In this document: in pieces, positions 1 through 64,000 of the stretch | How the letters are laid out: each line of letters begins with the position of its first letter | Position numbering within the stretch: the stretch's first letter is position 1 | Sequence record: KJ019086.1 | Direction: 5' to 3' (one strand) | DNA length: 64,000 nucleotides | Notes under the pieces: model-generated | What the model was told of the DNA's origin: nothing | What the model saw: only the letters and a program-made list of their open reading frames with translations | Database searches by the model: none | Made by a program: the position numbers and the translations under genes

Positions 1-286
1 AGCGTTACTATTCAATCATCACATTAAGAAGGGTGGGTTGGAGAACAAGTATTCTCTCATCAATAGTGGTGAGAAGATCAAGTTCTGCTACCTCAAGATT
101 CCTAATCTAATTGGTGAGAATGTTATCTCATTCATCTCCGACTTTCCTAGGGAACTTAAGTTGGAGAAGTATGTTGATTATGATACCCAATTCAATAAAG
201 CATTCCTAGATCCACTCAAGATCATCTTGGATGCTATTGGTTGGAACTGTGAGAAGCAGATGTCCTTGGAGTCATTTTTCACCTGA
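1..286 (+). CDS. gp43: DNA polymerase gp43 (family B), C-terminal end; 5' truncated by window
   Basis: Frame is open from position 2 (ALLFNHHIKK...). Contains GEKIKFCYLKIPN, YVDYDTQFNKAFLDPL and SLESFF, typical of the T4-like polymerase C-terminus; lies upstream of uvsX. Confidence 0.92.
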   Translation, partial: ALLFNHHIKKGGLENKYSLINSGEKIKFCYLKIPNLIGENVISFISDFPRELKLEKYVDYDTQFNKAFLDPLKIILDAIGWNCEKQMSLESFFT

Positions 287-314
287 TATATAAACCCCCC
301 AGAGGAGATCACCA

Positions 315-473
315 ATGGAAAAACAAAATCTAGCGATGGATCTATTCATCGAGTCTGTAATCAAACCAGACAGTGACCTTAGGGGTCAAGCATCAGAACA
401 GGGTTGTCTAGAAGAACTATTGCAAATCCGTGATGATGTGATAAAATATCTTTATAACGAGAGGAAAAACTAG
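315..473 (+). CDS. small hypothetical protein (52 aa, MEKQNLAMDLFIESV...)
   Basis: Translated by hand; GAGGAG RBS upstream; fills the gap between gp43 and the next ORF. Confidence 0.7.
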   Translation: MEKQNLAMDLFIESVIKPDSDLRGQASEQGCLEELLQIRDDVIKYLYNERKN

Positions 474-476
474 TTT

Positions 477-710
477 ATGGCGTTATCCCAATCAGTGGAG
501 AATTCCCTCAGGGAGGCAAGTTCGTCCCTGAGGAATGCTCTAGCTTTTGCTGCCAGACAGGAGAGATCACATACCTGTCAGCATATTGCTAAAGTATTAA
601 ACGATATTGATCTTATTCAGAGAACGGATGAGATGTTTGATACCCTTGATAGTATCAAGGATGGTAAGGGTGGTAGCAACCCATTTGGTAAATTTGGTTT
701 TGATGAATAA
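477..710 (+). CDS. conserved cyanophage hypothetical protein
   Basis: 77-aa ORF; stop overlaps the uvsX start. Confidence 0.8.
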   Translation: MALSQSVENSLREASSSLRNALAFAARQERSHTCQHIAKVLNDIDLIQRTDEMFDTLDSIKDGKGGSNPFGKFGFDE

Positions 711-1717
711 TGGATTTCTTAAAGGATATTGTAAATGAAATTGGTGGCGACTTCACTCAGATTGCCTCAGAGATTGAAGAAAACGAAACATACGTGGACA
801 CTGGTTCGTTCATCTTTAATGCTCTTGTATCTGGGTCTATCTATGGTGGTGTATCTGGTAACAAGATTACTGCAATTGCTGGGGAAAGTTCTACTGGAAA
901 GACTTTCTTCTCACTCGCCGTGGTCAAGAACTTCTTGGATACTAATCCCGATGCATATTGCCTTTATTTTGATACTGAAGCTGCAATCAATAGAAACCTT
1001 CTTGAGTCACGAGGTATTGACCTTAAGCGGTTGGTTGTCGTCAATGTCGTTACAGTAGAAGAGTTTAGGATGAAGGCACTTAAGTGTGTCGATATCTACC
1101 AGAAGAAACCAGAAGACGAACGCAAACCTTGTATGTTTGTCCTAGATTCTCTGGGTATGTTGTCTACAGAGAAAGAGATCAATGATGCTCTGAATGACAA
1201 GAACGTTCGTGATATGACTAAATCACAACTCATCAAAGGGGCGTTCAGGATGTTGACCTTGAAACTAGGTCAGGCTAAGATACCAATGATTGTTACTAAC
1301 CATACCTATGATGTGATTGGTGCCTATGTTCCTACTAAGGAAATGGGTGGTGGTTCAGGTCTTAAGTATGCCGCCTCTACTATTATTCACCTCACTAAGA
1401 AGAAAGAGAAAGACGGTAAGGATGTTATTGGTAACATTATCAAGTGTAAGACTGCTAAGTCCAGACTCTCCAAAGAGAATACAGACGTAGGTGTTAGACT
1501 ATTCTATGATGAACGGGGTTTGGATAAGTACTATGGTCTCCTAGAACTTGGTGAGCTTGGTGGTATGTGGAAGAATGTAGCTGGTCGTTATGACTTGGGT
1601 GATGGTAAGAAGATCTACGCTAAAGAGATACTAAAGGATCCAGAGAAGTACTTCACCGAAGAAGTTATGGAGAAACTGGATGTTGTTGCTAGGGGAACAT
1701 TCTCATATGGGTCATAA
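710..1717 (+). CDS. uvsX: UvsX RecA-like recombinase
   Basis: Walker A GESSTGKT, YFDTE, LDSLG and MGGGSGLKYAAS RecA signatures. Confidence 0.97.
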   Translation: MDFLKDIVNEIGGDFTQIASEIEENETYVDTGSFIFNALVSGSIYGGVSGNKITAIAGESSTGKTFFSLAVVKNFLDTNPDAYCLYFDTEAAINRNLLESRGIDLKRLVVVNVVTVEEFRMKALKCVDIYQKKPEDERKPCMFVLDSLGMLSTEKEINDALNDKNVRDMTKSQLIKGAFRMLTLKLGQAKIPMIVTNHTYDVIGAYVPTKEMGGGSGLKYAASTIIHLTKKKEKDGKDVIGNIIKCKTAKSRLSKENTDVGVRLFYDERGLDKYYGLLELGELGGMWKNVAGRYDLGDGKKIYAKEILKDPEKYFTEEVMEKLDVVARGTFSYGS

Positions 1718-1722
1718 ACAAT

Positions 1723-2253
1723 ATGAGTGAGTATATCAAACACTATAGGGGAGTTCTAACAGATACATCTTGTGATGTTCTGATAGATGCTCTTCTGAGT
1801 GTAGATAGAAAGCATATAAAGGAACACCGAACAGATCGTAAAACATTTGATCAGGTGTTTCTTAATGCTGCAAATATGGACCTGATTCCAGGTATTACTA
1901 AAATAGTTGGTAATGTAATCAAACAATACAAGATGGATGTTCCATACTTCACACAGTTCTTTCCCAAGGGACTGGAGATTGAAACACCAAAGGTCAAAGG
2001 TTACAGTCCTGGGGGACAATTCAAACCACATTGTGATGTAGATGCTACTTCCTGTCCAAGGTATCTTGCCTTTCTATTTTATCTTAATGATAATTTTACA
2101 GGTGGACAAACAGAGTTCTTACCTGGTATAATGGTGGAACCTGTGAAAGGTTCAGTGGTGGTATTTCCACCCAACTGGCAACACCCTCATTGTGGATTAC
2201 CAGTGGAGACTGGTAACAAATATATTATGTCAACTTATCTAAGATACGTTTAA
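1723..2253 (+). CDS. 2OG-Fe(II) oxygenase (prolyl-4-hydroxylase-like)
   Basis: HCD...FLFYLND...GG.TEF...H...KY iron/2OG motif. Confidence 0.9.
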   Translation: MSEYIKHYRGVLTDTSCDVLIDALLSVDRKHIKEHRTDRKTFDQVFLNAANMDLIPGITKIVGNVIKQYKMDVPYFTQFFPKGLEIETPKVKGYSPGGQFKPHCDVDATSCPRYLAFLFYLNDNFTGGQTEFLPGIMVEPVKGSVVVFPPNWQHPHCGLPVETGNKYIMSTYLRYV

Positions 2254-3620
2254 TGGATCGAATTGAGAATTTAATACTAAGATCACTCTCACACAGTGAA
2301 GGGTTTTCTAGGAAGGTTATCCCCTTCATCAAACCAGATTATTTCCATGATAATGCTGAGAAAGTTCTCTTCGAAGAAATTGCACAATACATTGTCAAGT
2401 ACAACTCCAATGTTACTGTACAGGCTCTAAGTATTGAAGTAGAACAGAGAACCGATTTATCTGATAGTGATGTCAAAACTATCAGAACCATCCTAGATGA
2501 CTTTGATGCAGTCACAGGAACTGATGAGTGGATGATTGATTCCACTGAGAAGTGGTGTAAGAAACAAGCAATCTACAACGCTCTTATGGAGTCTGTGAGT
2601 ATTGCCAATGGAGATAGTCAGACTAAGGCTGAAGACGCTATCCCCAGTATCCTCTCAGAGGCTCTGGGTGTATCCTTTGATAGTAATGTAGGTCACGACT
2701 ACATTGAGAACGCAGAGGATAGGTGGGAGTACTATCACCAGAAGGAAGATAAGATTCCCTTCGATATTGATCTACTCAATGCTATTACTAAAGGTGGATT
2801 ACCTAACAAGACACTGAATATCGCACTCGCTGGTACTGGTGTTGGTAAGTCACTCTTTATGTGTCACGTAGCAGCCTCTAGTTTAATGCAGGGTAAGAAT
2901 GTTCTATACATCACTGCTGAGATGGCAGAAGAGAAGATCGCGGAACGTATTGACTCCAACCTACTCAACGTTAATATCAAGGATCTATCTGAACTACCCA
3001 AACAGATGTTTGAGAAGAAGATAGATGCGGTATCTAAGAAGACACAAGGTTCCTTGGTTATCAAGGAGTATCCTACAGCTTCTGCACACTCAGGTCACTT
3101 CAAGTCTCTACTTAACGAACTAAAACTCAAGAAGAACTTCACACCAGATATTATCTTTATTGATTATCTCAATATCTGTGCTTCCTCTCGTATCAGAGCT
3201 GGTGCTAACGCTAACTCCTACACACTAGTGAAGAGTATCGCAGAAGAGATTCGTGGTCTAGCGGTAGAGTTCAACGTTCCTATCGTGAGTGCTACTCAGA
3301 CGACCCGTAGTGGGTATGGAAACAGTGACGTGGGTATCACAGATACCTCTGAGTCTTTCGGTCTTCCTGCAACCGCTGACCTTATGATCGCTCTTATCTC
3401 CACAGAGGAGCTAGAAGGTCTAGGTCAAATTATGGTTAAACAACTCAAGAACAGATACAATGATCCCACCATCCACAAGCGTTTTGTTGTCGGTATTGAC
3501 AGAGCTAAGATGCGGTTGTATGACTGTGAGCAGGCGGCTCAGGATGATATTCTGGATAGTGGTGACGACTCTGAGGAAAAGACTTCCCTCAAGGATAAGT
3601 TGGCAAAACTGAGTTTCTAG
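2253..3620 (+). CDS. gp41: replicative DNA helicase gp41
   Basis: Walker A AGTGVGKS, IFIDYLNI, SATQTTRSG and KQLKNRY DnaB-family motifs. Confidence 0.97.
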   Translation: MDRIENLILRSLSHSEGFSRKVIPFIKPDYFHDNAEKVLFEEIAQYIVKYNSNVTVQALSIEVEQRTDLSDSDVKTIRTILDDFDAVTGTDEWMIDSTEKWCKKQAIYNALMESVSIANGDSQTKAEDAIPSILSEALGVSFDSNVGHDYIENAEDRWEYYHQKEDKIPFDIDLLNAITKGGLPNKTLNIALAGTGVGKSLFMCHVAASSLMQGKNVLYITAEMAEEKIAERIDSNLLNVNIKDLSELPKQMFEKKIDAVSKKTQGSLVIKEYPTASAHSGHFKSLLNELKLKKNFTPDIIFIDYLNICASSRIRAGANANSYTLVKSIAEEIRGLAVEFNVPIVSATQTTRSGYGNSDVGITDTSESFGLPATADLMIALISTEELEGLGQIMVKQLKNRYNDPTIHKRFVVGIDRAKMRLYDCEQAAQDDILDSGDDSEEKTSLKDKLAKLSF

Positions 3621-3628
3621 TGTATAAT
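3600..3628 (+). promoter_or_regulatory. sigma70-type early promoter TTGGCA-N17-TATAAT
   Basis: -35 at 3600-3605, -10 at 3623-3628, 17-nt spacer. Confidence 0.65.
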
Positions 3629-3678
3629 GGTTATGTTGGGAAGAAACCCCAACCTCCTTTGTGATGTGGTGTTTGTTG

Positions 3679-3706
3679 GGGAAGGGGTGGTTCCCTTCCC
3701 TTTTTT
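3679..3706 (+). terminator. intrinsic terminator upstream of mazG
   Basis: GGGAAGGG/CCCTTCCC stem followed by T6. Confidence 0.75.
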
Positions 3707-3730
3707 ATTGTTTATTGGTATTCAATTATT

Positions 3731-4135
3731 ATGAGCGTAGATTTTTCTAAGTACGGTGAGTTTGTAGACACAGTAACTAGTGCCCCCTCCAAGGGAACTG
3801 GTGAGATGATCGCAGTACTCAAGGACCTTAAGGTTCGTGGAGCACAACCTGAGAGACTACTCACTGGTGCAGTTGGTATCTGTGCTGAGGGTGGTGAGTT
3901 TATGGAAGTCGTCAAGAAGATGGTATTCCAAGGCAAACCTTATGACCACGATAACATCTGGCATATGAAGCGTGAGTTGGGTGATATTATGTTCTATGTA
4001 CAAACAGCGTGTATCGCTCTAGGTACCTCTGTTGATGAGATTGTAGAGATGAATGTGGAGAAACTAGAAGCACGATATCCAGGTGGTCAATTTAGTGTAG
4101 AGAATAGTGAGAACCGAGTAGAGGGTGACTTATGA
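3731..4135 (+). CDS. mazG: MazG-family nucleoside triphosphate pyrophosphohydrolase
   Basis: EGGEFMEVVKK...ELGDIMFY...NVEKLEARYP motifs. Confidence 0.93.
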   Translation: MSVDFSKYGEFVDTVTSAPSKGTGEMIAVLKDLKVRGAQPERLLTGAVGICAEGGEFMEVVKKMVFQGKPYDHDNIWHMKRELGDIMFYVQTACIALGTSVDEIVEMNVEKLEARYPGGQFSVENSENRVEGDL

Positions 4136-4254
4136 TTGCATCTGATACACATAATGAACCCACTGAGTTAATCAGACAAATCAATGAGTCAGTGGAACGT
4201 GCTAGAATGAAGGAACAAGACGATCAACTAAACTACGACACAGGAGGTAAATGA
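4132..4254 (+). CDS. small hypothetical protein (40 aa)
   Basis: ATGA overlaps at both ends. Confidence 0.55.
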   Translation: MIASDTHNEPTELIRQINESVERARMKEQDDQLNYDTGGK

Positions 4255-4559
4255 TGGACAAACCAATTACAGTTGAGGAATACCAAGAGGCTGGTAAAGA
4301 GTTCTGGCCAAAGTATTGGTATGTTGCTAAAGAACTTGGTGAAAACGCTAAGACTGAAGATGTCCTACATGTTATGGAGTCTCTTGCTGGTGTTGTTATG
4401 GTCAACAGAAGCAATGAAAAGAAAGAATACTCTGGTATGATTGGGTTCAATAAGTCCCTAGAAGACAACCCATTGGCTTCTGCTACATACCACGGACAAC
4501 CAGTTACAGAGTGTCCCCCAGGGACTATCTACTGTAACGGTGAATGTTGTGACCTATGA
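4251..4559 (+). CDS. conserved cyanophage hypothetical protein
   Basis: 102-aa ORF with GGAGG RBS; EFWPKYWYVAKELGE. Confidence 0.8.
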   Translation: MMDKPITVEEYQEAGKEFWPKYWYVAKELGENAKTEDVLHVMESLAGVVMVNRSNEKKEYSGMIGFNKSLEDNPLASATYHGQPVTECPPGTIYCNGECCDL

Positions 4560-4567
4560 GGTAAATT

Positions 4568-4702
4568 ATGGCTAAAAGAACCTATACTACAAAGTCTGGA
4601 GATGTGTTTGAGTGGGAAGAGACCCCTGAAACTACTGCAGCACTCAAAGCTCTCCACAGACAAGTGGCAGAGACAAAACAGAAGCTTGACAGCACCAAGT
4701 GA
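4568..4702 (+). CDS. small hypothetical protein (44 aa, MAKRTYTTKSG...)
   Basis: Translated by hand; GAGGT RBS. Confidence 0.6.
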   Translation: MAKRTYTTKSGDVFEWEETPETTAALKALHRQVAETKQKLDSTK

Positions 4703-4714
4703 GTCTGTTATAAT
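4686..4714 (+). promoter_or_regulatory. sigma70 promoter TTGACA-N17-TATAAT driving the tRNA/ncRNA cluster
   Basis: Perfect consensus at 4686-4691 and 4709-4714. Confidence 0.85.
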
Positions 4715-4794
4715 ATGAGAGTTGGGAAGGAAACCCCCCAACTGCGGTGACCCCCTTGGTAGTTCAGGGTTAGCGGCGATAGGAACTACCACAA

Positions 4795-4868
4795 GGGTTA
4801 ATAGCTCAGCTGGACAGAGCAACGCTCTTCTAAAGCGTCGGTCGTTGGTTCGAATCCAACTTAACCCG
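4795..4868 (+). tRNA. trnR: tRNA-Arg (TCT)
   Basis: Acceptor GGGTTAA/TTAACCC, anticodon arm ACGCT-CT TCT AA-AGCGT, T-loop GTTCGAATC; no encoded CCA. Confidence 0.95.
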
Positions 4869-4890
4869 TTGGGGTCTAATTAACCCCATA

Positions 4891-5075
4891 GGATGTGACA
4901 GAATGAACCGTTTGGTTAATACCGGTCATTGTATAGTAGGGAAGGCTGTGGTGGCCGCCAGAAAGACTAGGAGACTAGAGTTCTGAGAACCCATACCAGG
5001 GTCCCGAAAGTTCAGAGGTATTACTATTCTTAGTATGACCCCTCTGTTGGAGGTAAAAAGATAATCCTCCCATCC
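4891..5075 (+). ncRNA. multi-stem structured RNA between the tRNAs; candidate manA RNA motif
   Basis: Closing GGATG/CATCC; internal stems AATGA/TCATT, CAGAA/TTCTG, CTAG-GAGA-CTAG, CAGAGG/CCTCTG and GGAGG/CCTCC; no ORF. tRNA adjacency fits the described manA motif of cyanophages. Confidence 0.55.
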
Positions 5076-5081
5076 ACCCAA

Positions 5082-5153
5082 TCCACAATAGCTCAGCGGT
5101 AGAGTCGGCGACTGTTAATCGCCTTGTCCCTGGTTCGAATCCAGGTTGTGGAG
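5082..5153 (+). tRNA. trnN: tRNA-Asn (GTT)
   Basis: Acceptor TCCACAA/TTGTGGA, anticodon arm GGCGA-CT GTT AA-TCGCC, T-loop GTTCGAATC. Confidence 0.95.
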
Positions 5154-5171
5154 TTCTTTATTATCTTTGAT

Positions 5172-5888
5172 ATGGATGTATCCAATCCTGATAACTGGTA
5201 TATTGGTAGATTTTGTGAATCTAACTTCCTAGATCAAACAGCACTCTCCTCAGTGAGGTCATGGATTGATACTCAATCATGGGTAGATGGAGTTTTAACT
5301 TTGGACTACTCTAAAGATAAGGATCCATATCAACTGAAAAGAAATCAGGCAACGAGAAATATAATCCCACCCAGACTATTTTGGCCACATGTTGATAAGA
5401 ACGAAAAGTTCGCTCGGTTCACCTGTCCCCGATCAAGCACCGATCCAAACTGCACAAAAACATCTAAGGGTGAATACTACAAACCACACTTTGATGATGT
5501 AGTTAATGGGCACTTCTCAACTACGATCTTTATCAGTGATCCTGATGAATATGATGGTGGTGAGTTAGTTCTGTATATTGACGGGAAGGAAGTATTCTTC
5601 AAACCAAAAGCAGGTGAAGGTGTAACTTATGAGACTGGTATTGGTCATAGAGTCAATACAGTCACAAGGGGTGAGAGATTGGCATTTGTATTCTGGACAG
5701 ATTGTCGATGGGATGATATTGATGATTATCGTGATTGGCGTTATTATAACTATATGAAAGACTACCTAATGACAACTCCTTATGTTGATACCTTATATGA
5801 GTTTTGTAACGAACCCCATACTATATTCAAAGGGAAATCATATGATATTATGAGAAAGGTTATGAGGAAAGTTATTCCTAATGGTTGA
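5172..5888 (+). CDS. 2OG-Fe(II) oxygenase (PKHD/YbiX-like)
   Basis: YYKPHFD, DEYDGGELV, GHRV and RLAFV motifs. Start moved to ATG 5172 because 5124 lies inside tRNA-Asn. Confidence 0.85.
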   Translation: MDVSNPDNWYIGRFCESNFLDQTALSSVRSWIDTQSWVDGVLTLDYSKDKDPYQLKRNQATRNIIPPRLFWPHVDKNEKFARFTCPRSSTDPNCTKTSKGEYYKPHFDDVVNGHFSTTIFISDPDEYDGGELVLYIDGKEVFFKPKAGEGVTYETGIGHRVNTVTRGERLAFVFWTDCRWDDIDDYRDWRYYNYMKDYLMTTPYVDTLYEFCNEPHTIFKGKSYDIMRKVMRKVIPNG

Positions 5889-6414
5889 ATCATTTTACGG
5901 AGAAATACTCAACTCGGATGCTACTGGGCATCTGTATTCGTATGCCCAAAGTATTCAAGACTGGCAAACCATAAACCAAGACTACATGGGTAAGAAATAC
6001 CAGTCTGTTATGGCTCATAAAGTCCCTAGGGGAAATGAGATTGAGAAGTATGTTGTCAGAACTTTTCTCACATTCAATAAGTTATATTTCAACTACGATT
6101 TAGTAGGAACATTTGAAACACAGATTCTGAAATACAATGTGCATGATGGGTATGATTGGCACTGTGACTATGGTGTGAGTGAGAATCCCAATGCAGTTAG
6201 GAAACTGAGTATGATTATTCAACTCAGTGATATGTGGGACTACAACGGTGCAAATGTATTCCTAAGGGACTGGCACAACCGAGAACACATCCTAAGTAAG
6301 GAGTCTGGGTATGTTACCGTATTTGACTCTAGGTCCCCTCACAGGGTCTCTCCTCTAGCTATCGGAGAACGATACTCACTGGTAGCCTGGGCTCACGGTC
6401 CAGAGTGGAGATAA
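5881..6414 (+). CDS. 2OG-Fe(II) oxygenase
   Basis: YDWHCD, RKLSMIIQLS, HRV and RYSLVAW motifs. Confidence 0.9.
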   Translation: MVESFYGEILNSDATGHLYSYAQSIQDWQTINQDYMGKKYQSVMAHKVPRGNEIEKYVVRTFLTFNKLYFNYDLVGTFETQILKYNVHDGYDWHCDYGVSENPNAVRKLSMIIQLSDMWDYNGANVFLRDWHNREHILSKESGYVTVFDSRSPHRVSPLAIGERYSLVAWAHGPEWR

Positions 6415-6439
6415 ATAAAATACAAAGAAATGGAAACAT

Positions 6440-6754
6440 ATGCTTTCTACACAATATCGTCTTCGCCTTGAGGCTATCTGCCGAAAGATTGCGAATAGTG
6501 AATCTGTGGATTTGAGTGACATGATCTGGGCAGACAAATTGGCAAAGAGCCATACTACTGCTAGAGACTGGTTACAGCAGGCAAGAAGACAATCAGCCCA
6601 TCAAATTGAAGAAGGTACCATAGATGATTTTATGAATAGGATGGGTTTAGGTGATCCCGATCCGTCCAATCATAAGAAGGGATTTGATAGTGCCGATGAT
6701 ATTAAGGACTGGTTTCAACAGGATAAGCCCAAAGACTGGAGACAAAGAGACTAA
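6440..6754 (+). CDS. conserved cyanophage hypothetical protein
   Basis: MLSTQYRLRLEAIC...QQDKPKDWRQRD, a recurrent cyanophage ORF type. Confidence 0.8.
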   Translation: MLSTQYRLRLEAICRKIANSESVDLSDMIWADKLAKSHTTARDWLQQARRQSAHQIEEGTIDDFMNRMGLGDPDPSNHKKGFDSADDIKDWFQQDKPKDWRQRD

Positions 6755-6756
6755 CT

Positions 6757-6936
6757 ATGGCTAATAAAAACGACAAAGGCAATCACCCAAGAGAAGAGGG
6801 TTGGTTCACCGAAAAGTTGAAGAGAAGACTCAGGAATGATCTCATACATCCTGAACATCTAGTTCCCATTCTTATTGAAGAGAATGAGGCACTTAGAGCA
6901 GAGATTGCAACACTAAAAGCAATGCATAAATGGTAA
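6757..6936 (+). CDS. small hypothetical protein (59 aa)
   Basis: Translated by hand; tightly packed between neighbours. Confidence 0.65.
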   Translation: MANKNDKGNHPREEGWFTEKLKRRLRNDLIHPEHLVPILIEENEALRAEIATLKAMHKW

Positions 6937-6937
6937 A

Positions 6938-8239
6938 ATGGCAGCATTAAGTTCCACTTCCCCAGGACAACTAGGTAAGTATGTCATCCCCACAGTCCAG
7001 AAACTAAATGATGCGATGAAACGCAGAACTAGTCTTGGTAGGGGGAGTGGTAAGTCTTATACCATTAAGAATACCCCTGCGAATGTGGCAGCTATCAAGG
7101 AGTTCTCTCGTATTGGTAGCTCTCCCAAGTCACAGAAAGAAGCACTTGCTATTAGTCTGCAGACCACTGATACTAAAGTTCCTACTATTACTATCGGTAG
7201 TATTGATAAACCTAATATCAAATACAACCTTGGGGATATGTCTGAGGCTGTAGTTGGTGCTGCTATTGCCGCCAGGTTTATCTACAAGAATAGAAGTATT
7301 ACGGCTTCAAATGTTTATGGTGTCCTATATGGAATGCCACCATCATCTAACTACCCAGGGAAGAAGGGAAAATATACAGAGAAGACATTCCAGTCAATCA
7401 ATGAAAATAAGAAGGTCACAGATCAGGTTAAGGTGTATATCTCCCTAGCTGAGGTTAATATGGCTGCTGTGATGGATAGATCCAATAAGGATCTTATTCT
7501 TCCTTATGTTCGTTCTGCAGTTAGATATGCTAATAGTACCACTGTCAAGAAGTGGTCCAAACTACTTTATGAGAACAATAGATCAGATAAGATTGATGTA
7601 ATGTCCGATGGTCTTGGAGGACAAACCACAACTAAAGTGGATGTATATGTAAAAGTTAATGATGAGAAAGTAAATATTAATGTGTCACTGAAGGCTGGTG
7701 ATGTCAAACAGTTTGGTCAGGTCTCTGGTATTGAGTTTGAGAAACAAACTAAACTATGGGAAACCTCCTTTGGTTTTGGTAGTGAGATTAAGAGTCTAGA
7801 GTCAAAGTATAACCAGTTGATCTCAGATAAATCAACAGTCCCACAGGCTGTAACTATGGTATATCAGGAGGTGGCTAACCTTTTCAATCAAGGTATTAGG
7901 AGGGGTGACGCTGGTATGATAAGGAAATTTGCCAACTCCATTAAGTATTTCGCTACACTAAATGAAGATAATGTAACCCTACTACAGGTGGGTAATGACG
8001 CAGCAAAGCTCTATTCGTTTGATGATATATACCAAGGAATAGAAAACATGCAACTGAACGCTACCATTACTATGGGTAAGAGTGGTCTCCCAACCTTACT
8101 AATAAACGAGACTGCTAGTGGGCAACCTCTTATTCAGTATCGAGTGAAGCAGGAGTTCAAACCCGATGGGTCTCCATACATCAGAAACTATGTGGAGAAG
8201 CAGACTGTTCTAGGAAAACTTATTGGTGAAAACCTCTAG
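6938..8239 (+). CDS. hypothetical protein with a possible PD-(D/E)xK nuclease core
   Basis: GDMSEA...KVDVYV...NVSLKAG pattern (E...D...SxK); immediately upstream of dam. Confidence 0.5.
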   Translation: MAALSSTSPGQLGKYVIPTVQKLNDAMKRRTSLGRGSGKSYTIKNTPANVAAIKEFSRIGSSPKSQKEALAISLQTTDTKVPTITIGSIDKPNIKYNLGDMSEAVVGAAIAARFIYKNRSITASNVYGVLYGMPPSSNYPGKKGKYTEKTFQSINENKKVTDQVKVYISLAEVNMAAVMDRSNKDLILPYVRSAVRYANSTTVKKWSKLLYENNRSDKIDVMSDGLGGQTTTKVDVYVKVNDEKVNINVSLKAGDVKQFGQVSGIEFEKQTKLWETSFGFGSEIKSLESKYNQLISDKSTVPQAVTMVYQEVANLFNQGIRRGDAGMIRKFANSIKYFATLNEDNVTLLQVGNDAAKLYSFDDIYQGIENMQLNATITMGKSGLPTLLINETASGQPLIQYRVKQEFKPDGSPYIRNYVEKQTVLGKLIGENL

Positions 8240-8274
8240 GTGTGTTATAATACCATTGTAGAGATTTCTATTTT

Positions 8275-9174
8275 ATGAAGGAACGCAGAAAGTATCCAAC
8301 CGTATTGAGGTATCCAGGCGGTAAGTCTAGGATTATCTACTATTTGTTTAGGGAAAATATGATCCCTAAGAATGTCAAGGAATACCGTGAGGGTTTCCTA
8401 GGTGGGGGTTCTTGTGCTCTTGCGTTCTCTGTGATGTACCCAAACACCCCAGTTTGGGTCAATGATCTTTACTACAATCTGTATATCTTCTGGACACAAC
8501 TCCAGAAGAATCCAGATCCACTTATCAATCGTCTCCTAGAACTAAAGGACGAAGCCTGTGATGCATCAGGTACAGAAGAACTAGAGAAAAAGCATAGAAA
8601 ACTCTACACAGATATGCGTGATCTCATTAACACCTCTAGTGATCACCTTGATATTGCAACCTCCTTCTACATTCTAAACCGATCTAGTTTCGGTGGATTC
8701 ACTGAACAAAACAAGAATGCCTTCATCCGAGACTCATACAAGAATACTATTTTCTCTCAGAGTAAAATCCGTAAGTTGGCTAATATCTCTGAGATTATCC
8801 AACCCTGGAGAATTACCAATACACACTACAAGGAACTAATGAGAGCTCCTGGTGATGATGTATTTGTGTTCCTAGACCCTCCATATCTAATCAAGGATAT
8901 GTTGTATGGTAAGGACAAGGAGATGCACACTGGGTTCTCTCATGAAGAGTTTGTGAGTGAGTGTAAAGGTTCTACACATGACTGGATGATTACCTACAAT
9001 GAACATGAATGGTTGAGATCCCAGTTCGCTGACTATCATATGGAGTCTTTCGAGTTCCGTTATAGTCTCGCCCACAGGGAAGAGAATGGCAACAAGAAAG
9101 AAGAACTCCTCATAATGAACTATGAGATTCCTCGTGATATCCCAAACCCACTAGAGGTAGTTTTGTATGGATGA
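8275..9174 (+). CDS. dam: Dam-family (D12 class) DNA adenine methyltransferase
   Basis: LRYPGGKS, EGFLGGGS (motif I) and FLDPPY (motif IV). Confidence 0.92.
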   Translation: MKERRKYPTVLRYPGGKSRIIYYLFRENMIPKNVKEYREGFLGGGSCALAFSVMYPNTPVWVNDLYYNLYIFWTQLQKNPDPLINRLLELKDEACDASGTEELEKKHRKLYTDMRDLINTSSDHLDIATSFYILNRSSFGGFTEQNKNAFIRDSYKNTIFSQSKIRKLANISEIIQPWRITNTHYKELMRAPGDDVFVFLDPPYLIKDMLYGKDKEMHTGFSHEEFVSECKGSTHDWMITYNEHEWLRSQFADYHMESFEFRYSLAHREENGNKKEELLIMNYEIPRDIPNPLEVVLYG

Positions 9175-9622
9175 TCTAGAGCTAGAGTATCATCTTTATC
9201 TGGATGGAAACCCTATTCAGACACTGAAGGATGACGCTAGTACAATGACTTTAGCCAAGAAGAGGGTTATTGGTCCTTACATTCGTAGAGCTGAATCTTT
9301 TATTAAAATATCAGAACCATTTAGGGAACTACTTCGTCTTGATGATGGTAAGGATAAACTTCTAGATGCAATAGGTGTTGTCTGGGCACACTACTTTGAA
9401 CATAAGATTAACAAGAAGTATATGGTTATCCCTAAGGATGCATCTCTTGATTTTATGGAATACTTTGGTACTATGGTACAGAAGGATAAGTTTCCAGATG
9501 ATAAATATATTAAGAAAGCTCAGCGTATCATTCTCTCTCACGAAAAGAGTATTGATGCTTTCATTAAGGCTTTTCATAGTATCCGTTTAGCCAACGACAA
9601 ATATCTCTCCCTGAAGAAATGA
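9167..9622 (+). CDS. hypothetical protein
   Basis: 151-aa ORF overlapping both neighbours. Confidence 0.75.
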   Translation: MDDLELEYHLYLDGNPIQTLKDDASTMTLAKKRVIGPYIRRAESFIKISEPFRELLRLDDGKDKLLDAIGVVWAHYFEHKINKKYMVIPKDASLDFMEYFGTMVQKDKFPDDKYIKKAQRIILSHEKSIDAFIKAFHSIRLANDKYLSLKK

Positions 9623-12480
9623 TCACACCGAAGTCCCTACTATCATTCCTATCTGAAGCCGCTGATTCTGAGGCTGCACAACAGGCTAAGGAGATGGGTT
9701 TAACCTCTGCCGGTTATGGTAACTGGCGAGATAAACAGGGCAATGTTGTTGCCAAAACTGTAGATGGTCAGTTGGTGATGATTGACGCCAAGGCAGATCC
9801 TACGGCTAGACCAGCGGCACCTGAGGAGGAAATGCCACCTGAAGAGGAGGAGGAGCCCCAGTTTGTAGAACCAGATCCAGATATGGTTGAGACAGTAGCT
9901 AAGGGTCTTTCTGGTGGTAGATATAATATTGCATCAGCACAAAGGAAGAAAGCGTTACTGGCTTCTGCTAGACAGATATTAATCAATAAACAGATCCAAG
10001 ACGCTCAGATGCAAGCCGATGCTGAAGCTCAGGCAGCGGCACAAAACCCACCAGAACCTACTCCAGAGGAGTTGGCACAACAACAGGCGGATATGGAACT
10101 ACAGCAACAGAATGCTGTAATGGATACCGAACTGAAGGCACAGAGTGTTGAGAACGGGAAACTGGACCTTCAGATGAAGAAGGACCAGATGAAGCAACAG
10201 AAAGAGGCAGAGAAAGAAGCCAAGGCTATGGATAAGTTAGCCAAGAAGGCTCAGAGTCAGAAAGATCCTGGATCTATGGCTCAGAGGATGGCTAATGATG
10301 CTGAGTATGAGGCACAAGTTTCGAAGGATGGGGAAGAAGCTCTACTTGATGTTCAGACTGAACCTGATGTGGCTCCAGCGCCTAAACCAAAATCAAAGGC
10401 GTTAGATAAGGCTAACAAGAAAGCCAAAAAGATAGATACCACAGATTCTTCTGATAAAGAACTAAGATCTGCTGCTGATGATGTTATTCGTAGTCTACTC
10501 AGTGGAAACACTAAGAGGGCAGATAAAACATATAAAGAAATTAAGAGAAAGTCATTCAGTCAACTAAGAAATCAGACAGATAAACCACAGAAGAGGGAAG
10601 ATCCTAAAGTAACAGAGGAGAGATTTGCCTCTCTAGTTGATAATATCGATCCTAACAATCTAGGACCTGGTATGAGATATGATCCCATCAGAGGAAAGGC
10701 TTCCGCTAAGACGGCGGTTCTAAGTGGATTTGATTCACCAGAAGATTTCCCAGAGTTTCAATCCAAAGAACTAAAAGGTCTCACCTCACTTATCAGAGAC
10801 TATATTGAGAAAGAGAACACTATGTGGTTCAACTCCGAGGTAGATAGGAAGAGTGGTGAAGGTGATTTCTCCCTAGATGGTTCTGAATACTTTAGTGATG
10901 AGGAAGCCAAGTCAGTGAATACAGATCTCAAGAACTCTGCTGATATTTCACAGTTCTTAGATTGGGGTCTAACCTCAACCAAGGCTGGGAAGTTTGGTGC
11001 GCAGAAACTAGCCTATCCACAGGAAAGAATGGCTCTTATTGATAACTATGATAGTGAGGAATCTACATCACCAGAAGAACTTGTGGCTAAATCAACCATC
11101 AATAAGGTTTCAGATAATGAGGTGGATAAATCTTGGAGTACTCTTTCTGGTTCTAAAAAGAAGTGGTTTGAGACTGCTGGTCACGGTAGGGGGGGATCAC
11201 ACCCATACTGGAAGGAGAACCCAGAAGAGTGGGGCAAAGCTATGTTGAAGAGGTATCTAGAACAGGGTGGTAGGGATGGATACCTCCACTTTGAGGGAGC
11301 CCCACCACTACAGTTCAAGGATATGGCAGCTGATCACGTAATCTCCTACGCAGATAACACTGATTATTGGAAGAAGAAAGCACTAGAAGAAGATCCAAAC
11401 CTACAGGGATCTGAACTAGCAGAGAGGGCAAAACGGATCTCTGATGACCCATCTAACATTATCTTCACCCGATGGGGATTCAATCAACAGCAGAAAGATA
11501 AGAATCCTCTATGGGATGTTAGACAGAGATATGAGAAAGAATCTAAACAGGGTGCCTCGAAGCAAGATAATAAGGCACAGGAAAGTCAGAATAAAAAGAG
11601 GAGAGGTGAACTTCGTAATGAGTTGTATTGGAAACCACTTCAGGAAGCAGTTGGTGAGATAACAAAGAGGGACAAGAGTGGAAACATGAAGTTAACTCGA
11701 GAGGGTTATGATGAACTTCGTAATTATGCGAAAACTGGGTATCAGATGTTAGACAAATCTGGATATGGTAGAGACCTATCCAAATCTGCTGGCTTCTACC
11801 AGAGAAACGCTATGACAGACGCGTATCGTGCTCTAATTGGATCTATCAAACCTGGTATTCAGATCTTTGGTAGAGACAGACTCCGTGGTGGTGACGGACA
11901 ACAGGCGAGTGACTGGCAGGGTATTGACGGAAAACACTCCAATACTGCGGCAGATGGAAACATAGATCAGGGATCAATGGTTGATCCAGGCACTGATTAT
12001 GTGAAGCACGCTATGGCACAACTACACCTATTCGGTGGTGATAAAGGTAGACTTCTCGCCAAAGAATCTATGGATAGAATCAAGAGAGCGGGTGATGCTC
12101 TAGTTGTTGGTGATATTGGAACTGGAATGTTCACGAAATATATCGCTGATAACCTATCTGCTATGAAGCAACTAGCAGACGAGGGTGGTTTGGAATTGGA
12201 TTATGATGATGAATCTGGAGATCACCAGAGAATCCTTAACGCAAACATCATAAAGAATGTTCTAAAGGAGAAGAACCCTTCTGGTTATCGTTTGGAAGAA
12301 GATATCTTCAATGAAGATAGACCAGCGATGAGAGGAAACATAGCGAAGAAGAGGAATGATGAAGAGTTCACTAGACTGAATGAGGATCTACGTGCACTTA
12401 TGAATCCTGGTGAATGGGATGAGATCTATAAGGATACTGTTCTTGAACAGTTTGAATATGATGGGGAACTTATGTTATAA
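9619..12480 (+). CDS. 953-aa probable internal-head protein with a central HNH-like nuclease motif
   Basis: N-terminus SFLSEA plus a module shared with the cytidyltransferase; long Q/E/K/P-rich linker; YLEQGG...ADHVISY...DDPSN...FNQQQKD. Confidence 0.55.
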   Translation: MITPKSLLSFLSEAADSEAAQQAKEMGLTSAGYGNWRDKQGNVVAKTVDGQLVMIDAKADPTARPAAPEEEMPPEEEEEPQFVEPDPDMVETVAKGLSGGRYNIASAQRKKALLASARQILINKQIQDAQMQADAEAQAAAQNPPEPTPEELAQQQADMELQQQNAVMDTELKAQSVENGKLDLQMKKDQMKQQKEAEKEAKAMDKLAKKAQSQKDPGSMAQRMANDAEYEAQVSKDGEEALLDVQTEPDVAPAPKPKSKALDKANKKAKKIDTTDSSDKELRSAADDVIRSLLSGNTKRADKTYKEIKRKSFSQLRNQTDKPQKREDPKVTEERFASLVDNIDPNNLGPGMRYDPIRGKASAKTAVLSGFDSPEDFPEFQSKELKGLTSLIRDYIEKENTMWFNSEVDRKSGEGDFSLDGSEYFSDEEAKSVNTDLKNSADISQFLDWGLTSTKAGKFGAQKLAYPQERMALIDNYDSEESTSPEELVAKSTINKVSDNEVDKSWSTLSGSKKKWFETAGHGRGGSHPYWKENPEEWGKAMLKRYLEQGGRDGYLHFEGAPPLQFKDMAADHVISYADNTDYWKKKALEEDPNLQGSELAERAKRISDDPSNIIFTRWGFNQQQKDKNPLWDVRQRYEKESKQGASKQDNKAQESQNKKRRGELRNELYWKPLQEAVGEITKRDKSGNMKLTREGYDELRNYAKTGYQMLDKSGYGRDLSKSAGFYQRNAMTDAYRALIGSIKPGIQIFGRDRLRGGDGQQASDWQGIDGKHSNTAADGNIDQGSMVDPGTDYVKHAMAQLHLFGGDKGRLLAKESMDRIKRAGDALVVGDIGTGMFTKYIADNLSAMKQLADEGGLELDYDDESGDHQRILNANIIKNVLKEKNPSGYRLEEDIFNEDRPAMRGNIAKKRNDEEFTRLNEDLRALMNPGEWDEIYKDTVLEQFEYDGELML

Positions 12481-12506
12481 TATAGAGAGTCTCTCTGTAT
12501 TATAGT

Positions 12507-13280
12507 ATGATTGATCTGATCCACGAAGAGTGTATCGCTGGTATGAATAAACTCCCAGAGGGTAGTGTGGATGTGATTGTTACTTCCCCTCCCTACAATC
12601 TGGGTATCGATTATTCCACATACTCTGATAAGAAGGGTAGGGTAGAGTATTTGTCATGGATGCGGGATGTATTTCTTGCCGCCAGGAGAGTTCTAAAGGA
12701 TCAGGGACATCTTTTTCTAAATGTTGGTTATTCTAATATTGATCCTTGGGTTAACATGGATGTTGCACAGACACTCCGTGAAGATTGGGTGTTGCAGAAT
12801 AATATTTGTTGGGTTAAATCTATTCACGTTGGGGATAAAACAACAGGACACTTCAAACCAATCAACTCCAAGAGGTTTATTAACCCAACATGGGAGTCAC
12901 TATTTCACTTCACTAAAGACGGGAATGTGGAGATTGATAAACTAGGTGTAGGTGTTCCCTTTGAGGTGAAGTCTAATATCAAGAGGTGTGGTCACGCACA
13001 GGACCTACGGGACAGGGGAAACAGTTGGTTTGTTCCCTATCCACACATCGCTAGGAAGCACCAGAAAGCAAACCATCCCGCTATCTTTCCTCCTGATCTG
13101 GTGAAGTTTTGTCTAAAGACTTCTGGTATTGATAAAGGTGTTCTGATGGATCCTTTTGTTGGAACTGGAACTTCAGCGTGGGTAGCACAAGAGATGGAAT
13201 GGGACTTTATAGGTTATGATATTGATGAAGAGTATTTGGATTTTGCTAGATCGAGGTTAATGAATGTCACAGCGTTTTGA
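12507..13280 (+). CDS. beta-class DNA amino-methyltransferase (probably N4-cytosine)
   Basis: VTSPPY near the N-terminus, HPAIFP, and DPFVGTGTS near the C-terminus. Confidence 0.9.
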   Translation: MIDLIHEECIAGMNKLPEGSVDVIVTSPPYNLGIDYSTYSDKKGRVEYLSWMRDVFLAARRVLKDQGHLFLNVGYSNIDPWVNMDVAQTLREDWVLQNNICWVKSIHVGDKTTGHFKPINSKRFINPTWESLFHFTKDGNVEIDKLGVGVPFEVKSNIKRCGHAQDLRDRGNSWFVPYPHIARKHQKANHPAIFPPDLVKFCLKTSGIDKGVLMDPFVGTGTSAWVAQEMEWDFIGYDIDEEYLDFARSRLMNVTAF

Positions 13281-14010
13281 TGTTGTTATTGGCAACCCCC
13301 CATACCAGGATGGTAGTGGGGATAAAGAGAAGGGGTTATCTGGATCAAAGAAGAACCTATACTCTGCCTTTATCACCAAGAGTATTGAACTACTAAAACC
13401 CAACGGATATCTATCATATATCTGTCCACCTGGATACATCAAAACAACTTCTATTGAGAAACCCTCACCACTATTCAAACTAATCCAACAGTATAATCTT
13501 ATCTCTGTTGACTTCAATTGTAAGAAATACTTTCCAACAGTCTCCCTACCAGTCATCACCCGTTTCCTTCTACAGAACACAAAGGAATATAAGGGAACTG
13601 ATTTTGGTAGTGAGGTCATTGATATTTCTCTTATGGATTATATACCTATCCATTGTTCCAAAGATACACTGAAACGGTTAGAAGAGGTAGTATCCAAGAA
13701 GAAAACCCTAAACTTTAAGAGAGATGATAGTTTTGGGGTAGTGAATAGGTGTATCAAAGACAAAACTAACTTTGTCGTTATAGCACAAGTATCACCATCC
13801 AAACTAGAAGTTTGTGTGAATGATGTATTGATAAATAAAAAGGGAAACAGGAAACCAGTTCATGTTATGGTATGTGATAATACTAGGCATGCGGAACGTA
13901 TTGGTGATATAATGAGAAGCGAGAATGCCACATTTTTAAATACCACCCTACGATATGGTGATGGAAACGTCTATCCTGGAATCATTAACTACCTAAACTA
14001 TGAAATTTGA
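13264..14010 (+). CDS. gamma-class/Eco57I-like N6-adenine MTase, catalytic plus TRD half (no motif I)
   Basis: Starts FDVVIGNPPY; Y.AFI.K...LLK..GYLSYI.P; in-frame stop directly upstream. Confidence 0.75.
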   Translation: MSQRFDVVIGNPPYQDGSGDKEKGLSGSKKNLYSAFITKSIELLKPNGYLSYICPPGYIKTTSIEKPSPLFKLIQQYNLISVDFNCKKYFPTVSLPVITRFLLQNTKEYKGTDFGSEVIDISLMDYIPIHCSKDTLKRLEEVVSKKKTLNFKRDDSFGVVNRCIKDKTNFVVIAQVSPSKLEVCVNDVLINKKGNRKPVHVMVCDNTRHAERIGDIMRSENATFLNTTLRYGDGNVYPGIINYLNYEI

Positions 14011-14028
14011 TGTTGTTATTGGCAACCC
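13276..14028 (+). repeat. 23-nt identical direct repeat TTTGATGTTGTTATTGGCAACCC at 13276-13298 and 14006-14028
   Basis: Read directly; similarity continues through CCATA(C/T)CAG. Confidence 0.9.
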
Positions 14029-14905
14029 TCCATATCAGAATCCTGATGGTGTAAAGAACAAGAAGATCTGGTTATCTTTCTTTGATCTTGGTGTCTCTCT
14101 CCTAAAGGAGGGTGGTACTATGTGTTATATCACGCCCACCACTCACTTCTGGAGTTTGGGTAGAAAGTGGCAAACTGGTGTGTCTGCTGATATTCTACTG
14201 AAACAGAACAACCTTCGTAGTGTAGATTTCACAACATCCAAACACTTCCCACAGGTTGGTGACTACATCTGCAACTATGTTCTACGCAAAGAACCTCCCA
14301 GTGGTATGGTAGATGTTATTGAGAAAGATGGGACAGAGGTTCTACGCCCACATGATGATGTCTATGATTGTGATGAGGAGAGACAAAAGGCAAAGTTCTT
14401 CTCTGCTATGAGAGAACTACGAGAGAAGTATGGGAAGTATCATATTCCCCACGACACAAGAGATAAGAGTCATTATAGTCAGACACAGGAGGGTGTGTAT
14501 CAGCATCCTACTTATATTTCGGCAGCAAAACAGATATGGTATGCTGACAGTCCTACACTAGGAACTGATACATTAAAGATTATTATGAATATGTCTTCCT
14601 ACTTCTGGAATATCAATGATACTCAGAAGTATATGAGGATTGATTCAGGTCCTGGTGTTGGTTTATTGGGAAGAATGTTGGCAATTGATAGTGTGGAAGA
14701 TGGTGAGAAGATAGTTGAGTATCTAACTTCACCACTAGTGAAGTTCTACATTGACTGTATGAAGAGAACGAGTCCATGGAATCATGGGGTCTACCAGTTG
14801 CCAAAGTGTCACCATATGACAGAGGATGAGATTCTGGAAGAAATAGGTTATAATAAGGATGAGTTTTATAGCATGTATCCAGATAGATTAAATGTCAAAG
14901 TCTAA
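14000..14905 (+). CDS. second gamma-class MTase catalytic plus TRD half (no motif I)
   Basis: Starts MKFDVVIGNPPY; LLKEGG.MCYITP; C-terminal SPLVKF typical of Eco57I-like TRD ends. Confidence 0.75.
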   Translation: MKFDVVIGNPPYQNPDGVKNKKIWLSFFDLGVSLLKEGGTMCYITPTTHFWSLGRKWQTGVSADILLKQNNLRSVDFTTSKHFPQVGDYICNYVLRKEPPSGMVDVIEKDGTEVLRPHDDVYDCDEERQKAKFFSAMRELREKYGKYHIPHDTRDKSHYSQTQEGVYQHPTYISAAKQIWYADSPTLGTDTLKIIMNMSSYFWNINDTQKYMRIDSGPGVGLLGRMLAIDSVEDGEKIVEYLTSPLVKFYIDCMKRTSPWNHGVYQLPKCHHMTEDEILEEIGYNKDEFYSMYPDRLNVKV

Positions 14906-15395
14906 ACAGAGTTGGTATAAAACATGGACTAGTATGAAGTGGAGGTGTGATAATAACATTGACAAATATAAAGACATTACATATTGTGACGAATGGAAAG
15001 ACTCCGATCAGTTCCACGCTGATATGGGGGACAGACCAGAGGGGAAGACACTGGATAGGATAGATGGGGCGATGATATACTCACCAGAAACATGTAGATG
15101 GGCGACCCCACAGGAACAATCAGAGAACAGACCTACATTCAACTATAACTATAACGGAATGTCTCTGATGGAAAATTGTCGACAGAGGTCACTTCATTAC
15201 CCCACAATTCTGGGTAGAATACAAAGAGGATCAACAATTAGTGAAGCGCTGGAAACCCCAGTGGTAGATTATAGAATAATGTATGAAGGGAAAACATTAG
15301 CGGAAGTGTGTAGGGAACGGGGGTTGACATATAGGAAAATATATACTAGGATCAGACGAGGTATGGAAATCAAGACAGCAATTGAGAAGGGTTGA
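14892..15395 (+). CDS. HNH homing endonuclease
   Basis: W.SMKWRC...F.ADMGDRPEGKTLDRID...Y...CRWAT..EQ..NR, plus two C-terminal HTH-like repeats. Confidence 0.85.
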   Translation: MSKSKQSWYKTWTSMKWRCDNNIDKYKDITYCDEWKDSDQFHADMGDRPEGKTLDRIDGAMIYSPETCRWATPQEQSENRPTFNYNYNGMSLMENCRQRSLHYPTILGRIQRGSTISEALETPVVDYRIMYEGKTLAEVCRERGLTYRKIYTRIRRGMEIKTAIEKG

Positions 15396-15420
15396 CAAGG
15401 GGTCCCAGGTGTGTTATACT
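15392..15420 (+). promoter_or_regulatory. sigma70 promoter TTGACA-N17-TATACT for the dam2-sigma pair
   Basis: 15392-15397 and 15415-15420, with an extended TGTG. Confidence 0.8.
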
Positions 15421-15445
15421 ATCTGGGTAGGTTAGGTTATTCTGT

Positions 15446-16327
15446 ATGGTGAAACCCCTGTTTAAGTGGACTGGTGGAAAGGGGCGACTATTCCAGAAGT
15501 ATCAAGATCTAAACTTCTTCCCAGAGGCAGACAGGTTCGACACATTTGTTGACCTGTTTTTTGGTGCTGGGTCAGTCACCCTTTGGGTTGCGGAGAAGTA
15601 TCCAGATAAGAAACTCATTATTAATGATAAGAACACGGAACTTATGGGGTTATATACCCAAATACGTGATAACTGGGGTGAGTTTAGTGAGCACTATAAG
15701 AGAGTGTATAACGTATTCCTAGACACCCCAATAGAGAAAAGAAAGGCACTCTATAACTGTTATAAGAAGAGATATGCATGGAACTATAAGTGGTTGTCAG
15801 AAGCAGAGATTGCGGCAAACCTCTTGGTTATGATGAAGATTAACTTCAATGGTATTTGGTTAGCGTATAAGATGTATGGTCGTAGGTATTCTACGGCACC
15901 AGGGAAGATTGATTATAAAGAAAGTATCTTTGGTATGGAGAATGTGGAACAGTTCCGTCAAGTCCTACTACGGGCAACACTCTACAATAGATCCTTTGAG
16001 GATGTTCCTATTCCTGATAACTCCTGGGTATTTGCTGATCCACCATACAGAGACACCAGAGATATGTATTCCGATACATTCACCGATGAACTTCAGTCTA
16101 AACTGGCAAAGTTCATAGTTTCTACAGACGGACTATACTGTGAGTCTAATAAAGAAACTGGTGATGGTTTCTGGGGAGAACACTTCCCTATGGAGAACAT
16201 CCACTTCACAGATCACAAATACACTTGTGGTTATGGGGGATCCATTAACCCAGTCACTGAAGTTCTTATAAAGAACTATGGGAATAATATCCCACAACCA
16301 ACTACCCTTGATTCCTTTTTTAACTGA
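15446..16327 (+). CDS. second Dam-family DNA adenine methyltransferase
   Basis: KPLFKWTGGK, DLFFGAGSV and FADPPY. Confidence 0.88.
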   Translation: MVKPLFKWTGGKGRLFQKYQDLNFFPEADRFDTFVDLFFGAGSVTLWVAEKYPDKKLIINDKNTELMGLYTQIRDNWGEFSEHYKRVYNVFLDTPIEKRKALYNCYKKRYAWNYKWLSEAEIAANLLVMMKINFNGIWLAYKMYGRRYSTAPGKIDYKESIFGMENVEQFRQVLLRATLYNRSFEDVPIPDNSWVFADPPYRDTRDMYSDTFTDELQSKLAKFIVSTDGLYCESNKETGDGFWGEHFPMENIHFTDHKYTCGYGGSINPVTEVLIKNYGNNIPQPTTLDSFFN

Positions 16328-16329
16328 TT

Positions 16330-17022
16330 ATGCAAAAGAAAAACCGTATCTCCCACGAAGAAGAAATTAAACTATGTCGTCAGGCACAACTACAAGATCA
16401 TACATCCAAGTATGCTATGACTAAAATGGTTAGTGCTAATATTGGGTTGGTTGAGAAACTCGCTAACAAACTCTACATCAAGAATGATCAATACTCTTTC
16501 GATGATCTATACCAGGAGGGTGTATTTGGTCTTATCAGAGGTGTGAATAAGTTTGATCCTAGTGTTGGATGTAGGTTCTCCACCTATTCCTACTACTGGA
16601 TTTATAGTTATATTATGAGGTATTGTGAGAATAACCTAGGCAAGATCCGTATTCCCACTCACCTCCGTGAGAAAATGAGGAAACAGAAAGATAATAAGGT
16701 AGAGTTGGATAAACTAAAATCAAAGGTTCCTTCAGTAGTATCATTGAATACAATAGTGGGTGAATCACTATCCTTGGATAATGTAGTTACATACACCGAG
16801 AATATCTCATTTGATGATGAGATGGAACATGTTTTGGTTGTTATGGGTGAGGTTTTAGATGAAAGAGAACACCAGGTTCTCTGTAGTAGGTTTGGTATTG
16901 GTGGTGAGAAACCACTATCCCAGAGAGAGTGTGCTAAACTACACAATGTTACCCATGGTGCTATCTATTTGATTGAGAAGAAATCAATCAAGAAAATCAA
17001 ACACTATATGGGGTATAAATAA
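16330..17022 (+). CDS. sigma70-family RNA polymerase sigma factor (RpoD/RpoS-like, divergent)
   Basis: Region 2 N.GLV...DDLYQEG..GLIRGVNKFDP..G.RFSTY..YWI; region 4 LDERE..VL..RFG. Confidence 0.88.
   Translation: MQKKNRISHEEEIKLCRQAQLQDHTSKYAMTKMVSANIGLVEKLANKLYIKNDQYSFDDLYQEGVFGLIRGVNKFDPSVGCRFSTYSYYWIYSYIMRYCENNLGKIRIPTHLREKMRKQKDNKVELDKLKSKVPSVVSLNTIVGESLSLDNVVTYTENISFDDEMEHVLVVMGEVLDEREHQVLCSRFGIGGEKPLSQRECAKLHNVTHGAIYLIEKKSIKKIKHYMGYK
17014..17021 (+). promoter_or_regulatory. T4 late promoter TATAAATA
   Basis: Exact motif 17 nt before the ATG at 17039. Confidence 0.75.
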
Positions 17023-17038
17023 TACTATAGTAGATTCT

Positions 17039-18253
17039 ATGGCGATGAGATCGTTTCTAACATTCCTAACCGAAGCCCGTTCTCGTGCATCTAAAAGAGC
17101 CAAAGAGTTGGGACTCACTGGCAACGGTCACGGTGGATGGGAAGATAACGAAGGTAACCTAGTCGCTATGACTGTGAAGGGTGATCTGGAGTTTGTGAAG
17201 GGAAGAGAACCCAAAGAGGAAGAAGAACCCGATGAAAAGAATTCTGTTCCTGGAGAGGAGCCAACATCCAACAAAGCGCCTGGGGTAGATCCAGAGAACA
17301 CAGATACTCCAAGACAGAAAGAACCAGCGCCTGTTCCCAAAGATAAGGGTATTCTAACTGTTGCTTTCGGTAGGTTTAACCCTCCTACGATTGGACATGA
17401 GAAACTAATCAATACTGTAGCATCATATTCAGAGAACGGTGATTACATAATCATTCCCTCTAGGAGTGAGGATAAGAAGAAGAACCCTTTAGATATCGAC
17501 ACTAAAGTTAGTATCATGAGGCAGATGTATCCAACACACGCCGAGAAGATTGTTAACGATCCACATAACAGAACCATCTTTGATGTTATGCGTAAGGCGC
17601 ATAATGATGGTTACGCTGGTATTAGGATTGTTGGTGGTGGAGATAGAGTTAAGGAATATGAGAAGTTAGCCAACGCATATAACGGATCTACCTATCAGTT
17701 TGATGAAATTGATGTAGTAAACGCTGGTGACAGGGATCCAGATGCAGAAGGTGCAGAGGGTATGTCTGCTTCCAAGATGAGAAAAGCAGCAGCTGATAAC
17801 GACTTTGCTTCTTTCAGAAAGGGAATGCCAAAGACTCTCAGTAACGATCAGATGGTTTCTATCTACACTCAGGTCCAGAAGTCTATGGGTGTAACACCTA
17901 AGGAAGCTGTAATTGAAAACTGGAAAGTTGCTCCTAGACTGTATCCACAGGAACTGAGAGAGGCTTATATCCAAAACGAAATCTATAATATTGGTGATAC
18001 TGTCAGTCATGACACCACTGGTATGGTAGGTAAGATCGTAAGAAAGGGAACTAACCACTTGATCTGCGTAACAGAAAGTGAAGAGATGTTCAAGACCTGG
18101 ACACAGGATGTTAGTCCTGCGGATCTAAAACCACAACCAGCAATCTCTACTCCAAAGGAGAGGGAAGTTGGAACAGATTCCCTTAGATCTTTCCTTCAAA
18201 GGATCACTCCAGGAGAGAAAGAGCAATCCTTTATAAATAAACATAAGAAATAA
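17039..18253 (+). CDS. cytidyltransferase-like (nucleotidyltransferase) protein
   Basis: VAFGRFNPPTIGHEKL (HxGH-type), GGGDRV and MSASKMR; N-terminal FLTFLTEA. Start set downstream of the late promoter. Confidence 0.85.
   Translation: MAMRSFLTFLTEARSRASKRAKELGLTGNGHGGWEDNEGNLVAMTVKGDLEFVKGREPKEEEEPDEKNSVPGEEPTSNKAPGVDPENTDTPRQKEPAPVPKDKGILTVAFGRFNPPTIGHEKLINTVASYSENGDYIIIPSRSEDKKKNPLDIDTKVSIMRQMYPTHAEKIVNDPHNRTIFDVMRKAHNDGYAGIRIVGGGDRVKEYEKLANAYNGSTYQFDEIDVVNAGDRDPDAEGAEGMSASKMRKAAADNDFASFRKGMPKTLSNDQMVSIYTQVQKSMGVTPKEAVIENWKVAPRLYPQELREAYIQNEIYNIGDTVSHDTTGMVGKIVRKGTNHLICVTESEEMFKTWTQDVSPADLKPQPAISTPKEREVGTDSLRSFLQRITPGEKEQSFINKHKK
18232..18239 (+). promoter_or_regulatory. T4 late promoter TATAAATA
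   Basis: Exact motif upstream of ORF 18273. Confidence 0.7.
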
Positions 18254-18272
18254 GACAGTTCCTTTTTAGAAG

Positions 18273-19769
18273 ATGGATTTCAACGTAACCGAAGCTGTCG
18301 AGCTAATCGTATTGTTAGCCGAGACAGAACAGCTAACACTACAAGATGCTCTACAGGAGTTCCTATCAGAGACCGAGTTGGACTCTGAAACGGCATCCCA
18401 TCTAAAGGGTGCCCTCTTTGAGAAATATTCACTCAGAGAGATGGCTACTGATGCCGTAACAAACGCTATGATGAAGGTGTTTGTTAGTCGTCCAGTAGTA
18501 GAAGAGGAAGTGGAGACTCCTGATGGTAATCTCTACTTTGTAGAGGTTGAATTAGAGGAGGAAGTTCTAGAAGGTTATCTAACCCTAGAAGAAATCCAGA
18601 ATATGAGAGTGGATGCTGATGTTCTATCCGTTAAGTTAGTTGATGAAGGTGTTCGTGACACTGACGCCGAGAAAGGAACAGAGGAAAGAAAGAAACGCCT
18701 TGAGAAGAAGCGTGGAATGAAGTTGGATGACCATCCTCAGTATCTGGAAACAGATATGAAGAAGCGTCAGGAGAATAACGAGAAGGCTCGTAAGGATATG
18801 GATAAAGTGAAGGGTCAGAAGAATCCTCACTTCGAAGAGTATGATATTTCTGAAGGTCGCAAAGAAGGTGAGTCTTCTAAAGATTACGCCGATAGAATGA
18901 CTAAGAAGTATTCTGGTGGTAAGTCTAAGTCCTATGATCCCATGAAGGATAAGAACTTCGACCATGACAAGGCAGAAAGAACCCGTGGTTCTATGGAAGA
19001 AGGTCTAGATGCCGTAGGTGGCGAAGACGCTGACATTAATAACGATAATAAGGTTGATAAGACTGATAAGTATCTACACAATCGTCGTAAGGCTATCGGC
19101 AAGGCGATGAAGAAAGAGTCAGCTTGGGCTGAGTATCTAAATCGTAGAGGAATCTCTGAGGAAGTATTCTCTGAAGGTGACCTAATCGACGCAGGTCGTA
19201 AGAATGAGGGAGAAAGAAGGGGAAAAAAGATTACCGGGGAGGGTGTTGATAACTCCTCCTCTGTGAAGTTGATGCCCCGTATCGCTGAAGCCGCTATCAT
19301 CACTGAGAAGTCAGAGAGTAAGTCACAACAGCGTCTCTTTGGTATGGTAAGAGCAGCTCAGAAGGGTGAGAAACCCGCCTCTGGTAAGGTTGCTGAACTA
19401 GCTTCTAAGGTTGGTAAGAAAGACGTTCTAGACTTCGCTAAGACAAAACACAAGGGTTTGAAAGAGAACTGTTGTGATAAGTGTGGCACTCCTGATTGTA
19501 CTTGTGATGAGAAGCCCAAGTCTAAGAAAAAGAAAGCTAAACTAGATGAAGCAGGGATGCCTATTCTAGAGTATTCTAGAAACAACGCTGAAGGTCCTAC
19601 ACCTGAAATGATTGATCCCCCAAAGGATGAAGAAGGTAAGAAGGGTGTAAAGAACCCTAAAGGTAAGGCTAAGAGACCTGGTGCAGGTGACAGAAGACCT
19701 AACGACGGTGGTTCCGAACTACCATTCGATATGGGAACCGTACCCGGTGGCGGCGGTTGTGGTTGCTAA
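18273..19769 (+). CDS. highly charged late protein, probable virion/internal head protein
   Basis: Late promoter; E/K-rich with many xxE sites; EDADINNDNKVDKTDKYL and KSESKSQQRLFGMV segments typical of cyanophage internal proteins. Confidence 0.65.
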   Translation: MDFNVTEAVELIVLLAETEQLTLQDALQEFLSETELDSETASHLKGALFEKYSLREMATDAVTNAMMKVFVSRPVVEEEVETPDGNLYFVEVELEEEVLEGYLTLEEIQNMRVDADVLSVKLVDEGVRDTDAEKGTEERKKRLEKKRGMKLDDHPQYLETDMKKRQENNEKARKDMDKVKGQKNPHFEEYDISEGRKEGESSKDYADRMTKKYSGGKSKSYDPMKDKNFDHDKAERTRGSMEEGLDAVGGEDADINNDNKVDKTDKYLHNRRKAIGKAMKKESAWAEYLNRRGISEEVFSEGDLIDAGRKNEGERRGKKITGEGVDNSSSVKLMPRIAEAAIITEKSESKSQQRLFGMVRAAQKGEKPASGKVAELASKVGKKDVLDFAKTKHKGLKENCCDKCGTPDCTCDEKPKSKKKKAKLDEAGMPILEYSRNNAEGPTPEMIDPPKDEEGKKGVKNPKGKAKRPGAGDRRPNDGGSELPFDMGTVPGGGGCGC

Positions 19770-19795
19770 ATAGTGATGTAGTTTTTAGGTATAAC

Positions 19796-19972
19796 ATGTC
19801 AAAAGTAGTGAGTCTACTCAAGCCAGCACTTCTCTGGTTGCGTGATTCTACCGAAGTGAAGAAGTTAGTAATTGAACTCCTCCAGCGTTACGCTGAGAGT
19901 ACGAAGACTGATGTTGATGATTTACTCGTCGCCACAGTCAGTAAAGCACTCCTCCCCGAAGGAGCTGAGTGA
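19796..19972 (+). CDS. small conserved hypothetical protein (58 aa)
   Basis: ATG 19796 after AGGT; EVKKLVIELL...TKTDVDD. Confidence 0.7.
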   Translation: MSKVVSLLKPALLWLRDSTEVKKLVIELLQRYAESTKTDVDDLLVATVSKALLPEGAE

Positions 19973-20145
19973 TGGAGTGTTTGTTGGTGTCCCATACTAC
20001 GTTTTGGGTACTAACAGGCGCGTTACTTCTTTCTGAAGCTATCGGTGAAACCAAATGGATTAAATCCAATGGAATTTTGTCATTCATCTTTGAACTTTTA
20101 GAGCATCTAGCTCGTATAGTCCGAAAGGTACTATATCAACGTTAA
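19972..20145 (+). CDS. small membrane protein (57 aa)
   Basis: Translated by hand; FWVLTGALLLSEAIG...IKSNGI; TGATG overlap. Confidence 0.6.
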   Translation: MECLLVSHTTFWVLTGALLLSEAIGETKWIKSNGILSFIFELLEHLARIVRKVLYQR

Positions 20146-20178
20146 CCTAGGGGGTATTTAAAACCTTCTAGGTTTTTT
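20146..20178 (+). terminator. intrinsic terminator
   Basis: CCTAGGGGGT/ACCTTCTAGG hairpin plus T tract. Confidence 0.6.
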
Positions 20179-20181
20179 CTG

Positions 20182-20189
20182 TATAAATA
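20182..20189 (+). promoter_or_regulatory. T4 late promoter TATAAATA
   Basis: Exact motif. Confidence 0.75.
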
Positions 20190-20224
20190 AAACTACCGGA
20201 TATTCACACTAAAGGAATCAACAA

Positions 20225-21031
20225 ATGGCACTCTGGGGAAACAAAGACAATTTACAAGGTCCAACTCCAGTTACTATTGTCGGCACAGCAACCTCCGAGT
20301 TTTGGACTGCTGCCGCAACTGGAATTGGCACTATCGCAACAGGAACAACCATCGTATTAGGTGATGGTGGTTCAGCGGGTTTTGCAGTCATCGAAGCAAG
20401 TTTAGGGGCAGACCTAGTAAAGGTTAACCATCTATCAGCACTTGCTGGAGCTAACGCGGCTGTATATTCACTACAACCTATCTCACTCAAGAACGATCCT
20501 GGTTATGCTCCTACTTCAGCCGATGGCTCACTAGGACGTACTCAAAGACCAGTTGGTTTGAGTTCCGCAAACATGACAGCATCAGCTGGTACAGTATGGG
20601 AAGCTGATCACAGTGGTTGGGTTGGAGTTACAACCTACATGGATAACTCAGCAACACCTCCAGTGATGCGTGTTAAGAAGGAAGTTCTAGTCGCTATGTC
20701 TGGTATTCAGACCGGTGGACGTGAGTATCCTGGTATGTTCAGTAACGCAGCTGCCGCAGTTGTTATTGGTGCAGCATCCGTAAGTGGTTCTGCCACACCT
20801 GTAGCACTCACACCATCAGCATATACAGTATCTACTGCTTCAGCAACTGCTGGTGACCTAACCTATGTTTGGTCTACTAACGATGGTTCTGCTACAATTA
20901 CTGGTGGCACTACAACTACCGCTAACATTGGATTCAGTACAGCTGGTAGCTACAACGTTACTTGTACAGTTTCTTCTGCAACTGCCTCTGATTCACCATC
21001 AGCAGACACACTTGCAGTAGTCGCTAGCTGA
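20225..21031 (+). CDS. virion structural protein with C-terminal Ig/PKD-like domain
   Basis: MALWG start, HSGWVG...RVKKEVLVAM; A/T/S/G-rich; TYVWS...YNVTCTV Ig-like pattern; late promoter. Confidence 0.7.
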   Translation: MALWGNKDNLQGPTPVTIVGTATSEFWTAAATGIGTIATGTTIVLGDGGSAGFAVIEASLGADLVKVNHLSALAGANAAVYSLQPISLKNDPGYAPTSADGSLGRTQRPVGLSSANMTASAGTVWEADHSGWVGVTTYMDNSATPPVMRVKKEVLVAMSGIQTGGREYPGMFSNAAAAVVIGAASVSGSATPVALTPSAYTVSTASATAGDLTYVWSTNDGSATITGGTTTTANIGFSTAGSYNVTCTVSSATASDSPSADTLAVVAS

Positions 21032-21047
21032 TAACCAAGAGTAAGAG

Positions 21048-21431
21048 ATGAGATTTGACGAACTAAATGATGATAATTATCTCTTGTTTGCTATCAAGTT
21101 TTACGAGAATCCTCACGCGGTAACCCGTGATGATTTTGAGGATGATCTTAAGAAGATTAAGTATGTTAAACGTTTATTGAGACGTTATAGGAATATGGGT
21201 GTGTTAAAAACACACCTCATACTTAATCACTTGATAGTATTATTTAATGTATTTGGGGATGCTGCCGTCCCTCTCCTGTTCTATAACATAGAAAAGGATC
21301 TATGGCCAGCACTAAAGGGGTTTCTTGTGTTTATGCACAAACTTCCTGAGTTTCCTAGGACACTTATGGATGAAGTTCCCCTAGACGAATATTGCCTAGA
21401 ACAACTGGAGAACATAGATGAGTCATCCTAA
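21048..21431 (+). CDS. conserved T4-like hypothetical protein
   Basis: MRFDELNDDN...F.DDLKKIKYVKRL...LILNHLI. Confidence 0.8.
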   Translation: MRFDELNDDNYLLFAIKFYENPHAVTRDDFEDDLKKIKYVKRLLRRYRNMGVLKTHLILNHLIVLFNVFGDAAVPLLFYNIEKDLWPALKGFLVFMHKLPEFPRTLMDEVPLDEYCLEQLENIDESS

Positions 21432-21603
21432 ACTAGATATTCTAATAGAAGCCTTCAGGAAACTGAGGGAAGATGCAGGAATGACTGTCGGTGGTGGTAA
21501 CATCGCTGGTATGCCTCCAGAAGATACTGATCCCCCTGTGGATCTAAAGAAGAAAAAGAAGAAGGTATTATCTACCTTCCGTAGAAGTTTACCCAACCAG
21601 TAG
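21418..21603 (+). CDS. small hypothetical protein
   Basis: 61-aa ORF; LRED...GGGNIAG. Confidence 0.65.
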   Translation: MSHPKLDILIEAFRKLREDAGMTVGGGNIAGMPPEDTDPPVDLKKKKKKVLSTFRRSLPNQ

Positions 21604-21610
21604 GAAATTT

Positions 21611-21997
21611 ATGTTCCAGAGGAATGACAATGTGAAATTGGCAGTCCTTGAGGAGAAACTAAGTACAACATCTGAAGTTATCTCCAAGCTTGATGAAAAT
21701 ATCGAGCAACTTAGTCATCTGAGTGTCAATGTCAGCAAAATGTTAGCTGTCCACGAAGAAAAGATAGAGGTTTCCAGAGAAGCCCACCTAGAAACTGAAA
21801 AGGAAATAGGAGAACTATCAGACAGATTAGAAGAAAAGTATAAATGTTTAGCTAAAAGACTCACTGCTTTGGAGTTTAGAGTCTGGATGGCTGCGGGCGC
21901 CTTTGCTATTATAGGTATCTGTCTCCAAATTGGTATTATAGAGGGTGTTTCATTATCCCAAAAGTCTGTTATAATGGAGGTGTCCCAGACTGAGTGA
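21611..21997 (+). CDS. coiled-coil protein with C-terminal TM segment
   Basis: Heptad-rich N-part; WMAAGAFAIIGICLQIGII hydrophobic stretch. Confidence 0.7.
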   Translation: MFQRNDNVKLAVLEEKLSTTSEVISKLDENIEQLSHLSVNVSKMLAVHEEKIEVSREAHLETEKEIGELSDRLEEKYKCLAKRLTALEFRVWMAAGAFAIIGICLQIGIIEGVSLSQKSVIMEVSQTE

Positions 21998-22004
21998 ATA
22001 CTGA

Positions 22005-22985
22005 ATGGATTTTGTTGATTCCAAGTTCATAAGTCTAGTATCCTCTCGCTTAGAGAAGTTCAAACAGAAGAAGTCTGACCTGTATAACTGCAGGTGTCCC
22101 ATTTGTGGAGACTCTTCTAGGAACCGAACTAAAGCGAGGGGATATATTTATGCAGTGAAACAAAATACAAACTACAAATGCCACAACTGTGGTGTGAGTA
22201 TGTCATTCTCCAACTTTATAAAGGAGATAGATCCAGTATTACATAAGCAGTATGTTTTTGAGAAGTTCAAGGGGAAGAACTCTACGCCCATCAAGAACAC
22301 TAAGTCAGTTCTGGATAAGTTCTCCTATGAACCTAAGTTCAAGAAGAAGACAAAGATTGATTTACCCTCCGCCTTTGATGTAAAACTATCTAAGGAGTAT
22401 CTGGATAATAGAAAGATCACCTCTGGGGAGTTTTATTACACAGATAACTTCAAAGAGTTTGTGAATGTAATCAAACCAGGAACGTTTGATGACGAACGTG
22501 GAGGACCTAGAATTGTAATTCCTCTGTATGACATGGATGGTGTCCTATTTGGTCTACAGGGAAGATCTCTCCTCCCCAGTAAGGTTAAATACATCACAAT
22601 CATCCTTGATGAAGACCAACCAAAAGTGTATGGTTTGGAGAAAATAGACCCCACACAGAGGGTTTATCTAGTGGAAGGTCCTTTCGATTCCACATTCATA
22701 AATAACTCACTCGCTATGTGTGGTGCTGATGTAGTATTAGATACACTGGGACTACAGGAACTAGTATATGTGTACGATAACGAGCCTCGTAATAGAGAAA
22801 TCTGCAATAGGATTAATAAAGTTATCGATCAGGGTAAGAAAGTTGTTATTTTCCCCACAAATATAGAACAAAAGGACATCAATGATATGATCCTAGCAGG
22901 GCATGATATAATGACTGTATTGGGATCCAATGTCTACCAAGGACTAACTGCCAAAATTAAGTATAACGAATGGAAAAGATTATGA
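22005..22985 (+). CDS. gp61: DNA primase gp61
   Basis: Zn finger CRCPICGD...CHNC; TOPRIM VEGPFDS, DNEPRN and KDINDM. Confidence 0.96.
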   Translation: MDFVDSKFISLVSSRLEKFKQKKSDLYNCRCPICGDSSRNRTKARGYIYAVKQNTNYKCHNCGVSMSFSNFIKEIDPVLHKQYVFEKFKGKNSTPIKNTKSVLDKFSYEPKFKKKTKIDLPSAFDVKLSKEYLDNRKITSGEFYYTDNFKEFVNVIKPGTFDDERGGPRIVIPLYDMDGVLFGLQGRSLLPSKVKYITIILDEDQPKVYGLEKIDPTQRVYLVEGPFDSTFINNSLAMCGADVVLDTLGLQELVYVYDNEPRNREICNRINKVIDQGKKVVIFPTNIEQKDINDMILAGHDIMTVLGSNVYQGLTAKIKYNEWKRL

Positions 22986-25282
22986 ATTCTGTGATCAGTG
23001 TTGTTAAGAGGTCTGGGGACAAAGAAGTACTCGACATTAACAAACTTCACGTAATGGTCGAAGCTGCTTGTGAAGATCTATCTGGGGTTTCTGCTTCACA
23101 GGTAGAGATGAACTCAAATATTCAGTTCTATGATGGAATTACAACTGATGCTATTCAGGAAATTCTTATCAAGAGTGCTTCTGATTTGATTGATCTCGAT
23201 CACCCAAACTATCAGTATGTTGCTGCTAGGTTGTTGTTGTTTGCTGTACGCAAACAGGTTTATGATCGTATGCATGAACTACCTGATGTTAAGTCACACG
23301 TTAGAAAGTGTGTAGATGTAGGTGTTTATGATGCTGAAATCTTTGATCTCTACAGTGACGAAGAGTTTGCTGAGTTTGATAAGATTATTAATCACGACAG
23401 GGACTACATCTTCACCTTTGCTGGTCTCCGTCAGGTGGTAGATAAGTACTTGGTTCAGGATAGAACCAACAATAAGGTATATGAAACCCCCCAGTTCATG
23501 TATCTCCTTATCGCCGCTACTATCTTCTCTCAGTATCCTAGAGATACAAGAATGTCCTACGTAAAACGTTACTATGACGCAATCTCAAAACACCGTATCA
23601 ATATTCCAACGCCTATTATGGCAGGCGTTAGAACGCCCCTTAGGCAGTTCGCTAGCTGCGTTCTTATTGATTCCGACGACAGTCTCGATTCTATCTTTAG
23701 TTCTGATATGGCTATTGGCAGATATGTTGCGCAAAGAGCTGGAATCGGGATCAACGCTGGTAGAATCCGTGGACTCAACAGTAAGATCCGTGGTGGAGAG
23801 GTCAGTCATACAGGGGTAATTCCTTTCCTTAAGAAGTTTGAAACTACCGTTAGGTGTTGTACCCAGAACGGTATCAGGGGAGGTTCGGCAACAGTTCACT
23901 TCCCTATCTGGCACCAAGAGATCGAAGATATCATGGTGTTGAAGAATAACAAGGGTACAGAAGACAACCGAGTGAGGAAACTTGACTACTCCATCCAACT
24001 ATCAAAGATTTTCTACGAGCGTTTCATCCAGAATGGAGAGATTAGCTTGTTCTCACCGCATGACGTACCAGGTTTGTATGATGCTTTTGGTACTGATGAC
24101 TTTGACACTCTATATCGGATGCATGAACTCAATGATGCTGTTCCAAGAACGACACACAAAGCACAAGAGTTAATCATGGATCTCTTGAAGGAGAGATCTG
24201 AGACTGGTCGTATCTACTTAATGAATATCGATCACTGTAACTCTCACTCTTCCTTCCTGGATAAGGTGGAGATGTCCAACCTCTGTCAGGAGATTACACT
24301 ACCTACAAGACCCCTAAATCATATCGATGATACCGAAGGTGAGATTGCTCTCTGTATCCTCTCTGCGTTGAACGTAGGTAAGTTACGCAACCTAGAAGAG
24401 ATGGAGGAGCTATGTGACTTGGCAATTCGTGGTTTAGATGAACTCATTGACTTCCAAAACTACCCCATCAAGGCAGCTGAAATTGCCACTAAGAATCGTA
24501 GGTCTCTAGGTGTTGGTTACATTGGGTTGGCACACTACCTAGCGAAACATAGAGTTGGGTATAATGATCAGGAAGCATTCCAATTGGTTCATGATCTAAC
24601 TGAACACTTCCAGTACTATCTAATCAAGGCAACAACTAATCTCGCCAAAGAGAAAGGAGCTTGTGGTTGGTCTGATCGTACTAAGTATAGTCAGGGTATT
24701 CTACCCATTGATACATACAAGAGTGATGTGGATGAGATCGTTCCTAACGTTCTCACACTAGACTGGGAAGCTCTACGAGCCGATTGTCTGAAGTATGGAG
24801 TCCGTAACTCCACTCTATCCGCACAGATGCCCTCTGAGTCCTCCTCAGTCGTCTGTAACGCCACTAACGGTATCGAACCACCCAGAGGGTTCCTATCGGT
24901 GAAGAAGTCCAAGAAGGGAACCCTGAAACAGATTGTTCCTTCCTATCCATACCTCAAGCAGTTCTACACTCTCCTATGGGAAATGGGTAGTAACGAGGGA
25001 TACATCAAGATTGTGGCTGTGATGCAGAAGTTCTTTGACCAGGCTATCTCTGGGAACTGGTCTTACAACCCTAAGGACTACCCAAATAATGAGGTTCCAA
25101 TGAGTGAGATGGTCAAAGATTGGCTCACTACATATAAGTACGGTTGGAAGACTTCTTACTACCAAAACACATATGATATGTCCACCGATACTGGGGAATC
25201 TGACACCAAAGAAGAACTAGAATCATTACTATCACAGATCGAACTTCTCGAAGATGACGACTGTGACAGCTGTAAAATCTAA
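22982..25282 (+). CDS. nrdA: ribonucleotide reductase class Ia alpha subunit
   Basis: ATP cone, QFASCVL, SNLCQEI, LSAQMPSESSS and C-terminal CDSC; ATG 22982 overlaps the primase stop. Confidence 0.98.
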   Translation: MNSVISVVKRSGDKEVLDINKLHVMVEAACEDLSGVSASQVEMNSNIQFYDGITTDAIQEILIKSASDLIDLDHPNYQYVAARLLLFAVRKQVYDRMHELPDVKSHVRKCVDVGVYDAEIFDLYSDEEFAEFDKIINHDRDYIFTFAGLRQVVDKYLVQDRTNNKVYETPQFMYLLIAATIFSQYPRDTRMSYVKRYYDAISKHRINIPTPIMAGVRTPLRQFASCVLIDSDDSLDSIFSSDMAIGRYVAQRAGIGINAGRIRGLNSKIRGGEVSHTGVIPFLKKFETTVRCCTQNGIRGGSATVHFPIWHQEIEDIMVLKNNKGTEDNRVRKLDYSIQLSKIFYERFIQNGEISLFSPHDVPGLYDAFGTDDFDTLYRMHELNDAVPRTTHKAQELIMDLLKERSETGRIYLMNIDHCNSHSSFLDKVEMSNLCQEITLPTRPLNHIDDTEGEIALCILSALNVGKLRNLEEMEELCDLAIRGLDELIDFQNYPIKAAEIATKNRRSLGVGYIGLAHYLAKHRVGYNDQEAFQLVHDLTEHFQYYLIKATTNLAKEKGACGWSDRTKYSQGILPIDTYKSDVDEIVPNVLTLDWEALRADCLKYGVRNSTLSAQMPSESSSVVCNATNGIEPPRGFLSVKKSKKGTLKQIVPSYPYLKQFYTLLWEMGSNEGYIKIVAVMQKFFDQAISGNWSYNPKDYPNNEVPMSEMVKDWLTTYKYGWKTSYYQNTYDMSTDTGESDTKEELESLLSQIELLEDDDCDSCKI

Positions 25283-25339
25283 TCCATAAAGTGATATAAT
25301 AGGATCACTACACAAACCATAAACTAACTCTCACCAACT

Positions 25340-26506
25340 ATGAAGTTTCTAACAAATACAGGAAATATTGAAGGAATGACCGTGTTTAATCAGAATGAAG
25401 TTGATGCTAAGACCCAACCAATGTTTTTTGGTAAGCCTCTGGGGATACAACGTTATGATACCTTTAAGTATCCTATCTTTGAGAAGCTAACTCAACAACA
25501 ACTAGGATACTTCTGGAAGCCAGAGGAGATCTCTCTTCAGAAAGATAGGTCTGACTATCAGAAGTTGCGTCCAGAACAGAAACACATCTTTACTTCTAAC
25601 CTAAAGTATCAGATTCTTTTGGATTCTGTACAAGGTCGTGGTCCTGGTATGGCTTTTGCTCCCTATTGTTCTCTCCCAGAACTAGAAGGATGTCTTAAGG
25701 CTTGGGAGTTTATGGAGATGATTCATAGCAGATCTTATACTCATATTATCAAGAACCTATACCCAGATCCTTCTGAAGTATTTGATACTATTCTGACAGA
25801 TGAAAAGATCCTTGAGCGAGCAAAGACGGTTACAGCGGCTTATAACGAATTCATTAATGCCGCTCACGAATACGACAACGGTAACACATGGCAACACGCA
25901 AATGAAGACGTACCTACGGCTCTTGTCAACCGTTATGACCTTAAGCGTAAGCTTTACCGTGCTATGGCTAACGTTAATATCCTAGAGGGTATTCGTTTCT
26001 ATGTTTCCTTTGCCTGTTCTTTCGCCTTTGGTGAGTTGAAGCAGATGGAGGCATCAGCCAAGATCATTTCACTCATTGCCCGTGACGAATCACAACACCT
26101 AGTTATCAGTCAGAACATTCTGAAGAACTGGAGGAATGGTGATGATCCTGATATGATCAAGATTGCTGAGGAACAGAAGCCTTGGTTGATTGAAACCTTT
26201 AAGTTGGCAGTGGATCAGGAGAAAGCCTGGGCGGAATACCTCTTTAAAGATGGTTCTATGATTGGTTTGAACGAGAAACTACTAGGAAACTATGTTGAGT
26301 GGATTGCTAACCGTCGTATGAAGGCTGTTGGTCTAGAACCCATCTACGATATTGCAGCTAAGAACAACCCCCTCCCCTGGACAGAACACTGGTTGAACTC
26401 TAAGAGTGTTCAGGTTGCCCCTCAGGAGACTGAGATTACCTCCTATATCGTTGGTAATGTGAACCAGGATGTGAAATCAGATCAGTTTGCTAACTTCTCC
26501 CTATAA
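25340..26506 (+). CDS. nrdB: ribonucleotide reductase class Ia beta subunit
   Basis: LLDSVQ, EMIHSRSY, LEGIRFY, RDESQH and APQETEI.SY. Confidence 0.98.
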   Translation: MKFLTNTGNIEGMTVFNQNEVDAKTQPMFFGKPLGIQRYDTFKYPIFEKLTQQQLGYFWKPEEISLQKDRSDYQKLRPEQKHIFTSNLKYQILLDSVQGRGPGMAFAPYCSLPELEGCLKAWEFMEMIHSRSYTHIIKNLYPDPSEVFDTILTDEKILERAKTVTAAYNEFINAAHEYDNGNTWQHANEDVPTALVNRYDLKRKLYRAMANVNILEGIRFYVSFACSFAFGELKQMEASAKIISLIARDESQHLVISQNILKNWRNGDDPDMIKIAEEQKPWLIETFKLAVDQEKAWAEYLFKDGSMIGLNEKLLGNYVEWIANRRMKAVGLEPIYDIAAKNNPLPWTEHWLNSKSVQVAPQETEITSYIVGNVNQDVKSDQFANFSL

Positions 26507-26511
26507 TTTGA

Positions 26512-27153
26512 ATGGAACTATATTATGAAAAGTTAGATAAGAATCTCTATGTATTAGATGATTTCTTTACTATGGATGAATTCATGCCGTTACATGATGA
26601 ACTACACGGCATGTACCATACTTTTTTGAGAAAGAGGGAGAACTATGTGGGTGGTGAAAACCCATATTGGTTTGCACTCAGTAAGAATAATACTCCAAAT
26701 TCATCACCAAATAACGGACTCGGGGAAAATATGGTTTTCCTCGATAGAGCCACAAAGATAAGATGGGCAATAAACAAAATACTGAGACCTGATTTCTCCT
26801 TTTACCTGAAGAGAATCAATACTAACCTGCAATGGAAGTTTCAGGATTCATCTTTCCATTTAGATTCGTATAGTAATGAACTAGACGAGAAATACTGGGG
26901 TTGGACTTTCCTCGCCTGCACCCAAACGGATTGGGATTATGAGTGGGGAGGTGAGTTTGTGTGTCAGGTTGCAGACAGAACCTACAAAAACATCTCATAT
27001 TCACCAAATAGGTGTATACTATTCAATGGGGATTGTTCCCATAGGGGAGCTGCCCCCAATATCTTTGCACGGGATTTTAGAACTACCGTAGCTTGGACAT
27101 TTGTATCTGTGGACGCACATATAACCCCCGATGCAACTAGCCATATTTCCTAG
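26512..27153 (+). CDS. 2OG-Fe(II) oxygenase
   Basis: FHLD, WDYEWGGEF, PNRCILF.G..SHRG and R.TVAW. Confidence 0.85.
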   Translation: MELYYEKLDKNLYVLDDFFTMDEFMPLHDELHGMYHTFLRKRENYVGGENPYWFALSKNNTPNSSPNNGLGENMVFLDRATKIRWAINKILRPDFSFYLKRINTNLQWKFQDSSFHLDSYSNELDEKYWGWTFLACTQTDWDYEWGGEFVCQVADRTYKNISYSPNRCILFNGDCSHRGAAPNIFARDFRTTVAWTFVSVDAHITPDATSHIS

Positions 27154-27200
27154 ATAGTCACGTCACATGATAGAATGACGTATATCACTAGGAGGATGTC

Positions 27201-27416
27201 ATGTCGAGTGAACCATTTCTTGAATGGATGGTGAAGCCGCCCATTTCAGATGAAGAGTTGATGTTGATTTGCCTAAAGAATGCCCCGTGTGGTACGAATA
27301 GGAAGCAAGCAATGAAATTGATCAGAGTGTTGGAAGTAAAGTTGGCGGAACCTACGGGATTTGCTAATATATTTCCACAACCCAAACCAGGTGGGGAGTC
27401 TGATTATGCTGGGTAA
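27201..27416 (+). CDS. hypothetical protein
   Basis: AGGAGG RBS; 71 aa. Confidence 0.7.
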   Translation: MSSEPFLEWMVKPPISDEELMLICLKNAPCGTNRKQAMKLIRVLEVKLAEPTGFANIFPQPKPGGESDYAG

Positions 27417-27534
27417 TGTTTTACTTTGGATATCAATTCCCTTTGTAGTTGCTACCATATTCTTTGGTATCTACAGAGGTGAAAATTATTATTATGAGAG
27501 TAGTGACTATGATGGAAATGGAACATCGCATTAA
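27406..27534 (+). CDS. small single-pass membrane protein (42 aa, MLGNVLLWISIPFVVATIFFG...YDGNGTSH)
   Basis: Translated by hand; GGGGAG RBS; one TM helix. Confidence 0.65.
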   Translation: MLGNVLLWISIPFVVATIFFGIYRGENYYYESSDYDGNGTSH

Positions 27535-27727
27535 GATGCGTTACGAATTCGCTATGAGTTCGTTCGCTAGAATGTACGGAGTGAGAGCTGTTTCTGGCTC
27601 AGGGCACCATGTCAAATTCTGCAAAAGGTGGGCAGATACTAGTGTTGAGGAAGCTCCTAATGGAACTCTAACTGAAGTTGATTTCTACTTCAGGGATTTG
27701 TGGGACATTTGGGGGGAGTATATATAA
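27512..27727 (+). CDS. conserved cyanophage hypothetical protein (start uncertain)
   Basis: KMRYEFAMSSFARMYGV...FCKRWA...VDFYFRDLW. Confidence 0.7.
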   Translation: MEMEHRIKMRYEFAMSSFARMYGVRAVSGSGHHVKFCKRWADTSVEEAPNGTLTEVDFYFRDLWDIWGEYI

Positions 27728-27810
27728 TGAGAACATATATTCCAGCGTTTTTCATACTAACCTTTGTGATAGTATTTGTTACTTGGGGATTGAATAACGC
27801 CTACCCATAA
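27727..27810 (+). CDS. 27-aa membrane peptide
   Basis: MRTYIPAFFILTFVIVFVTWGLNNAYP; TAATG coupling. Confidence 0.55.
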   Translation: MRTYIPAFFILTFVIVFVTWGLNNAYP

Positions 27811-27818
27811 AATTACAT

Positions 27819-27962
27819 ATGATTGCTTCGTATAAGAAACTCGAAACGGAAAACTTCATGTTGCGTTTGGAAGTCGAGAGACTACGAATGGCACTACAAG
27901 AGACCCAAAACGAGTGGTCACACCCAGAGTCTTGTGTTAGAAAACAAAGTCTCTGGAAATAG
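27819..27962 (+). CDS. small hypothetical protein (47 aa)
   Basis: Translated by hand; ends just before a terminator. Confidence 0.55.
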   Translation: MIASYKKLETENFMLRLEVERLRMALQETQNEWSHPESCVRKQSLWK

Positions 27963-27966
27963 GTTA

Positions 27967-28004
27967 GGGGGGTGGTTGCCACCTCCCTTTTTTTGTGCTA
28001 TAAT
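27967..28004 (+). terminator. terminator hairpin overlapping a TTGCCA-N17-TATAAT promoter
   Basis: GGGGGGTGG/CCACCTCCC plus T tract; -35 at 27976-27981, -10 at 27999-28004. Confidence 0.7.
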
Positions 28005-28071
28005 ACCTTTGTGAAGGGAAACAGGGGCTGCTTAGCATCTAAATACTTAATGAGAGGAGTTATCATTTAAT

Positions 28072-28206
28072 ATGGCATACAGAGTTTGGCATTCACCAAT
28101 AAAGAGTATTATCCTACAAACCTATGAGGAGGTAGTTGTATACTATGCAATGCAAAGAGCAGCACATAACACTACTCCAGAAGGTTGGGAAGAAGTTGCT
28201 GCATAG
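28072..28206 (+). CDS. small hypothetical protein (44 aa)
   Basis: Translated by hand; GAGGAG upstream. Confidence 0.45.
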   Translation: MAYRVWHSPIKSIILQTYEEVVVYYAMQRAAHNTTPEGWEEVAA

Positions 28207-28229
28207 ATATGGTAGAATGATTATGTTAT

Positions 28230-28670
28230 GTGAAAGAAGTAAATTATGAGAACCCATGGATATATCTGGAGAGACCTTTCACTGATGATGATATTCTGGA
28301 CTACTTTGGTTTTGTTTATCGTATTACCAATAAGACAACAGGGAGGAAGTACCTGGGAAGAAAGGTATTTTGGTTCCACAGAAAGCCTCCTGGTAAGAAA
28401 CGAAGGGTAAAGAAACCATCAGACTGGAAGAAGTACTATGGATCCAGTGATGAACTTAAAGCAGATATTCAACTCTTAGGGAAAGATATCTTCACCAGGG
28501 AGATTATATCATTGCATAAGACCCTAGGAAAGACAAACTTTGCAGAGACAGAAGCACTCTTCCAATACAAAGTATTGACAGAGAAACTTGACGATGGGTC
28601 TCCAATGTATTATAATGCGAATATACTTTCGAGATACTACAGGAAAGACTACTTTGATTATGAGGACTAA
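28230..28670 (+). CDS. denA: GIY-YIG endonuclease, T4 EndoII (DenA)-like
   Basis: FGFVYRITN...KYLGRK...SDWKKYYGSS...YYN.NI. Confidence 0.75.
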   Translation: MKEVNYENPWIYLERPFTDDDILDYFGFVYRITNKTTGRKYLGRKVFWFHRKPPGKKRRVKKPSDWKKYYGSSDELKADIQLLGKDIFTREIISLHKTLGKTNFAETEALFQYKVLTEKLDDGSPMYYNANILSRYYRKDYFDYED

Positions 28671-29758
28671 TGAGTTATTTTACTGATCGTTTTGGTGATA
28701 CCTATAAGGTTATCCGTAACTATATCTCTAGTGAAGAAGCAAATACTTTAGGAGAGAACTATAAAGAGTTTGTATCTACTGATGGGGTGCCTACAGAGGC
28801 AACCATGATTACTTCGAATGCATATGATTTCTACAACAGACCTGAACAGGTAGCACTTCTATCAGAGAAAGTATCACATATCAATGAACTATTAGATAAG
28901 AAAGTTCTTCCTGCCTATTCCTTTGTTAGACAATACGGAGTTGGATCCTTTCTAGGCAAACACACAGACAGAAAGTCCTGTGAGGTATCTCTGAGTATCC
29001 ACCTGTGTGGTGATAAGGAATGGCCGTTCTGTATAGAGGATAAGGAAGGAAACCCCGTAGAACTCATCCTACACCCCGGAGATGCAGTTCTATATGATGC
29101 ACCTAATGCAACTCACTGGAGAGAAGAATATGATGGTGAGTTCTATATTCAAACCTTTCATCACTATGTAACTTTAGGTGGTGAGTATGAGAATCTATTC
29201 TTTGATAATAATGATAAAGAATTCTCACTAACCAATTATATTAAACAATATAAGGAATCAGTACCTCCTGATATCTGTGATATGATTGTTAAATACGCAG
29301 AACAATTCCCCAATAGGTGGGAAAATGCTACTACTATACAATCTATAAAAGATAATACTATTGATACTAGGATATGTGAGAGTTGGAATGTTTTACCAAC
29401 TGATAGTATTGATGATGTTGTTTATAAGTATATAACTGAAGCATCTTCTAAGTTCTGTAATACCTTCCCACACTTTAATCTTACTCAGGACACTGGATAT
29501 CAGATTTTAAGATACAAACCAGGTGGTAAGTATGACTACCATACAGATCAACATGCCACTTATAACAGGGAAGTTACTATTATTCTAAACCTTAATGATG
29601 ACTACGAAGGTGGTAACCTATGTCACATTAAAGACAACCATATGATAAAGATGGGTAAGGGTGATATCATTATTTTCCCTGCTAACTTTATGTACCCACA
29701 TCGTATTACTCCCATAACATCTGGTGTTAGGTATTCTATTGTGACTTGGGCAGTCTAA
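28670..29758 (+). CDS. tandem two-domain 2OG-Fe(II) oxygenase
   Basis: Domain 1 KHTDR..CE...HWR; domain 2 YHTD...GGNL...HRI...RYSIVTW. Confidence 0.85.
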   Translation: MSYFTDRFGDTYKVIRNYISSEEANTLGENYKEFVSTDGVPTEATMITSNAYDFYNRPEQVALLSEKVSHINELLDKKVLPAYSFVRQYGVGSFLGKHTDRKSCEVSLSIHLCGDKEWPFCIEDKEGNPVELILHPGDAVLYDAPNATHWREEYDGEFYIQTFHHYVTLGGEYENLFFDNNDKEFSLTNYIKQYKESVPPDICDMIVKYAEQFPNRWENATTIQSIKDNTIDTRICESWNVLPTDSIDDVVYKYITEASSKFCNTFPHFNLTQDTGYQILRYKPGGKYDYHTDQHATYNREVTIILNLNDDYEGGNLCHIKDNHMIKMGKGDIIIFPANFMYPHRITPITSGVRYSIVTWAV

Positions 29759-29780
29759 ATACTCTGTTATTTCGGTTACA

Positions 29781-31001
29781 GTGATGAGAATTGATTTCAG
29801 TAACTTTTTCCAATACTATGATGGTGATCTAAAGAACCATGTAGAATCAATTGCTCTACTAGAGCGTGAGATTGAAAAAGTTGCTCCCCATCTCCTCCAG
29901 GACGAAGCAGAATGGGTTAAGGTATATCGCAATACTGCTGAGGTTGAGAAACCAGATAAGGTTATTGCCCTACCCGTACCCTACTTCCCCCAGACAGATA
30001 ACTACACACAACCAGAGAGGACTTGTAACTCCTCCTCCTGTGCTATGTGTCTAGAATACTTTAGACCTGGAACTCTAGTTGGTTCTAAAGGTGATGACGC
30101 GTATATCAGAAAGGTATTTGCTGTAGGTGATACTACAGATCACTCAGTTCAAACTAAAGTTCTAGCAGACTATGGTGTAGATTCTGAGTTCAACTATTCA
30201 CTCAGTTTTGATAACCTAGATCACGAACTTGAGAACAAGAGACCTGTTGTGATTGGTATCCTCCACAGAGGAACCCTAGCACACCCCACAGGGGGTCATA
30301 TGGTGGTTGTGATAGGTAAGACGGCAGAAGGTGATTACATCTGTCACGACCCCTACGGAGACCTTAACGACGGATATACAACCAATGTATACAACGGTCA
30401 GTCTGTTGTGTATAAGAGAAATGTTCTAGAGGCTAGATGGACTCCTGACGGTCCTACCAGTGGTTGGGGGCGTACTTTCCAGGCGAAAGTAACCGCAAAA
30501 AAGTCTGAGGAGGGTAAGTTGCCCTCCGCTGGTGTTGAACTTATCAAAGAGTTTGAAGGACTTCATGTTCTAAAATCTGACGGAATGATTCATGCTTATC
30601 CTGACCCTCTATCTGGTGGTGAACCCTGGACTATTGGTTGGGGTTCTACTAGGGATCTTGATGGATCAGCATTCCATCCTGGGGATAAAATCACCAGAGA
30701 GAAAGCAGACATCCTCCTAGAGGAACAACTTAGAAGAGATTATCTTTCTAAGTTAGAGCAAACCATTCCCTATTGGGATGAGATGAATGACAACCAGCAT
30801 GGTGCTCTACTCAGTTTTGGGTATAACCTAGGAGCCAGTTTCTACGGAAGTCCTGATTTTAACACAATAACCCGTGTTTTGCGAGACAAAGAGTGGAATA
30901 AAGTCCCCGACGCGTTATACTTGTATCGTAACCCCGGAACTCCTGTAGAGGAGGGTCTTTCTAGACGACGGATTGCAGAAGGAGAACTTTGGGAGAGCTG
31001 A
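29781..31001 (+). CDS. modular endolysin: C39-like cysteine peptidase plus GH24 lysozyme
   Basis: VPYFPQ.D...TCNSSSCAM...GHMVVVIG...HDPYG; LIKEFEG...AYPDP...WTIGWG...ALLSF.YNLG...RRIAEGELW. Confidence 0.85.
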   Translation: MMRIDFSNFFQYYDGDLKNHVESIALLEREIEKVAPHLLQDEAEWVKVYRNTAEVEKPDKVIALPVPYFPQTDNYTQPERTCNSSSCAMCLEYFRPGTLVGSKGDDAYIRKVFAVGDTTDHSVQTKVLADYGVDSEFNYSLSFDNLDHELENKRPVVIGILHRGTLAHPTGGHMVVVIGKTAEGDYICHDPYGDLNDGYTTNVYNGQSVVYKRNVLEARWTPDGPTSGWGRTFQAKVTAKKSEEGKLPSAGVELIKEFEGLHVLKSDGMIHAYPDPLSGGEPWTIGWGSTRDLDGSAFHPGDKITREKADILLEEQLRRDYLSKLEQTIPYWDEMNDNQHGALLSFGYNLGASFYGSPDFNTITRVLRDKEWNKVPDALYLYRNPGTPVEEGLSRRRIAEGELWES

Positions 31002-31421
31002 ATGATTGCACTTGATATATTCTGTGACTGGTTCACTGGGAGATGGAACAACCGTGCTCAGGCACATTCCAACCCCAGAGGTCAGGCATATGTGATGGCT
31101 AGACACGATAGGATATCAGACACAGAGTTTCGATGTGTTTATCACTACCATAGGGATAAGACCCCTTATAGGGACTTTACCCTGAATATCAACGGACATG
31201 ATAGTGATATTATTCTGTCTGATAAGGAAACCAGGTTAGTTTATTCTTTATATAACGGAGCGTATACCTGTCACTTTGATAAGATAATCAAAGGAAAAAG
31301 ATATGTATTTGATTCTGTATTAGCGAATACTTTCTATAAACTTAATGATCAGTGTTTTGATGGAACCCGATTAGTTCGGGGTCTAGAAACCGGTGAGTTT
31401 TATGACTTTAGAAAGGAATAA
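31002..31421 (+). CDS. cpeT: CpeT/CpcT-type phycobilin lyase
   Basis: F..WFTGRWNNRAQA..NP...A...PYR...C.F...L..G...FYDF.K pattern. Confidence 0.75.
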   Translation: MIALDIFCDWFTGRWNNRAQAHSNPRGQAYVMARHDRISDTEFRCVYHYHRDKTPYRDFTLNINGHDSDIILSDKETRLVYSLYNGAYTCHFDKIIKGKRYVFDSVLANTFYKLNDQCFDGTRLVRGLETGEFYDFRKE

Positions 31422-31423
31422 TA

Positions 31424-31558
31424 TTATCTAATCCCCACCCACCATTCGCGAGCACAGTTTGCGATTTGTTCTGCGGTGGGGTTTTCTACGCGGATAATCT
31501 CAGAGCACTCATCTATCATTTCCTCTAGATGTTTATTGCAGGTAGCGAGATCGTTCAT
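31424..31558 (-). CDS. small hypothetical protein on the minus strand (start uncertain, up to 31609)
   Basis: Non-overlapping minus-strand ORF convergent with cpeT. Confidence 0.4.
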   Translation of the reverse strand: MNDLATCNKHLEEMIDECSEIIRVENPTAEQIANCAREWWVGIR

Positions 31559-31749
31559 TTGCTTGTGCCTTGATATTTTCGCAGTCATGAGAATACTAAC
31601 AATGATCACATATAGAGTTATTTAGTTCTCAGAGAACTCTCAGTTGTGGGAAATGTGTAATGTGATATAATGTAAATATCTTCATATTTTCTTCATATAC
31701 ATAATGAAGAAACTATTAAGTTTCACATTGTCGTTTGTAAATTAAAGTT

Positions 31750-32397
31750 TTGGATTCCAATAAGAGATCGATTATTAGAAAACTAGCAGCTATTGCTGCG
31801 ATTGGCTTCGTGGGTATTCCCGCTGGAGCTGGTCTAATCCCTACTCTAGAACAGTTTCAAGAAGAAAATGGATATGGTACTGAGGAAGTAGTAGAGGATA
31901 CAACTGAAGAGGTAGTAGAAGAAGAAGTAGCAATGACAAGGCGTTGGGTTCTCCCCAATGGAACACATAATGAGAAGATAGTACTCAGTGCCCTACAGGA
32001 TAGGGGTATTACTGATAAAGTTGCTCTAGCGGTTGTTTTAGGTAATATCAAACAAGAGTCACGATTCCATTCCAACATCTGTGAGGGTGGTGCAAGGGTC
32101 AACTATCATGGTTGTAGATATGGTGGGTATGGTCTTATCCAATGGACTACTTCAGATAGATATAGAGGACTTGGACACTACGCTTCTAGGATTGGTGGTG
32201 ATCCTTCCAGTGTAGAAACTCAGGTTGGATATATCTTCAGAGAGAGGCAGTGGTTGGACATTGAATCATCCCTCAAAAGAAATGGTCATAGTGTTGGTTA
32301 CTACATGAATAGGGCATATTACTGGTTGGGATGGGGTCACCATGGAGCCAGAACCCACTACTCACATGACTATGCTGCTCGTCTCATCTTTAAATAA
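31750..32397 (+). CDS. exported phage-tail-lysozyme-family cell wall hydrolase
   Basis: N-terminal hydrophobic signal; ALAVVLGNIKQES...GYGLIQWT..R; TTG start. Confidence 0.75.
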   Translation: MDSNKRSIIRKLAAIAAIGFVGIPAGAGLIPTLEQFQEENGYGTEEVVEDTTEEVVEEEVAMTRRWVLPNGTHNEKIVLSALQDRGITDKVALAVVLGNIKQESRFHSNICEGGARVNYHGCRYGGYGLIQWTTSDRYRGLGHYASRIGGDPSSVETQVGYIFRERQWLDIESSLKRNGHSVGYYMNRAYYWLGWGHHGARTHYSHDYAARLIFK

Positions 32398-32411
32398 ATA
32401 GATGAAACCCA

Positions 32412-32807
32412 ATGAAAGTCCCAGAGTTTAAAGTCAGTTTTCAGTTTGGTAAGAAGAAGAAAAACCCCCTACGTCTATACATTATAGGGGCAGTTTTGAG
32501 CTTTGTTATCGATATGATACATACTTTTATGAGGGTTCCCACAAAGGACCTCTGGGCTTTGGTTGACGAATTGGGAAAAGAGCTTAGAATAGAAGATATC
32601 AATGAGCTCGTTTTGAATAGTCCCGAACTACTACAGGCTAGAATCGAACGAGAAGTTGATGGAGCTATTGAGGACCATCTTAAAGAAACAGGTCACAAAG
32701 ACCCAGAGATTGAATCAGTATTTACTGAAACACTAAAGGGAGAAACCCCCTTAGGTGGTGAACTAAGAATCCGTGGTAAGTGGGTTCCTGAAAATAAGGA
32801 GGACTAA
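32412..32807 (+). CDS. hypothetical protein
   Basis: 131-aa ORF. Confidence 0.75.
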   Translation: MKVPEFKVSFQFGKKKKNPLRLYIIGAVLSFVIDMIHTFMRVPTKDLWALVDELGKELRIEDINELVLNSPELLQARIEREVDGAIEDHLKETGHKDPEIESVFTETLKGETPLGGELRIRGKWVPENKED

Positions 32808-32968
32808 TGAAACGACACAACAAAGTGATGCACCTTATCCGTGAGTCTCTTCGTAACCCAGAAGCATATTCTGAGGAAGAGATTACATATATGAGAGAGC
32901 AACTCAAACTACTGGAGGGTGAGAAGGAAACTATTAAACGGGAGAAGAATCGTGGATTTGGATCTTAA
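32807..32968 (+). CDS. small conserved hypothetical protein (53 aa)
   Basis: GGAGG RBS; YSEEEITYMREQL...KNRGFG. Confidence 0.7.
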   Translation: MKRHNKVMHLIRESLRNPEAYSEEEITYMREQLKLLEGEKETIKREKNRGFGS

Positions 32969-33398
32969 ATTCATTGGAGATGAGTGTCTTAGGAAACCAT
33001 CAGTAAATGTTGAAGATATCACAGAGGATGTGGTAACTTTATCCAAGGCAATGAAACAGAAGATGGTTGAGTGTAATGGTATTGGTCTAGCAGCCCCACA
33101 GGTTGGTAGGAATATCAGACTTATAGTTGTGCGACTAATGTGTGGTATGACTGTGGAGATGATTAATCCACGCATCAGTTGGACTTCTGATGACAGATGC
33201 ATACTTGATGAAGGTTGTCTTAGTATCCCTGGAAAAACACACCCTGTTGAGAGGTATAAATCCATCAGAGTTAAATTTCAGGACATTACAGGACAACATA
33301 AATATTGGAAATTATCTAAGATGGACGCACGAGTGGTTCTACATGAGTATGATCATTTGGAAGGTTTATTGATGGTTGATTACCAGAAGACTGGTTAA
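32952..33398 (+). CDS. def: peptide deformylase
   Basis: GIGLAAPQVG, EGCLS and HEYDHLEG; GTG start 32952 preferred. Confidence 0.95.
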   Translation: MDLDLKFIGDECLRKPSVNVEDITEDVVTLSKAMKQKMVECNGIGLAAPQVGRNIRLIVVRLMCGMTVEMINPRISWTSDDRCILDEGCLSIPGKTHPVERYKSIRVKFQDITGQHKYWKLSKMDARVVLHEYDHLEGLLMVDYQKTG

Positions 33399-33414
33399 CT
33401 TTATAGTATTAACA

Positions 33415-33606
33415 ATGATTATGAAAACGAAGAGAGAGCGTCTTGAAGATGTCATTATGGAATATCTAGATGAAGAATACTCGTCTCGACGTATCTACGA
33501 AGAATTCTTATCAGTAATGATGAATGAATGTCAAGGTAGGGAGGAGGCATCTAAGAAAGCCTTAGAACTTAGAGACTTGATGTTAGGTGATAGACCTGTA
33601 TTTTAA
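33415..33606 (+). CDS. hypothetical protein
   Basis: RERLEDVIMEYLDEE...; start adjusted. Confidence 0.65.
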   Translation: MIMKTKRERLEDVIMEYLDEEYSSRRIYEEFLSVMMNECQGREEASKKALELRDLMLGDRPVF

Positions 33607-33624
33607 CAAAGGAGATTATCAATT

Positions 33625-33936
33625 ATGACTAAAGAAGTTAGCGATTTGAAACTCACACGACTTGAGTGTGTGAAGTGTGGCGCCACTTGGATCAATGGTA
33701 ATCATGTATGGAAGACTGGTAATACTGGAAGTGAAACCGATCTAGCTGGGTTAGTTTGCAATAAACTAGGTGATGACGATTGCATCAACCCCCTAAGGGG
33801 TGCTGAGACAGGTGACACTTGGGAACAACGCCTTGGTGACCTGGATACTGGATTCAATGCAAGGAGAGAGCGTCTAGAAGACCAGAGAGCAAGGTTCAAA
33901 GAACAATATGGGGAAGACCCTCACTTTGACGATTGA
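33625..33936 (+). CDS. conserved hypothetical protein (Cys-rich)
   Basis: CVKCGATWING.H.W.TG...DLAGLVCN...CINP. Confidence 0.8.
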   Translation: MTKEVSDLKLTRLECVKCGATWINGNHVWKTGNTGSETDLAGLVCNKLGDDDCINPLRGAETGDTWEQRLGDLDTGFNARRERLEDQRARFKEQYGEDPHFDD

Positions 33937-34004
33937 GGAAGTGGCACACCCCCTAGGCAAACCTATGGGGATGCGTTATAATATGAAGGTAATCAACCAG
34001 AGAG

Positions 34005-34220
34005 ATGACACAGCTTAAAACAAAGTTCCGCAGGTATATCGGTGTTCTCACTGAAGCCGTATCTCGTTCCATCGAGTTAGACTACTCACAACCCAAACTC
34101 TATAAGAAGGTCCGAAGGTTCTATGAGGAACAGGGAGTCTCCTTCACTGGAGACGAGGTAGATGACTACCAAATTGTTATGGATTGTTTAACTGAAGATC
34201 TAGTAAAGGAGCCAGTATGA
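34005..34220 (+). CDS. conserved hypothetical protein
   Basis: Follows a TATAAT box; LYKKVRRFYEEQGV.FTGD. Confidence 0.75.
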   Translation: MTQLKTKFRRYIGVLTEAVSRSIELDYSQPKLYKKVRRFYEEQGVSFTGDEVDDYQIVMDCLTEDLVKEPV

Positions 34221-34453
34221 AGACTATTCTTGAGAGAGAAGGTTTCCGTTTCATTGAGAAAGGTATTATTGAACTCAATGGAATGCCAGACTACCGACTA
34301 CAGAAACAAGATCACTATTCCCAACGATGGAATGATGTTTATCTCTTCGATAACAAGATGCAGTGTCTAACTGCTATGGAAGATATCGAATATTGTAAGT
34401 GGTTGTGTGGAGAACCCTGTTATGTTCGTGATGTTGTTGGTTCCTATTCATAG
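34217..34453 (+). CDS. conserved hypothetical protein
   Basis: GIIELNGMPDYRLQ..D.YS.RW.D.YLFDN.MQC. Confidence 0.8.
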   Translation: MKTILEREGFRFIEKGIIELNGMPDYRLQKQDHYSQRWNDVYLFDNKMQCLTAMEDIEYCKWLCGEPCYVRDVVGSYS

Positions 34454-34684
34454 ATGAGAACTACATCCTTCCTAAGGTATCTTGGAAATACCTTACTAGT
34501 GTTGGGTCATTTCACACTCCTTTGGGGGGATACACAGACCGCCTTGACTATCAAAATCATAGGTGGTCTTTCTTTGTTACCCTTTGCCATCTCCTGGAAG
34601 TTGTGGGATGTTGTGGCACTTGAGTTAATATTTGGAGGTATGGATGTAACCAAGTTCATCCAGTTACTATTCAGCAACTCCTAG
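34454..34684 (+). CDS. small membrane protein
   Basis: Three hydrophobic segments. Confidence 0.7.
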   Translation: MRTTSFLRYLGNTLLVLGHFTLLWGDTQTALTIKIIGGLSLLPFAISWKLWDVVALELIFGGMDVTKFIQLLFSNS

Positions 34685-34733
34685 CACCATAGGGTTTCTT
34701 TATTCCCTTACAAAGATGAAGTGGCGCACCTGA
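34685..34733 (+). ncRNA. candidate wcaG RNA motif (3' part)
   Basis: AGGG/CCCT hairpin whose loop CTTTAT can pair with ATGAAG; GGTTTC...AAAGA...GTGGCG..CCTGA layout as I recall for wcaG; upstream of gmd/wcaG genes. Confidence 0.4.
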
Positions 34734-34762
34734 TTGGCAAACCCAAAAATATGTGTTATACT
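34734..34762 (+). promoter_or_regulatory. promoter TTGGCA-N17-TATACT
   Basis: 34734-34739 and 34757-34762. Confidence 0.7.
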
Positions 34763-34767
34763 GGGTA

Positions 34768-34853
34768 GGTATTGGTAGCGTTTTCAGGGGTGAATAAACT
34801 ACCAATACCAATCTAAACTCATAGAAAACCACTCCTCATGGGGTGGTTTTTTT
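34768..34853 (+). ncRNA. orphan small RNA: 11-bp hairpin plus terminator
   Basis: GGTATTGGTAG/CTACCAATACC stem; AAAACCACTCC/GGGGTGGTTTT terminator; no ORF. Confidence 0.55.
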
Positions 34854-34887
34854 GTGCGCGTATAACTAGTGTAACTTGGGTTACATT

Positions 34888-35184
34888 ATGAAAGCCGACG
34901 CACAACTAGAACACCACGCCAATTGTTGGAATTCTATTCGAAATAATGATAAGGAATACTTTAAGATAGGAGTTGGTGTTTATAAAACTATCAACGCTGA
35001 TAGGGAATACTATATCAATAGTCGTATTGAAACTGATAAGAATAGTGATATATCAGAGATGGATCAAGTGAAAGAAGCCCACTCCAAACACTTAAGTTAT
35101 TTTATTGGATACAAATCAGAAGTAACAGTTGAAGCTATCAGTAGTGATTGGAAATCTACCCTATACCGGGTTACTACCTGCTAG
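34888..35184 (+). CDS. hypothetical protein
   Basis: ORF between the terminator and the gmd promoter. Confidence 0.55.
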
Positions 35185-35216
35185 GGTGTGTTATAATAGA
35201 TGAAATGCATGTTGTG

Positions 35217-36215
35217 ATGAAAGCTTTAATCTCTGGTATAACTGGGCAGGATGGATCCTATCTTGCTGAACTTCTACTGAAGAAGGGGTATGAAGTCCAT
35301 GGTATTATTCGTAGAACCTCCTCGTTTAATACAGGAAGAATCGATCATATCTTCGATCAGTTACACCTCCACTACGGGGATTTGACTGACTCCCTGAACA
35401 TAGTCTCTATCATTAAGGAAGTGGAACCTGATGAGATATACAACCTAGGGGCACAGAGTCATGTGAAAGTATCCTTTGAGGAACCTGAATATACAGCACA
35501 GACTGATGCTCTGGGAACCCTAAGAGTATTGGAGGCAGTTCGTCTCCTAGGTATGACAGATAAGGTTCGTATCTACCAGGCATCCACTAGTGAGTTGTAT
35601 GGGTTGGTACAAGAGACACCCCAGAAAGAAACAACACCTTTCTACCCACGATCTCCATATGGTGTAGCTAAACTCTATGGATATTGGATTGTAAAGAACT
35701 ATCGTGAGAGTTATGGGATGCACGCCAGTAGTGGTATTCTATTCAACCATGAGTCACCACGACGGGGTGAGACTTTCGTAACCCGTAAGATTACTAGGGG
35801 ACTATCCCGTATTAGTACAGGACTACAGGATTGTCTATACCTAGGTAATCTAAACTCAAGACGAGATTGGGGTCATGCTGAAGACTATGTGGAGGCTATG
35901 TGGTTGATGTTACAACAGGAAACTCCTGATGACTATGTGATTGCCACAGGTAAAGAGTATTCAGTGAAGGACTTTGTAGAGGCATCTGCTGAATACTTTG
36001 GTATGAAGATTGAGTGGCAGGGTGAAGGATTGGATGAAGTGGGTATAGATAGATTTACAAAGAAGGTTGTCGTTCGTGTGAGTGACAAATACTTCAGACC
36101 AGCAGAGGTTGAAACTCTCTGGGGTGATCCCACTAAGGCTAAAGAGGTATTGGGTTGGAAACCTAATCATACCTTTGCTTCCCTAGTAGAAGATATGTGT
36201 ATCTACGGTCAGTAA
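35217..36215 (+). CDS. gmd: GDP-mannose 4,6-dehydratase
   Basis: [43 protein letters not shown] and RDWGHA. Confidence 0.97.
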
Positions 36216-36217
36216 TT

Positions 36218-37144
36218 ATGGAAAAAGGTGCAACGGTAGCAGTATTTGGTTCGGGTGGATTGGCTGGAAGTGCCATCACCAGGGCACTCAGGTGTTCTTT
36301 TGGGGGGTATAAGATTCTTACTCCTAGGAGTAAAGAACTAGACCTAAGAGAACAAGCAGATGTTCGTAGTTGGTTTAAGCATAACAAAGTTGATTATGTA
36401 TTCTTAGCTGCTGCCTTAGTTGGTGGTATCATGGCTAACAAGACTAGAAAGGCAGAGTTCTTACATGACAATCTAATGATGCAGTGTAATGTAATTGACT
36501 CTGCATACTATAGTGGAGTGAAGAAACTTCTATTCCTAGGTACTTCTTGTATCTATCCAGCAGGAAGGCACCATCCACTAGTGGAACATGAACTACTCAC
36601 AGGACTATTAGAACCAACCAATGACGCATACGCAATCGCAAAGATCGCAGGGATCAAACAATGTGACTTCTACCGAGAACAATATGGATTTGATGCTATC
36701 TCTATCATGCCTCCTAATCTATATGGTCCTGGAGATAATTTCAATGAGGGATCAGGACATGTCCTCGCCTCACTAATGAATAGGTTTCACCTAGCGAAGG
36801 AAGCAGGTGCATCTAGAGTTGAATGTTGGGGTGATGGATCACCTATGAGAGAGTTTCTATATGTGGATGACTTAGCAGATGCTTCCTTATACTTTATGAA
36901 TAGTTATAGTGAGTCTGGGCACATTAATACTGGGACTGGTAGGGATGTAACTATCAAACAACTAGCGGAGACTATTGCTGATGTAGTTGGATACAAAGGT
37001 GAGATAGGTTGGGATACAACTAAACCCAACGGAAACCCAAGGAAACTACTTGACAGCAGTAGGGCAAACCTGTTAGGATGGGAACCCAAGGTTAAATTTG
37101 AAGACGGAATCAAACTCACATACAACTGGTATCTAGCACAATGA
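36218..37144 (+). CDS. fcl: GDP-4-keto-sugar epimerase/reductase (Fcl/WcaG; possibly ColC)
   Basis: GSGGLAG, LAAALVGGI, GTSCIYP, YAIAKIAG, NLYGPGDNF and REFLYVDD. Confidence 0.92.
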   Translation: MEKGATVAVFGSGGLAGSAITRALRCSFGGYKILTPRSKELDLREQADVRSWFKHNKVDYVFLAAALVGGIMANKTRKAEFLHDNLMMQCNVIDSAYYSGVKKLLFLGTSCIYPAGRHHPLVEHELLTGLLEPTNDAYAIAKIAGIKQCDFYREQYGFDAISIMPPNLYGPGDNFNEGSGHVLASLMNRFHLAKEAGASRVECWGDGSPMREFLYVDDLADASLYFMNSYSESGHINTGTGRDVTIKQLAETIADVVGYKGEIGWDTTKPNGNPRKLLDSSRANLLGWEPKVKFEDGIKLTYNWYLAQ

Positions 37145-38334
37145 CAAAGATTACAAATGGATATACGTGGCCTCTTATGAAGGACACTGTGACCAAGAGA
37201 GATAGGTTGAGGATGGCAAAGTTTATCCTCACCAGTGATAGACTAACACAAGGTAAAGAAGTTCGTAAGTTTGAGGAGCAGTGGAGTGAGTGGCTTGGAG
37301 TTAAACATTCTCTTTTTGTTAGCAGTGGCAGTACCGCTAACCTACTTCTTGTGTCTGCTTGGAAGGAATTATACGAGATCCCAGACCAGTCGAAAGTAAT
37401 TGTACCTGCTTGTACTTGGGTAACTAATGTTGCTCCTATCATCCAGTGTGGTTTGACTCCAATCTTTTGTGACATCAACTTAGAAGACTACTCCTTTGAT
37501 CTGGATAAACTACAGGATATTCGTGATGAATATCACGATGACATCAGAGGTATCTTTGTTACTCACCTCCTAGGATTTCCTGCTAATGTGGAAAAGTTTC
37601 GTGATGTTTTCCCCGACGCTCATATTCTAGAAGATGTATGTGAGAGTCACGGAGCAGTCCTCCCTAGTGGTGATAAGGCGGGAACCTTTGATGTTGGTGG
37701 CACATTTAGTTTCTACTTTGGGCACCACATGACTACCATTGAAGGTGGTATGGTGAGTACTAATGATCCAGAACTCTATGATCTAATGAGAATGAAGCGT
37801 TCTCACGGGTTAGCGAGAGAATCACTATACTTTGAAACATACAAAGAGAAGTATCCTGATGTAAATCCACAGTTTCTCTTCGTTACTGAGGGATATAACT
37901 TCCGTAATACTGATCTAGCTGCTGTATTAGGACAGTCTCAACTGAAGAGACTAGACAGTATGATTGGGATTCGTAACAGGAACTATGAGTTATACCAACA
38001 ATTACTAAAGAAACACGAACATGACCTTACACATGAGTATGGTGGTTCTTTCTATATCCCCTCCACACAGGGGGATGTAAGTAGTTTCTGTTTTCCATTT
38101 GTAGTTGATAATATGCACTGCTATCTTAAGTTAAAAGAACTTCTAGAAGAATACTATGTTGAGTATCGACCTATTGTGAGTGGTAACCTCCTACGACAAC
38201 CATTCTTGAGAGAATATTCTGCTGAGTGTCCCAAGGCAGATATAGCCCATGAAAAGGGACTATATATTGGGAATAATCACTTTGTAGATGAGTCTAACTT
38301 TCACATGCTAGATGAGATTTTGAGCCAACTTTGA
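37141..38334 (+). CDS. colD: PLP-dependent GDP-4-keto-6-deoxy-D-mannose 3-dehydratase (ColD-type, DegT family)
   Basis: VSSGSTAN, EDVCESHG, TFSFYFGHHMTTIEGG with His at the Lys position; RSHG and no Fe-S Cys cluster. Confidence 0.75.
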   Translation: MTKITNGYTWPLMKDTVTKRDRLRMAKFILTSDRLTQGKEVRKFEEQWSEWLGVKHSLFVSSGSTANLLLVSAWKELYEIPDQSKVIVPACTWVTNVAPIIQCGLTPIFCDINLEDYSFDLDKLQDIRDEYHDDIRGIFVTHLLGFPANVEKFRDVFPDAHILEDVCESHGAVLPSGDKAGTFDVGGTFSFYFGHHMTTIEGGMVSTNDPELYDLMRMKRSHGLARESLYFETYKEKYPDVNPQFLFVTEGYNFRNTDLAAVLGQSQLKRLDSMIGIRNRNYELYQQLLKKHEHDLTHEYGGSFYIPSTQGDVSSFCFPFVVDNMHCYLKLKELLEEYYVEYRPIVSGNLLRQPFLREYSAECPKADIAHEKGLYIGNNHFVDESNFHMLDEILSQL

Positions 38335-38335
38335 T

Positions 38336-39130
38336 ATGACATTTTCATTTAATCATATGGGCAACTTGGGGCATCTGGGAAACCAGATGTTTCAGTATGC
38401 CGCACTCATTGGTATGGGGGCTAAGCATGGGAGGAGTATTTGTATCCCCCATAAACAAAGTTTTGGGCAATCATACTACCAGGATCTTCGTAGTAATATC
38501 TACGATGCTTTCAACCTCTCACCCAATGGTGTAGGTATCAGTAGGTTCCCCACAGTTCAGGAAGGTAGTTTCCACTTTGATGAAAACTTATTTGAGAACC
38601 CACCAGAGGAGAACTGTAACCTCTATGGATTCTTCCAGAGTGAAAAGTGGTTCTCACATATCAAAGAAGGTATTAAGAAAGAGTTCACTCTAAAGGATGA
38701 ATACCGGGAAGTGGCACAACTGATGAGAGAACAACTCTCTGGTCAGGTTGTTGCTATTCATGTTCGTAGAACTGACTACCTATCCAATCCAAACCACGGA
38801 GCATTGGGTTTAGATTACTATGAGAAGGCACTGGAGTTGGTTCCTAATAACCTTACAGTAGTTGTATTCACTGATGATCCAGAGTGGGCTAAAGAACAAC
38901 CACTCTTTCCAGATGATAGGTTCTTTGTATCAGAGACAGACTGTCCCTATACAGACCTTGCTCTTATGAGTATGTGTGATTATCATATTATTGCCAACAG
39001 TTCATACTCTTGGTGGGGTGCATACTTATCTGATAGTAAGAAAGTAATTGCTCCTAAACAGTGGTTTGGGGAACCACTTAAAACAAATAACCTGAAAGAT
39101 CTTTATTGTGATGGGTGGGTGAAACTATGA
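38336..39130 (+). CDS. GT11 alpha-1,2-fucosyl/colitosyltransferase
   Basis: G.LGNQMFQYA, GFFQSEKWF, HVRRTDY, YYEKA, FTDDPEW and ANSSYSWWGA. Confidence 0.93.
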   Translation: MTFSFNHMGNLGHLGNQMFQYAALIGMGAKHGRSICIPHKQSFGQSYYQDLRSNIYDAFNLSPNGVGISRFPTVQEGSFHFDENLFENPPEENCNLYGFFQSEKWFSHIKEGIKKEFTLKDEYREVAQLMREQLSGQVVAIHVRRTDYLSNPNHGALGLDYYEKALELVPNNLTVVVFTDDPEWAKEQPLFPDDRFFVSETDCPYTDLALMSMCDYHIIANSSYSWWGAYLSDSKKVIAPKQWFGEPLKTNNLKDLYCDGWVKL

Positions 39131-39750
39131 GTAACTTTGCAAGTGCTAAACAGTTTATCAAGAATGGTATTGATACACAACAGGAGTCTATCTCTGGTGG
39201 TGGCAGCACTATGGCTTCCACAGTTGCCTTCAGATACTTCCTACCAAAGTATATCAAACAGTATGGTATTGAGAGTATCTTAGACATTGGGTGTGGTGAC
39301 TGGCATTGGATGTCTACTATCAGAGAAGAGTTTCCTGATGTAGACTATGAGGGATGGGATGCCTCTGAGGATATGATTAATCCCATGACTGAGAAGTATG
39401 GAACAGAGAATACCAGGTTTGAGGTAAAGGATATCATTGATAACAAGTATCCCAAAGTGGATTTGGTTATCGCTCGTGATGTTCTATTCCACCTCAAAGA
39501 AGATTACCTAAAGAAGGTTCTCAAGAATATCAGTAAGGCAGGTGTGAAGTATCTACTAGCAACTACCTTCCCAGGTTTACCTAAGAACGAAGAACTCACT
39601 CCTAAGAAATATGACGGTTGGGGATTCAGACCAATCAATCTGGATATCGAGCCTTATAATATGAAAGATTATTGTATCAATGATTTCAAGGAAACCACAG
39701 CCCCCAACAGGGGGTATCATCGTCATGTGTATTTGTATGAGGTAAAATGA
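39127..39750 (+). CDS. class I SAM-dependent methyltransferase
   Basis: SGGGS..., ILDIGCGD, DLVIARDVLFHL and RPINL..EP.N. Confidence 0.85.
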   Translation: MSNFASAKQFIKNGIDTQQESISGGGSTMASTVAFRYFLPKYIKQYGIESILDIGCGDWHWMSTIREEFPDVDYEGWDASEDMINPMTEKYGTENTRFEVKDIIDNKYPKVDLVIARDVLFHLKEDYLKKVLKNISKAGVKYLLATTFPGLPKNEELTPKKYDGWGFRPINLDIEPYNMKDYCINDFKETTAPNRGYHRHVYLYEVK

Positions 39751-39899
39751 AGATCGAAATTGAACTCTCTAAAGATGTAGAATACAAAGGAGAGAAACTA
39801 GGTGAGTATATCTGGAACCTAGAAGAGGGAATTAATCATGTTACTGGTTTTGGTGATTCACTTGAGGAATGTTTTAAGGAAATTGTGAGGTTTAGATGA
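39747..39899 (+). CDS. small hypothetical protein (50 aa)
   Basis: ATGA overlaps at both ends; YIWNLEEG...DSLEECF. Confidence 0.6.
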   Translation: MKIEIELSKDVEYKGEKLGEYIWNLEEGINHVTGFGDSLEECFKEIVRFR

Positions 39900-40627
39900 A
39901 GAAAGTAGCTATTATCTTTATTGGAACAGGTAGATACCTAGAGTTTCTACCAAAGTATTATGAACAGGCAGAAGCAAACCTCTTCCCTGACAGACCCAAA
40001 CACTACTATGTGTTTACTGATGGTGACTTAGGTAATGAACTACCTGACAATGTAACTGTATACGAACAGGAACATCTCCAATGGCCATATATCACCCTCT
40101 ATCGTTTTGGTATTATCCAGAAACACTTAGAGGAGATTGAGAAAGAGTGTGGTTTCCTACTCTTTATGGACGCTGACACACAGGTAGTATCCCCTGTATC
40201 GTTCGATGAAGTATTCAAGAAGGGAAAACCCTATACAGGTGTTCACCACCCCTGTCACGCCCTGAATATGCCACCACACAATGAGTTTCCTGGTAGTCTA
40301 GAAACTAATACAGCATCTAAGGCAGCATGTAAACCTGGTGATGACTTCTCTGTCTATTGGCAAGGTTGTGTCTGGGGTGGAAACATCAAGGGTGCTCGTA
40401 AGATTATCGATACTCTCCACCATAGAACTAAACAGGACGAGGAGAATGGTATTGTTGCTCTATGGCATGATGAAAGTCATATCAATAGATACTTCCTTGA
40501 TAATAAAGATAAGGTGAATACCCTATCACCTAGTTTCGCATACCCAGAGTCCTTCACTGAGTATATGGAAGACTATGAACCTAAGATTGTACACCTAGCA
40601 AAAGAGAATTCTAAGTATCAGGTATGA
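39896..40627 (+). CDS. GT6 glycosyltransferase (ABO/alpha-1,3-Gal(NAc)T family)
   Basis: FIGTGRY, YYVFTD, WP..TL.RF, FMDAD, YWQGCVWGG and WHDESHINRY. Confidence 0.92.
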   Translation: MKKVAIIFIGTGRYLEFLPKYYEQAEANLFPDRPKHYYVFTDGDLGNELPDNVTVYEQEHLQWPYITLYRFGIIQKHLEEIEKECGFLLFMDADTQVVSPVSFDEVFKKGKPYTGVHHPCHALNMPPHNEFPGSLETNTASKAACKPGDDFSVYWQGCVWGGNIKGARKIIDTLHHRTKQDEENGIVALWHDESHINRYFLDNKDKVNTLSPSFAYPESFTEYMEDYEPKIVHLAKENSKYQV

Positions 40628-41247
40628 GTTACTTCACAGATTATGACAACGAATTCACAGTATTCGAGGCACCAAAGAACGGGGGAACTACTCTCCGTCT
40701 TTGGATATACTACGCAGGAACAGGGGAGTTAGTAAAGTCAGCGGAGTCTGAATACTACGCTGGCACTGGAGAAACATACAAACAACTCCAAGAGTGGGGT
40801 TATGTGAATGGGGAATACGAGAACCCCAAGACCCAGATGGTATGTATCAAGAGAGACCCTGTAGATAGGTTTGTAAGTGCCTTCTATGATAAGGTAATCA
40901 AAGAGGGGAGAATCAAAGTAACCATCGATGAGTTTCTCTCAAACTATGAAGAGATACTTGATAAGTCTACCCTCAAGATGAATGATGGTAAGACTAACTT
41001 CATGAAGTTTCACTTTGAGTCACAGACATATCACTTCGGTAAAGATAAAGATCTATATCATAAGGTCTTTGATATCTCAGAGGTTGGTACTGGTCTGAAG
41101 AAGTATCTGGAGGGTAAGTGGAATATAGAACTACCTGATGTCCATGCTAGAAATAGTGGTGGTGGTCGGAAGTTTGATCTCTCCAGGGGACAACTGAATA
41201 AGGTGAAGGAAATCTACACACAGGACTATTATAATGGCTGGTACTGA
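40624..41247 (+). CDS. sulfotransferase (Sulfotransfer_2-like)
   Basis: PKNGGTT (5'-PSB), RDPVDRFVSAF (3'-PB) and HF..Q. Confidence 0.8.
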   Translation: MSYFTDYDNEFTVFEAPKNGGTTLRLWIYYAGTGELVKSAESEYYAGTGETYKQLQEWGYVNGEYENPKTQMVCIKRDPVDRFVSAFYDKVIKEGRIKVTIDEFLSNYEEILDKSTLKMNDGKTNFMKFHFESQTYHFGKDKDLYHKVFDISEVGTGLKKYLEGKWNIELPDVHARNSGGGRKFDLSRGQLNKVKEIYTQDYYNGWY

Positions 41248-42019
41248 AGGATATATCCTGATAGGTATTGGTGATAGGTATCTACAGATGACAGAGAACC
41301 TCACTAAAACTCTAAAGAAACATGGAGACAATAGAGGATCCCTAACTATCACAAGATCAGATAATAGGGAACTCTATAGTGAGTGTAACACTGAGTTTGA
41401 GAGGAATGGAACTCTACCTAAGATTACCTTAGACAGATACTTACCTTTTGATCACAATATATTCCTAGATGCTGATATGTTATGTGTAGGTGATACCCAA
41501 CATGTATGGGATCTATTCAGGAGTAGTGATCAGTTTGTTCAACAGGTAGGATGTACTCAGAGAGATCCTGCTTTCCACGCTCACCAGTATGAGAGTGAGT
41601 TGGGTTTTGAGATTCCTAGAGTCCATGGTGGTTGTATCTACATCAATAGAGAGAAACTAGACCCAGGGTTCTTTCCCTATATGAGAGAGTGTTTCCTAAA
41701 CTATAAACAAATATTTCATAATAGTGGTCTAACCTATAAGAATAGTAGACCAGATCAACCACTATACGCTCTAGCAAATGGTATGTGGGGATTCAAACCT
41801 GTGGATCTATACACTAACCCTATCATGACTATTGTGAATGATAGTACCCCACCCCCACTAGATAGTGTGTTCTTCAATAAGAAGAGGGGTCCTAAGTTAG
41901 ATACTCCTGTTCCCTTTGTTCATGTATTCCGTGGAGAAGAGGGTATGTCTAAGGGTTATACTAGAGGTGACCAGAAGATGTTGTTGTCCCATTATGATTA
42001 CTACCTGAACTATGAATAA
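41234..42019 (+). CDS. GT-A glycosyltransferase (GT8-like)
   Basis: K...D.YLPFD..IFLDAD, HGG..Y and DQP..A. Confidence 0.65.
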   Translation: MAGTEGYILIGIGDRYLQMTENLTKTLKKHGDNRGSLTITRSDNRELYSECNTEFERNGTLPKITLDRYLPFDHNIFLDADMLCVGDTQHVWDLFRSSDQFVQQVGCTQRDPAFHAHQYESELGFEIPRVHGGCIYINREKLDPGFFPYMRECFLNYKQIFHNSGLTYKNSRPDQPLYALANGMWGFKPVDLYTNPIMTIVNDSTPPPLDSVFFNKKRGPKLDTPVPFVHVFRGEEGMSKGYTRGDQKMLLSHYDYYLNYE

Positions 42020-42800
42020 AACTATATGGATGTGTTGGTTCCAGGGTTGGGATAAGGCACCAGAGATTACAGAGAAGTGTTTAGAGTCCTGGAAACACTA
42101 CAATAGTGATTGGGATATTGTTCTACTAGATGAATCCAACTACAAGGATTACATCTCCATTGATAAAGAACTACCAGGACTGAAGACAAACTATATCTCA
42201 CTGGGTGATATCCTTCGTCTCTTTCTACTAAAAGAGCATGGTGGAGTATGGGCAGATGCAACTATCTTCTGCAACAAACCAGTGGATTGGGTTTTGGATT
42301 ATGAGGATTCTTTCATCTTCACCAGGAAGGATAAGATGATTGCCTCTTGGTTTGTTGCTGCTCAGAAAGATTCCCATGTTGTAGATGTATGGTATAATAA
42401 GATGTTAGAGTTCTGGAAGTATCGTATGGAAAATACAGATACTTTCGAGCAACAATATGGTTGGATACACGCTTTGTTCCGTCAGTCCTACGCTCAGGAT
42501 AAGGGGTTCAGGGATATTGTAGATAGTATGGATAAGATTGATTGCATGAGTGATGGTCAATCTAGAGGTAAGGGTCCGCACTTCTTTGCACCCTACAGTA
42601 AATACTTCTACAACCCTATCAGTGACACGATAAAGAATCGTATAGACTCTAAAGTTGATCCACTATATAAGTTGTCTTACAAGGCAAACACAGACTGGAG
42701 AAGTCCAGAGAACAGGGGTATCCACCCAGCAGACCAAAAGATTATGTTGGAATATCCAACTAATAGTGAACTACATTATCTACTCAACACATTAAAATGA
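42012..42800 (+). CDS. capsular polysaccharide synthesis-type glycosyltransferase (GT32-like)
   Basis: KTIWMCWFQG, D.LRL.LLKEHGGVWADAT. Confidence 0.85.
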   Translation: MNKTIWMCWFQGWDKAPEITEKCLESWKHYNSDWDIVLLDESNYKDYISIDKELPGLKTNYISLGDILRLFLLKEHGGVWADATIFCNKPVDWVLDYEDSFIFTRKDKMIASWFVAAQKDSHVVDVWYNKMLEFWKYRMENTDTFEQQYGWIHALFRQSYAQDKGFRDIVDSMDKIDCMSDGQSRGKGPHFFAPYSKYFYNPISDTIKNRIDSKVDPLYKLSYKANTDWRSPENRGIHPADQKIMLEYPTNSELHYLLNTLK

Positions 42801-43702
42801 CAAATAAATCATTGGTTACCGGTGGCGCGGGTTTCATCGGGTCACATATTGTGGACCGACTTATTACACTAGGACATCAAGTCGTAGTGATTGACAATGA
42901 ATCCTCTGATGGTCATGATGAATACCATTGGAACAGAAGCGGACAAGTACAAAACCATAAGGCAGACATTCGTGACTACGATGCAATCAAACACTTGTTT
43001 GGTGGAGTCAATAATGTTTTTCACCTTGCCGCTAAAGCATCAGTACAGGCGTCAGTAGATAACCCCCTACCAACTATTGCCACACAGGTAATGGGAACCG
43101 CCAATGTATTGGAGGCAGCACGACAATCTGGTGTGAGTAAGTTTGTATATTCCTCTACTAGTGCTTGTTATGGTAACAACAACCCCATTCCTAATGTAGA
43201 AACGATGAGAGAAGATCCTCTCAACGCCTATGCTATTGGTAAGTTATCTGGGGAACAACTAGTTCGTGCCTATCACTACCTCTATGGTATGAAGACGGTG
43301 GCATTCCGTTATACCAATGTATATGGGGAGAGGGCAAGACATGTTGGACATTACGCTCCTGCTGTTAGTAAGTTTCTAAAGATGAGAGCACAGGGAGAAC
43401 CTCTAACTATCTTTGGTGATGGTGCCCAACGCCGAGACTTTATTCATGTATCTGATGTAGTCAACGCTAACTGCTGTATTACCTATGAGGAACTAGAGCA
43501 GTGGGGTGAGACCTACAACATTGGTTATGGTAAGAACTGGAGTATCCAAGAGATTGCAGACTCTATCAGTCAGGAACAGATTCACCTATCTGCTCGTACT
43601 GGTGAGATGCGTGAGACGCTTGCTGATATTGGGAAGGCAAAGGCAGAGTTGATGTGGAAACCAAAGACTGACATCATGGATTGGATTAGGGTACAACTCT
43701 GA
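42797..43702 (+). CDS. NAD-dependent epimerase/dehydratase (extended SDR, GalE-like)
   Basis: VTGGAGFIGSH, HLAA..SV..S, YAIGK, RYTNVYG and RDFIHVSD. Confidence 0.92.
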   Translation: MTNKSLVTGGAGFIGSHIVDRLITLGHQVVVIDNESSDGHDEYHWNRSGQVQNHKADIRDYDAIKHLFGGVNNVFHLAAKASVQASVDNPLPTIATQVMGTANVLEAARQSGVSKFVYSSTSACYGNNNPIPNVETMREDPLNAYAIGKLSGEQLVRAYHYLYGMKTVAFRYTNVYGERARHVGHYAPAVSKFLKMRAQGEPLTIFGDGAQRRDFIHVSDVVNANCCITYEELEQWGETYNIGYGKNWSIQEIADSISQEQIHLSARTGEMRETLADIGKAKAELMWKPKTDIMDWIRVQL

Positions 43703-44319
43703 TGCCAGTATTTCAGAAGGACAACAAGAAAGTTCTATTCATCCATGTTCCCAAGACTGCAGGAAGTTCTGTGAATAAACTCTTTGCGAATAATGGATAT
43801 GAAATGTCCTACTATTCTGAGAGTTCTAAAGATCTATACAATGGATTATGTGGACCACAACATCTGGACTCACTTCTATTGGAAGATGAGTTCCAAGATT
43901 TCTCTCAGTTTGATTATATCTTCTCTATCTTCAGAGACCCAGTAGACAGACATCTATCTGAGTTCACCTGGGCACCCTGGGGACTAATGGGTAGAAACAT
44001 CTACACACCAGAAAGATTTGATGAGTGGTGTCCTAAGATATTCAGAGCGTATCAGGACTCACCATATAGGATGGATAATCACATTAGACCTCAACATGAG
44101 TTCTATGTCAATGGATGTGATGTGTATGACTATGAAAATATCAATACACTCACAGAGAAACTATGTGATAAAATAGGTCTAGATAATAAAGAGATGCCAT
44201 ATGAAAGGTCTTCACGATATGATAGTGAGGATTATGTCATCTATGAAGATACTTACAATTGTATTACTGAATTTTACAAAGGAGACTATCAATGGCAAAA
44301 GGATTCAGTCCTGTTGTGA
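43702..44319 (+). CDS. sulfotransferase (Sulfotransfer_2-like)
   Basis: FIHVPKTAGSS, RDPVDR.LSEF and NH.RPQ.EF. Confidence 0.85.
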   Translation: MPVFQKDNKKVLFIHVPKTAGSSVNKLFANNGYEMSYYSESSKDLYNGLCGPQHLDSLLLEDEFQDFSQFDYIFSIFRDPVDRHLSEFTWAPWGLMGRNIYTPERFDEWCPKIFRAYQDSPYRMDNHIRPQHEFYVNGCDVYDYENINTLTEKLCDKIGLDNKEMPYERSSRYDSEDYVIYEDTYNCITEFYKGDYQWQKDSVLL

Positions 44320-45170
44320 CTAAGGATAAGAACAAGTCCCAGTTCAAACTACAGGGTGTTCCTAGGATTTACTACATCAGTTTAGATGATCATGCTCATC
44401 GTCAAGACTATATGGAGTCCCAGTTTGAAGACTGGGGCATCACTAACTTCGAAAGAATCTCTGCTCATGATGGTAGAGGTGATAATGATCTGAGTGATAT
44501 TCTCAAAGGATCTTATCCAAAGATGATGAGTTCTGGTGAGGTTGGTTGTGTAACCTCTCACCTAAAGGCACTAAAACACTGGTTAGATACTACAGAGGGT
44601 GAAGAGTTTCTCCTTATGATGGAGGATGATTGTGATATCTCCACTGCTGCCCACTGGGGTTTCTCCTGGAGGGAGTTTATTGGGAATATTCCATCCCATG
44701 TAGATTGTGTTCAGTTAGCAGTTATCAACCCATCAGAACTACATATCAAACTCCATATCAGGTTTGTGAATGATTTCTCCACTGCCTCATACCTAATCCG
44801 TAGATCACACGCAGAGAAGTTAGTTAGACTCTATTGTAGGGGTGATAAGTATAAACTTGATAGTGATATCAAACCCAGAGCAGTTGCTGATGATCTTATC
44901 TACAACTCTGGTGTGACTCTTGCTATGCCTCTATTTGCCTTCAAGATTGCACTAGGTTCCAGTATCCATGATGTCCATATCAATACCTTCCACAAGAGTA
45001 GTCATGATGGTATCTGGGAGTTTTGGAAGAAAACAGCACCAACTATTGAGAACTGGAAACCATTCTTCAACTATGATGCCTATCTGGGAACCCTACCACC
45101 CAATGTTGTGGTTCAACAATGGCAGCAAAAACAGGAATCCAAAGCAAAAGATTCAGGGGCTTCGCAATAG
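44292..45170 (+). CDS. GT25-family glycosyltransferase
   Basis: IYYISLD....R...M, ERISAHDGR, GEVGC..SH..A and MMEDD. Confidence 0.85.
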   Translation: MAKGFSPVVTKDKNKSQFKLQGVPRIYYISLDDHAHRQDYMESQFEDWGITNFERISAHDGRGDNDLSDILKGSYPKMMSSGEVGCVTSHLKALKHWLDTTEGEEFLLMMEDDCDISTAAHWGFSWREFIGNIPSHVDCVQLAVINPSELHIKLHIRFVNDFSTASYLIRRSHAEKLVRLYCRGDKYKLDSDIKPRAVADDLIYNSGVTLAMPLFAFKIALGSSIHDVHINTFHKSSHDGIWEFWKKTAPTIENWKPFFNYDAYLGTLPPNVVVQQWQQKQESKAKDSGASQ

Positions 45171-45214
45171 AACATATATATGTTATAATATTTACATTCA
45201 CCCATGAGGTTATT

Positions 45215-45334
45215 ATGAAATTTGGTTTTACCCCCGAAGCAGAAATCCTAAACGCTCGTTTGGCAATGTTGGGATTCGTTATCGCCGTAGGCACTTACTT
45301 GACCACAGGTCAGATTATTCCAGGAGTTCTTTGA
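45215..45334 (+). CDS. hli: high-light-inducible protein
   Basis: [19 protein letters not shown]...TGQIIPG. Confidence 0.93.
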
Positions 45335-45627
45335 TGGCGTTTTCTGTAACACTTAGATCACCTACTGGTGAAGATAAAGTTGTAACAGTGGAGGGAGATC
45401 AATACATCCTAGATGCCGCAGAGGAAGCGGGTGTAGATCTCCCATATTCATGTAGAGCTGGTGCTTGTTCATCCTGTGCAGGTAAGATTGTATCTGGAAA
45501 GGTGAATCAAGAAGACCAGTCATTCTTAGATGATGATCAGATCGAAGCAGGTTTCGCACTCTTATGTGTAGCTTATGCCGAATCTGATTGTGTGATTGAG
45601 ACGGAAAAAGAGGAAACCCTTTACTGA
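45331..45627 (+). CDS. petF: plant-type [2Fe-2S] ferredoxin
   Basis: [15 protein letters not shown]...LLCVAY. Confidence 0.97.
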
Positions 45628-45632
45628 GACTG

Positions 45633-45782
45633 ATGTCTAATCCAAACGCTCTATATGAAGATATGGAGAAACTGAATGCCCTCTACGAAGAACTTTGTTG
45701 GGGGCATAACGATGAACTACAATTTTCCCATGACGGGGAGAGCATTATTATTACCAATAAAACCCAGGAGAAACAAAAATGA
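45633..45782 (+). CDS. conserved small hypothetical protein (49 aa)
   Basis: MSNPNALYEDMEKLNALYEELCW; ATGA overlap with the next hli. Confidence 0.7.
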   Translation: MSNPNALYEDMEKLNALYEELCWGHNDELQFSHDGESIIITNKTQEKQK

Positions 45783-45988
45783 CAGTAACAACTGAAGACG
45801 GCGGCCGCACAAACATGTACGCCACTGAACCCACTATGTTTATTGATCCTTCTTACACTGAGAAGTATGGTTTAGAAACACACGCGGAACGAGCTGAAAC
45901 AGCAAACGGGCGTTGGGCAATGATTGGATTTGTTTCTGGTATTGTATCCTATGTTATTACTGGTAACTTCTTCTTTGGTGTTATCTAA
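45779..45988 (+). CDS. hli: high-light-inducible protein (long N-terminus type)
   Basis: MTVTTEDGGRTNMYATEP...AETANGRWAMIGF. Confidence 0.93.
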   Translation: MTVTTEDGGRTNMYATEPTMFIDPSYTEKYGLETHAERAETANGRWAMIGFVSGIVSYVITGNFFFGVI

Positions 45989-45995
45989 TATTAGA

Positions 45996-46022
45996 AGGAG
46001 GGTTTGATACCCTCCTTTTTTT
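45996..46022 (+). terminator. intrinsic terminator
   Basis: GGAGGGT/ACCCTCC plus T7. Confidence 0.8.
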
Positions 46023-46029
46023 GTGCTCC

Positions 46030-46037
46030 TATAAATA
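46030..46037 (+). promoter_or_regulatory. T4 late promoter TATAAATA
   Basis: Exact motif upstream of the tail fibre gene. Confidence 0.75.
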
Positions 46038-46069
46038 CCTTTTAGGCACCCACACACCTTCGTATCAAA

Positions 46070-48385
46070 ATGGCATTTAAGATTAATGGCGTAGTACGCA
46101 TTGATAATAGTGGCAACGGTTTTCTGGGAATTGTAACCGCTACCGACGCTAATATCACAGGAGTTCTCACTGCCACTGAGGTGGATGCGAAAGTATCATC
46201 TAAGGCAATAACTGAACAAACAGATGGAACCGTAGATGATGTAACTGGTGCAGATGAACTATTACTATTAGATGCCGAGACTGGTGGATTACTAAGAGTA
46301 TCAATAGATGAGTTCGTGCAGGGTTCAGGCATTGGAACTCTAGTAACGGACTTTGATAACTTAACTGTTACTGGTATCACAACCGTTGCCACCCTCAAAG
46401 GTATTGGATCTAATAACATCAGTGTAGGGAGCACACTTTCCTTTGCTGATGGTACAGAGATCATCATGGGTGACTCTGGTGACTTCAGTATTCATCATGA
46501 TGGTGACCATACTTACCTAGATGAGACGGGGCAGGGTAATCTAAAACTCCGTACAAATAACTTTAGAGTAACAAATATAGCAGAAACAAAACCAGCTATT
46601 ACAGCACAGGTTACTTCTGGTGTTGAGTTGTATTTTGATGGTAATAAGAAGATAGAAACTACAAATACTGGTGTTCTTGTGAGTGGTATGCTCACTGCTG
46701 ATAGATTAAGATCAGGTGATATTGCTGCTAGAAATGTAATCACACTGGGTATTACCACTATCCAAGATCATTTGGAAGTGAATGATAGTACTGGTTCTGG
46801 TACGGAATATAATCTTAATGTTAAGACTAATGGTAGTTCTACCTTTGGTGTCTTAGGTAATGGAAATATTCTACTTGGAAACAGTTCCGGTGCTCCATTC
46901 ATGGCGACGAATGATCACCACGCAACTTCCAAGAAATATGTAGATGACGCCATCGCTGATGCTCCTAGCGGTGCTGCGGCTTGGGGTACTGTTGCCGCAA
47001 ACAACAGTGGTGGTGCTAGTAGTATTACTTTACTGGGTGGGATGAATGTAGCAAGTGTCACAGCTGGCACATCAAATGCAAAAGGAAATTTCGTGGTTAC
47101 ATTTGCCACTCCAATGCCTGATGCAAACTATTCAGTAACCGCTAGTTATAATAACGCTAATGTTAACACATATGGGGATATTAGTGTAGGTTCTAAAACA
47201 GCAAGTAGTTTTGAGGTTCAAACTTTTGAATCATCAAATCTGCCTGACTGGCAGGGGTTTGGATTTGTCGTCTTCGCAACCAATGCCTTCCCACCAACAG
47301 GCGGCACCGGCACAGATAGCTGGGCAGCTGTAGATCAAACTATTGTTAATGGTGCTTGTAATGTACCGGCAAGTTTTAACGTTGCTTCAGTAACTAGAAC
47401 TGGACTGGGCCTATATGACGTGGTGTTTACAACGCCGATGCCTACTGATAAATACAGCGTTGTGGGTAGCATTACCCGAGACACATTTTCTAATTTCTGT
47501 ACTTCTAATAGGTCGGCTACTGGCTTTACAGTAAAGAACACCTATCAGAATCGCGATAACGGTGCTACTCAGTATGCAGACAACCCTTTCTCCTTCACCG
47601 TCAACGCCACCAACGCAACGCTACCTGAAACTATTACAACGGATCAGTTTACCTCTGCGTTTAATGCTCCTACCTTCAAAAACATTCTCATCAATGGAAA
47701 TCTGACAATTAATCAACGTAATGTTAATATTACATCTGTTTCTGCCGGTGAATATGGTGAAGATCGTTGGAAAAAGACATTAGGTGGGATGACGCAGATT
47801 GTTGAAGATGGTAATTATCTACCAAGTTCTTCTTACACTTTATCTGGAACAGGTATTACTACAACTACAGCAAACTCACCTGCTTCTGGTGACTGGGACA
47901 TCTCAACAACCTTTGGTGATATTCCTATTACTGCTCGTTCTATCCAACTTGAATATGGCAACGTAGCCTCAGCGTTTGACTTGAGACCGGTTGGGGTGGA
48001 GCTGAGTTTGTGTCATCGTTATTTTTATAGAATAATAAGGTCCGTCAACAGCACTCCTTTTACTATTAAATCTAACAGTAACTCAAACGACATTCCCGCT
48101 GTAGGCTCGATCGAGTGTTCTTACAGTGTAGTTTTTCCAGCCATAATGAGAACCCAACCTACTGGCTCAAATTACAGTAACAACGGAGCAAATAACTATT
48201 TGGCAATTCCAGGATATAGGGCTATTACTAACTCTTTTCTGGCAAGCGATGTAAGTTTTTCATACGCATCCTCTGAAGCCGCAGTAATTTTAGTGGATAC
48301 GACCTTAGGGAGCATCGGAGTAGTTCAAGGAGCTGCGTTCCCGCTAGAGGCGGCTTTTAGTTATGACATCGACGCCGAACTTTAA
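46070..48385 (+). CDS. tail fibre-like protein
   Basis: GIVT/GITT repeats; two AWG...NVASVT...V.F.TPMP...YSV domains; KNILING...INQR C-terminal domain; late promoter. Confidence 0.8.
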   Translation: MAFKINGVVRIDNSGNGFLGIVTATDANITGVLTATEVDAKVSSKAITEQTDGTVDDVTGADELLLLDAETGGLLRVSIDEFVQGSGIGTLVTDFDNLTVTGITTVATLKGIGSNNISVGSTLSFADGTEIIMGDSGDFSIHHDGDHTYLDETGQGNLKLRTNNFRVTNIAETKPAITAQVTSGVELYFDGNKKIETTNTGVLVSGMLTADRLRSGDIAARNVITLGITTIQDHLEVNDSTGSGTEYNLNVKTNGSSTFGVLGNGNILLGNSSGAPFMATNDHHATSKKYVDDAIADAPSGAAAWGTVAANNSGGASSITLLGGMNVASVTAGTSNAKGNFVVTFATPMPDANYSVTASYNNANVNTYGDISVGSKTASSFEVQTFESSNLPDWQGFGFVVFATNAFPPTGGTGTDSWAAVDQTIVNGACNVPASFNVASVTRTGLGLYDVVFTTPMPTDKYSVVGSITRDTFSNFCTSNRSATGFTVKNTYQNRDNGATQYADNPFSFTVNATNATLPETITTDQFTSAFNAPTFKNILINGNLTINQRNVNITSVSAGEYGEDRWKKTLGGMTQIVEDGNYLPSSSYTLSGTGITTTTANSPASGDWDISTTFGDIPITARSIQLEYGNVASAFDLRPVGVELSLCHRYFYRIIRSVNSTPFTIKSNSNSNDIPAVGSIECSYSVVFPAIMRTQPTGSNYSNNGANNYLAIPGYRAITNSFLASDVSFSYASSEAAVILVDTTLGSIGVVQGAAFPLEAAFSYDIDAEL

Positions 48386-48427
48386 ACTCCTTAATTCCTT
48401 ACAATAGAACTATCACACTTTAAAACT

Positions 48428-48670
48428 ATGGCTTATACTTACGCATTTACTGATGCTGATAACAACAGCATCAAACGCACTGATGAAGACGGTAACGTTG
48501 CATTCGTTCCAGTCGCAGAAGGCAATCGTGACTACGCAGAATATCTATCCTCTGGTATCACTGCCGATGCATACGTAGCACCACCGGAACCAGAACCCCT
48601 TACTCCAGAAGAGAAACTAGCCAACTCTGGACTGACAGTTGATGAGCTAAAGAGTTTGTTAGATCTATAG
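48428..48670 (+). CDS. tail-fibre-associated small protein
   Basis: FVP...GNRDYAEYL...EPLTPEEKL...GLTVDELK, typical of genes following fibre genes. Confidence 0.7.
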   Translation: MAYTYAFTDADNNSIKRTDEDGNVAFVPVAEGNRDYAEYLSSGITADAYVAPPEPEPLTPEEKLANSGLTVDELKSLLDL

Positions 48671-48700
48671 GTGTGACAGCCAGCAAACTGGCACAGGGGG

Positions 48701-48729
48701 TTGGCACCCTGGGGAATGTGTGTTATAAT
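48701..48729 (+). promoter_or_regulatory. psbA promoter TTGGCA-N17-TATAAT
   Basis: 48701-48706 and 48724-48729. Confidence 0.75.
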
Positions 48730-48767
48730 AAACACATAAATAAGATATGTAAAGTTCTTATTACAAC

Positions 48768-48840
48768 ACTTCCATCTAACCGAGACCTACGGGGAAGTAA
48801 AATACGTCTCTAATACCTACACCGGAGGGTGGTGTAGGAA
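48768..48840 (+). ncRNA. PhotoRC-II-like RNA motif in the psbA 5' UTR
   Basis: ACTTCC/GGAAGT stem with loop GAGAC pairing to GTCTC (pseudoknot), then a CCTACACC/GGTGTAGG hairpin with GGAGGGT loop. Confidence 0.7.
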
Positions 48841-48887
48841 TAATACTATCGTCAGCTCCCCCTGGCACTACTTACCCTTTTTACACA

Positions 48888-49967
48888 ATGGCTTCAACAC
48901 TTACACGCCGTCAAGGCGCATCTATCTGGGATCAGTTTTGTTCCTGGGTCACATCAACCAACAATCGTCTTTACGTCGGTTGGTTCGGTGTTCTAATGAT
49001 TCCTACATTGTTAGCCGCAACTGTATGTTTCATTATCGCTTTCGTGGGTGCTCCCCCAGTGGACATCGACGGAATCCGTGAACCAGTAGCTGGTTCACTC
49101 ATGTATGGAAACAACATCATCTCTGGTGCAGTTGTTCCTAGTTCAAACGCAATCGGTCTACACTTCTACCCAATCTGGGAAGCAGCCACACTCGACGAAT
49201 GGCTCTACAACGGTGGTCCTTTCCAACTAGTTGTCTTCCACTTCCTTATTGGTATCTACGCCTATATGGGACGTGAGTGGGAACTCTCTTATCGTTTAGG
49301 TATGAGACCTTGGATCTGTGTAGCATACTCTGCACCAGTTGCAGCAGCTTCAGCAGTATTCCTAGTCTATCCTTTCGGTCAAGGTTCATTCTCAGACGCG
49401 ATGCCCTTGGGTATCTCTGGAACATTCAACTACATGTTGGTCTTCCAAGCAGAACATAACATCTTGATGCACCCCTTCCACATGTTGGGAGTCGCAGGTG
49501 TCTTCGGTGGTTCATTGTTCTCAGCGATGCATGGTTCACTTGTTACATCTTCACTCGTAAGAGAGACAACTGAAACAGAATCCCAGAACTATGGTTACAA
49601 GTTTGGACAAGAAGAGGAGACCTACAACATCGTTGCAGCCCATGGCTACTTCGGTCGTTTGATCTTCCAATACGCCTCATTCAACAACTCACGCTCACTC
49701 CACTTCTTCTTAGCCGCATGGCCAGTTGTGGGTATCTGGTTCACCGCACTTGGTGTTTCCACAATGGCATTCAACCTCAATGGTTTCAACTTCAACCAGT
49801 CCGTCATTGATGGACAAGGTAGAGTTCTTAACACCTGGGCGGATGTATTGAACAGAGCTGGTCTAGGTATGGAGGTGATGCATGAGAGAAATGCACACAA
49901 CTTCCCACTAGATTTGGCAGCAGCTGAGTCCACACCTGTGGCTCTAATTGCACCATCTGTTGGTTGA
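48888..49967 (+). CDS. psbA: photosystem II D1 protein
   Basis: Full-length D1 (NRLYVGWFG...[13 protein letters not shown]); no intron. Confidence 0.99.
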
Positions 49968-49988
49968 TCACTCAACCTGTGATATGAT

Positions 49989-50017
49989 AAAAGGGGACTT
50001 CGGTCCCCTTTCTTTTT
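49989..50017 (+). terminator. intrinsic terminator with UUCG loop
   Basis: AAAAGGGGAC-TTCG-GTCCCCTTT. Confidence 0.85.
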
Positions 50018-50037
50018 CTTTTGTAATGTAAAGTTTT

Positions 50038-50268
50038 ATGTCTCACGATCTAATCGAATTGCTCACTTACTATGTGATCGGTGGTGCCCTTATCATAGGA
50101 CCACCCGCTATCTTTCTCATCATTGCTATGATGGCAGCACTCCAAAATACGAAAGGTCGCATGGTTGGATACAAAGATCACAAAACTTATGGTGATTCAT
50201 CTATCTACGATCCGGCACCAAAATTGCCAGTAGATCAAACAAAATTCTTCCTGGAACTTAACAACTGA
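50038..50268 (+). CDS. small membrane protein
   Basis: N-terminal TM helix; QNTKGRMVGYKDHK.YG. Confidence 0.7.
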   Translation: MSHDLIELLTYYVIGGALIIGPPAIFLIIAMMAALQNTKGRMVGYKDHKTYGDSSIYDPAPKLPVDQTKFFLELNN

Positions 50269-50279
50269 GGTAAACAAAA

Positions 50280-51335
50280 ATGACGACAAGTACACTTACA
50301 ACACCACAAAGGGGGTGGTATGATATTTTGGAGGATTGGCTTCAGAGAGATAGGTTTATCTTTATTGGCTGGTCTGGATTACTACTTCTTCCCACTGCTT
50401 ATCTTGCCATTGGCGGCTGGCTTACTGGCACAACTTTTGTCACGAGTTGGTACACCCATGGTCTTGCTTCTTCCTATCTTGAGGGTGCTAACTTTCTCAC
50501 GGCGGCTGTCTCGACTCCTGCTGATGCTATGGGTCATTCTCTTCTTCTACTTTGGGGTCCTGAATCTCAGGGCGACTTCCAGCGGTGGCTCCAACTTGGA
50601 GGGCTTTGGTCCTTTGTTGCTCTCCACGGTGCCTTCGCTTTAATTGGATTCATGCTTCGTCAGTTTGAACTGTCACGACTCATTGGTATCCGTCCCTACA
50701 ACGCTATTGCATTCAGTGGTCCTATCGCTGTATTTGTCAGTGTGTTTCTTCTATACCCACTAGGTCAATCTTCCTGGTTCTTTGCCCCCTCCTTTGGTGT
50801 GGCAGCAATCTTTAGATTCCTATTGTTTCTTCAGGGTTTCCACAACTGGACACTGAACCCCTTCCATATGATGGGAGTTGCTGGTATACTAGGTGGAGCA
50901 CTACTATCTGCAATCCATGGCGTTACTGTTGAAAATACCCTATATGAAGATGGAGAACAGAATAACACCTTCACTGCGTTCGATTCCACCCAGGAGGAAG
51001 AGACCTATTCGATGGTTACTGCGAACCGCTTCTGGTCGCAAATCTTCGGGGTTGCGTTTAGTAATAAGCGTTGGCTTCACTTCTTTATGTTGTTTGTTCC
51101 TGTCATGGGTCTTTGGGTCTCAAGTATTGGGATCATTGGGCTTGCTCTTAATCTTCGTGCTTATGATTTTGTGAGCCAAGAGATTAGAGCAGCAGAAGAT
51201 CCTGAGTTTGAAACTTTCTACACAAAGAACATCCTTCTTAACGAAGGACTAAGAGCATGGATGGCACCTGTGGATCAACCACATGAGTCATTTGTATTCC
51301 CAGAAGAAGTTCTACCTAGAGGTAACGCATTGTGA
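50280..51335 (+). CDS. psbD: photosystem II D2 protein
   Basis: [15 protein letters not shown]...[10 protein letters not shown]. Confidence 0.99.
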
Positions 51336-51577
51336 TTAACGCACTCTTCACTTTTATATTTGCTGCGGTGATGTGGGTGCAAGTCCCACAGTGGCAGGAT
51401 GATTGGTCTAAGTGCGCAGTAGATGTACCTGATGTTCAATGTCATTGGTATATCACAGCACCCGATAGCACCATGGGTGAAGGATTTAGTTGGGCGAATG
51501 CCCCTTGGTTCAGTGCTGAAGGTCTCCTTGATATTGGAGAACTTCACAACACAGTTCAATCACTTCAGGAGGCATGA
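51332..51577 (+). CDS. conserved cyanophage hypothetical protein
   Basis: [25 protein letters not shown]. Confidence 0.8.
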
Positions 51578-51789
51578 TGAATATATTATTTTTAGTATTA
51601 TACTTCGTCTGTTTCTGTCTCATTGCAGGTGGTGCCGCAGCTATGATGTATGCAAACATACAATCTATCTGGAACACACCACCCGCTCCACCTAAACCAA
51701 TTCATCCTGAGGCACCTGTAGCAGGTGAAGAGGTTATGTATGTCGATCTAACAAGAGAAAAACTGGAAGATTTGTACCATGAACATTGA
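51574..51789 (+). CDS. small membrane protein
   Basis: TM helix followed by HPEAP..GEE.MYV. Confidence 0.7.
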   Translation: MMNILFLVLYFVCFCLIAGGAAAMMYANIQSIWNTPPAPPKPIHPEAPVAGEEVMYVDLTREKLEDLYHEH

Positions 51790-51901
51790 ATACCTTTTAG
51801 GTTGGGTTGCTATTCTTGTTTTGTTTATAGCAACACAGAATACTGATGATGACGATGATCCAGAAGGTGGCATGATGGTCCCTTCTACCCAATACTCATA
51901 A
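51779..51901 (+). CDS. 40-aa membrane peptide with DDDDD.EGGMM.P tail
   Basis: Translated by hand; ends before a terminator. Confidence 0.6.
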   Translation: MNIEYLLGWVAILVLFIATQNTDDDDDPEGGMMVPSTQYS

Positions 51902-51910
51902 CAAAACTAC

Positions 51911-51940
51911 AAGGGGATTGTTAACAATCCTCTTTTTTTG
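51911..51940 (+). terminator. intrinsic terminator
   Basis: AAGGGGATTG/CAATCCTCTT plus T tract. Confidence 0.7.
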
Positions 51941-52023
51941 TATCGTTATTTTGTTTGATTGTTATATATTGTGTGTATTCTCACACAAACCATATACATA
52001 GAGTGTAGAACAAGAGGAGTATT

Positions 52024-52224
52024 ATGTTATCACATAATCTTATTTCGCATAACCAATTAGAAGGTTGGCGAGAATCTTTTCAGAAGATAGACAAATCTAC
52101 CAATAGAACAACAGACGAACTAAACCTAATTAATGATTACTATGATTGTTTAATAGAGTGTGATGATAACCAATCAGCGTGTAAGCGTATCTGTAAACAT
52201 GTATTGACATCTCCACCAATTTAA
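52024..52224 (+). CDS. conserved hypothetical protein with twin Cx3C motif
   Basis: NDYYDCLIECDDNQSACKRIC; GAGGAG RBS. Confidence 0.75.
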   Translation: MLSHNLISHNQLEGWRESFQKIDKSTNRTTDELNLINDYYDCLIECDDNQSACKRICKHVLTSPPI

Positions 52225-52236
52225 ATATGTTAGAAT

Positions 52237-52262
52237 GGAGGGTATAACAACCCTCCTTTTTT
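52237..52262 (+). terminator. intrinsic terminator
   Basis: GGAGGGT/ACCCTCC plus T7. Confidence 0.75.
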
Positions 52263-52263
52263 A

Positions 52264-52437
52264 ATGCGATTCGATCTTTCAATAGAGGATTATACTATCA
52301 TCCTCAATGCCCTACATTACTACAAAAAGAAGACAGTAGAGAAGCGGGGCAACTTCAAACAGTATAGCGAGGAGCGAGTCAACGATCTTAGGGACCGAAT
52401 GGCTCACCAAATGGTCTGGGAACAGGGTGAAGAGTAG
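52264..52437 (+). CDS. small hypothetical protein (57 aa)
   Basis: MRFDLSIEDYTIILNALHYYKK..., translated by hand. Confidence 0.6.
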   Translation: MRFDLSIEDYTIILNALHYYKKKTVEKRGNFKQYSEERVNDLRDRMAHQMVWEQGEE

Positions 52438-52552
52438 CAAATACCACCATTTTCAGGAACCTCTCACCAAACCTTCGGGAAACACTATGGGAAAACGGGT
52501 TGTTGATCGCCTATAATAAGGGGGTAGAACACAACTGGAGAGAAAATCCACT

Positions 52553-52936
52553 ATGAAAATCCAACAATCAATGCTTCGTCGTCTCGCCGCTAAGAAGGGG
52601 AAGAAGCAGAACGGATTCACACTAATTGAACTGATGGTGGTTGTTGCTATCGTTGGTGTATTGTCGGCTGTTGGTCTCCCTCAGCTATTGAAAGCACAAG
52701 ACCGAGCAAAGATCTCAGTAGCACAACAGGAAGCAGTCAACTACGCTAAAGAGTGTTCTATCTCCATCCTTACAGGTGGTGATGGTCCTGTCGTTGCTAA
52801 CTTTTCAACAGTTCCTGCCGACCAAACCTGTGCCGCTGGTACTGATGTAACCGCTTTATCTGATACTGAGACAGTAGTAACCTGGACAGTAGAAATGGAA
52901 GGCGGCATCCCTGGCGTTCCTTCTTCCGATGAGTGA
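52553..52936 (+). CDS. pilA: type IV prepilin (PilA-like)
   Basis: Basic 21-aa leader, G|FTLIELMVVVAIVGVLSAVGLP class III signal with E+5, and a Cys pair. Confidence 0.9.
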   Translation: MKIQQSMLRRLAAKKGKKQNGFTLIELMVVVAIVGVLSAVGLPQLLKAQDRAKISVAQQEAVNYAKECSISILTGGDGPVVANFSTVPADQTCAAGTDVTALSDTETVVTWTVEMEGGIPGVPSSDE

Positions 52937-52942
52937 TCTATT

Positions 52943-53506
52943 ATGAACCTAATGTCCACCATGGTGGGACTTAGCATCATGGGGGCTTCTGCCCCCGCTA
53001 TGATGAAAATGTCCATGGCACCATATGAAGCACAACTAAGAGCACAAAACCTAGGTGTAGCCGAAACTGCTGCTGTAGTATTCGCCGCTACTTACGAAGG
53101 TAAGCTCGAACTCCCAGAAGATACAGACACCTGTGTATCAAAACTACGTGAAGGTACTGCAAACGCTTTTAGCGTTACCTGTACTGAAGGTGATGGTAGG
53201 TATGTTCAGTCTGTAACTCGTGCATTCCGTCTAGCTGTTCCCGATGAAGGACTAGACGGTGGTAATGCAACTGATACAAGTAGAGAGTTTGCATTTGAAA
53301 CTCCTACTCGTTTCTCAGGACACCAATGTCCTGGTTATGATTCCTGGGGAGTCAACGGTTACAATGACAAAAACTACTCTGCCTTAGGTGGAGCTTGTAT
53401 TCCTAACGATGGATGGAATCAAACTAATTATCAGTTCTCTGATCCAGACGCTTGGCTTTATGACATCAACAACCGTAATGGTTGGGGAGCACATCCTGAC
53501 TACTAA
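52943..53506 (+). CDS. pilin-like protein lacking leader and E+5 (minor pilin-like)
   Basis: MNLMSTMVGLSIMG resembles the pilin N-terminal helix; four Cys in the globular part. Confidence 0.5.
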   Translation: MNLMSTMVGLSIMGASAPAMMKMSMAPYEAQLRAQNLGVAETAAVVFAATYEGKLELPEDTDTCVSKLREGTANAFSVTCTEGDGRYVQSVTRAFRLAVPDEGLDGGNATDTSREFAFETPTRFSGHQCPGYDSWGVNGYNDKNYSALGGACIPNDGWNQTNYQFSDPDAWLYDINNRNGWGAHPDY

Positions 53507-53688
53507 TGATTGAGTTACTCGCATCTAGCATTATCATTTACGGTAATGCCAACGGGGTGTGGTCTCCCTCACATCCCGATATTTATCCTTATTCGGAACC
53601 ACCTACACGAGTAGAAAAACCTGAAACTCCAAAAACATCTACGACTAGCGGAAATGGAGATATCATTTTCCCTCAACTATTAGAATAA
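53506..53688 (+). CDS. small exported hypothetical protein
   Basis: Hydrophobic N-terminus; TAATG coupling. Confidence 0.55.
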   Translation: MIELLASSIIIYGNANGVWSPSHPDIYPYSEPPTRVEKPETPKTSTTSGNGDIIFPQLLE

Positions 53689-53710
53689 CTAAAACTAGGA
53701 AACACACACA

Positions 53711-53742
53711 GGAGGGCAACCCTCCTTTTTTTGTGCTATAAT
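53711..53742 (+). terminator. terminator with GCAA loop followed by TGTGCTATAAT
   Basis: GGAGG-GCAA-CCCTCC plus T7; -10 at 53737-53742. Confidence 0.75.
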
Positions 53743-53765
53743 TACTAGTGAGTTGTGAGACTACT

Positions 53766-54047
53766 ATGGATGAAAGAATAAGAACTTTATATGTCTTTCA
53801 GTCGGATGATCGTCTTATAACTCATGACGGGCATGTCCAACTAGGTTGTCATAACATGACCATGGAAAAGTTTATGTCTTTCGATAGGGAGAATATCCGA
53901 TACATCGAAACCTACTGGTTGCCTGATGTATTTGGAAATAGGTATAAGCGTTCTAACTTCCAAGCACACCAGAGGGTATCTGGGGAGAAGGGTGTATTAG
54001 AACTATCTAATAACCAACCAGGAAACAGACTTGATAGGTCTGTATAA
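53766..54047 (+). CDS. conserved hypothetical protein
   Basis: THDGHVQLG...I.YIETYWLPDVF.NRYKR. Confidence 0.7.
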   Translation: MDERIRTLYVFQSDDRLITHDGHVQLGCHNMTMEKFMSFDRENIRYIETYWLPDVFGNRYKRSNFQAHQRVSGEKGVLELSNNQPGNRLDRSV

Positions 54048-54075
54048 GGCACCTATATACACAAAAAGGATTCCT

Positions 54076-54285
54076 ATGGGACCTATAATTGTATTTGCTT
54101 GTTTTCTACCTATAGTTGCTATATTCATTGTAATAAAACTAGCTGTTTGGGTAGAAGCTGTTAACTCCGAAACAAACTATGTCAGAGAAGAACCTTCAAG
54201 ACAACGAGGACCTTGGGTGGAAAACCCATATGAGGATATTGATGTTGAGGAAGAGGAGTATGGAGATCGCACAGACTATCGATGA
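54076..54285 (+). CDS. small membrane protein
   Basis: IVFACFLPIVAIFIVIKLAVW TM helix. Confidence 0.7.
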   Translation: MGPIIVFACFLPIVAIFIVIKLAVWVEAVNSETNYVREEPSRQRGPWVENPYEDIDVEEEEYGDRTDYR

Positions 54286-54412
54286 AGCGATTAACGACTA
54301 TTATTCGCTTCATGGACTCCCTGTTCCCGATTGGAAACTGAAAAAGAATCCAGACTGGTGGATTGAATACTTACTTTCTCTTGGATTAACTGATAACAAT
54401 GAACCCCTTTAA
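54260..54412 (+). CDS. conserved small hypothetical protein
   Basis: MEIAQTIDEAINDYYS.HGLPVP.WK.KKNPDWW.EYL; GAGGAG RBS. Confidence 0.7.
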   Translation: MEIAQTIDEAINDYYSLHGLPVPDWKLKKNPDWWIEYLLSLGLTDNNEPL

Positions 54413-54569
54413 GATACTCGGACCTTTCCTGAACCTATTGGTGGTGTATAGTCTATGGTATTCTGACTTATACAGTAGGAATCGATACTACGCATATGGT
54501 ATTGTACTACTACACATTCTCGTACTGGCATCAATTCCAACCATACCCGCAATTCTATATTGGTATTAA
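54399..54569 (+). CDS. small membrane protein (56 aa)
   Basis: Translated by hand; two hydrophobic segments. Confidence 0.5.
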   Translation: MNPFKILGPFLNLLVVYSLWYSDLYSRNRYYAYGIVLLHILVLASIPTIPAILYWY

Positions 54570-54571
54570 TT

Positions 54572-55222
54572 ATGAAGATCTTTTTAGACACCGCTGACCT
54601 GAATGAAATCAAAGAGGCATCATCCACTGGTTTGATTGATGGGGTGACTACCAACCCAACACTCATCCTAAGAAGTGGAAACACTCTGTACTCCACTGCA
54701 AAACTATTACAACTAGAATACCCCACATTTGAGAGTATCTCCACTGAGGTGGTTGCAGATACCGCAGAGGAGATGGTAGAACAGGCACGTCAGTACCTTG
54801 ATATTGGACCTACAATCACTGTTAAGGTTCCTTGTACTGTAGAGGGTCTTAAGGCGTGCAGAACACTCTCAGAGGAGGGTGTGAAGACCAATGTGACCCT
54901 TGTGTTCTCTGTATCCCAGGCTATCCTGGCAGCTAAGTCAGGAGCCACCTATGTGTCTCCCTTTGTTGGTAGGGTGAATGATAACTCCTTCAGTGGGGTT
55001 GCACTTATCCAAGCTATCTCAGAGACCTTCTCCCTACACAGGGTGAAGACAGAGGTATTGGCAGCTTCAGTTCGTGAAGCAAACCAAGTAGGACGTTGTT
55101 TTGCAGCTGGTGCTGACATTTGTACCATCCCAACCAAAGTATTCTGGAAGATGTACGAGCACATTCTCACAGAGAAAGGTTTAGAACTCTTCCAAAAGGA
55201 CTGGGAGAACTCAACGAAGTGA
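54572..55222 (+). CDS. talC: transaldolase (TalC/MipB family)
   Basis: MKIFLDTAD, DGVTTNPTL, ITVKVP, NVTLVFS, YVSPFVGR and LAASVR. Confidence 0.97.
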   Translation: MKIFLDTADLNEIKEASSTGLIDGVTTNPTLILRSGNTLYSTAKLLQLEYPTFESISTEVVADTAEEMVEQARQYLDIGPTITVKVPCTVEGLKACRTLSEEGVKTNVTLVFSVSQAILAAKSGATYVSPFVGRVNDNSFSGVALIQAISETFSLHRVKTEVLAASVREANQVGRCFAAGADICTIPTKVFWKMYEHILTEKGLELFQKDWENSTK

Positions 55223-55250
55223 TGTGTGAATACTAACACTTTGAGTATTA

Positions 55251-55258
55251 TATAAATA
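55251..55258 (+). promoter_or_regulatory. T4 late promoter TATAAATA
   Basis: Exact motif. Confidence 0.65.
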
Positions 55259-55285
55259 TTAAAGAATACATATTTCTTTGCATAA

Positions 55286-55492
55286 ATGAAACGTCCAGCC
55301 TTTTATTTGGTTGCGAGTGTTGTTATTGTTCAGATGTTAATGGCGGCGGGGGTATTATTTGGTTGTTTTGCACGACCGGATCCCCGTTGTACCGGAGATA
55401 AGGCATCTGATTTACTGAATAATATTATTGTACAAACTTTCGCACTCTATGCGGCTGAGAAAGTTTCCCATAAAGATGATAAACAAGTATAG
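55286..55492 (+). CDS. small membrane protein
   Basis: TM helix plus GC......RCTGDK. Confidence 0.65.
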   Translation: MKRPAFYLVASVVIVQMLMAAGVLFGCFARPDPRCTGDKASDLLNNIIVQTFALYAAEKVSHKDDKQV

Positions 55493-55531
55493 TGTGGTAG
55501 AATAGGGGAGAACACCTCCACCTATTTTTTT

Positions 55532-56020
55532 ATGCCTATCAATAAAGAGTATTATGATAAATGGTATGGGATATGGAGTTCCCAATCAGAAGATGTATTG
55601 GAAGTTACTGCCTTAGTTAGAGCTATTGAATGTACTAATGGGTGTATTCAGTGGGCGTTTAGGGACGATGATGACAGGTCACTACCCATTGAGAAGACCA
55701 GAGAGGCTATGAAACTCTCCATGGGTGTGATGAAGAATAAGGTTTTACCATTCCCTGATGGTGGGAAGTTTGTTATCCCAGAGGATGTAGTTCCCCTCAT
55801 GGATAAGTCCAGAGATATTTACATTAGAGGATTCAAACAAGGTGATGAGGATGCCTACCAAGAGTTTATGGCACTATCCAAGTCACACTTTGTTGTAATG
55901 GGTAGAGAGAGGATGGATAGAAACTTCCAGAAGGTGAAGGATCATTTCATAGATGTGTTTAGTGACTACTGGATTGAGATGGGTAGGGGATATGTTTATG
56001 CCCTTGGGGAGTATGTATAA
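55532..56020 (+). CDS. hypothetical protein
   Basis: 162-aa ORF. Confidence 0.75.
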   Translation: MPINKEYYDKWYGIWSSQSEDVLEVTALVRAIECTNGCIQWAFRDDDDRSLPIEKTREAMKLSMGVMKNKVLPFPDGGKFVIPEDVVPLMDKSRDIYIRGFKQGDEDAYQEFMALSKSHFVVMGRERMDRNFQKVKDHFIDVFSDYWIEMGRGYVYALGEYV

Positions 56021-56023
56021 ATA
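56016..56023 (+). promoter_or_regulatory. T4 late promoter TATAAATA
   Basis: Exact motif. Confidence 0.6.
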
Positions 56024-56044
56024 TCTGGTATCGCTTCTCCTCCA

Positions 56045-56236
56045 ATGGACGAAAATAGTGCATCACGTATTTTAGATTCAGCAGGAAAAGGTGGGCATGT
56101 TAATCCTACCGCCCTGGCTGTTACCATACGTGCCGCAGTGAAGGAATGTCTAGACCATAATGGTATGGTTAGTATGTCATCCCTCTACGAACTCAGTTGT
56201 CAGTTGGAAAAGAAGGGAAAAGAGTGGTATGATTAG
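56045..56236 (+). CDS. hypothetical protein
   Basis: 63-aa ORF. Confidence 0.6.
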   Translation: MDENSASRILDSAGKGGHVNPTALAVTIRAAVKECLDHNGMVSMSSLYELSCQLEKKGKEWYD

Positions 56237-56256
56237 TAAACTTATTTGGTGATGTC

Positions 56257-56457
56257 ATGAGTGAAAAACTTTGGGTGAAGATGGCGGAAGTATTCTACAA
56301 TAAGGATGCCGAGACCGCAGAGCGAATGGGAGTTGAGAACTTCTTCAATAAAGCAGCATCTAGAATGATTGCAGTTGTTGCTGAGAGTATTGATGGGGAG
56401 GAGAGACTATACCTAGAAGAGCAATCCAAAATAGCAGAGGCTGAGCAACGAGTATGA
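56257..56457 (+). CDS. hypothetical protein
   Basis: 66-aa ORF; ATGA overlap. Confidence 0.65.
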   Translation: MSEKLWVKMAEVFYNKDAETAERMGVENFFNKAASRMIAVVAESIDGEERLYLEEQSKIAEAEQRV

Positions 56458-56681
56458 ACACTTACTATGTGATAGTATACACACTAGTATTCTTTGTTGG
56501 TGTGTGTATTATTGAACCCAACCTACTCAAGTGGATAGAACTCCAGTTTAAGTGGGCAGGTATAAACGTTAGAAGAGCTATACTTATCGTTCAATTTCAT
56601 CCACGTAACTTTGTTACCAACTGGATAATTCGTAGGAAGTTTCAGAAGATTATCAGAGAACATAGTCAACCTAAAGAGTAG
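56454..56681 (+). CDS. membrane hypothetical protein
   Basis: N-terminal TM helix; HPRN.V.NW.I.RK. Confidence 0.7.
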   Translation: MNTYYVIVYTLVFFVGVCIIEPNLLKWIELQFKWAGINVRRAILIVQFHPRNFVTNWIIRRKFQKIIREHSQPKE

Positions 56682-56690
56682 GAGTTAGTT

Positions 56691-56867
56691 GTGATTGAGA
56701 CTTTGGCATTTGTTTTCCTTTCATGCCAAGATGCACGTCAGGTTGCAGATCGTGCAATGAATACTGAGAGTATTACCAAAGAAGTAGCCATAGAAGTTAT
56801 TATTGAACTTGATATAGCTTCTGGCGGCAAATGTAACTTACCTGGAATAACTGATGGGCATGTTTGA
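56691..56867 (+). CDS. small hypothetical protein (58 aa, GTG start)
   Basis: AGGAG RBS; LSCQDA...R...C pattern. Confidence 0.55.
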   Translation: MIETLAFVFLSCQDARQVADRAMNTESITKEVAIEVIIELDIASGGKCNLPGITDGHV

Positions 56868-57243
56868 TACTATAAGATGCTCCTATGATATTGGAGAACT
56901 AACTGATGTAGAATGTCAGTCTAAGAATATAGATGATTGGGGAGGCACTATGTCTTTCTATTGGGTAGATCCTAATGGGAGGTTGTGGTCTCCCAGTTAT
57001 GCTGGAACCTATGACTTTGTTCCTGAAGAGGGACCCTTCCCTGAGCTCGGAAAGGGGAAGCTTAGTCATGTACAATATTTGGGTACTACACCTAATGGAA
57101 CTCATGGGAAGTATCAGTTCGTATCTATGACAAGATGTATAGAGATATATGATACAAAAACACATGCAGATGGGTATGTAGAGTTTGTGACATGTTATTT
57201 GTCATTCTACCAAGGACTACTGAGAGATTACTTTTATAAATAA
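56854..57243 (+). CDS. conserved phage hypothetical protein
   Basis: MGMFDTIRCSYD...CQSKNI...YWVDPNG.L. Confidence 0.8.
   Translation: MGMFDTIRCSYDIGELTDVECQSKNIDDWGGTMSFYWVDPNGRLWSPSYAGTYDFVPEEGPFPELGKGKLSHVQYLGTTPNGTHGKYQFVSMTRCIEIYDTKTHADGYVEFVTCYLSFYQGLLRDYFYK
57235..57242 (+). promoter_or_regulatory. T4 late promoter TATAAATA
   Basis: Exact motif. Confidence 0.7.
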
Positions 57244-57268
57244 GTCCATATAGAGTTGTTTTTAACCA

Positions 57269-58759
57269 ATGGATCTCCAATCATATATCCAACTTAAAGA
57301 GGCGTATACCAACGTCCACTCCCCAAAGGTAGAAGTCACTACAGAGGAAGTTGATGCTTTCATTGATGCCTTATTGGAAGAAGGATACGATCTAAGTGAG
57401 TTTACTTGGGAAGAAGTCCGTGATGCTTACCTAGAAGAGGGTATTGCTAATAATCCTCGTTATGGAGTTATTGGTCAAGGTGCAAGACTTCTTCAGAAAG
57501 GTTTTGGTAACAAACAACAGGGAGATGCTGCTAGGGATTATGAGACATCTGTAAATAATATTAATAGTCGTAGAAATCAAAATTCTAGTACATCAACTGC
57601 AACTGCTAACGAGATTGCAGCAGAAACCAAAGGTAGGAAAGCTCAGACAGGTGGTGGATCTAGTTCTAGTGGATCAGGTGGATCAGGTGGATCAGGTGGA
57701 TCAAGTCTCTCTGATTCTGTTGCTAGAAAACAGAAAGAGGCTGATGCCAAACGCGCAAGACAAAGGGAGACTGGTGGAACTGGAGCCACCGACAATAAGC
57801 CCGCTGGTGGTTCTGGCGGTTCTGGCGGTTCTGGTGGCTCCGGTGGCTCCGGTGGCTCTGGTGGATCCGGTGGCGGCAGTAATAGACCAGTAGCAAAGGC
57901 TAAGCCAGTACAGACAGCACAACAGAAGGCAGACTCTTCTACTAACGCACAGTATGACAAGTTGAGGAAGTCTGATCCAGCTGCCGCTAAGAAGTTTGGT
58001 ATGGCTGCATCACAGAAGAAGTTTGGTAATCAACTAAAGCCAAAGACTCCAAATCCATTGATGAGGGGTATGAATACTGCTTCTACTAAGCCAGCAACTA
58101 CTCCCAAACCAGCAACTACTCCTAAGCCAACAACTCCAGTAGCAGACTCATCTCCTGTTAGGGCAATGAGTAAGACTACCCCCACACCAGCTGCCTCCAA
58201 GCCAAAGGCAACACCTATCAAGTCAAGTCGCCTAAACAAGGCACTATCCAGTGTTGGTGAAGCAGTGGAATTTGATTCCTTTGATATCATCCTAGAATAC
58301 CTAGTTGATTCTGGTTTCCCACAACAGGAAGCTCTCGTCATCATGGCGGAAATGCCTGAAGAGAAACGCGAAGAGATTCTCGAAGCTATGAAGCATCGTG
58401 ACGCCAAGACTGGTGAAGTCACAGACAAGCCTGAAATTGGCAAGACATACTACCCCCATGGTGAGCGTCAGAAGTCTTCTGTAGCTCTTCGCAAAGAGAA
58501 GGAGAGGGCAGATGCTAAAAAGAAATCAGTGAAGGAGGATAGAGCTTCCCTCGCAGATGCCTATCGGGCAGTTTATTCTGAGGAAGCTTCCGATACTAAA
58601 AAGGATAAGCACCTAGAGCGTGGTGGTCACTCTGCTAAGACTGACTATAGTAAGCCACCTTCTACTGGTAACACCTTCGGTAAGAAGCCATCTATGAGTG
58701 AGGAAGATCGTAGTGAGGCTATGGCTAAGATTGTGGCTAGAATGAAAGGTAAGAAATAA
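57269..58759 (+). CDS. low-complexity late protein, probable internal head protein
   Basis: LKEAY..VH, LLEEGYDLSEFTWEE, FDIILEYL and L.DAYRAVY.EE motifs; GGS and KPATTP repeats. Confidence 0.7.
   Translation: MDLQSYIQLKEAYTNVHSPKVEVTTEEVDAFIDALLEEGYDLSEFTWEEVRDAYLEEGIANNPRYGVIGQGARLLQKGFGNKQQGDAARDYETSVNNINSRRNQNSSTSTATANEIAAETKGRKAQTGGGSSSSGSGGSGGSGGSSLSDSVARKQKEADAKRARQRETGGTGATDNKPAGGSGGSGGSGGSGGSGGSGGSGGGSNRPVAKAKPVQTAQQKADSSTNAQYDKLRKSDPAAAKKFGMAASQKKFGNQLKPKTPNPLMRGMNTASTKPATTPKPATTPKPTTPVADSSPVRAMSKTTPTPAASKPKATPIKSSRLNKALSSVGEAVEFDSFDIILEYLVDSGFPQQEALVIMAEMPEEKREEILEAMKHRDAKTGEVTDKPEIGKTYYPHGERQKSSVALRKEKERADAKKKSVKEDRASLADAYRAVYSEEASDTKKDKHLERGGHSAKTDYSKPPSTGNTFGKKPSMSEEDRSEAMAKIVARMKGKK
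57651..57878 (+). repeat. in-frame 9-nt GGS tandem repeats (GGTGGATCA x3; GGT/CGGTTCT and GGTGGCTCC runs)
   Basis: Read directly within ORF 57269. Confidence 0.85.
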
Positions 58760-58773
58760 TAGTGTTATAATAA

Positions 58774-58802
58774 CCCCATAGGTCCATTCCCATGGGGTTT
58801 TT
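58774..58802 (+). terminator. intrinsic terminator
   Basis: CCCCAT.GG/CCCATGGGG plus T tract. Confidence 0.65.
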
Positions 58803-58837
58803 TGTTATGAATACATAAAACTAGATGGACTTACTCC

Positions 58838-59212
58838 ATGAATACATATGGTTCTCCCGAAGGTTATCTCTTTAACCTTCATACCTGCTCAGCATCAGAA
58901 GCGAAGCGAATGTGGAAAGAATCTATAAAGAATGATTGGAAACATAAATGTGCTTATTGTGGATCGGAACATGAAATTACTTTAGATCATATAGTACCCA
59001 AAGCGAAAGGGGGTACTAGTCATACAACCAATGTCGTAGCTTGTTGTCGTTCTTGTAACGGGAGTAAGGCATATGAGGATTGGATTATCTGGTATATTCA
59101 ACAGCCATTCTTCACTGAAGAGAGGAGGGAGGCTATTGAAAAGTGGATGGAGAAGGGCCTCCTCAACAATAACTTAGTTGCATATCCACCCAGAAGAAAT
59201 GTCGTTTATTGA
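58838..59212 (+). CDS. HNH endonuclease
   Basis: CAYCG...TLDHIVPKAKGG...NVVACCRSCNGSK. Confidence 0.92.
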   Translation: MNTYGSPEGYLFNLHTCSASEAKRMWKESIKNDWKHKCAYCGSEHEITLDHIVPKAKGGTSHTTNVVACCRSCNGSKAYEDWIIWYIQQPFFTEERREAIEKWMEKGLLNNNLVAYPPRRNVVY

Positions 59213-59218
59213 GTCTTT

Positions 59219-59347
59219 ATGGATTCCTATCACCCGTCTAGGGCAGATCAAGAACTAGAACTAGAACAGCAAGAACTAAAAACAATCATAGGAGGATCTA
59301 TACTATCCTTCTTCACTGTACTTATACCTTTTATTATACTTCTCTAA
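59219..59347 (+). CDS. small membrane peptide (42 aa)
   Basis: Translated by hand; C-terminal TM helix. Confidence 0.45.
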   Translation: MDSYHPSRADQELELEQQELKTIIGGSILSFFTVLIPFIILL

Positions 59348-59366
59348 AACCTTTCAGTTCAGGCGA

Positions 59367-59374
59367 TATAAATA
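59367..59374 (+). promoter_or_regulatory. T4 late promoter TATAAATA
   Basis: Exact motif upstream of the giant ORF. Confidence 0.75.
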
Positions 59375-59428
59375 AACCTAAGAAGAGTATATGCGTTCTT
59401 CGTCGGATAGCCTGAATCGACAAAAGAG

Positions 59429-62400
59429 ATGATCTCAACAGCGACTAAGATTAAATTTAAAAGGTCTGGTGTAGCCGGACGTAGACCCTCCTTAGCTGAT
59501 CTTCAGTTAGGTGAATTGGGGATCAATTATAACGATGGTAAACTATTTTTCCGACAGGAAAATGAAGTAGTTGGCTCTCGTATCATTGAACCTGGACAGG
59601 GTGATGTAATCGGTAAGACTATTTTCGTATCCACAAAGGGTAACGATAACAATAGTGGTCTTAACGAAAGAGATGCCAAGAGAACTGTTAAAGCGGCCGC
59701 CGCAGTAGCAGAACCTGGTGACTCCATCAAACTGTATCCAGGTCAGTACATCGAAGATAACCCTATCGTATTTAAGGATAGGGTATCTGTAGAGGGTATG
59801 GAGCTTCGTAACGTTCTCGTTACTCCAGCCAACCCCAGTAAAGACTTGTATCAAGTTGGTGAGGCGTTCCACGCTACCAACCATTCCTTTGTGTCCAATA
59901 GGGATTCAACAGATGGTGCCTCTATTATCACCTATCGTCCTCTAGAGGGAACTGCGTCTGACAGGTATTTTGACGCGGCTAGACTCATCAGGGACAATCT
60001 TAGCTTCATTGCTAACGAGACAGTAGGTTTCCTAACCAGTGGATATTCAGGCTTTGCCGCTGGTCAGAGATCACAGGACGCTGCTCGTGCTCTAGAACTA
60101 AACAAGAACTTCATAGTAGAAGAAGCATTTCAATATATCAACTCTCCTGATTATACAGGAGCCACATACTTCAACCCAGACCCAGCACAGTGTAAGAGAG
60201 ACCTAGGAAATATCATTGATGGTTGGAGATATGATCTCATCTCTGATGGTAACACCAGATCTACTGGTCTTGGTCTAACCTACTACGCACCTATTCCCTT
60301 TGTGAATAGTGCTAATGTTGCTGACCTTGTATACAACAGAAATAACGGTGATGTTCTAATTGAAACCGACGTAGATACACAGGTTTCAGTTGGTGAGAAG
60401 ATCAAACTACAGGATATCAGACTAGAGTGTGGTTCCTACAATAACGACTTCTTTATCACTGGTTTCAAGTATGATAACACCAGTGGTATTGGAACAGTTA
60501 ATCTACCCTTTATCCATAACGTCAAGGTTGGAGACCTTGTTAAGTTTGATGGTTTAGAGTTTGATTGTCCTGCCTATGGTGCCATTGAGTATGGTATCCA
60601 GGACTTCAAGTATAATGAAACTACTGGTGGAAGTGTTGTCACACTCACCAGAGATCACGATCTAAAGATTGGTGACACCATTGAACTAAGAGATCTTCAG
60701 TTCGATTGTCCCGCCTATGGTGGTGACTTCACTAATATCATCAACCTAGAATACAATAAGACCAGTGGTCAGGGTGTTATCACCTATGACAAACCCGCTG
60801 ATCTCAAGTCTGGTGACGTTGTTATCCTCTATGACCTCACACTAACTTGTGATGCTTATGGTAACGCTATCTCAGTTACTGATTTCTCTTATGATAACTT
60901 CACTGGTATCACTGAAGTAGAAGTAAATAGACCCCACAACCTCCGTCCCGGAGACCTAATCAAACTAGAGAACCTTAAGTTCTCTTGTGATTCCTACCTT
61001 AATGAAACATACAAGGTCTCTAACTTTGTATATAATGAGAGCACTGGTGATAGTGTCCTCACCCTAACTGAACCACATAGTTTAGTTGCTGGTAAGAACG
61101 TCAGACTTGCTGACCTAGTTTTCTCCTGTAACTCCTATGTTCCAACCGCTAAAGCAATCTCTGATTTCCAGTATGATGAAGTAGTTGGTATCTCTACTAT
61201 TACTCTAGCATCTCCACACAACTTATCAGTTGGTGAGCAGTTCAGACTAGAGGATTTAGTATTCTCCTGTAACTCATATTCCTTCACTGATATTCCTATC
61301 ATTGATGCACCATATGATAATGTAACTGGTTATGTAACCCTATCGTTCTCTGGTGACCACGGACAACAGGTTGGTGAGAGAGTAAGACTCAGAGATATTG
61401 AGTACTCCTGCCCTGGTGGTTCAGGTATCACTACAACCTTGTTCCCCGATGGAACCTTTGGTTATGAGTTTGAAATCCTAAGTGTTCCAAACACTAAGAA
61501 GATGATTCTTAATGTTGGCACCTCCACTATTGAACACTCCTATGTGAGTGGTGGTACTGCTACCGTTGGTATTACAACTACTATCTTCCCTGATGGAACA
61601 CAAGGTTTCGACTTCAATGTATCCAGTGTTAATAGTTCCACTGTTATCGAAGCAAGTGTTGGTATTTCTACCATCGCTCACAACTATGTTTCTGGTGGAT
61701 CATTATTCGTTGGTTTCACTACCACAGTATTCCCCGATGGAACACAAGGTGATACCTTCAGAGTTAATTCTATTCCTTCTAGCACTCAAATCAGTGTTAA
61801 TGTTGGTGTATCTTCTATCGCCCATACTTTCGTATCCGGTGGTACAGCAACTGACCTAGACTCTTTCATCCCTGTATCTGGTTTCACCTACAATGAAGGT
61901 GACGGAACTGGACTAGTATCCCTAGACAAGGCACACAACCTAGTGGTTGGTGACTCTTTTGTTCTAGAGGATCTTAAGTTCAACTGTAACTCCTACAGAA
62001 CAGGTGGTACTTCTACTATTGATATCACTAACTTTGAGTATGATAAGGTAACCGGACTATCTACAGTCACACTATCTTCTTCACACAACCTACATGTTAA
62101 TGATACCGTAGCACTATATGATATCAAGTTCTCTTGTCCTGGTGGTTCAGGTATTACAACTAATATCTTCCCCGATGGAACCAGAGACAACTTCTATGAT
62201 GTAGTTGCTGACCTAAACCCCAACCAGATTATTGTTCGTGTTGGTAAGTCTGACATTACTCACACATACGCTAGTGGTGGTAGTCTATCCGTTGGTATCA
62301 CTACTAACATCTTCCCTGATGGAACTAGACCTTCTGGTGACTTCTTCCAGGTCATCTCTGTCCCTTCTACCAAGTCTGTTCTAACTCAGGTTGGTCTATC

Positions 62401-64000
62401 CTCTATCGCCCACTCATACGCAAGTGGTGGTAAGTTCTACACTGGTATCACTACTAATGTATTCCCACAGGTATTCACTGACCCCAACATCAAGGTAACC
62501 AACGCTGTATATGATGAAGTATCTGGTGTTATCACCATTACTACTAACAAGGCACACGGACTCACTGCTACGGCACCTGTTCTACTACAAGACCTAAACT
62601 TCTCTTGCCTCTCTGGTGGTGTAGGAAACACCCCAGGCAACCTTGTGTTCCCCAGGAACCAGGAAGTTTATGATGTTGTGTCCGTTCTATCTACTACACA
62701 ATATACGATCAATGTAGGTCCTTCTGACTTCGCTCACGCATATGTTGATGGTGGTACTTCTACCACACAGAACATCACTAAGGCATCCTACAACAAAGGA
62801 ACTGGTGATCTAACAGTAACCCTAGACAAGCAACACGGTTATTCAGTTGGTGATCGTGCTAGTGTGGTTGATCTCCTCTTCTCCTGTCAGTCTGGTGGTC
62901 CTAACAACCAACCTGGAACACTTCTATTCCCTCGTCCTACTGATGAGTATGAAGTTCTATCCGCAAGTGGTAAGACACTCACAGTTAATGTTGGAGCGTT
63001 CCCATCACTAGTTCATACCTATAAGAATGGTGGATCACTAACCTATAGTTCTACTGTACTTCCTGTAAGTAACGCAGTTTATGATCAATCAACTGGAGTT
63101 CTAACACTTACCACATCAATTGCACTAGGGGCACCTGTTGGTTCTACCATTAAGATGCAGGGTCTAAACTTCTCCTGTGCCTCTGGTGGTCCTGGTAATG
63201 ACGCTGGTGCTATTGTATTCCCAAGACTAGACACCCCTACCTTCAAGGTGAAGGAAGTCAAGAGTGGTGTATCCTATGTTATCAATGTAGGAACCTCCAC
63301 ACTCTCACACACCTATACTTCTGGTGGTTTCTCATCACTCAAGAAGTTGAAGAACGACCCCAATATTTTCAAAGTTATCGACACCCCAACACCTAGTAAG
63401 GTTATTACTAATGTCGGTGTATCCTCTATCGCCCATGACTATGTGAGTGGTGGTAATATGTTCGTGGGTATCACCACTAATGTATTCCCTGATGGAACTC
63501 GCCCTGATGGAAGTAGGTTCGAAGTTATCTCCGCCCTATCACCCAACCAGGCACTCATCAACATCGGTGTTTCTACTATCACCCACAACTACGATAGTGG
63601 TGGTAGGATGCAGTATGGCACTACCAATGAGAGACCTGTTCTAGACTTCCTATATGATGGTCAGACTGGTATTTCCACTGTAACCATCAGAGGAACCCAT
63701 GGTTTGTCACAGGGTGACCTAGTGAAACTCAAAGGTCTTGAGTTCTCTTGCACCAACTCACCTGGTATTACAACTACTATCTTCCCAGATGGAACTGCCG
63801 CTGGTCTCAATATCTACAAGGTTACTGAGATTATTAGTAACAGTACCTTCAAGACAAATGTAGGTAGAGTTGGATTCGATCATACTTACATCCAAGGTGG
63901 TTCCGCTTTCGTTGGTATCACTACTAACATCTTCCCAGATGGAACACAAGGTTACAACTATACAGTTGCCGCCATTCCTAATAAGAATCAGGTAACAGTT
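59429..64000 (+). CDS. giant virion structural/fibre protein, 3' truncated (more than 1520 aa; missing from the ORF track)
   Basis: MISTATKIKFKRSGVAGRRP...LGELGINYNDGKLF N-terminus; FVSTKGND..SG...AKRTVKAA pectin-lyase-like entry; frame is open at the segments I translated, including the last base. Confidence 0.85.
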   Translation, partial: MISTATKIKFKRSGVAGRRPSLADLQLGELGINYNDGKLFFRQENEVVGSRIIEPGQGDVIGKTIFVSTKGNDNNSGLNERDAKRTVKAAAAVAEPGDSIKLYPGQYIEDNPIVFKDRVSVEGMELRNVLVTPANPSKDLYQVGEAFHATNHSFVSNRDSTDGASIITYRPLEGTASDRYFDAARLIRDNLSFIANETVGFLTSGYSGFAAGQRSQDAARALELNKNFIVEEAFQYINSPDYTGATYFNPDPAQCKRDLGNIIDGWRYDLISDGNTRSTGLGLTYYAPIPFVNSANVADLVYNRNNGDVLIETDVDTQVSVGEKIKLQDIRLECGSYNNDFFITGFKYDNTSGIGTVNLPFIHNVKVGDLVKFDGLEFDCPAYGAIEYGIQDFKYNETTGGSVVTLTRDHDLKIGDTIELRDLQFDCPAYGGDFTNIINLEYNKTSGQGVITYDKPADLKSGDVVILYDLTLTCDAYGNAISVTDFSYDNFTGITEVEVNRPHNLRPGDLIKLENLKFSCDSYLNETYKVSNFVYNESTGDSVLTLTEPHSLVAGKNVRLADLVFSCNSYVPTAKAISDFQYDEVVGISTITLASPHNLSVGEQFRLEDLVFSCNSYSFTDIPIIDAPYDNVTGYVTLSFSGDHGQQVGERVRLRDIEYSCPGGSGITTTLFPDGTFGYEFEILSVPNTKKMILNVGTSTIEHSYVSGGTATVGITTTIFPDGTQGFDFNVSSVNSSTVIEASVGISTIAHNYVSGGSLFVGFTTTVFPDGTQGDTFRVNSIPSSTQISVNVGVSSIAHTFVSGGTATDLDSFIPVSGFTYNEGDGTGLVSLDKAHNLVVGDSFVLEDLKFNCNSYRTGGTSTIDITNFEYDKVTGLSTVTLSSSHNLHVNDTVALYDIKFSCPGGSGITTNIFPDGTRDNFYDVVADLNPNQIIVRVGKSDITHTYASGGSLSVGITTNIFPDGTRPSGDFFQVISVPSTKSVLTQVGLSSIAHSYASGGKFYTGITTNVFPQVFTDPNIKVTNAVYDEVSGVITITTNKAHGLTATAPVLLQDLNFSCLSGGVGNTPGNLVFPRNQEVYDVVSVLSTTQYTINVGPSDFAHAYVDGGTSTTQNITKASYNKGTGDLTVTLDKQHGYSVGDRASVVDLLFSCQSGGPNNQPGTLLFPRPTDEYEVLSASGKTLTVNVGAFPSLVHTYKNGGSLTYSSTVLPVSNAVYDQSTGVLTLTTSIALGAPVGSTIKMQGLNFSCASGGPGNDAGAIVFPRLDTPTFKVKEVKSGVSYVINVGTSTLSHTYTSGGFSSLKKLKNDPNIFKVIDTPTPSKVITNVGVSSIAHDYVSGGNMFVGITTNVFPDGTRPDGSRFEVISALSPNQALINIGVSTITHNYDSGGRMQYGTTNERPVLDFLYDGQTGISTVTIRGTHGLSQGDLVKLKGLEFSCTNSPGITTTIFPDGTAAGLNIYKVTEIISNSTFKTNVGRVGFDHTYIQGGSAFVGITTNIFPDGTQGYNYTVAAIPNKNQVTV
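60330..64000 (+). repeat. degenerate internal protein repeats (F.Y...TG...H.L..GD...L.DL.FSC and GITTNIFPDGT units)
   Basis: GITT..FP starts at 61424, 61568, 61712, 62150, 62294 and 62444, with further copies near 63467, 63765 and 63914; the 144-nt spacing recurs. Confidence 0.85.

Follow-up and report, generated by a model that had tools for sequence, protein, structure and literature searches.

In Escherichia coli O86, a GT11 (WbnK) and a GT6 (WbnI) are encoded in one cluster supplied by Gmd and Fcl, and their predicted order of action is an alpha1,2-fucose followed by an alpha1,3-galactose on one and the same galactose. WbnI belongs to the bacterial group of metal-independent GT6 enzymes with an NxN motif. 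A related system, E. coli O55, is built from Gmd, ColD (WbdK), ColC and the alpha1,2-transferase WbgN, which is a member of GT11; we know of no GT6 step in this system. GT6 enzymes with a DxD motif have been on record for cyanophages since 2010–2012. The assayed member of the DxD clade, PaGT6 of Parachlamydia, is a GalNAc transferase that requires Mn2+ or Mg2+ and uses only 2'-fucosylated acceptors (Thiyagarajan et al., 2012). For the cyanophage ‘LPS islands’, a role at the host surface is the standing hypothesis.

Organization of the island in phage ACG-2014f

We analyzed a window of 64,000 nucleotides from the genome of Synechococcus myophage ACG-2014f, a lytic cyanomyophage (100% identity to KJ019086.1). 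The features of its island are collected in Table 1. The GT11 and GT6 genes are intact, under purifying selection and co-directional, with a methyltransferase gene and a 50-aa open reading frame in between, for which a Pfam search gave no match. The starts and stops of the genes from GT11 to GT6 overlap, which makes the arrangement operon-like, as the original prediction had stated for a GT11 and a DxD-type GT6. Both enzymes are named as such in the GenBank record, while the ColD homologue is annotated as ‘hypothetical’. The Fcl/ColC-like protein scores 419.6 bits against the NCBIfam model GDPFucSynFcl, below its equivalog cutoff of 500.

Table 1. Features of the ACG-2014f island, in window positions.
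Feature	Position	Strand	Evidence or remark
GDP-mannose 4,6-dehydratase (Gmd)	35217..36215	+	TIGR01472 equivalog, 555 bits (cutoff 415); same name in KJ019086.1
GDP-fucose synthase-like epimerase/reductase (Fcl or ColC)	36218..37144	+	Between Gmd and ColD homologue
ColD-like GDP-4-keto-6-deoxymannose 3-dehydratase	37141..38334	+	PDB 2gms/3gr9 (E. coli O55 ColD), E 8.4e-51
GT11, predicted alpha-1,2-fucosyl/colitosyltransferase	38336..39130	+	264 aa; PF01531
SAM-dependent methyltransferase	39127..39750	+	Between GT11 and GT6; Methyltransf_12/25/31, E 1e-10 to 1e-8
50-aa ORF	39747..39899	+	CDS in KJ019086.1
GT6, DxD-type minimal catalytic domain, predicted B-type alpha-1,3-galactosyltransferase	39896..40627	+	243 aa; PF03414
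Donor-selecting segment YWQGCVWGG, within GT6	40355..40381	+	Aligned to GTB-type chain
Sulfotransferase-like protein	40624..41247	+	After GT6; PF03567, E 1.3e-6
GT25 (LPS beta-galactosyltransferase family), may form the beta-Gal acceptor	44292..45170	+	PF01755, E 2.2e-11
Terminator, strong	45993-46019		Before tail-fibre gene
T4-type late promoter motif	46030-46037		Before tail-fibre gene

The island of P-SSM2 is syntenic (GT11 ... methyltransferase - GT6 ... epimerase - GT25 - hli), methyltransferases flank GT6 in both P-SSM2 and Bellamy, and many IMG/VR loci, like P-SSM2 and S-CAM7, have GT25 at the close of the island. A homologue of the sulfotransferase (41% identical) also follows GT6 in the loci L010 and L011.

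The analogy to E. coli O86 WbnK/WbnI that had been drawn for this pair is sound, as the phage shares the two CAZy families, their clustering, the Gmd/Fcl supply and the predicted order of the two transfers. In contrast to WbnI, the phage GT6 has a DAD motif and no C-terminal membrane-binding domain, and in contrast to the O86 cluster the phage genes lie in a lytic virus without Wzx/Wzy. The phage island also adds the ColD homologue, which suggests colitose in place of fucose. With O55 it shares the succession of Gmd, an Fcl-like enzyme, ColD and an alpha1,2-transferase. To our knowledge O55 lacks a GT6 step, so that a glycan with a B-type branch built on colitose would be new.

The GT6 enzyme and its donor sugar

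The GT6 matches PF03414 with an E-value of 5.3e-21 (75.2 bits, cutoff 25). In a phmmer search against solved structures, BoGT6a (4ayj) was the best match (E 4.5e-28), followed by human GTA and GTB (E ~1e-17). The AlphaFold model (pLDDT 94.3) has a GT-A fold: all top Foldseek matches were GT6 enzymes (TM 0.80–0.88), and the model superposed on BoGT6a with a TM of 0.82–0.88 and on GTA/GTB with a TMq of 0.80–0.85. Despite an identity of only 23% to GTB and about 32% to BoGT6a, and the lack of a stem or transmembrane region, the contacts to UDP, Gal and the acceptor are kept. Residues I9, T11, T67, R70, D92/D94, H118, Y154, W190-H-D-E193 and K236 correspond to the BoGT6a/GTA residues described in PMC3516806; T67, R70, I9 and T11 are the conserved UDP-Gal contacts, and E193 in W190-H-D-E193-S is the catalytic Glu (E303 in GTA, E192 in BoGT6a).

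All three motifs that had been noted are present, namely FMDAD (residues 90–94; 40163–40177), YWQGCVWGG (residues 154–162) and WHDESH (residues 190–195; 40463–40480). D92-A-D94, H118, C120, Q156-G157-C158, W190HDESH, H233 and K236 are invariant among 121 GT6 homologues. The protein ends about seven residues past K236 and has no C-terminal BHB domain, thus representing a minimal catalytic domain of the DxD subgroup (DAD in 121/121), like the GT6 of P-SSM2 and PaGT6, which are also DxD enzymes of about 230–245 aa without a BHB domain (Thiyagarajan et al., 2012). We predict a soluble, retaining enzyme that transfers in alpha-1,3 linkage to galactose and, given its DAD motif, is metal-dependent, whereas BoGT6a is metal-independent (NAN).

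The donor-selecting segment had been read as an unusual pocket with a non-standard donor. YWQGCVWGG aligns column by column with YYMGAFFGG of the GTB-type chain, which places Q156-G157-C158 at GTA/GTB codons 266–268 (M266-G267-A268 in GTB; AGG in BoGT6a). QGC is one of the bacterial ‘B gene’ motifs of Yamamoto et al. (2014) (PMC5377540); grafted into human A transferase, it gave an A activity of ‘-’ and a B activity of ‘+++++’, and QGA acted alike in the human backbone. By this code table the triplet is of the B type. It is invariant in 121/121 close homologues and also occurs in cellular GT6 enzymes: of 80 genome loci, 12 have QGC and five have Q[AS]C or QGS. Given the code table and the many cellular genes with QGC, we rejected the reading as an unusual donor pocket. 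Since the triplet is B-specific in the human backbone, clade-wide and cellular as well, the expected donor is ordinary UDP-Gal, with the qualification that the specificity of QGC is known only from the graft in human GTA.

On the rival reading, the GT6 takes neither UDP-Gal nor UDP-GalNAc but a donor such as UDP-Glc or a less common UDP-sugar, because its donor segment is unlike those of GTA and GTB. C120, Q156 and C158 fill three of the four A-versus-B positions with residues absent from all characterized enzymes. Likewise, C120 (position 235), W160 (position 270) and H233 (A7) are invariant in the clade and found in no characterized GT6, which leaves some room for such a donor. The title of the NCBIfam model NF041524, ‘family 6 glucosyltransferase’, points the same way but is no more than a name. 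We nevertheless consider a donor of this kind quite unlikely, because the grafted QGC conferred strong and exclusively B-type Gal activity, the motif is common among prokaryotic GT6 enzymes, and Gln at 266, together with a residue bulkier than Gly at 268, fits the logic of Gal-type enzymes (MGA in GTB, HAA in alpha3GT).

Coupling of GT11 and GT6

The GT11 matches PF01531 above threshold (E 6.2e-28, 98.3 bits, cutoff 23.9), corresponding to CAZy family GT11; a search for relatives among solved structures gave only spurious matches to TPR repeats. It contains LGNQMFQYA (38375–38401), HVRRTDY (38759–38779), FTDD (38867–38878) and SSYSWWGAYL (38999–39028), which we take to be the signature motifs of the family, including HxRRxD.

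The functional pairing of GT11 and GT6 that had been proposed is well supported by gene neighborhood and acceptor-site residues. In 32 of 37 viral loci with a GT6 of the same clade, a GT11 lies directly 5' and ends at most 60 nt from the GT6 start; a GT11 within 2 kb is found in 35 of the 37. Many viral loci carry a compact Gmd-Fcl(-ColD)-GT11-GT6 cassette, with Gmd-Fcl often upstream. The acceptor positions of the GT6 hold His at A1 and residues other than Trp at A2 and A7 (H118, C120 and H233), a pattern like that of the H-antigen-dependent GTA, GTB and BoGT6a and unlike that of alpha3GT. The His at A1, shared with GTB and BoGT6a, suits a 2'-fucosylated acceptor. His at A7 occurs in no characterized GT6, and its fit to fucose or colitose is our inference.

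The two enzymes might instead act on unrelated substrates, with the GT6 adding a plain alpha-Gal cap to unfucosylated galactose in the manner of alpha3GT. In ACG-2014f a methyltransferase and a small ORF separate the two genes, and in two related loci with a GT6 no GT11 was found in the 1.1–1.3 kb of upstream sequence at hand. Against this stand the adjacency in 32/37 loci and the residues at A1, A2 and A7, and the sole assayed enzyme of the DxD clade is active on H antigen and inactive on LacNAc. The uncoupled state can be seen elsewhere: among the genome loci, a GT11 is nearby for none of the six GT6 genes whose A1 is Gln and whose A7 is Phe, versus 41 of the 73 with His at A1. We therefore regard unrelated substrates as highly improbable.

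Colitose or fucose as the GT11 sugar

The original prediction had also raised colitose instead of fucose, and this part is plausible. The ColD homologue lies immediately 5' of GT11 in ACG-2014f, and likewise in S-CAM7 and in the viral loci L010/L011, L022 and L045. An HH pair in SFYFGHHMTTIEGG lines up with the active-site His that ColD has in place of the PLP-binding Lys usual for the DegT fold. This His, catalytic residue 188, is thus kept in the phage protein. The ACG-2014f GT11 is 61–64% identical to both GT11 enzymes of S-CAM7, one of which also follows Gmd-Fcl-ColD; phages of the S-CAM7 type are natural variants that lack a GT6. As a precedent, the characterized O55 colitosyltransferase WbgN uses both GDP-colitose and GDP-fucose.

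We also considered a dedicated colitose-specific subclade of GT11 and ColC, comparing pairwise identities to the ACG-2014f enzymes. The GT11 identity is 46–72% where ColD adjoins versus 43–48% where it does not, and ColD-adjacent enzymes are not uniformly closer to one another. L022 and L045, which carry ColD, have identities of 46–48% for GT11 and 52–53% for Fcl, and are not separated by these values from the loci without ColD (43–48% and 49–59%, respectively). GT6 enzymes of the same clade occur mostly without ColD, and tolerance of a colitosylated acceptor by the ACG-2014f GT6 is an assumption.

Proposed pathway and target

The gene identities, mapped residues, synteny and clades are results of the analysis, whereas linkages, target molecule and the donor and acceptor sugars are deduced from them. 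Gmd, the Fcl/ColC-like enzyme and ColD would produce GDP-L-colitose, or GDP-fucose if ColD is bypassed. GT11 would add the 6-deoxyhexose in alpha-1,2 linkage to a terminal beta-galactose, possibly laid down by GT25, and GT6 would then transfer an alpha-1,3-galactose from UDP-Gal onto that same galactose. This would yield a branched epitope of the blood-group-B kind, Gal-alpha1-3(Col/Fuc-alpha1-2)Gal-beta-, which the neighboring methyl- and sulfotransferases may decorate further. All 12 proteins have a Kyte-Doolittle maximum below 1.6 (19-residue window), so that the enzymes, being without membrane segments, would work in the cytoplasm of the infected cell. The likeliest acceptor is a lipid-linked intermediate in the synthesis of a host surface polysaccharide, and the cell surface would be altered during infection. 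On this reading the pair forms a compact histo-blood-group-type glycan module within a cyanomyophage ‘LPS island’, and we consider the whole pathway as proposed to be reasonably probable.

The same enzymes could instead glycosylate proteins of the phage particle (tail fibres or capsid) and shield or tune the virion. In both ACG-2014f and S-CAM7, about 0.9 kb separates the end of the island from a tail-fibre gene, and this proximity makes virion glycosylation conceivable. In addition, the soluble enzymes would act in the cytoplasm, which is also the site of virion assembly, and among the island genes neither an initiating transferase nor a flippase, polymerase or ligase (Wzx/Wzy/WaaL-type) was found. 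However, the strong terminator and the T4-type late promoter motif divide the island from the fibre gene, and no late promoter motif lies within 20190–46029. GT25, Caps_synth, GT11 and GT6 are moreover families typical of LPS and capsule synthesis, and the bacterial GT6/GT11 pair makes O-antigens. A virion target therefore seems rather unlikely to us.

Predicted A- and B-type GT6 enzymes among cyanophages

The GT6 enzymes of Prochlorococcus phages (P-SSM2 clade) carry the triplet AGG of the A/GalNAc type. Despite the synteny of their islands, the ACG-2014f and P-SSM2 enzymes are just 30% identical and fall into separate, well-supported sister clades; P-SSM2 has Ala at A7, while ACG-2014f has Cys at 235 and His at A7. 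The viral contigs L045 and L051 encode AGG and QGS GT6 genes in tandem, an argument against redundancy of the two types. A tentative extension, which we hold to be possible but doubtful, is an A/B polymorphism among cyanophages, with Gal (QGC) in Synechococcus phages, GalNAc (AGG) in Prochlorococcus phages and both in some, in which ACG-2014f would re-label the infected cell surface with Gal-alpha1-3[Col-alpha1-2]Gal, perhaps carrying methyl or sulfate groups. If true, the re-labelled surface would decide which competing phages or grazers still recognize the infected cell.

We should note that GT11 and GT6 had been annotated before, the DxD clade described and the donor motif decoded, so that the finding by itself adds little. 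If the predictions hold, a very abundant group of ocean viruses would write sugar codes similar to blood groups, of the B type in Synechococcus phages and of the A type in Prochlorococcus phages, and there would be a concrete way to assay the ‘LPS islands’, which have long lacked an explanation. Glycan synthesis would also gain small, soluble, metal-dependent alpha1,3-Gal/GalNAc transferases and an alpha1,2-colitosyltransferase. The enzymes have a bearing on the proposal that the vertebrate ABO family arose in prokaryotes or phages.

Transcription signals, expression and selection

Scanning 33500–46500, we found 34 sigma-70-type promoter-like sites where 36.5 were expected (not enriched) and 15 terminator-like sites where 7.4 were expected (weakly enriched). 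Of the scanned signals, only the terminator and the late promoter motif before the tail-fibre gene look meaningful. Three marine RNA libraries contain short contigs with 95–99% identity to the genes for GT11, GT6 and the sulfotransferase, at most a hint of expression in nature, given that DNA carry-over is a possible source and that contigs do not demonstrate transcripts. The GT6 gene is under purifying selection, with 22 synonymous and three non-synonymous codon differences to a sister strain.

Identity and layout of the two genes

The 2,292-nt stretch that carries both genes matches Synechococcus phage ACG-2014f isolate Syn7803US17 (KJ019086.1, Kyanoviridae) at 100% identity. The other listed ACG-2014f isolates are 98.2-98.9% identical over it, and 45 records span at least 80% of it. 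The genes are already labeled in KJ019086.1 as 'glycosyltransferase family 11' and 'glycosyltransferase family 6'. The original prediction of a GT11 and a DxD-type GT6 is borne out by family scores, motif positions and a fold model. [quoted passage not shown] Its predicted structure (43-sequence input, pLDDT 94.3) superposes on BoGT6a with a TM of 0.82-0.88 and on GTA/GTB with a TMq of 0.80-0.85. The gene is under purifying selection, since it differs from a sister strain by 22 synonymous and three non-synonymous codons.

The island is operon-like, with co-directional genes and overlapping stops and starts, in the order Gmd, Fcl/ColC-like enzyme, ColD-like dehydratase, GT11, methyltransferase, 50-aa ORF, GT6, sulfotransferase-like protein, GT8-like protein, GT32/Caps_synth protein, epimerase, second sulfotransferase-like protein and GT25. 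It is followed by hli and ferredoxin genes, the terminator and the tail-fibre gene. The GT8-like protein is probably a further, divergent glycosyltransferase. Short contigs matching the ColD, GT11, GT6 and sulfotransferase genes (37141-41247) at 95-99% identity occur in three marine RNA-seq libraries (X15-X17) from two studies, in which DNA carry-over is possible, and one marine DNA metagenome covers this region in full.

Features of the glycan island and mapped residues of its GT6 (nucleotide positions in the window; residue numbers of the GT6 protein)
Feature	Position	Length	Evidence or correspondence
Island	35217-45170
ColD-like dehydratase	37141-38334		E. coli O55 ColD (2gms, 3gr9), E 8.4e-51; GenBank 'hypothetical'
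GT11	38336-39130	264 aa	PF01531, 98.3 bits; family motifs
GT6	39896-40627	243 aa	PF03414, 75.2 bits
Sulfotransferase-like gene	40624-41247		Sulfotransfer_2-like, E 1.3e-6
GT8-like gene	41234-42019	261 aa	Unannotated; GT-A-like FLDADM (DxD) motif; weak GT8 match, E 0.016
Second sulfotransferase-like gene	43702-44319		Sulfotransfer_2-like, E 1.3e-7
Intrinsic terminator	45993-46019		Strong; 11-bp stem and T run
T4-type late promoter	46030-46037		TATAAATA; directly after terminator, about 30 nt before tail-fibre gene
Tail-fibre gene	46070-48385		Own late promoter, separate from island
GT6 motif FMDAD	90-94
GT6 motif YWQGCVWGG	154-162
GT6 motif WHDESH	190-195
UDP/sugar contacts	I9, T11, T67, R70		BoGT6a I8, T10, T70, R73
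Metal site	D92-A-D94		GTA D211-V-D213; BoGT6a N95-A-N97
Acceptor A1	H118		GTA H233; BoGT6a H122
Acceptor A2	C120		Position 235: GTA Gly, GTB Ser, alpha3GT Trp
Acceptor contact	S134		T245; BoGT6a T134
Donor-selecting segment	Q156-G157-C158, V159, W160		Codons 266-268, F269, F270
Catalytic region	W190-H-D-E193		W300-H-D-E303
Acceptor A7 (C-terminus)	H233		A343; BoGT6a I228; alpha3GT W356
C-terminal Lys	K236		K346; BoGT6a K231

Coupling of GT11 and GT6

Coupling was counted in 40 phage and viral loci with a GT6 of the ACG-2014f clade, 37 of which have at least 900 nt upstream. GT11 ends no more than 60 nt from the GT6 start in 32 of these 37 loci and lies within 2 kb in 35; ACG-2014f is among the few with an insert (methyltransferase and 50-aa ORF). 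The gene order Gmd-Fcl-GT11-GT6, which would form a complete 'H then B' cassette, is found in many loci, and Gmd-Fcl-ColD-GT11-GT6 in others. In every listed GT6 isolate positioned in both coordinate tables, GT11 is located upstream on the same strand, and it is the commoner gene in phage records (103 versus 72). Cellular GT6 genes offer a contrast: of 73 loci with His at acceptor position A1, 41 have a GT11 no more than 5 kb away, as against none of the six that combine Gln at A1 with Phe at A7 (Acinetobacter, Psychrobacter, Moraxella). PaGT6, the one assayed member of the DxD minimal clade, needs Mn2+ or Mg2+ and acts on H trisaccharide and 2'-fucosyllactose, while being inactive on LacNAc (PMC3516806). 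Taken together, the synteny, the cellular contrast and the PaGT6 assays strongly support the proposal that both enzymes work as a pair.

Six loci (L104, L107, L118, L120, L137, and L138; Moraxella, Acinetobacter, Psychrobacter, and unassigned MAGs) encode an NxN GT6 that has Gln at A1, Phe at A7 and a TGA triplet, and GT11 is absent from the surrounding 5 kb in all six. These GT6 look like alpha3GT-type, fucose-independent enzymes.

Donor and acceptor sites of the GT6

Residues were mapped with HMMER alignments and the residue lists of Thiyagarajan et al. (2012; PMC3516806). The GT6 has the full catalytic apparatus, including a DxD metal site, and its acceptor site is predicted to be of the H-antigen type, because A1 is His and neither A2 nor A7 is Trp. 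At three of the four sites that set human A and B transferases apart (235, 266, 268), the phage enzyme has Cys, Gln and Cys. C120, Q156, C158, D92, D94, H118, W160, H233 and K236 are invariant among the window protein and its 120 closest database proteins (53-98% identity to it), and C120, W160 and H233 are seen in no assayed GT6 enzyme.

The donor pocket had been thought unusual, with a non-standard donor, but its motif has already been decoded as B-type. Yamamoto et al. (2014; Sci Rep 4:6601, PMC5377540) made human A-transferase constructs with every codon 266-268 motif found and graded their synthesis of A and B antigens in HeLa cells. With QGC, A activity was '-' and B activity '+++++', while QGA gave B, QGG gave AB and AGG gave A; QGC is also one of the motifs listed there for bacterial 'B gene' sequences. 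Their rationale, that a residue bulkier than Gly at 268 disfavors the N-acetyl group, matches the structural literature (PMC3516806). Since QGC conferred B and not A activity, YWQGCVWGG is best read as an ordinary UDP-Gal (B-type) pocket, with the caveat that the assay used the human backbone and that the phage pocket also has C120, W160 and H233.

Two types of cyanophage GT6

The cyanophage GT6 of the literature, that of P-SSM2, is 30% identical to the window GT6. Together with 30 sampled relatives it invariably has YYAGGFNGG (AGG, A/GalNAc type) and Ala at A7. Maximum-likelihood analysis places every sequence that combines Q-x-[C/S] with His at A7 in a single clade of 36 rows (support 98/95), and the P-SSM2 group is its sister. 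The QGC isolates read directly are all Synechococcus phages (ACG-2014f, S-PRM1, S-CAM9, Bellamy, B3) and the AGG isolate, P-SSM2, is a Prochlorococcus phage. Two IMG/VR contigs (L045, 177 kb; L051, 120 kb) encode two GT6 in tandem at 5306-6720 of each, downstream of Gmd-Fcl-ColD-GT11: a P-SSM2-type protein (YYAGGFNGG, Ala at A7) followed by an ACG-type protein (YWQGSLWGG, His at A7). This tandem would represent a non-allelic 'A plus B' pair, and it is hard to explain unless the AGG and QGS types do different jobs.

In a cellular survey with one genome per prokaryotic species, 12 of the best 80 GT6 loci have QGC and five more have QAC, QSC or QGS, on both DxD and NxN backbones. Those with at least 50% identity are only short MAG contigs, suspected to be mis-binned phage DNA, and marine Synechococcus and Prochlorococcus genomes are absent from these 80. 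Four MAG loci (L065, L066, L069, and L072; Spongiihabitans, Saprospiraceae, Woesearchaeota, and Acidobacteriota) encode proteins of 600-700 aa in which a phage-like DxD/QGC/His-A7 GT6 domain is fused to other sequence.

Fucose or colitose

The suggestion that colitose replaces fucose gains from the ColD-like protein, which keeps a His-His pair where aminotransferases of the same fold have the PLP lysine; we regard colitose in the ACG-2014f glycan as reasonably likely. The Fcl-like protein scores 419.6 against an NCBIfam equivalog cutoff of 500 for GDP-fucose synthase, as might be expected of a ColC. The Gmd-Fcl-ColD-GT11 module is also present in the Synechococcus phage S-CAM7 and several IMG/VR contigs. 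S-CAM7 has two GT11 paralogues (L005:8001-8798 and L006:8178-8969; 64% and 61% to the window GT11), one after Gmd-Fcl-ColD and the other alone beside a tRNA cluster, with no GT6 seen next to either. GT11 itself need not be specialized, since WbgN, a characterized colitosyltransferase, uses GDP-colitose and tolerates GDP-fucose well. The closest GT6 relatives (L010, L011; 65% identity) also lie behind ColD, a mildly reassuring hint that the GT6 may tolerate a 3-deoxy sugar on its acceptor.

Brew and colleagues reportedly described the cyanophage DxD GT6 clade in JBC in 2010. Its likeness to PaGT6 and abundance in marine metagenomes were described, along with the clade, in 2012 (PMC3516806). The gene annotation is already public and the donor motif already decoded by experiment. 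The present analysis adds the near-obligate GT11-to-GT6 synteny, the split between AGG (A-type, Prochlorococcus phage) and QGC (B-type, Synechococcus phage) with its tandem carriers, the clade-specific Cys-235 and His-A7 signature, and the link to ColD, from which a B antigen analogue with colitose is predicted; none of these points was found in a limited literature search. The finding would matter more should a colitose-B glycan and a division of labor by A/B type among cyanophages prove real.

Target of the glycan

The acceptor of the glycan is the weakest part of our account. Because the island lacks genes for an initiating transferase, flippase, polymerase or ligase, and none of 12 island proteins has a membrane-spanning segment, its enzymes would have to act in the cytoplasm on something provided by host or phage. 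The gene families are ones used to build O-antigen, LOS and capsule, and for 'LPS clusters near hli03' the standing hypothesis is that the host surface is altered to block other phages (Sullivan 2005, 2010). Glycosylation of the virion is the alternative, given that the tail-fibre gene adjoins the island, but the terminator and a separate late promoter split the two. Moreover, no T4-type late-promoter motif is present in 20190-46029, so the island is not late-promoter-driven. These features speak mildly against its being expressed together with structural genes. The last gene of the island in ACG-2014f, P-SSM2 and S-CAM7, GT25, may encode the enzyme that adds the beta-Gal which GT11 and GT6 would then decorate. 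The syntenic S-CAM7 island also carries an adenylylsulfate kinase gene, which suggests that the phage glycan may be sulfated.
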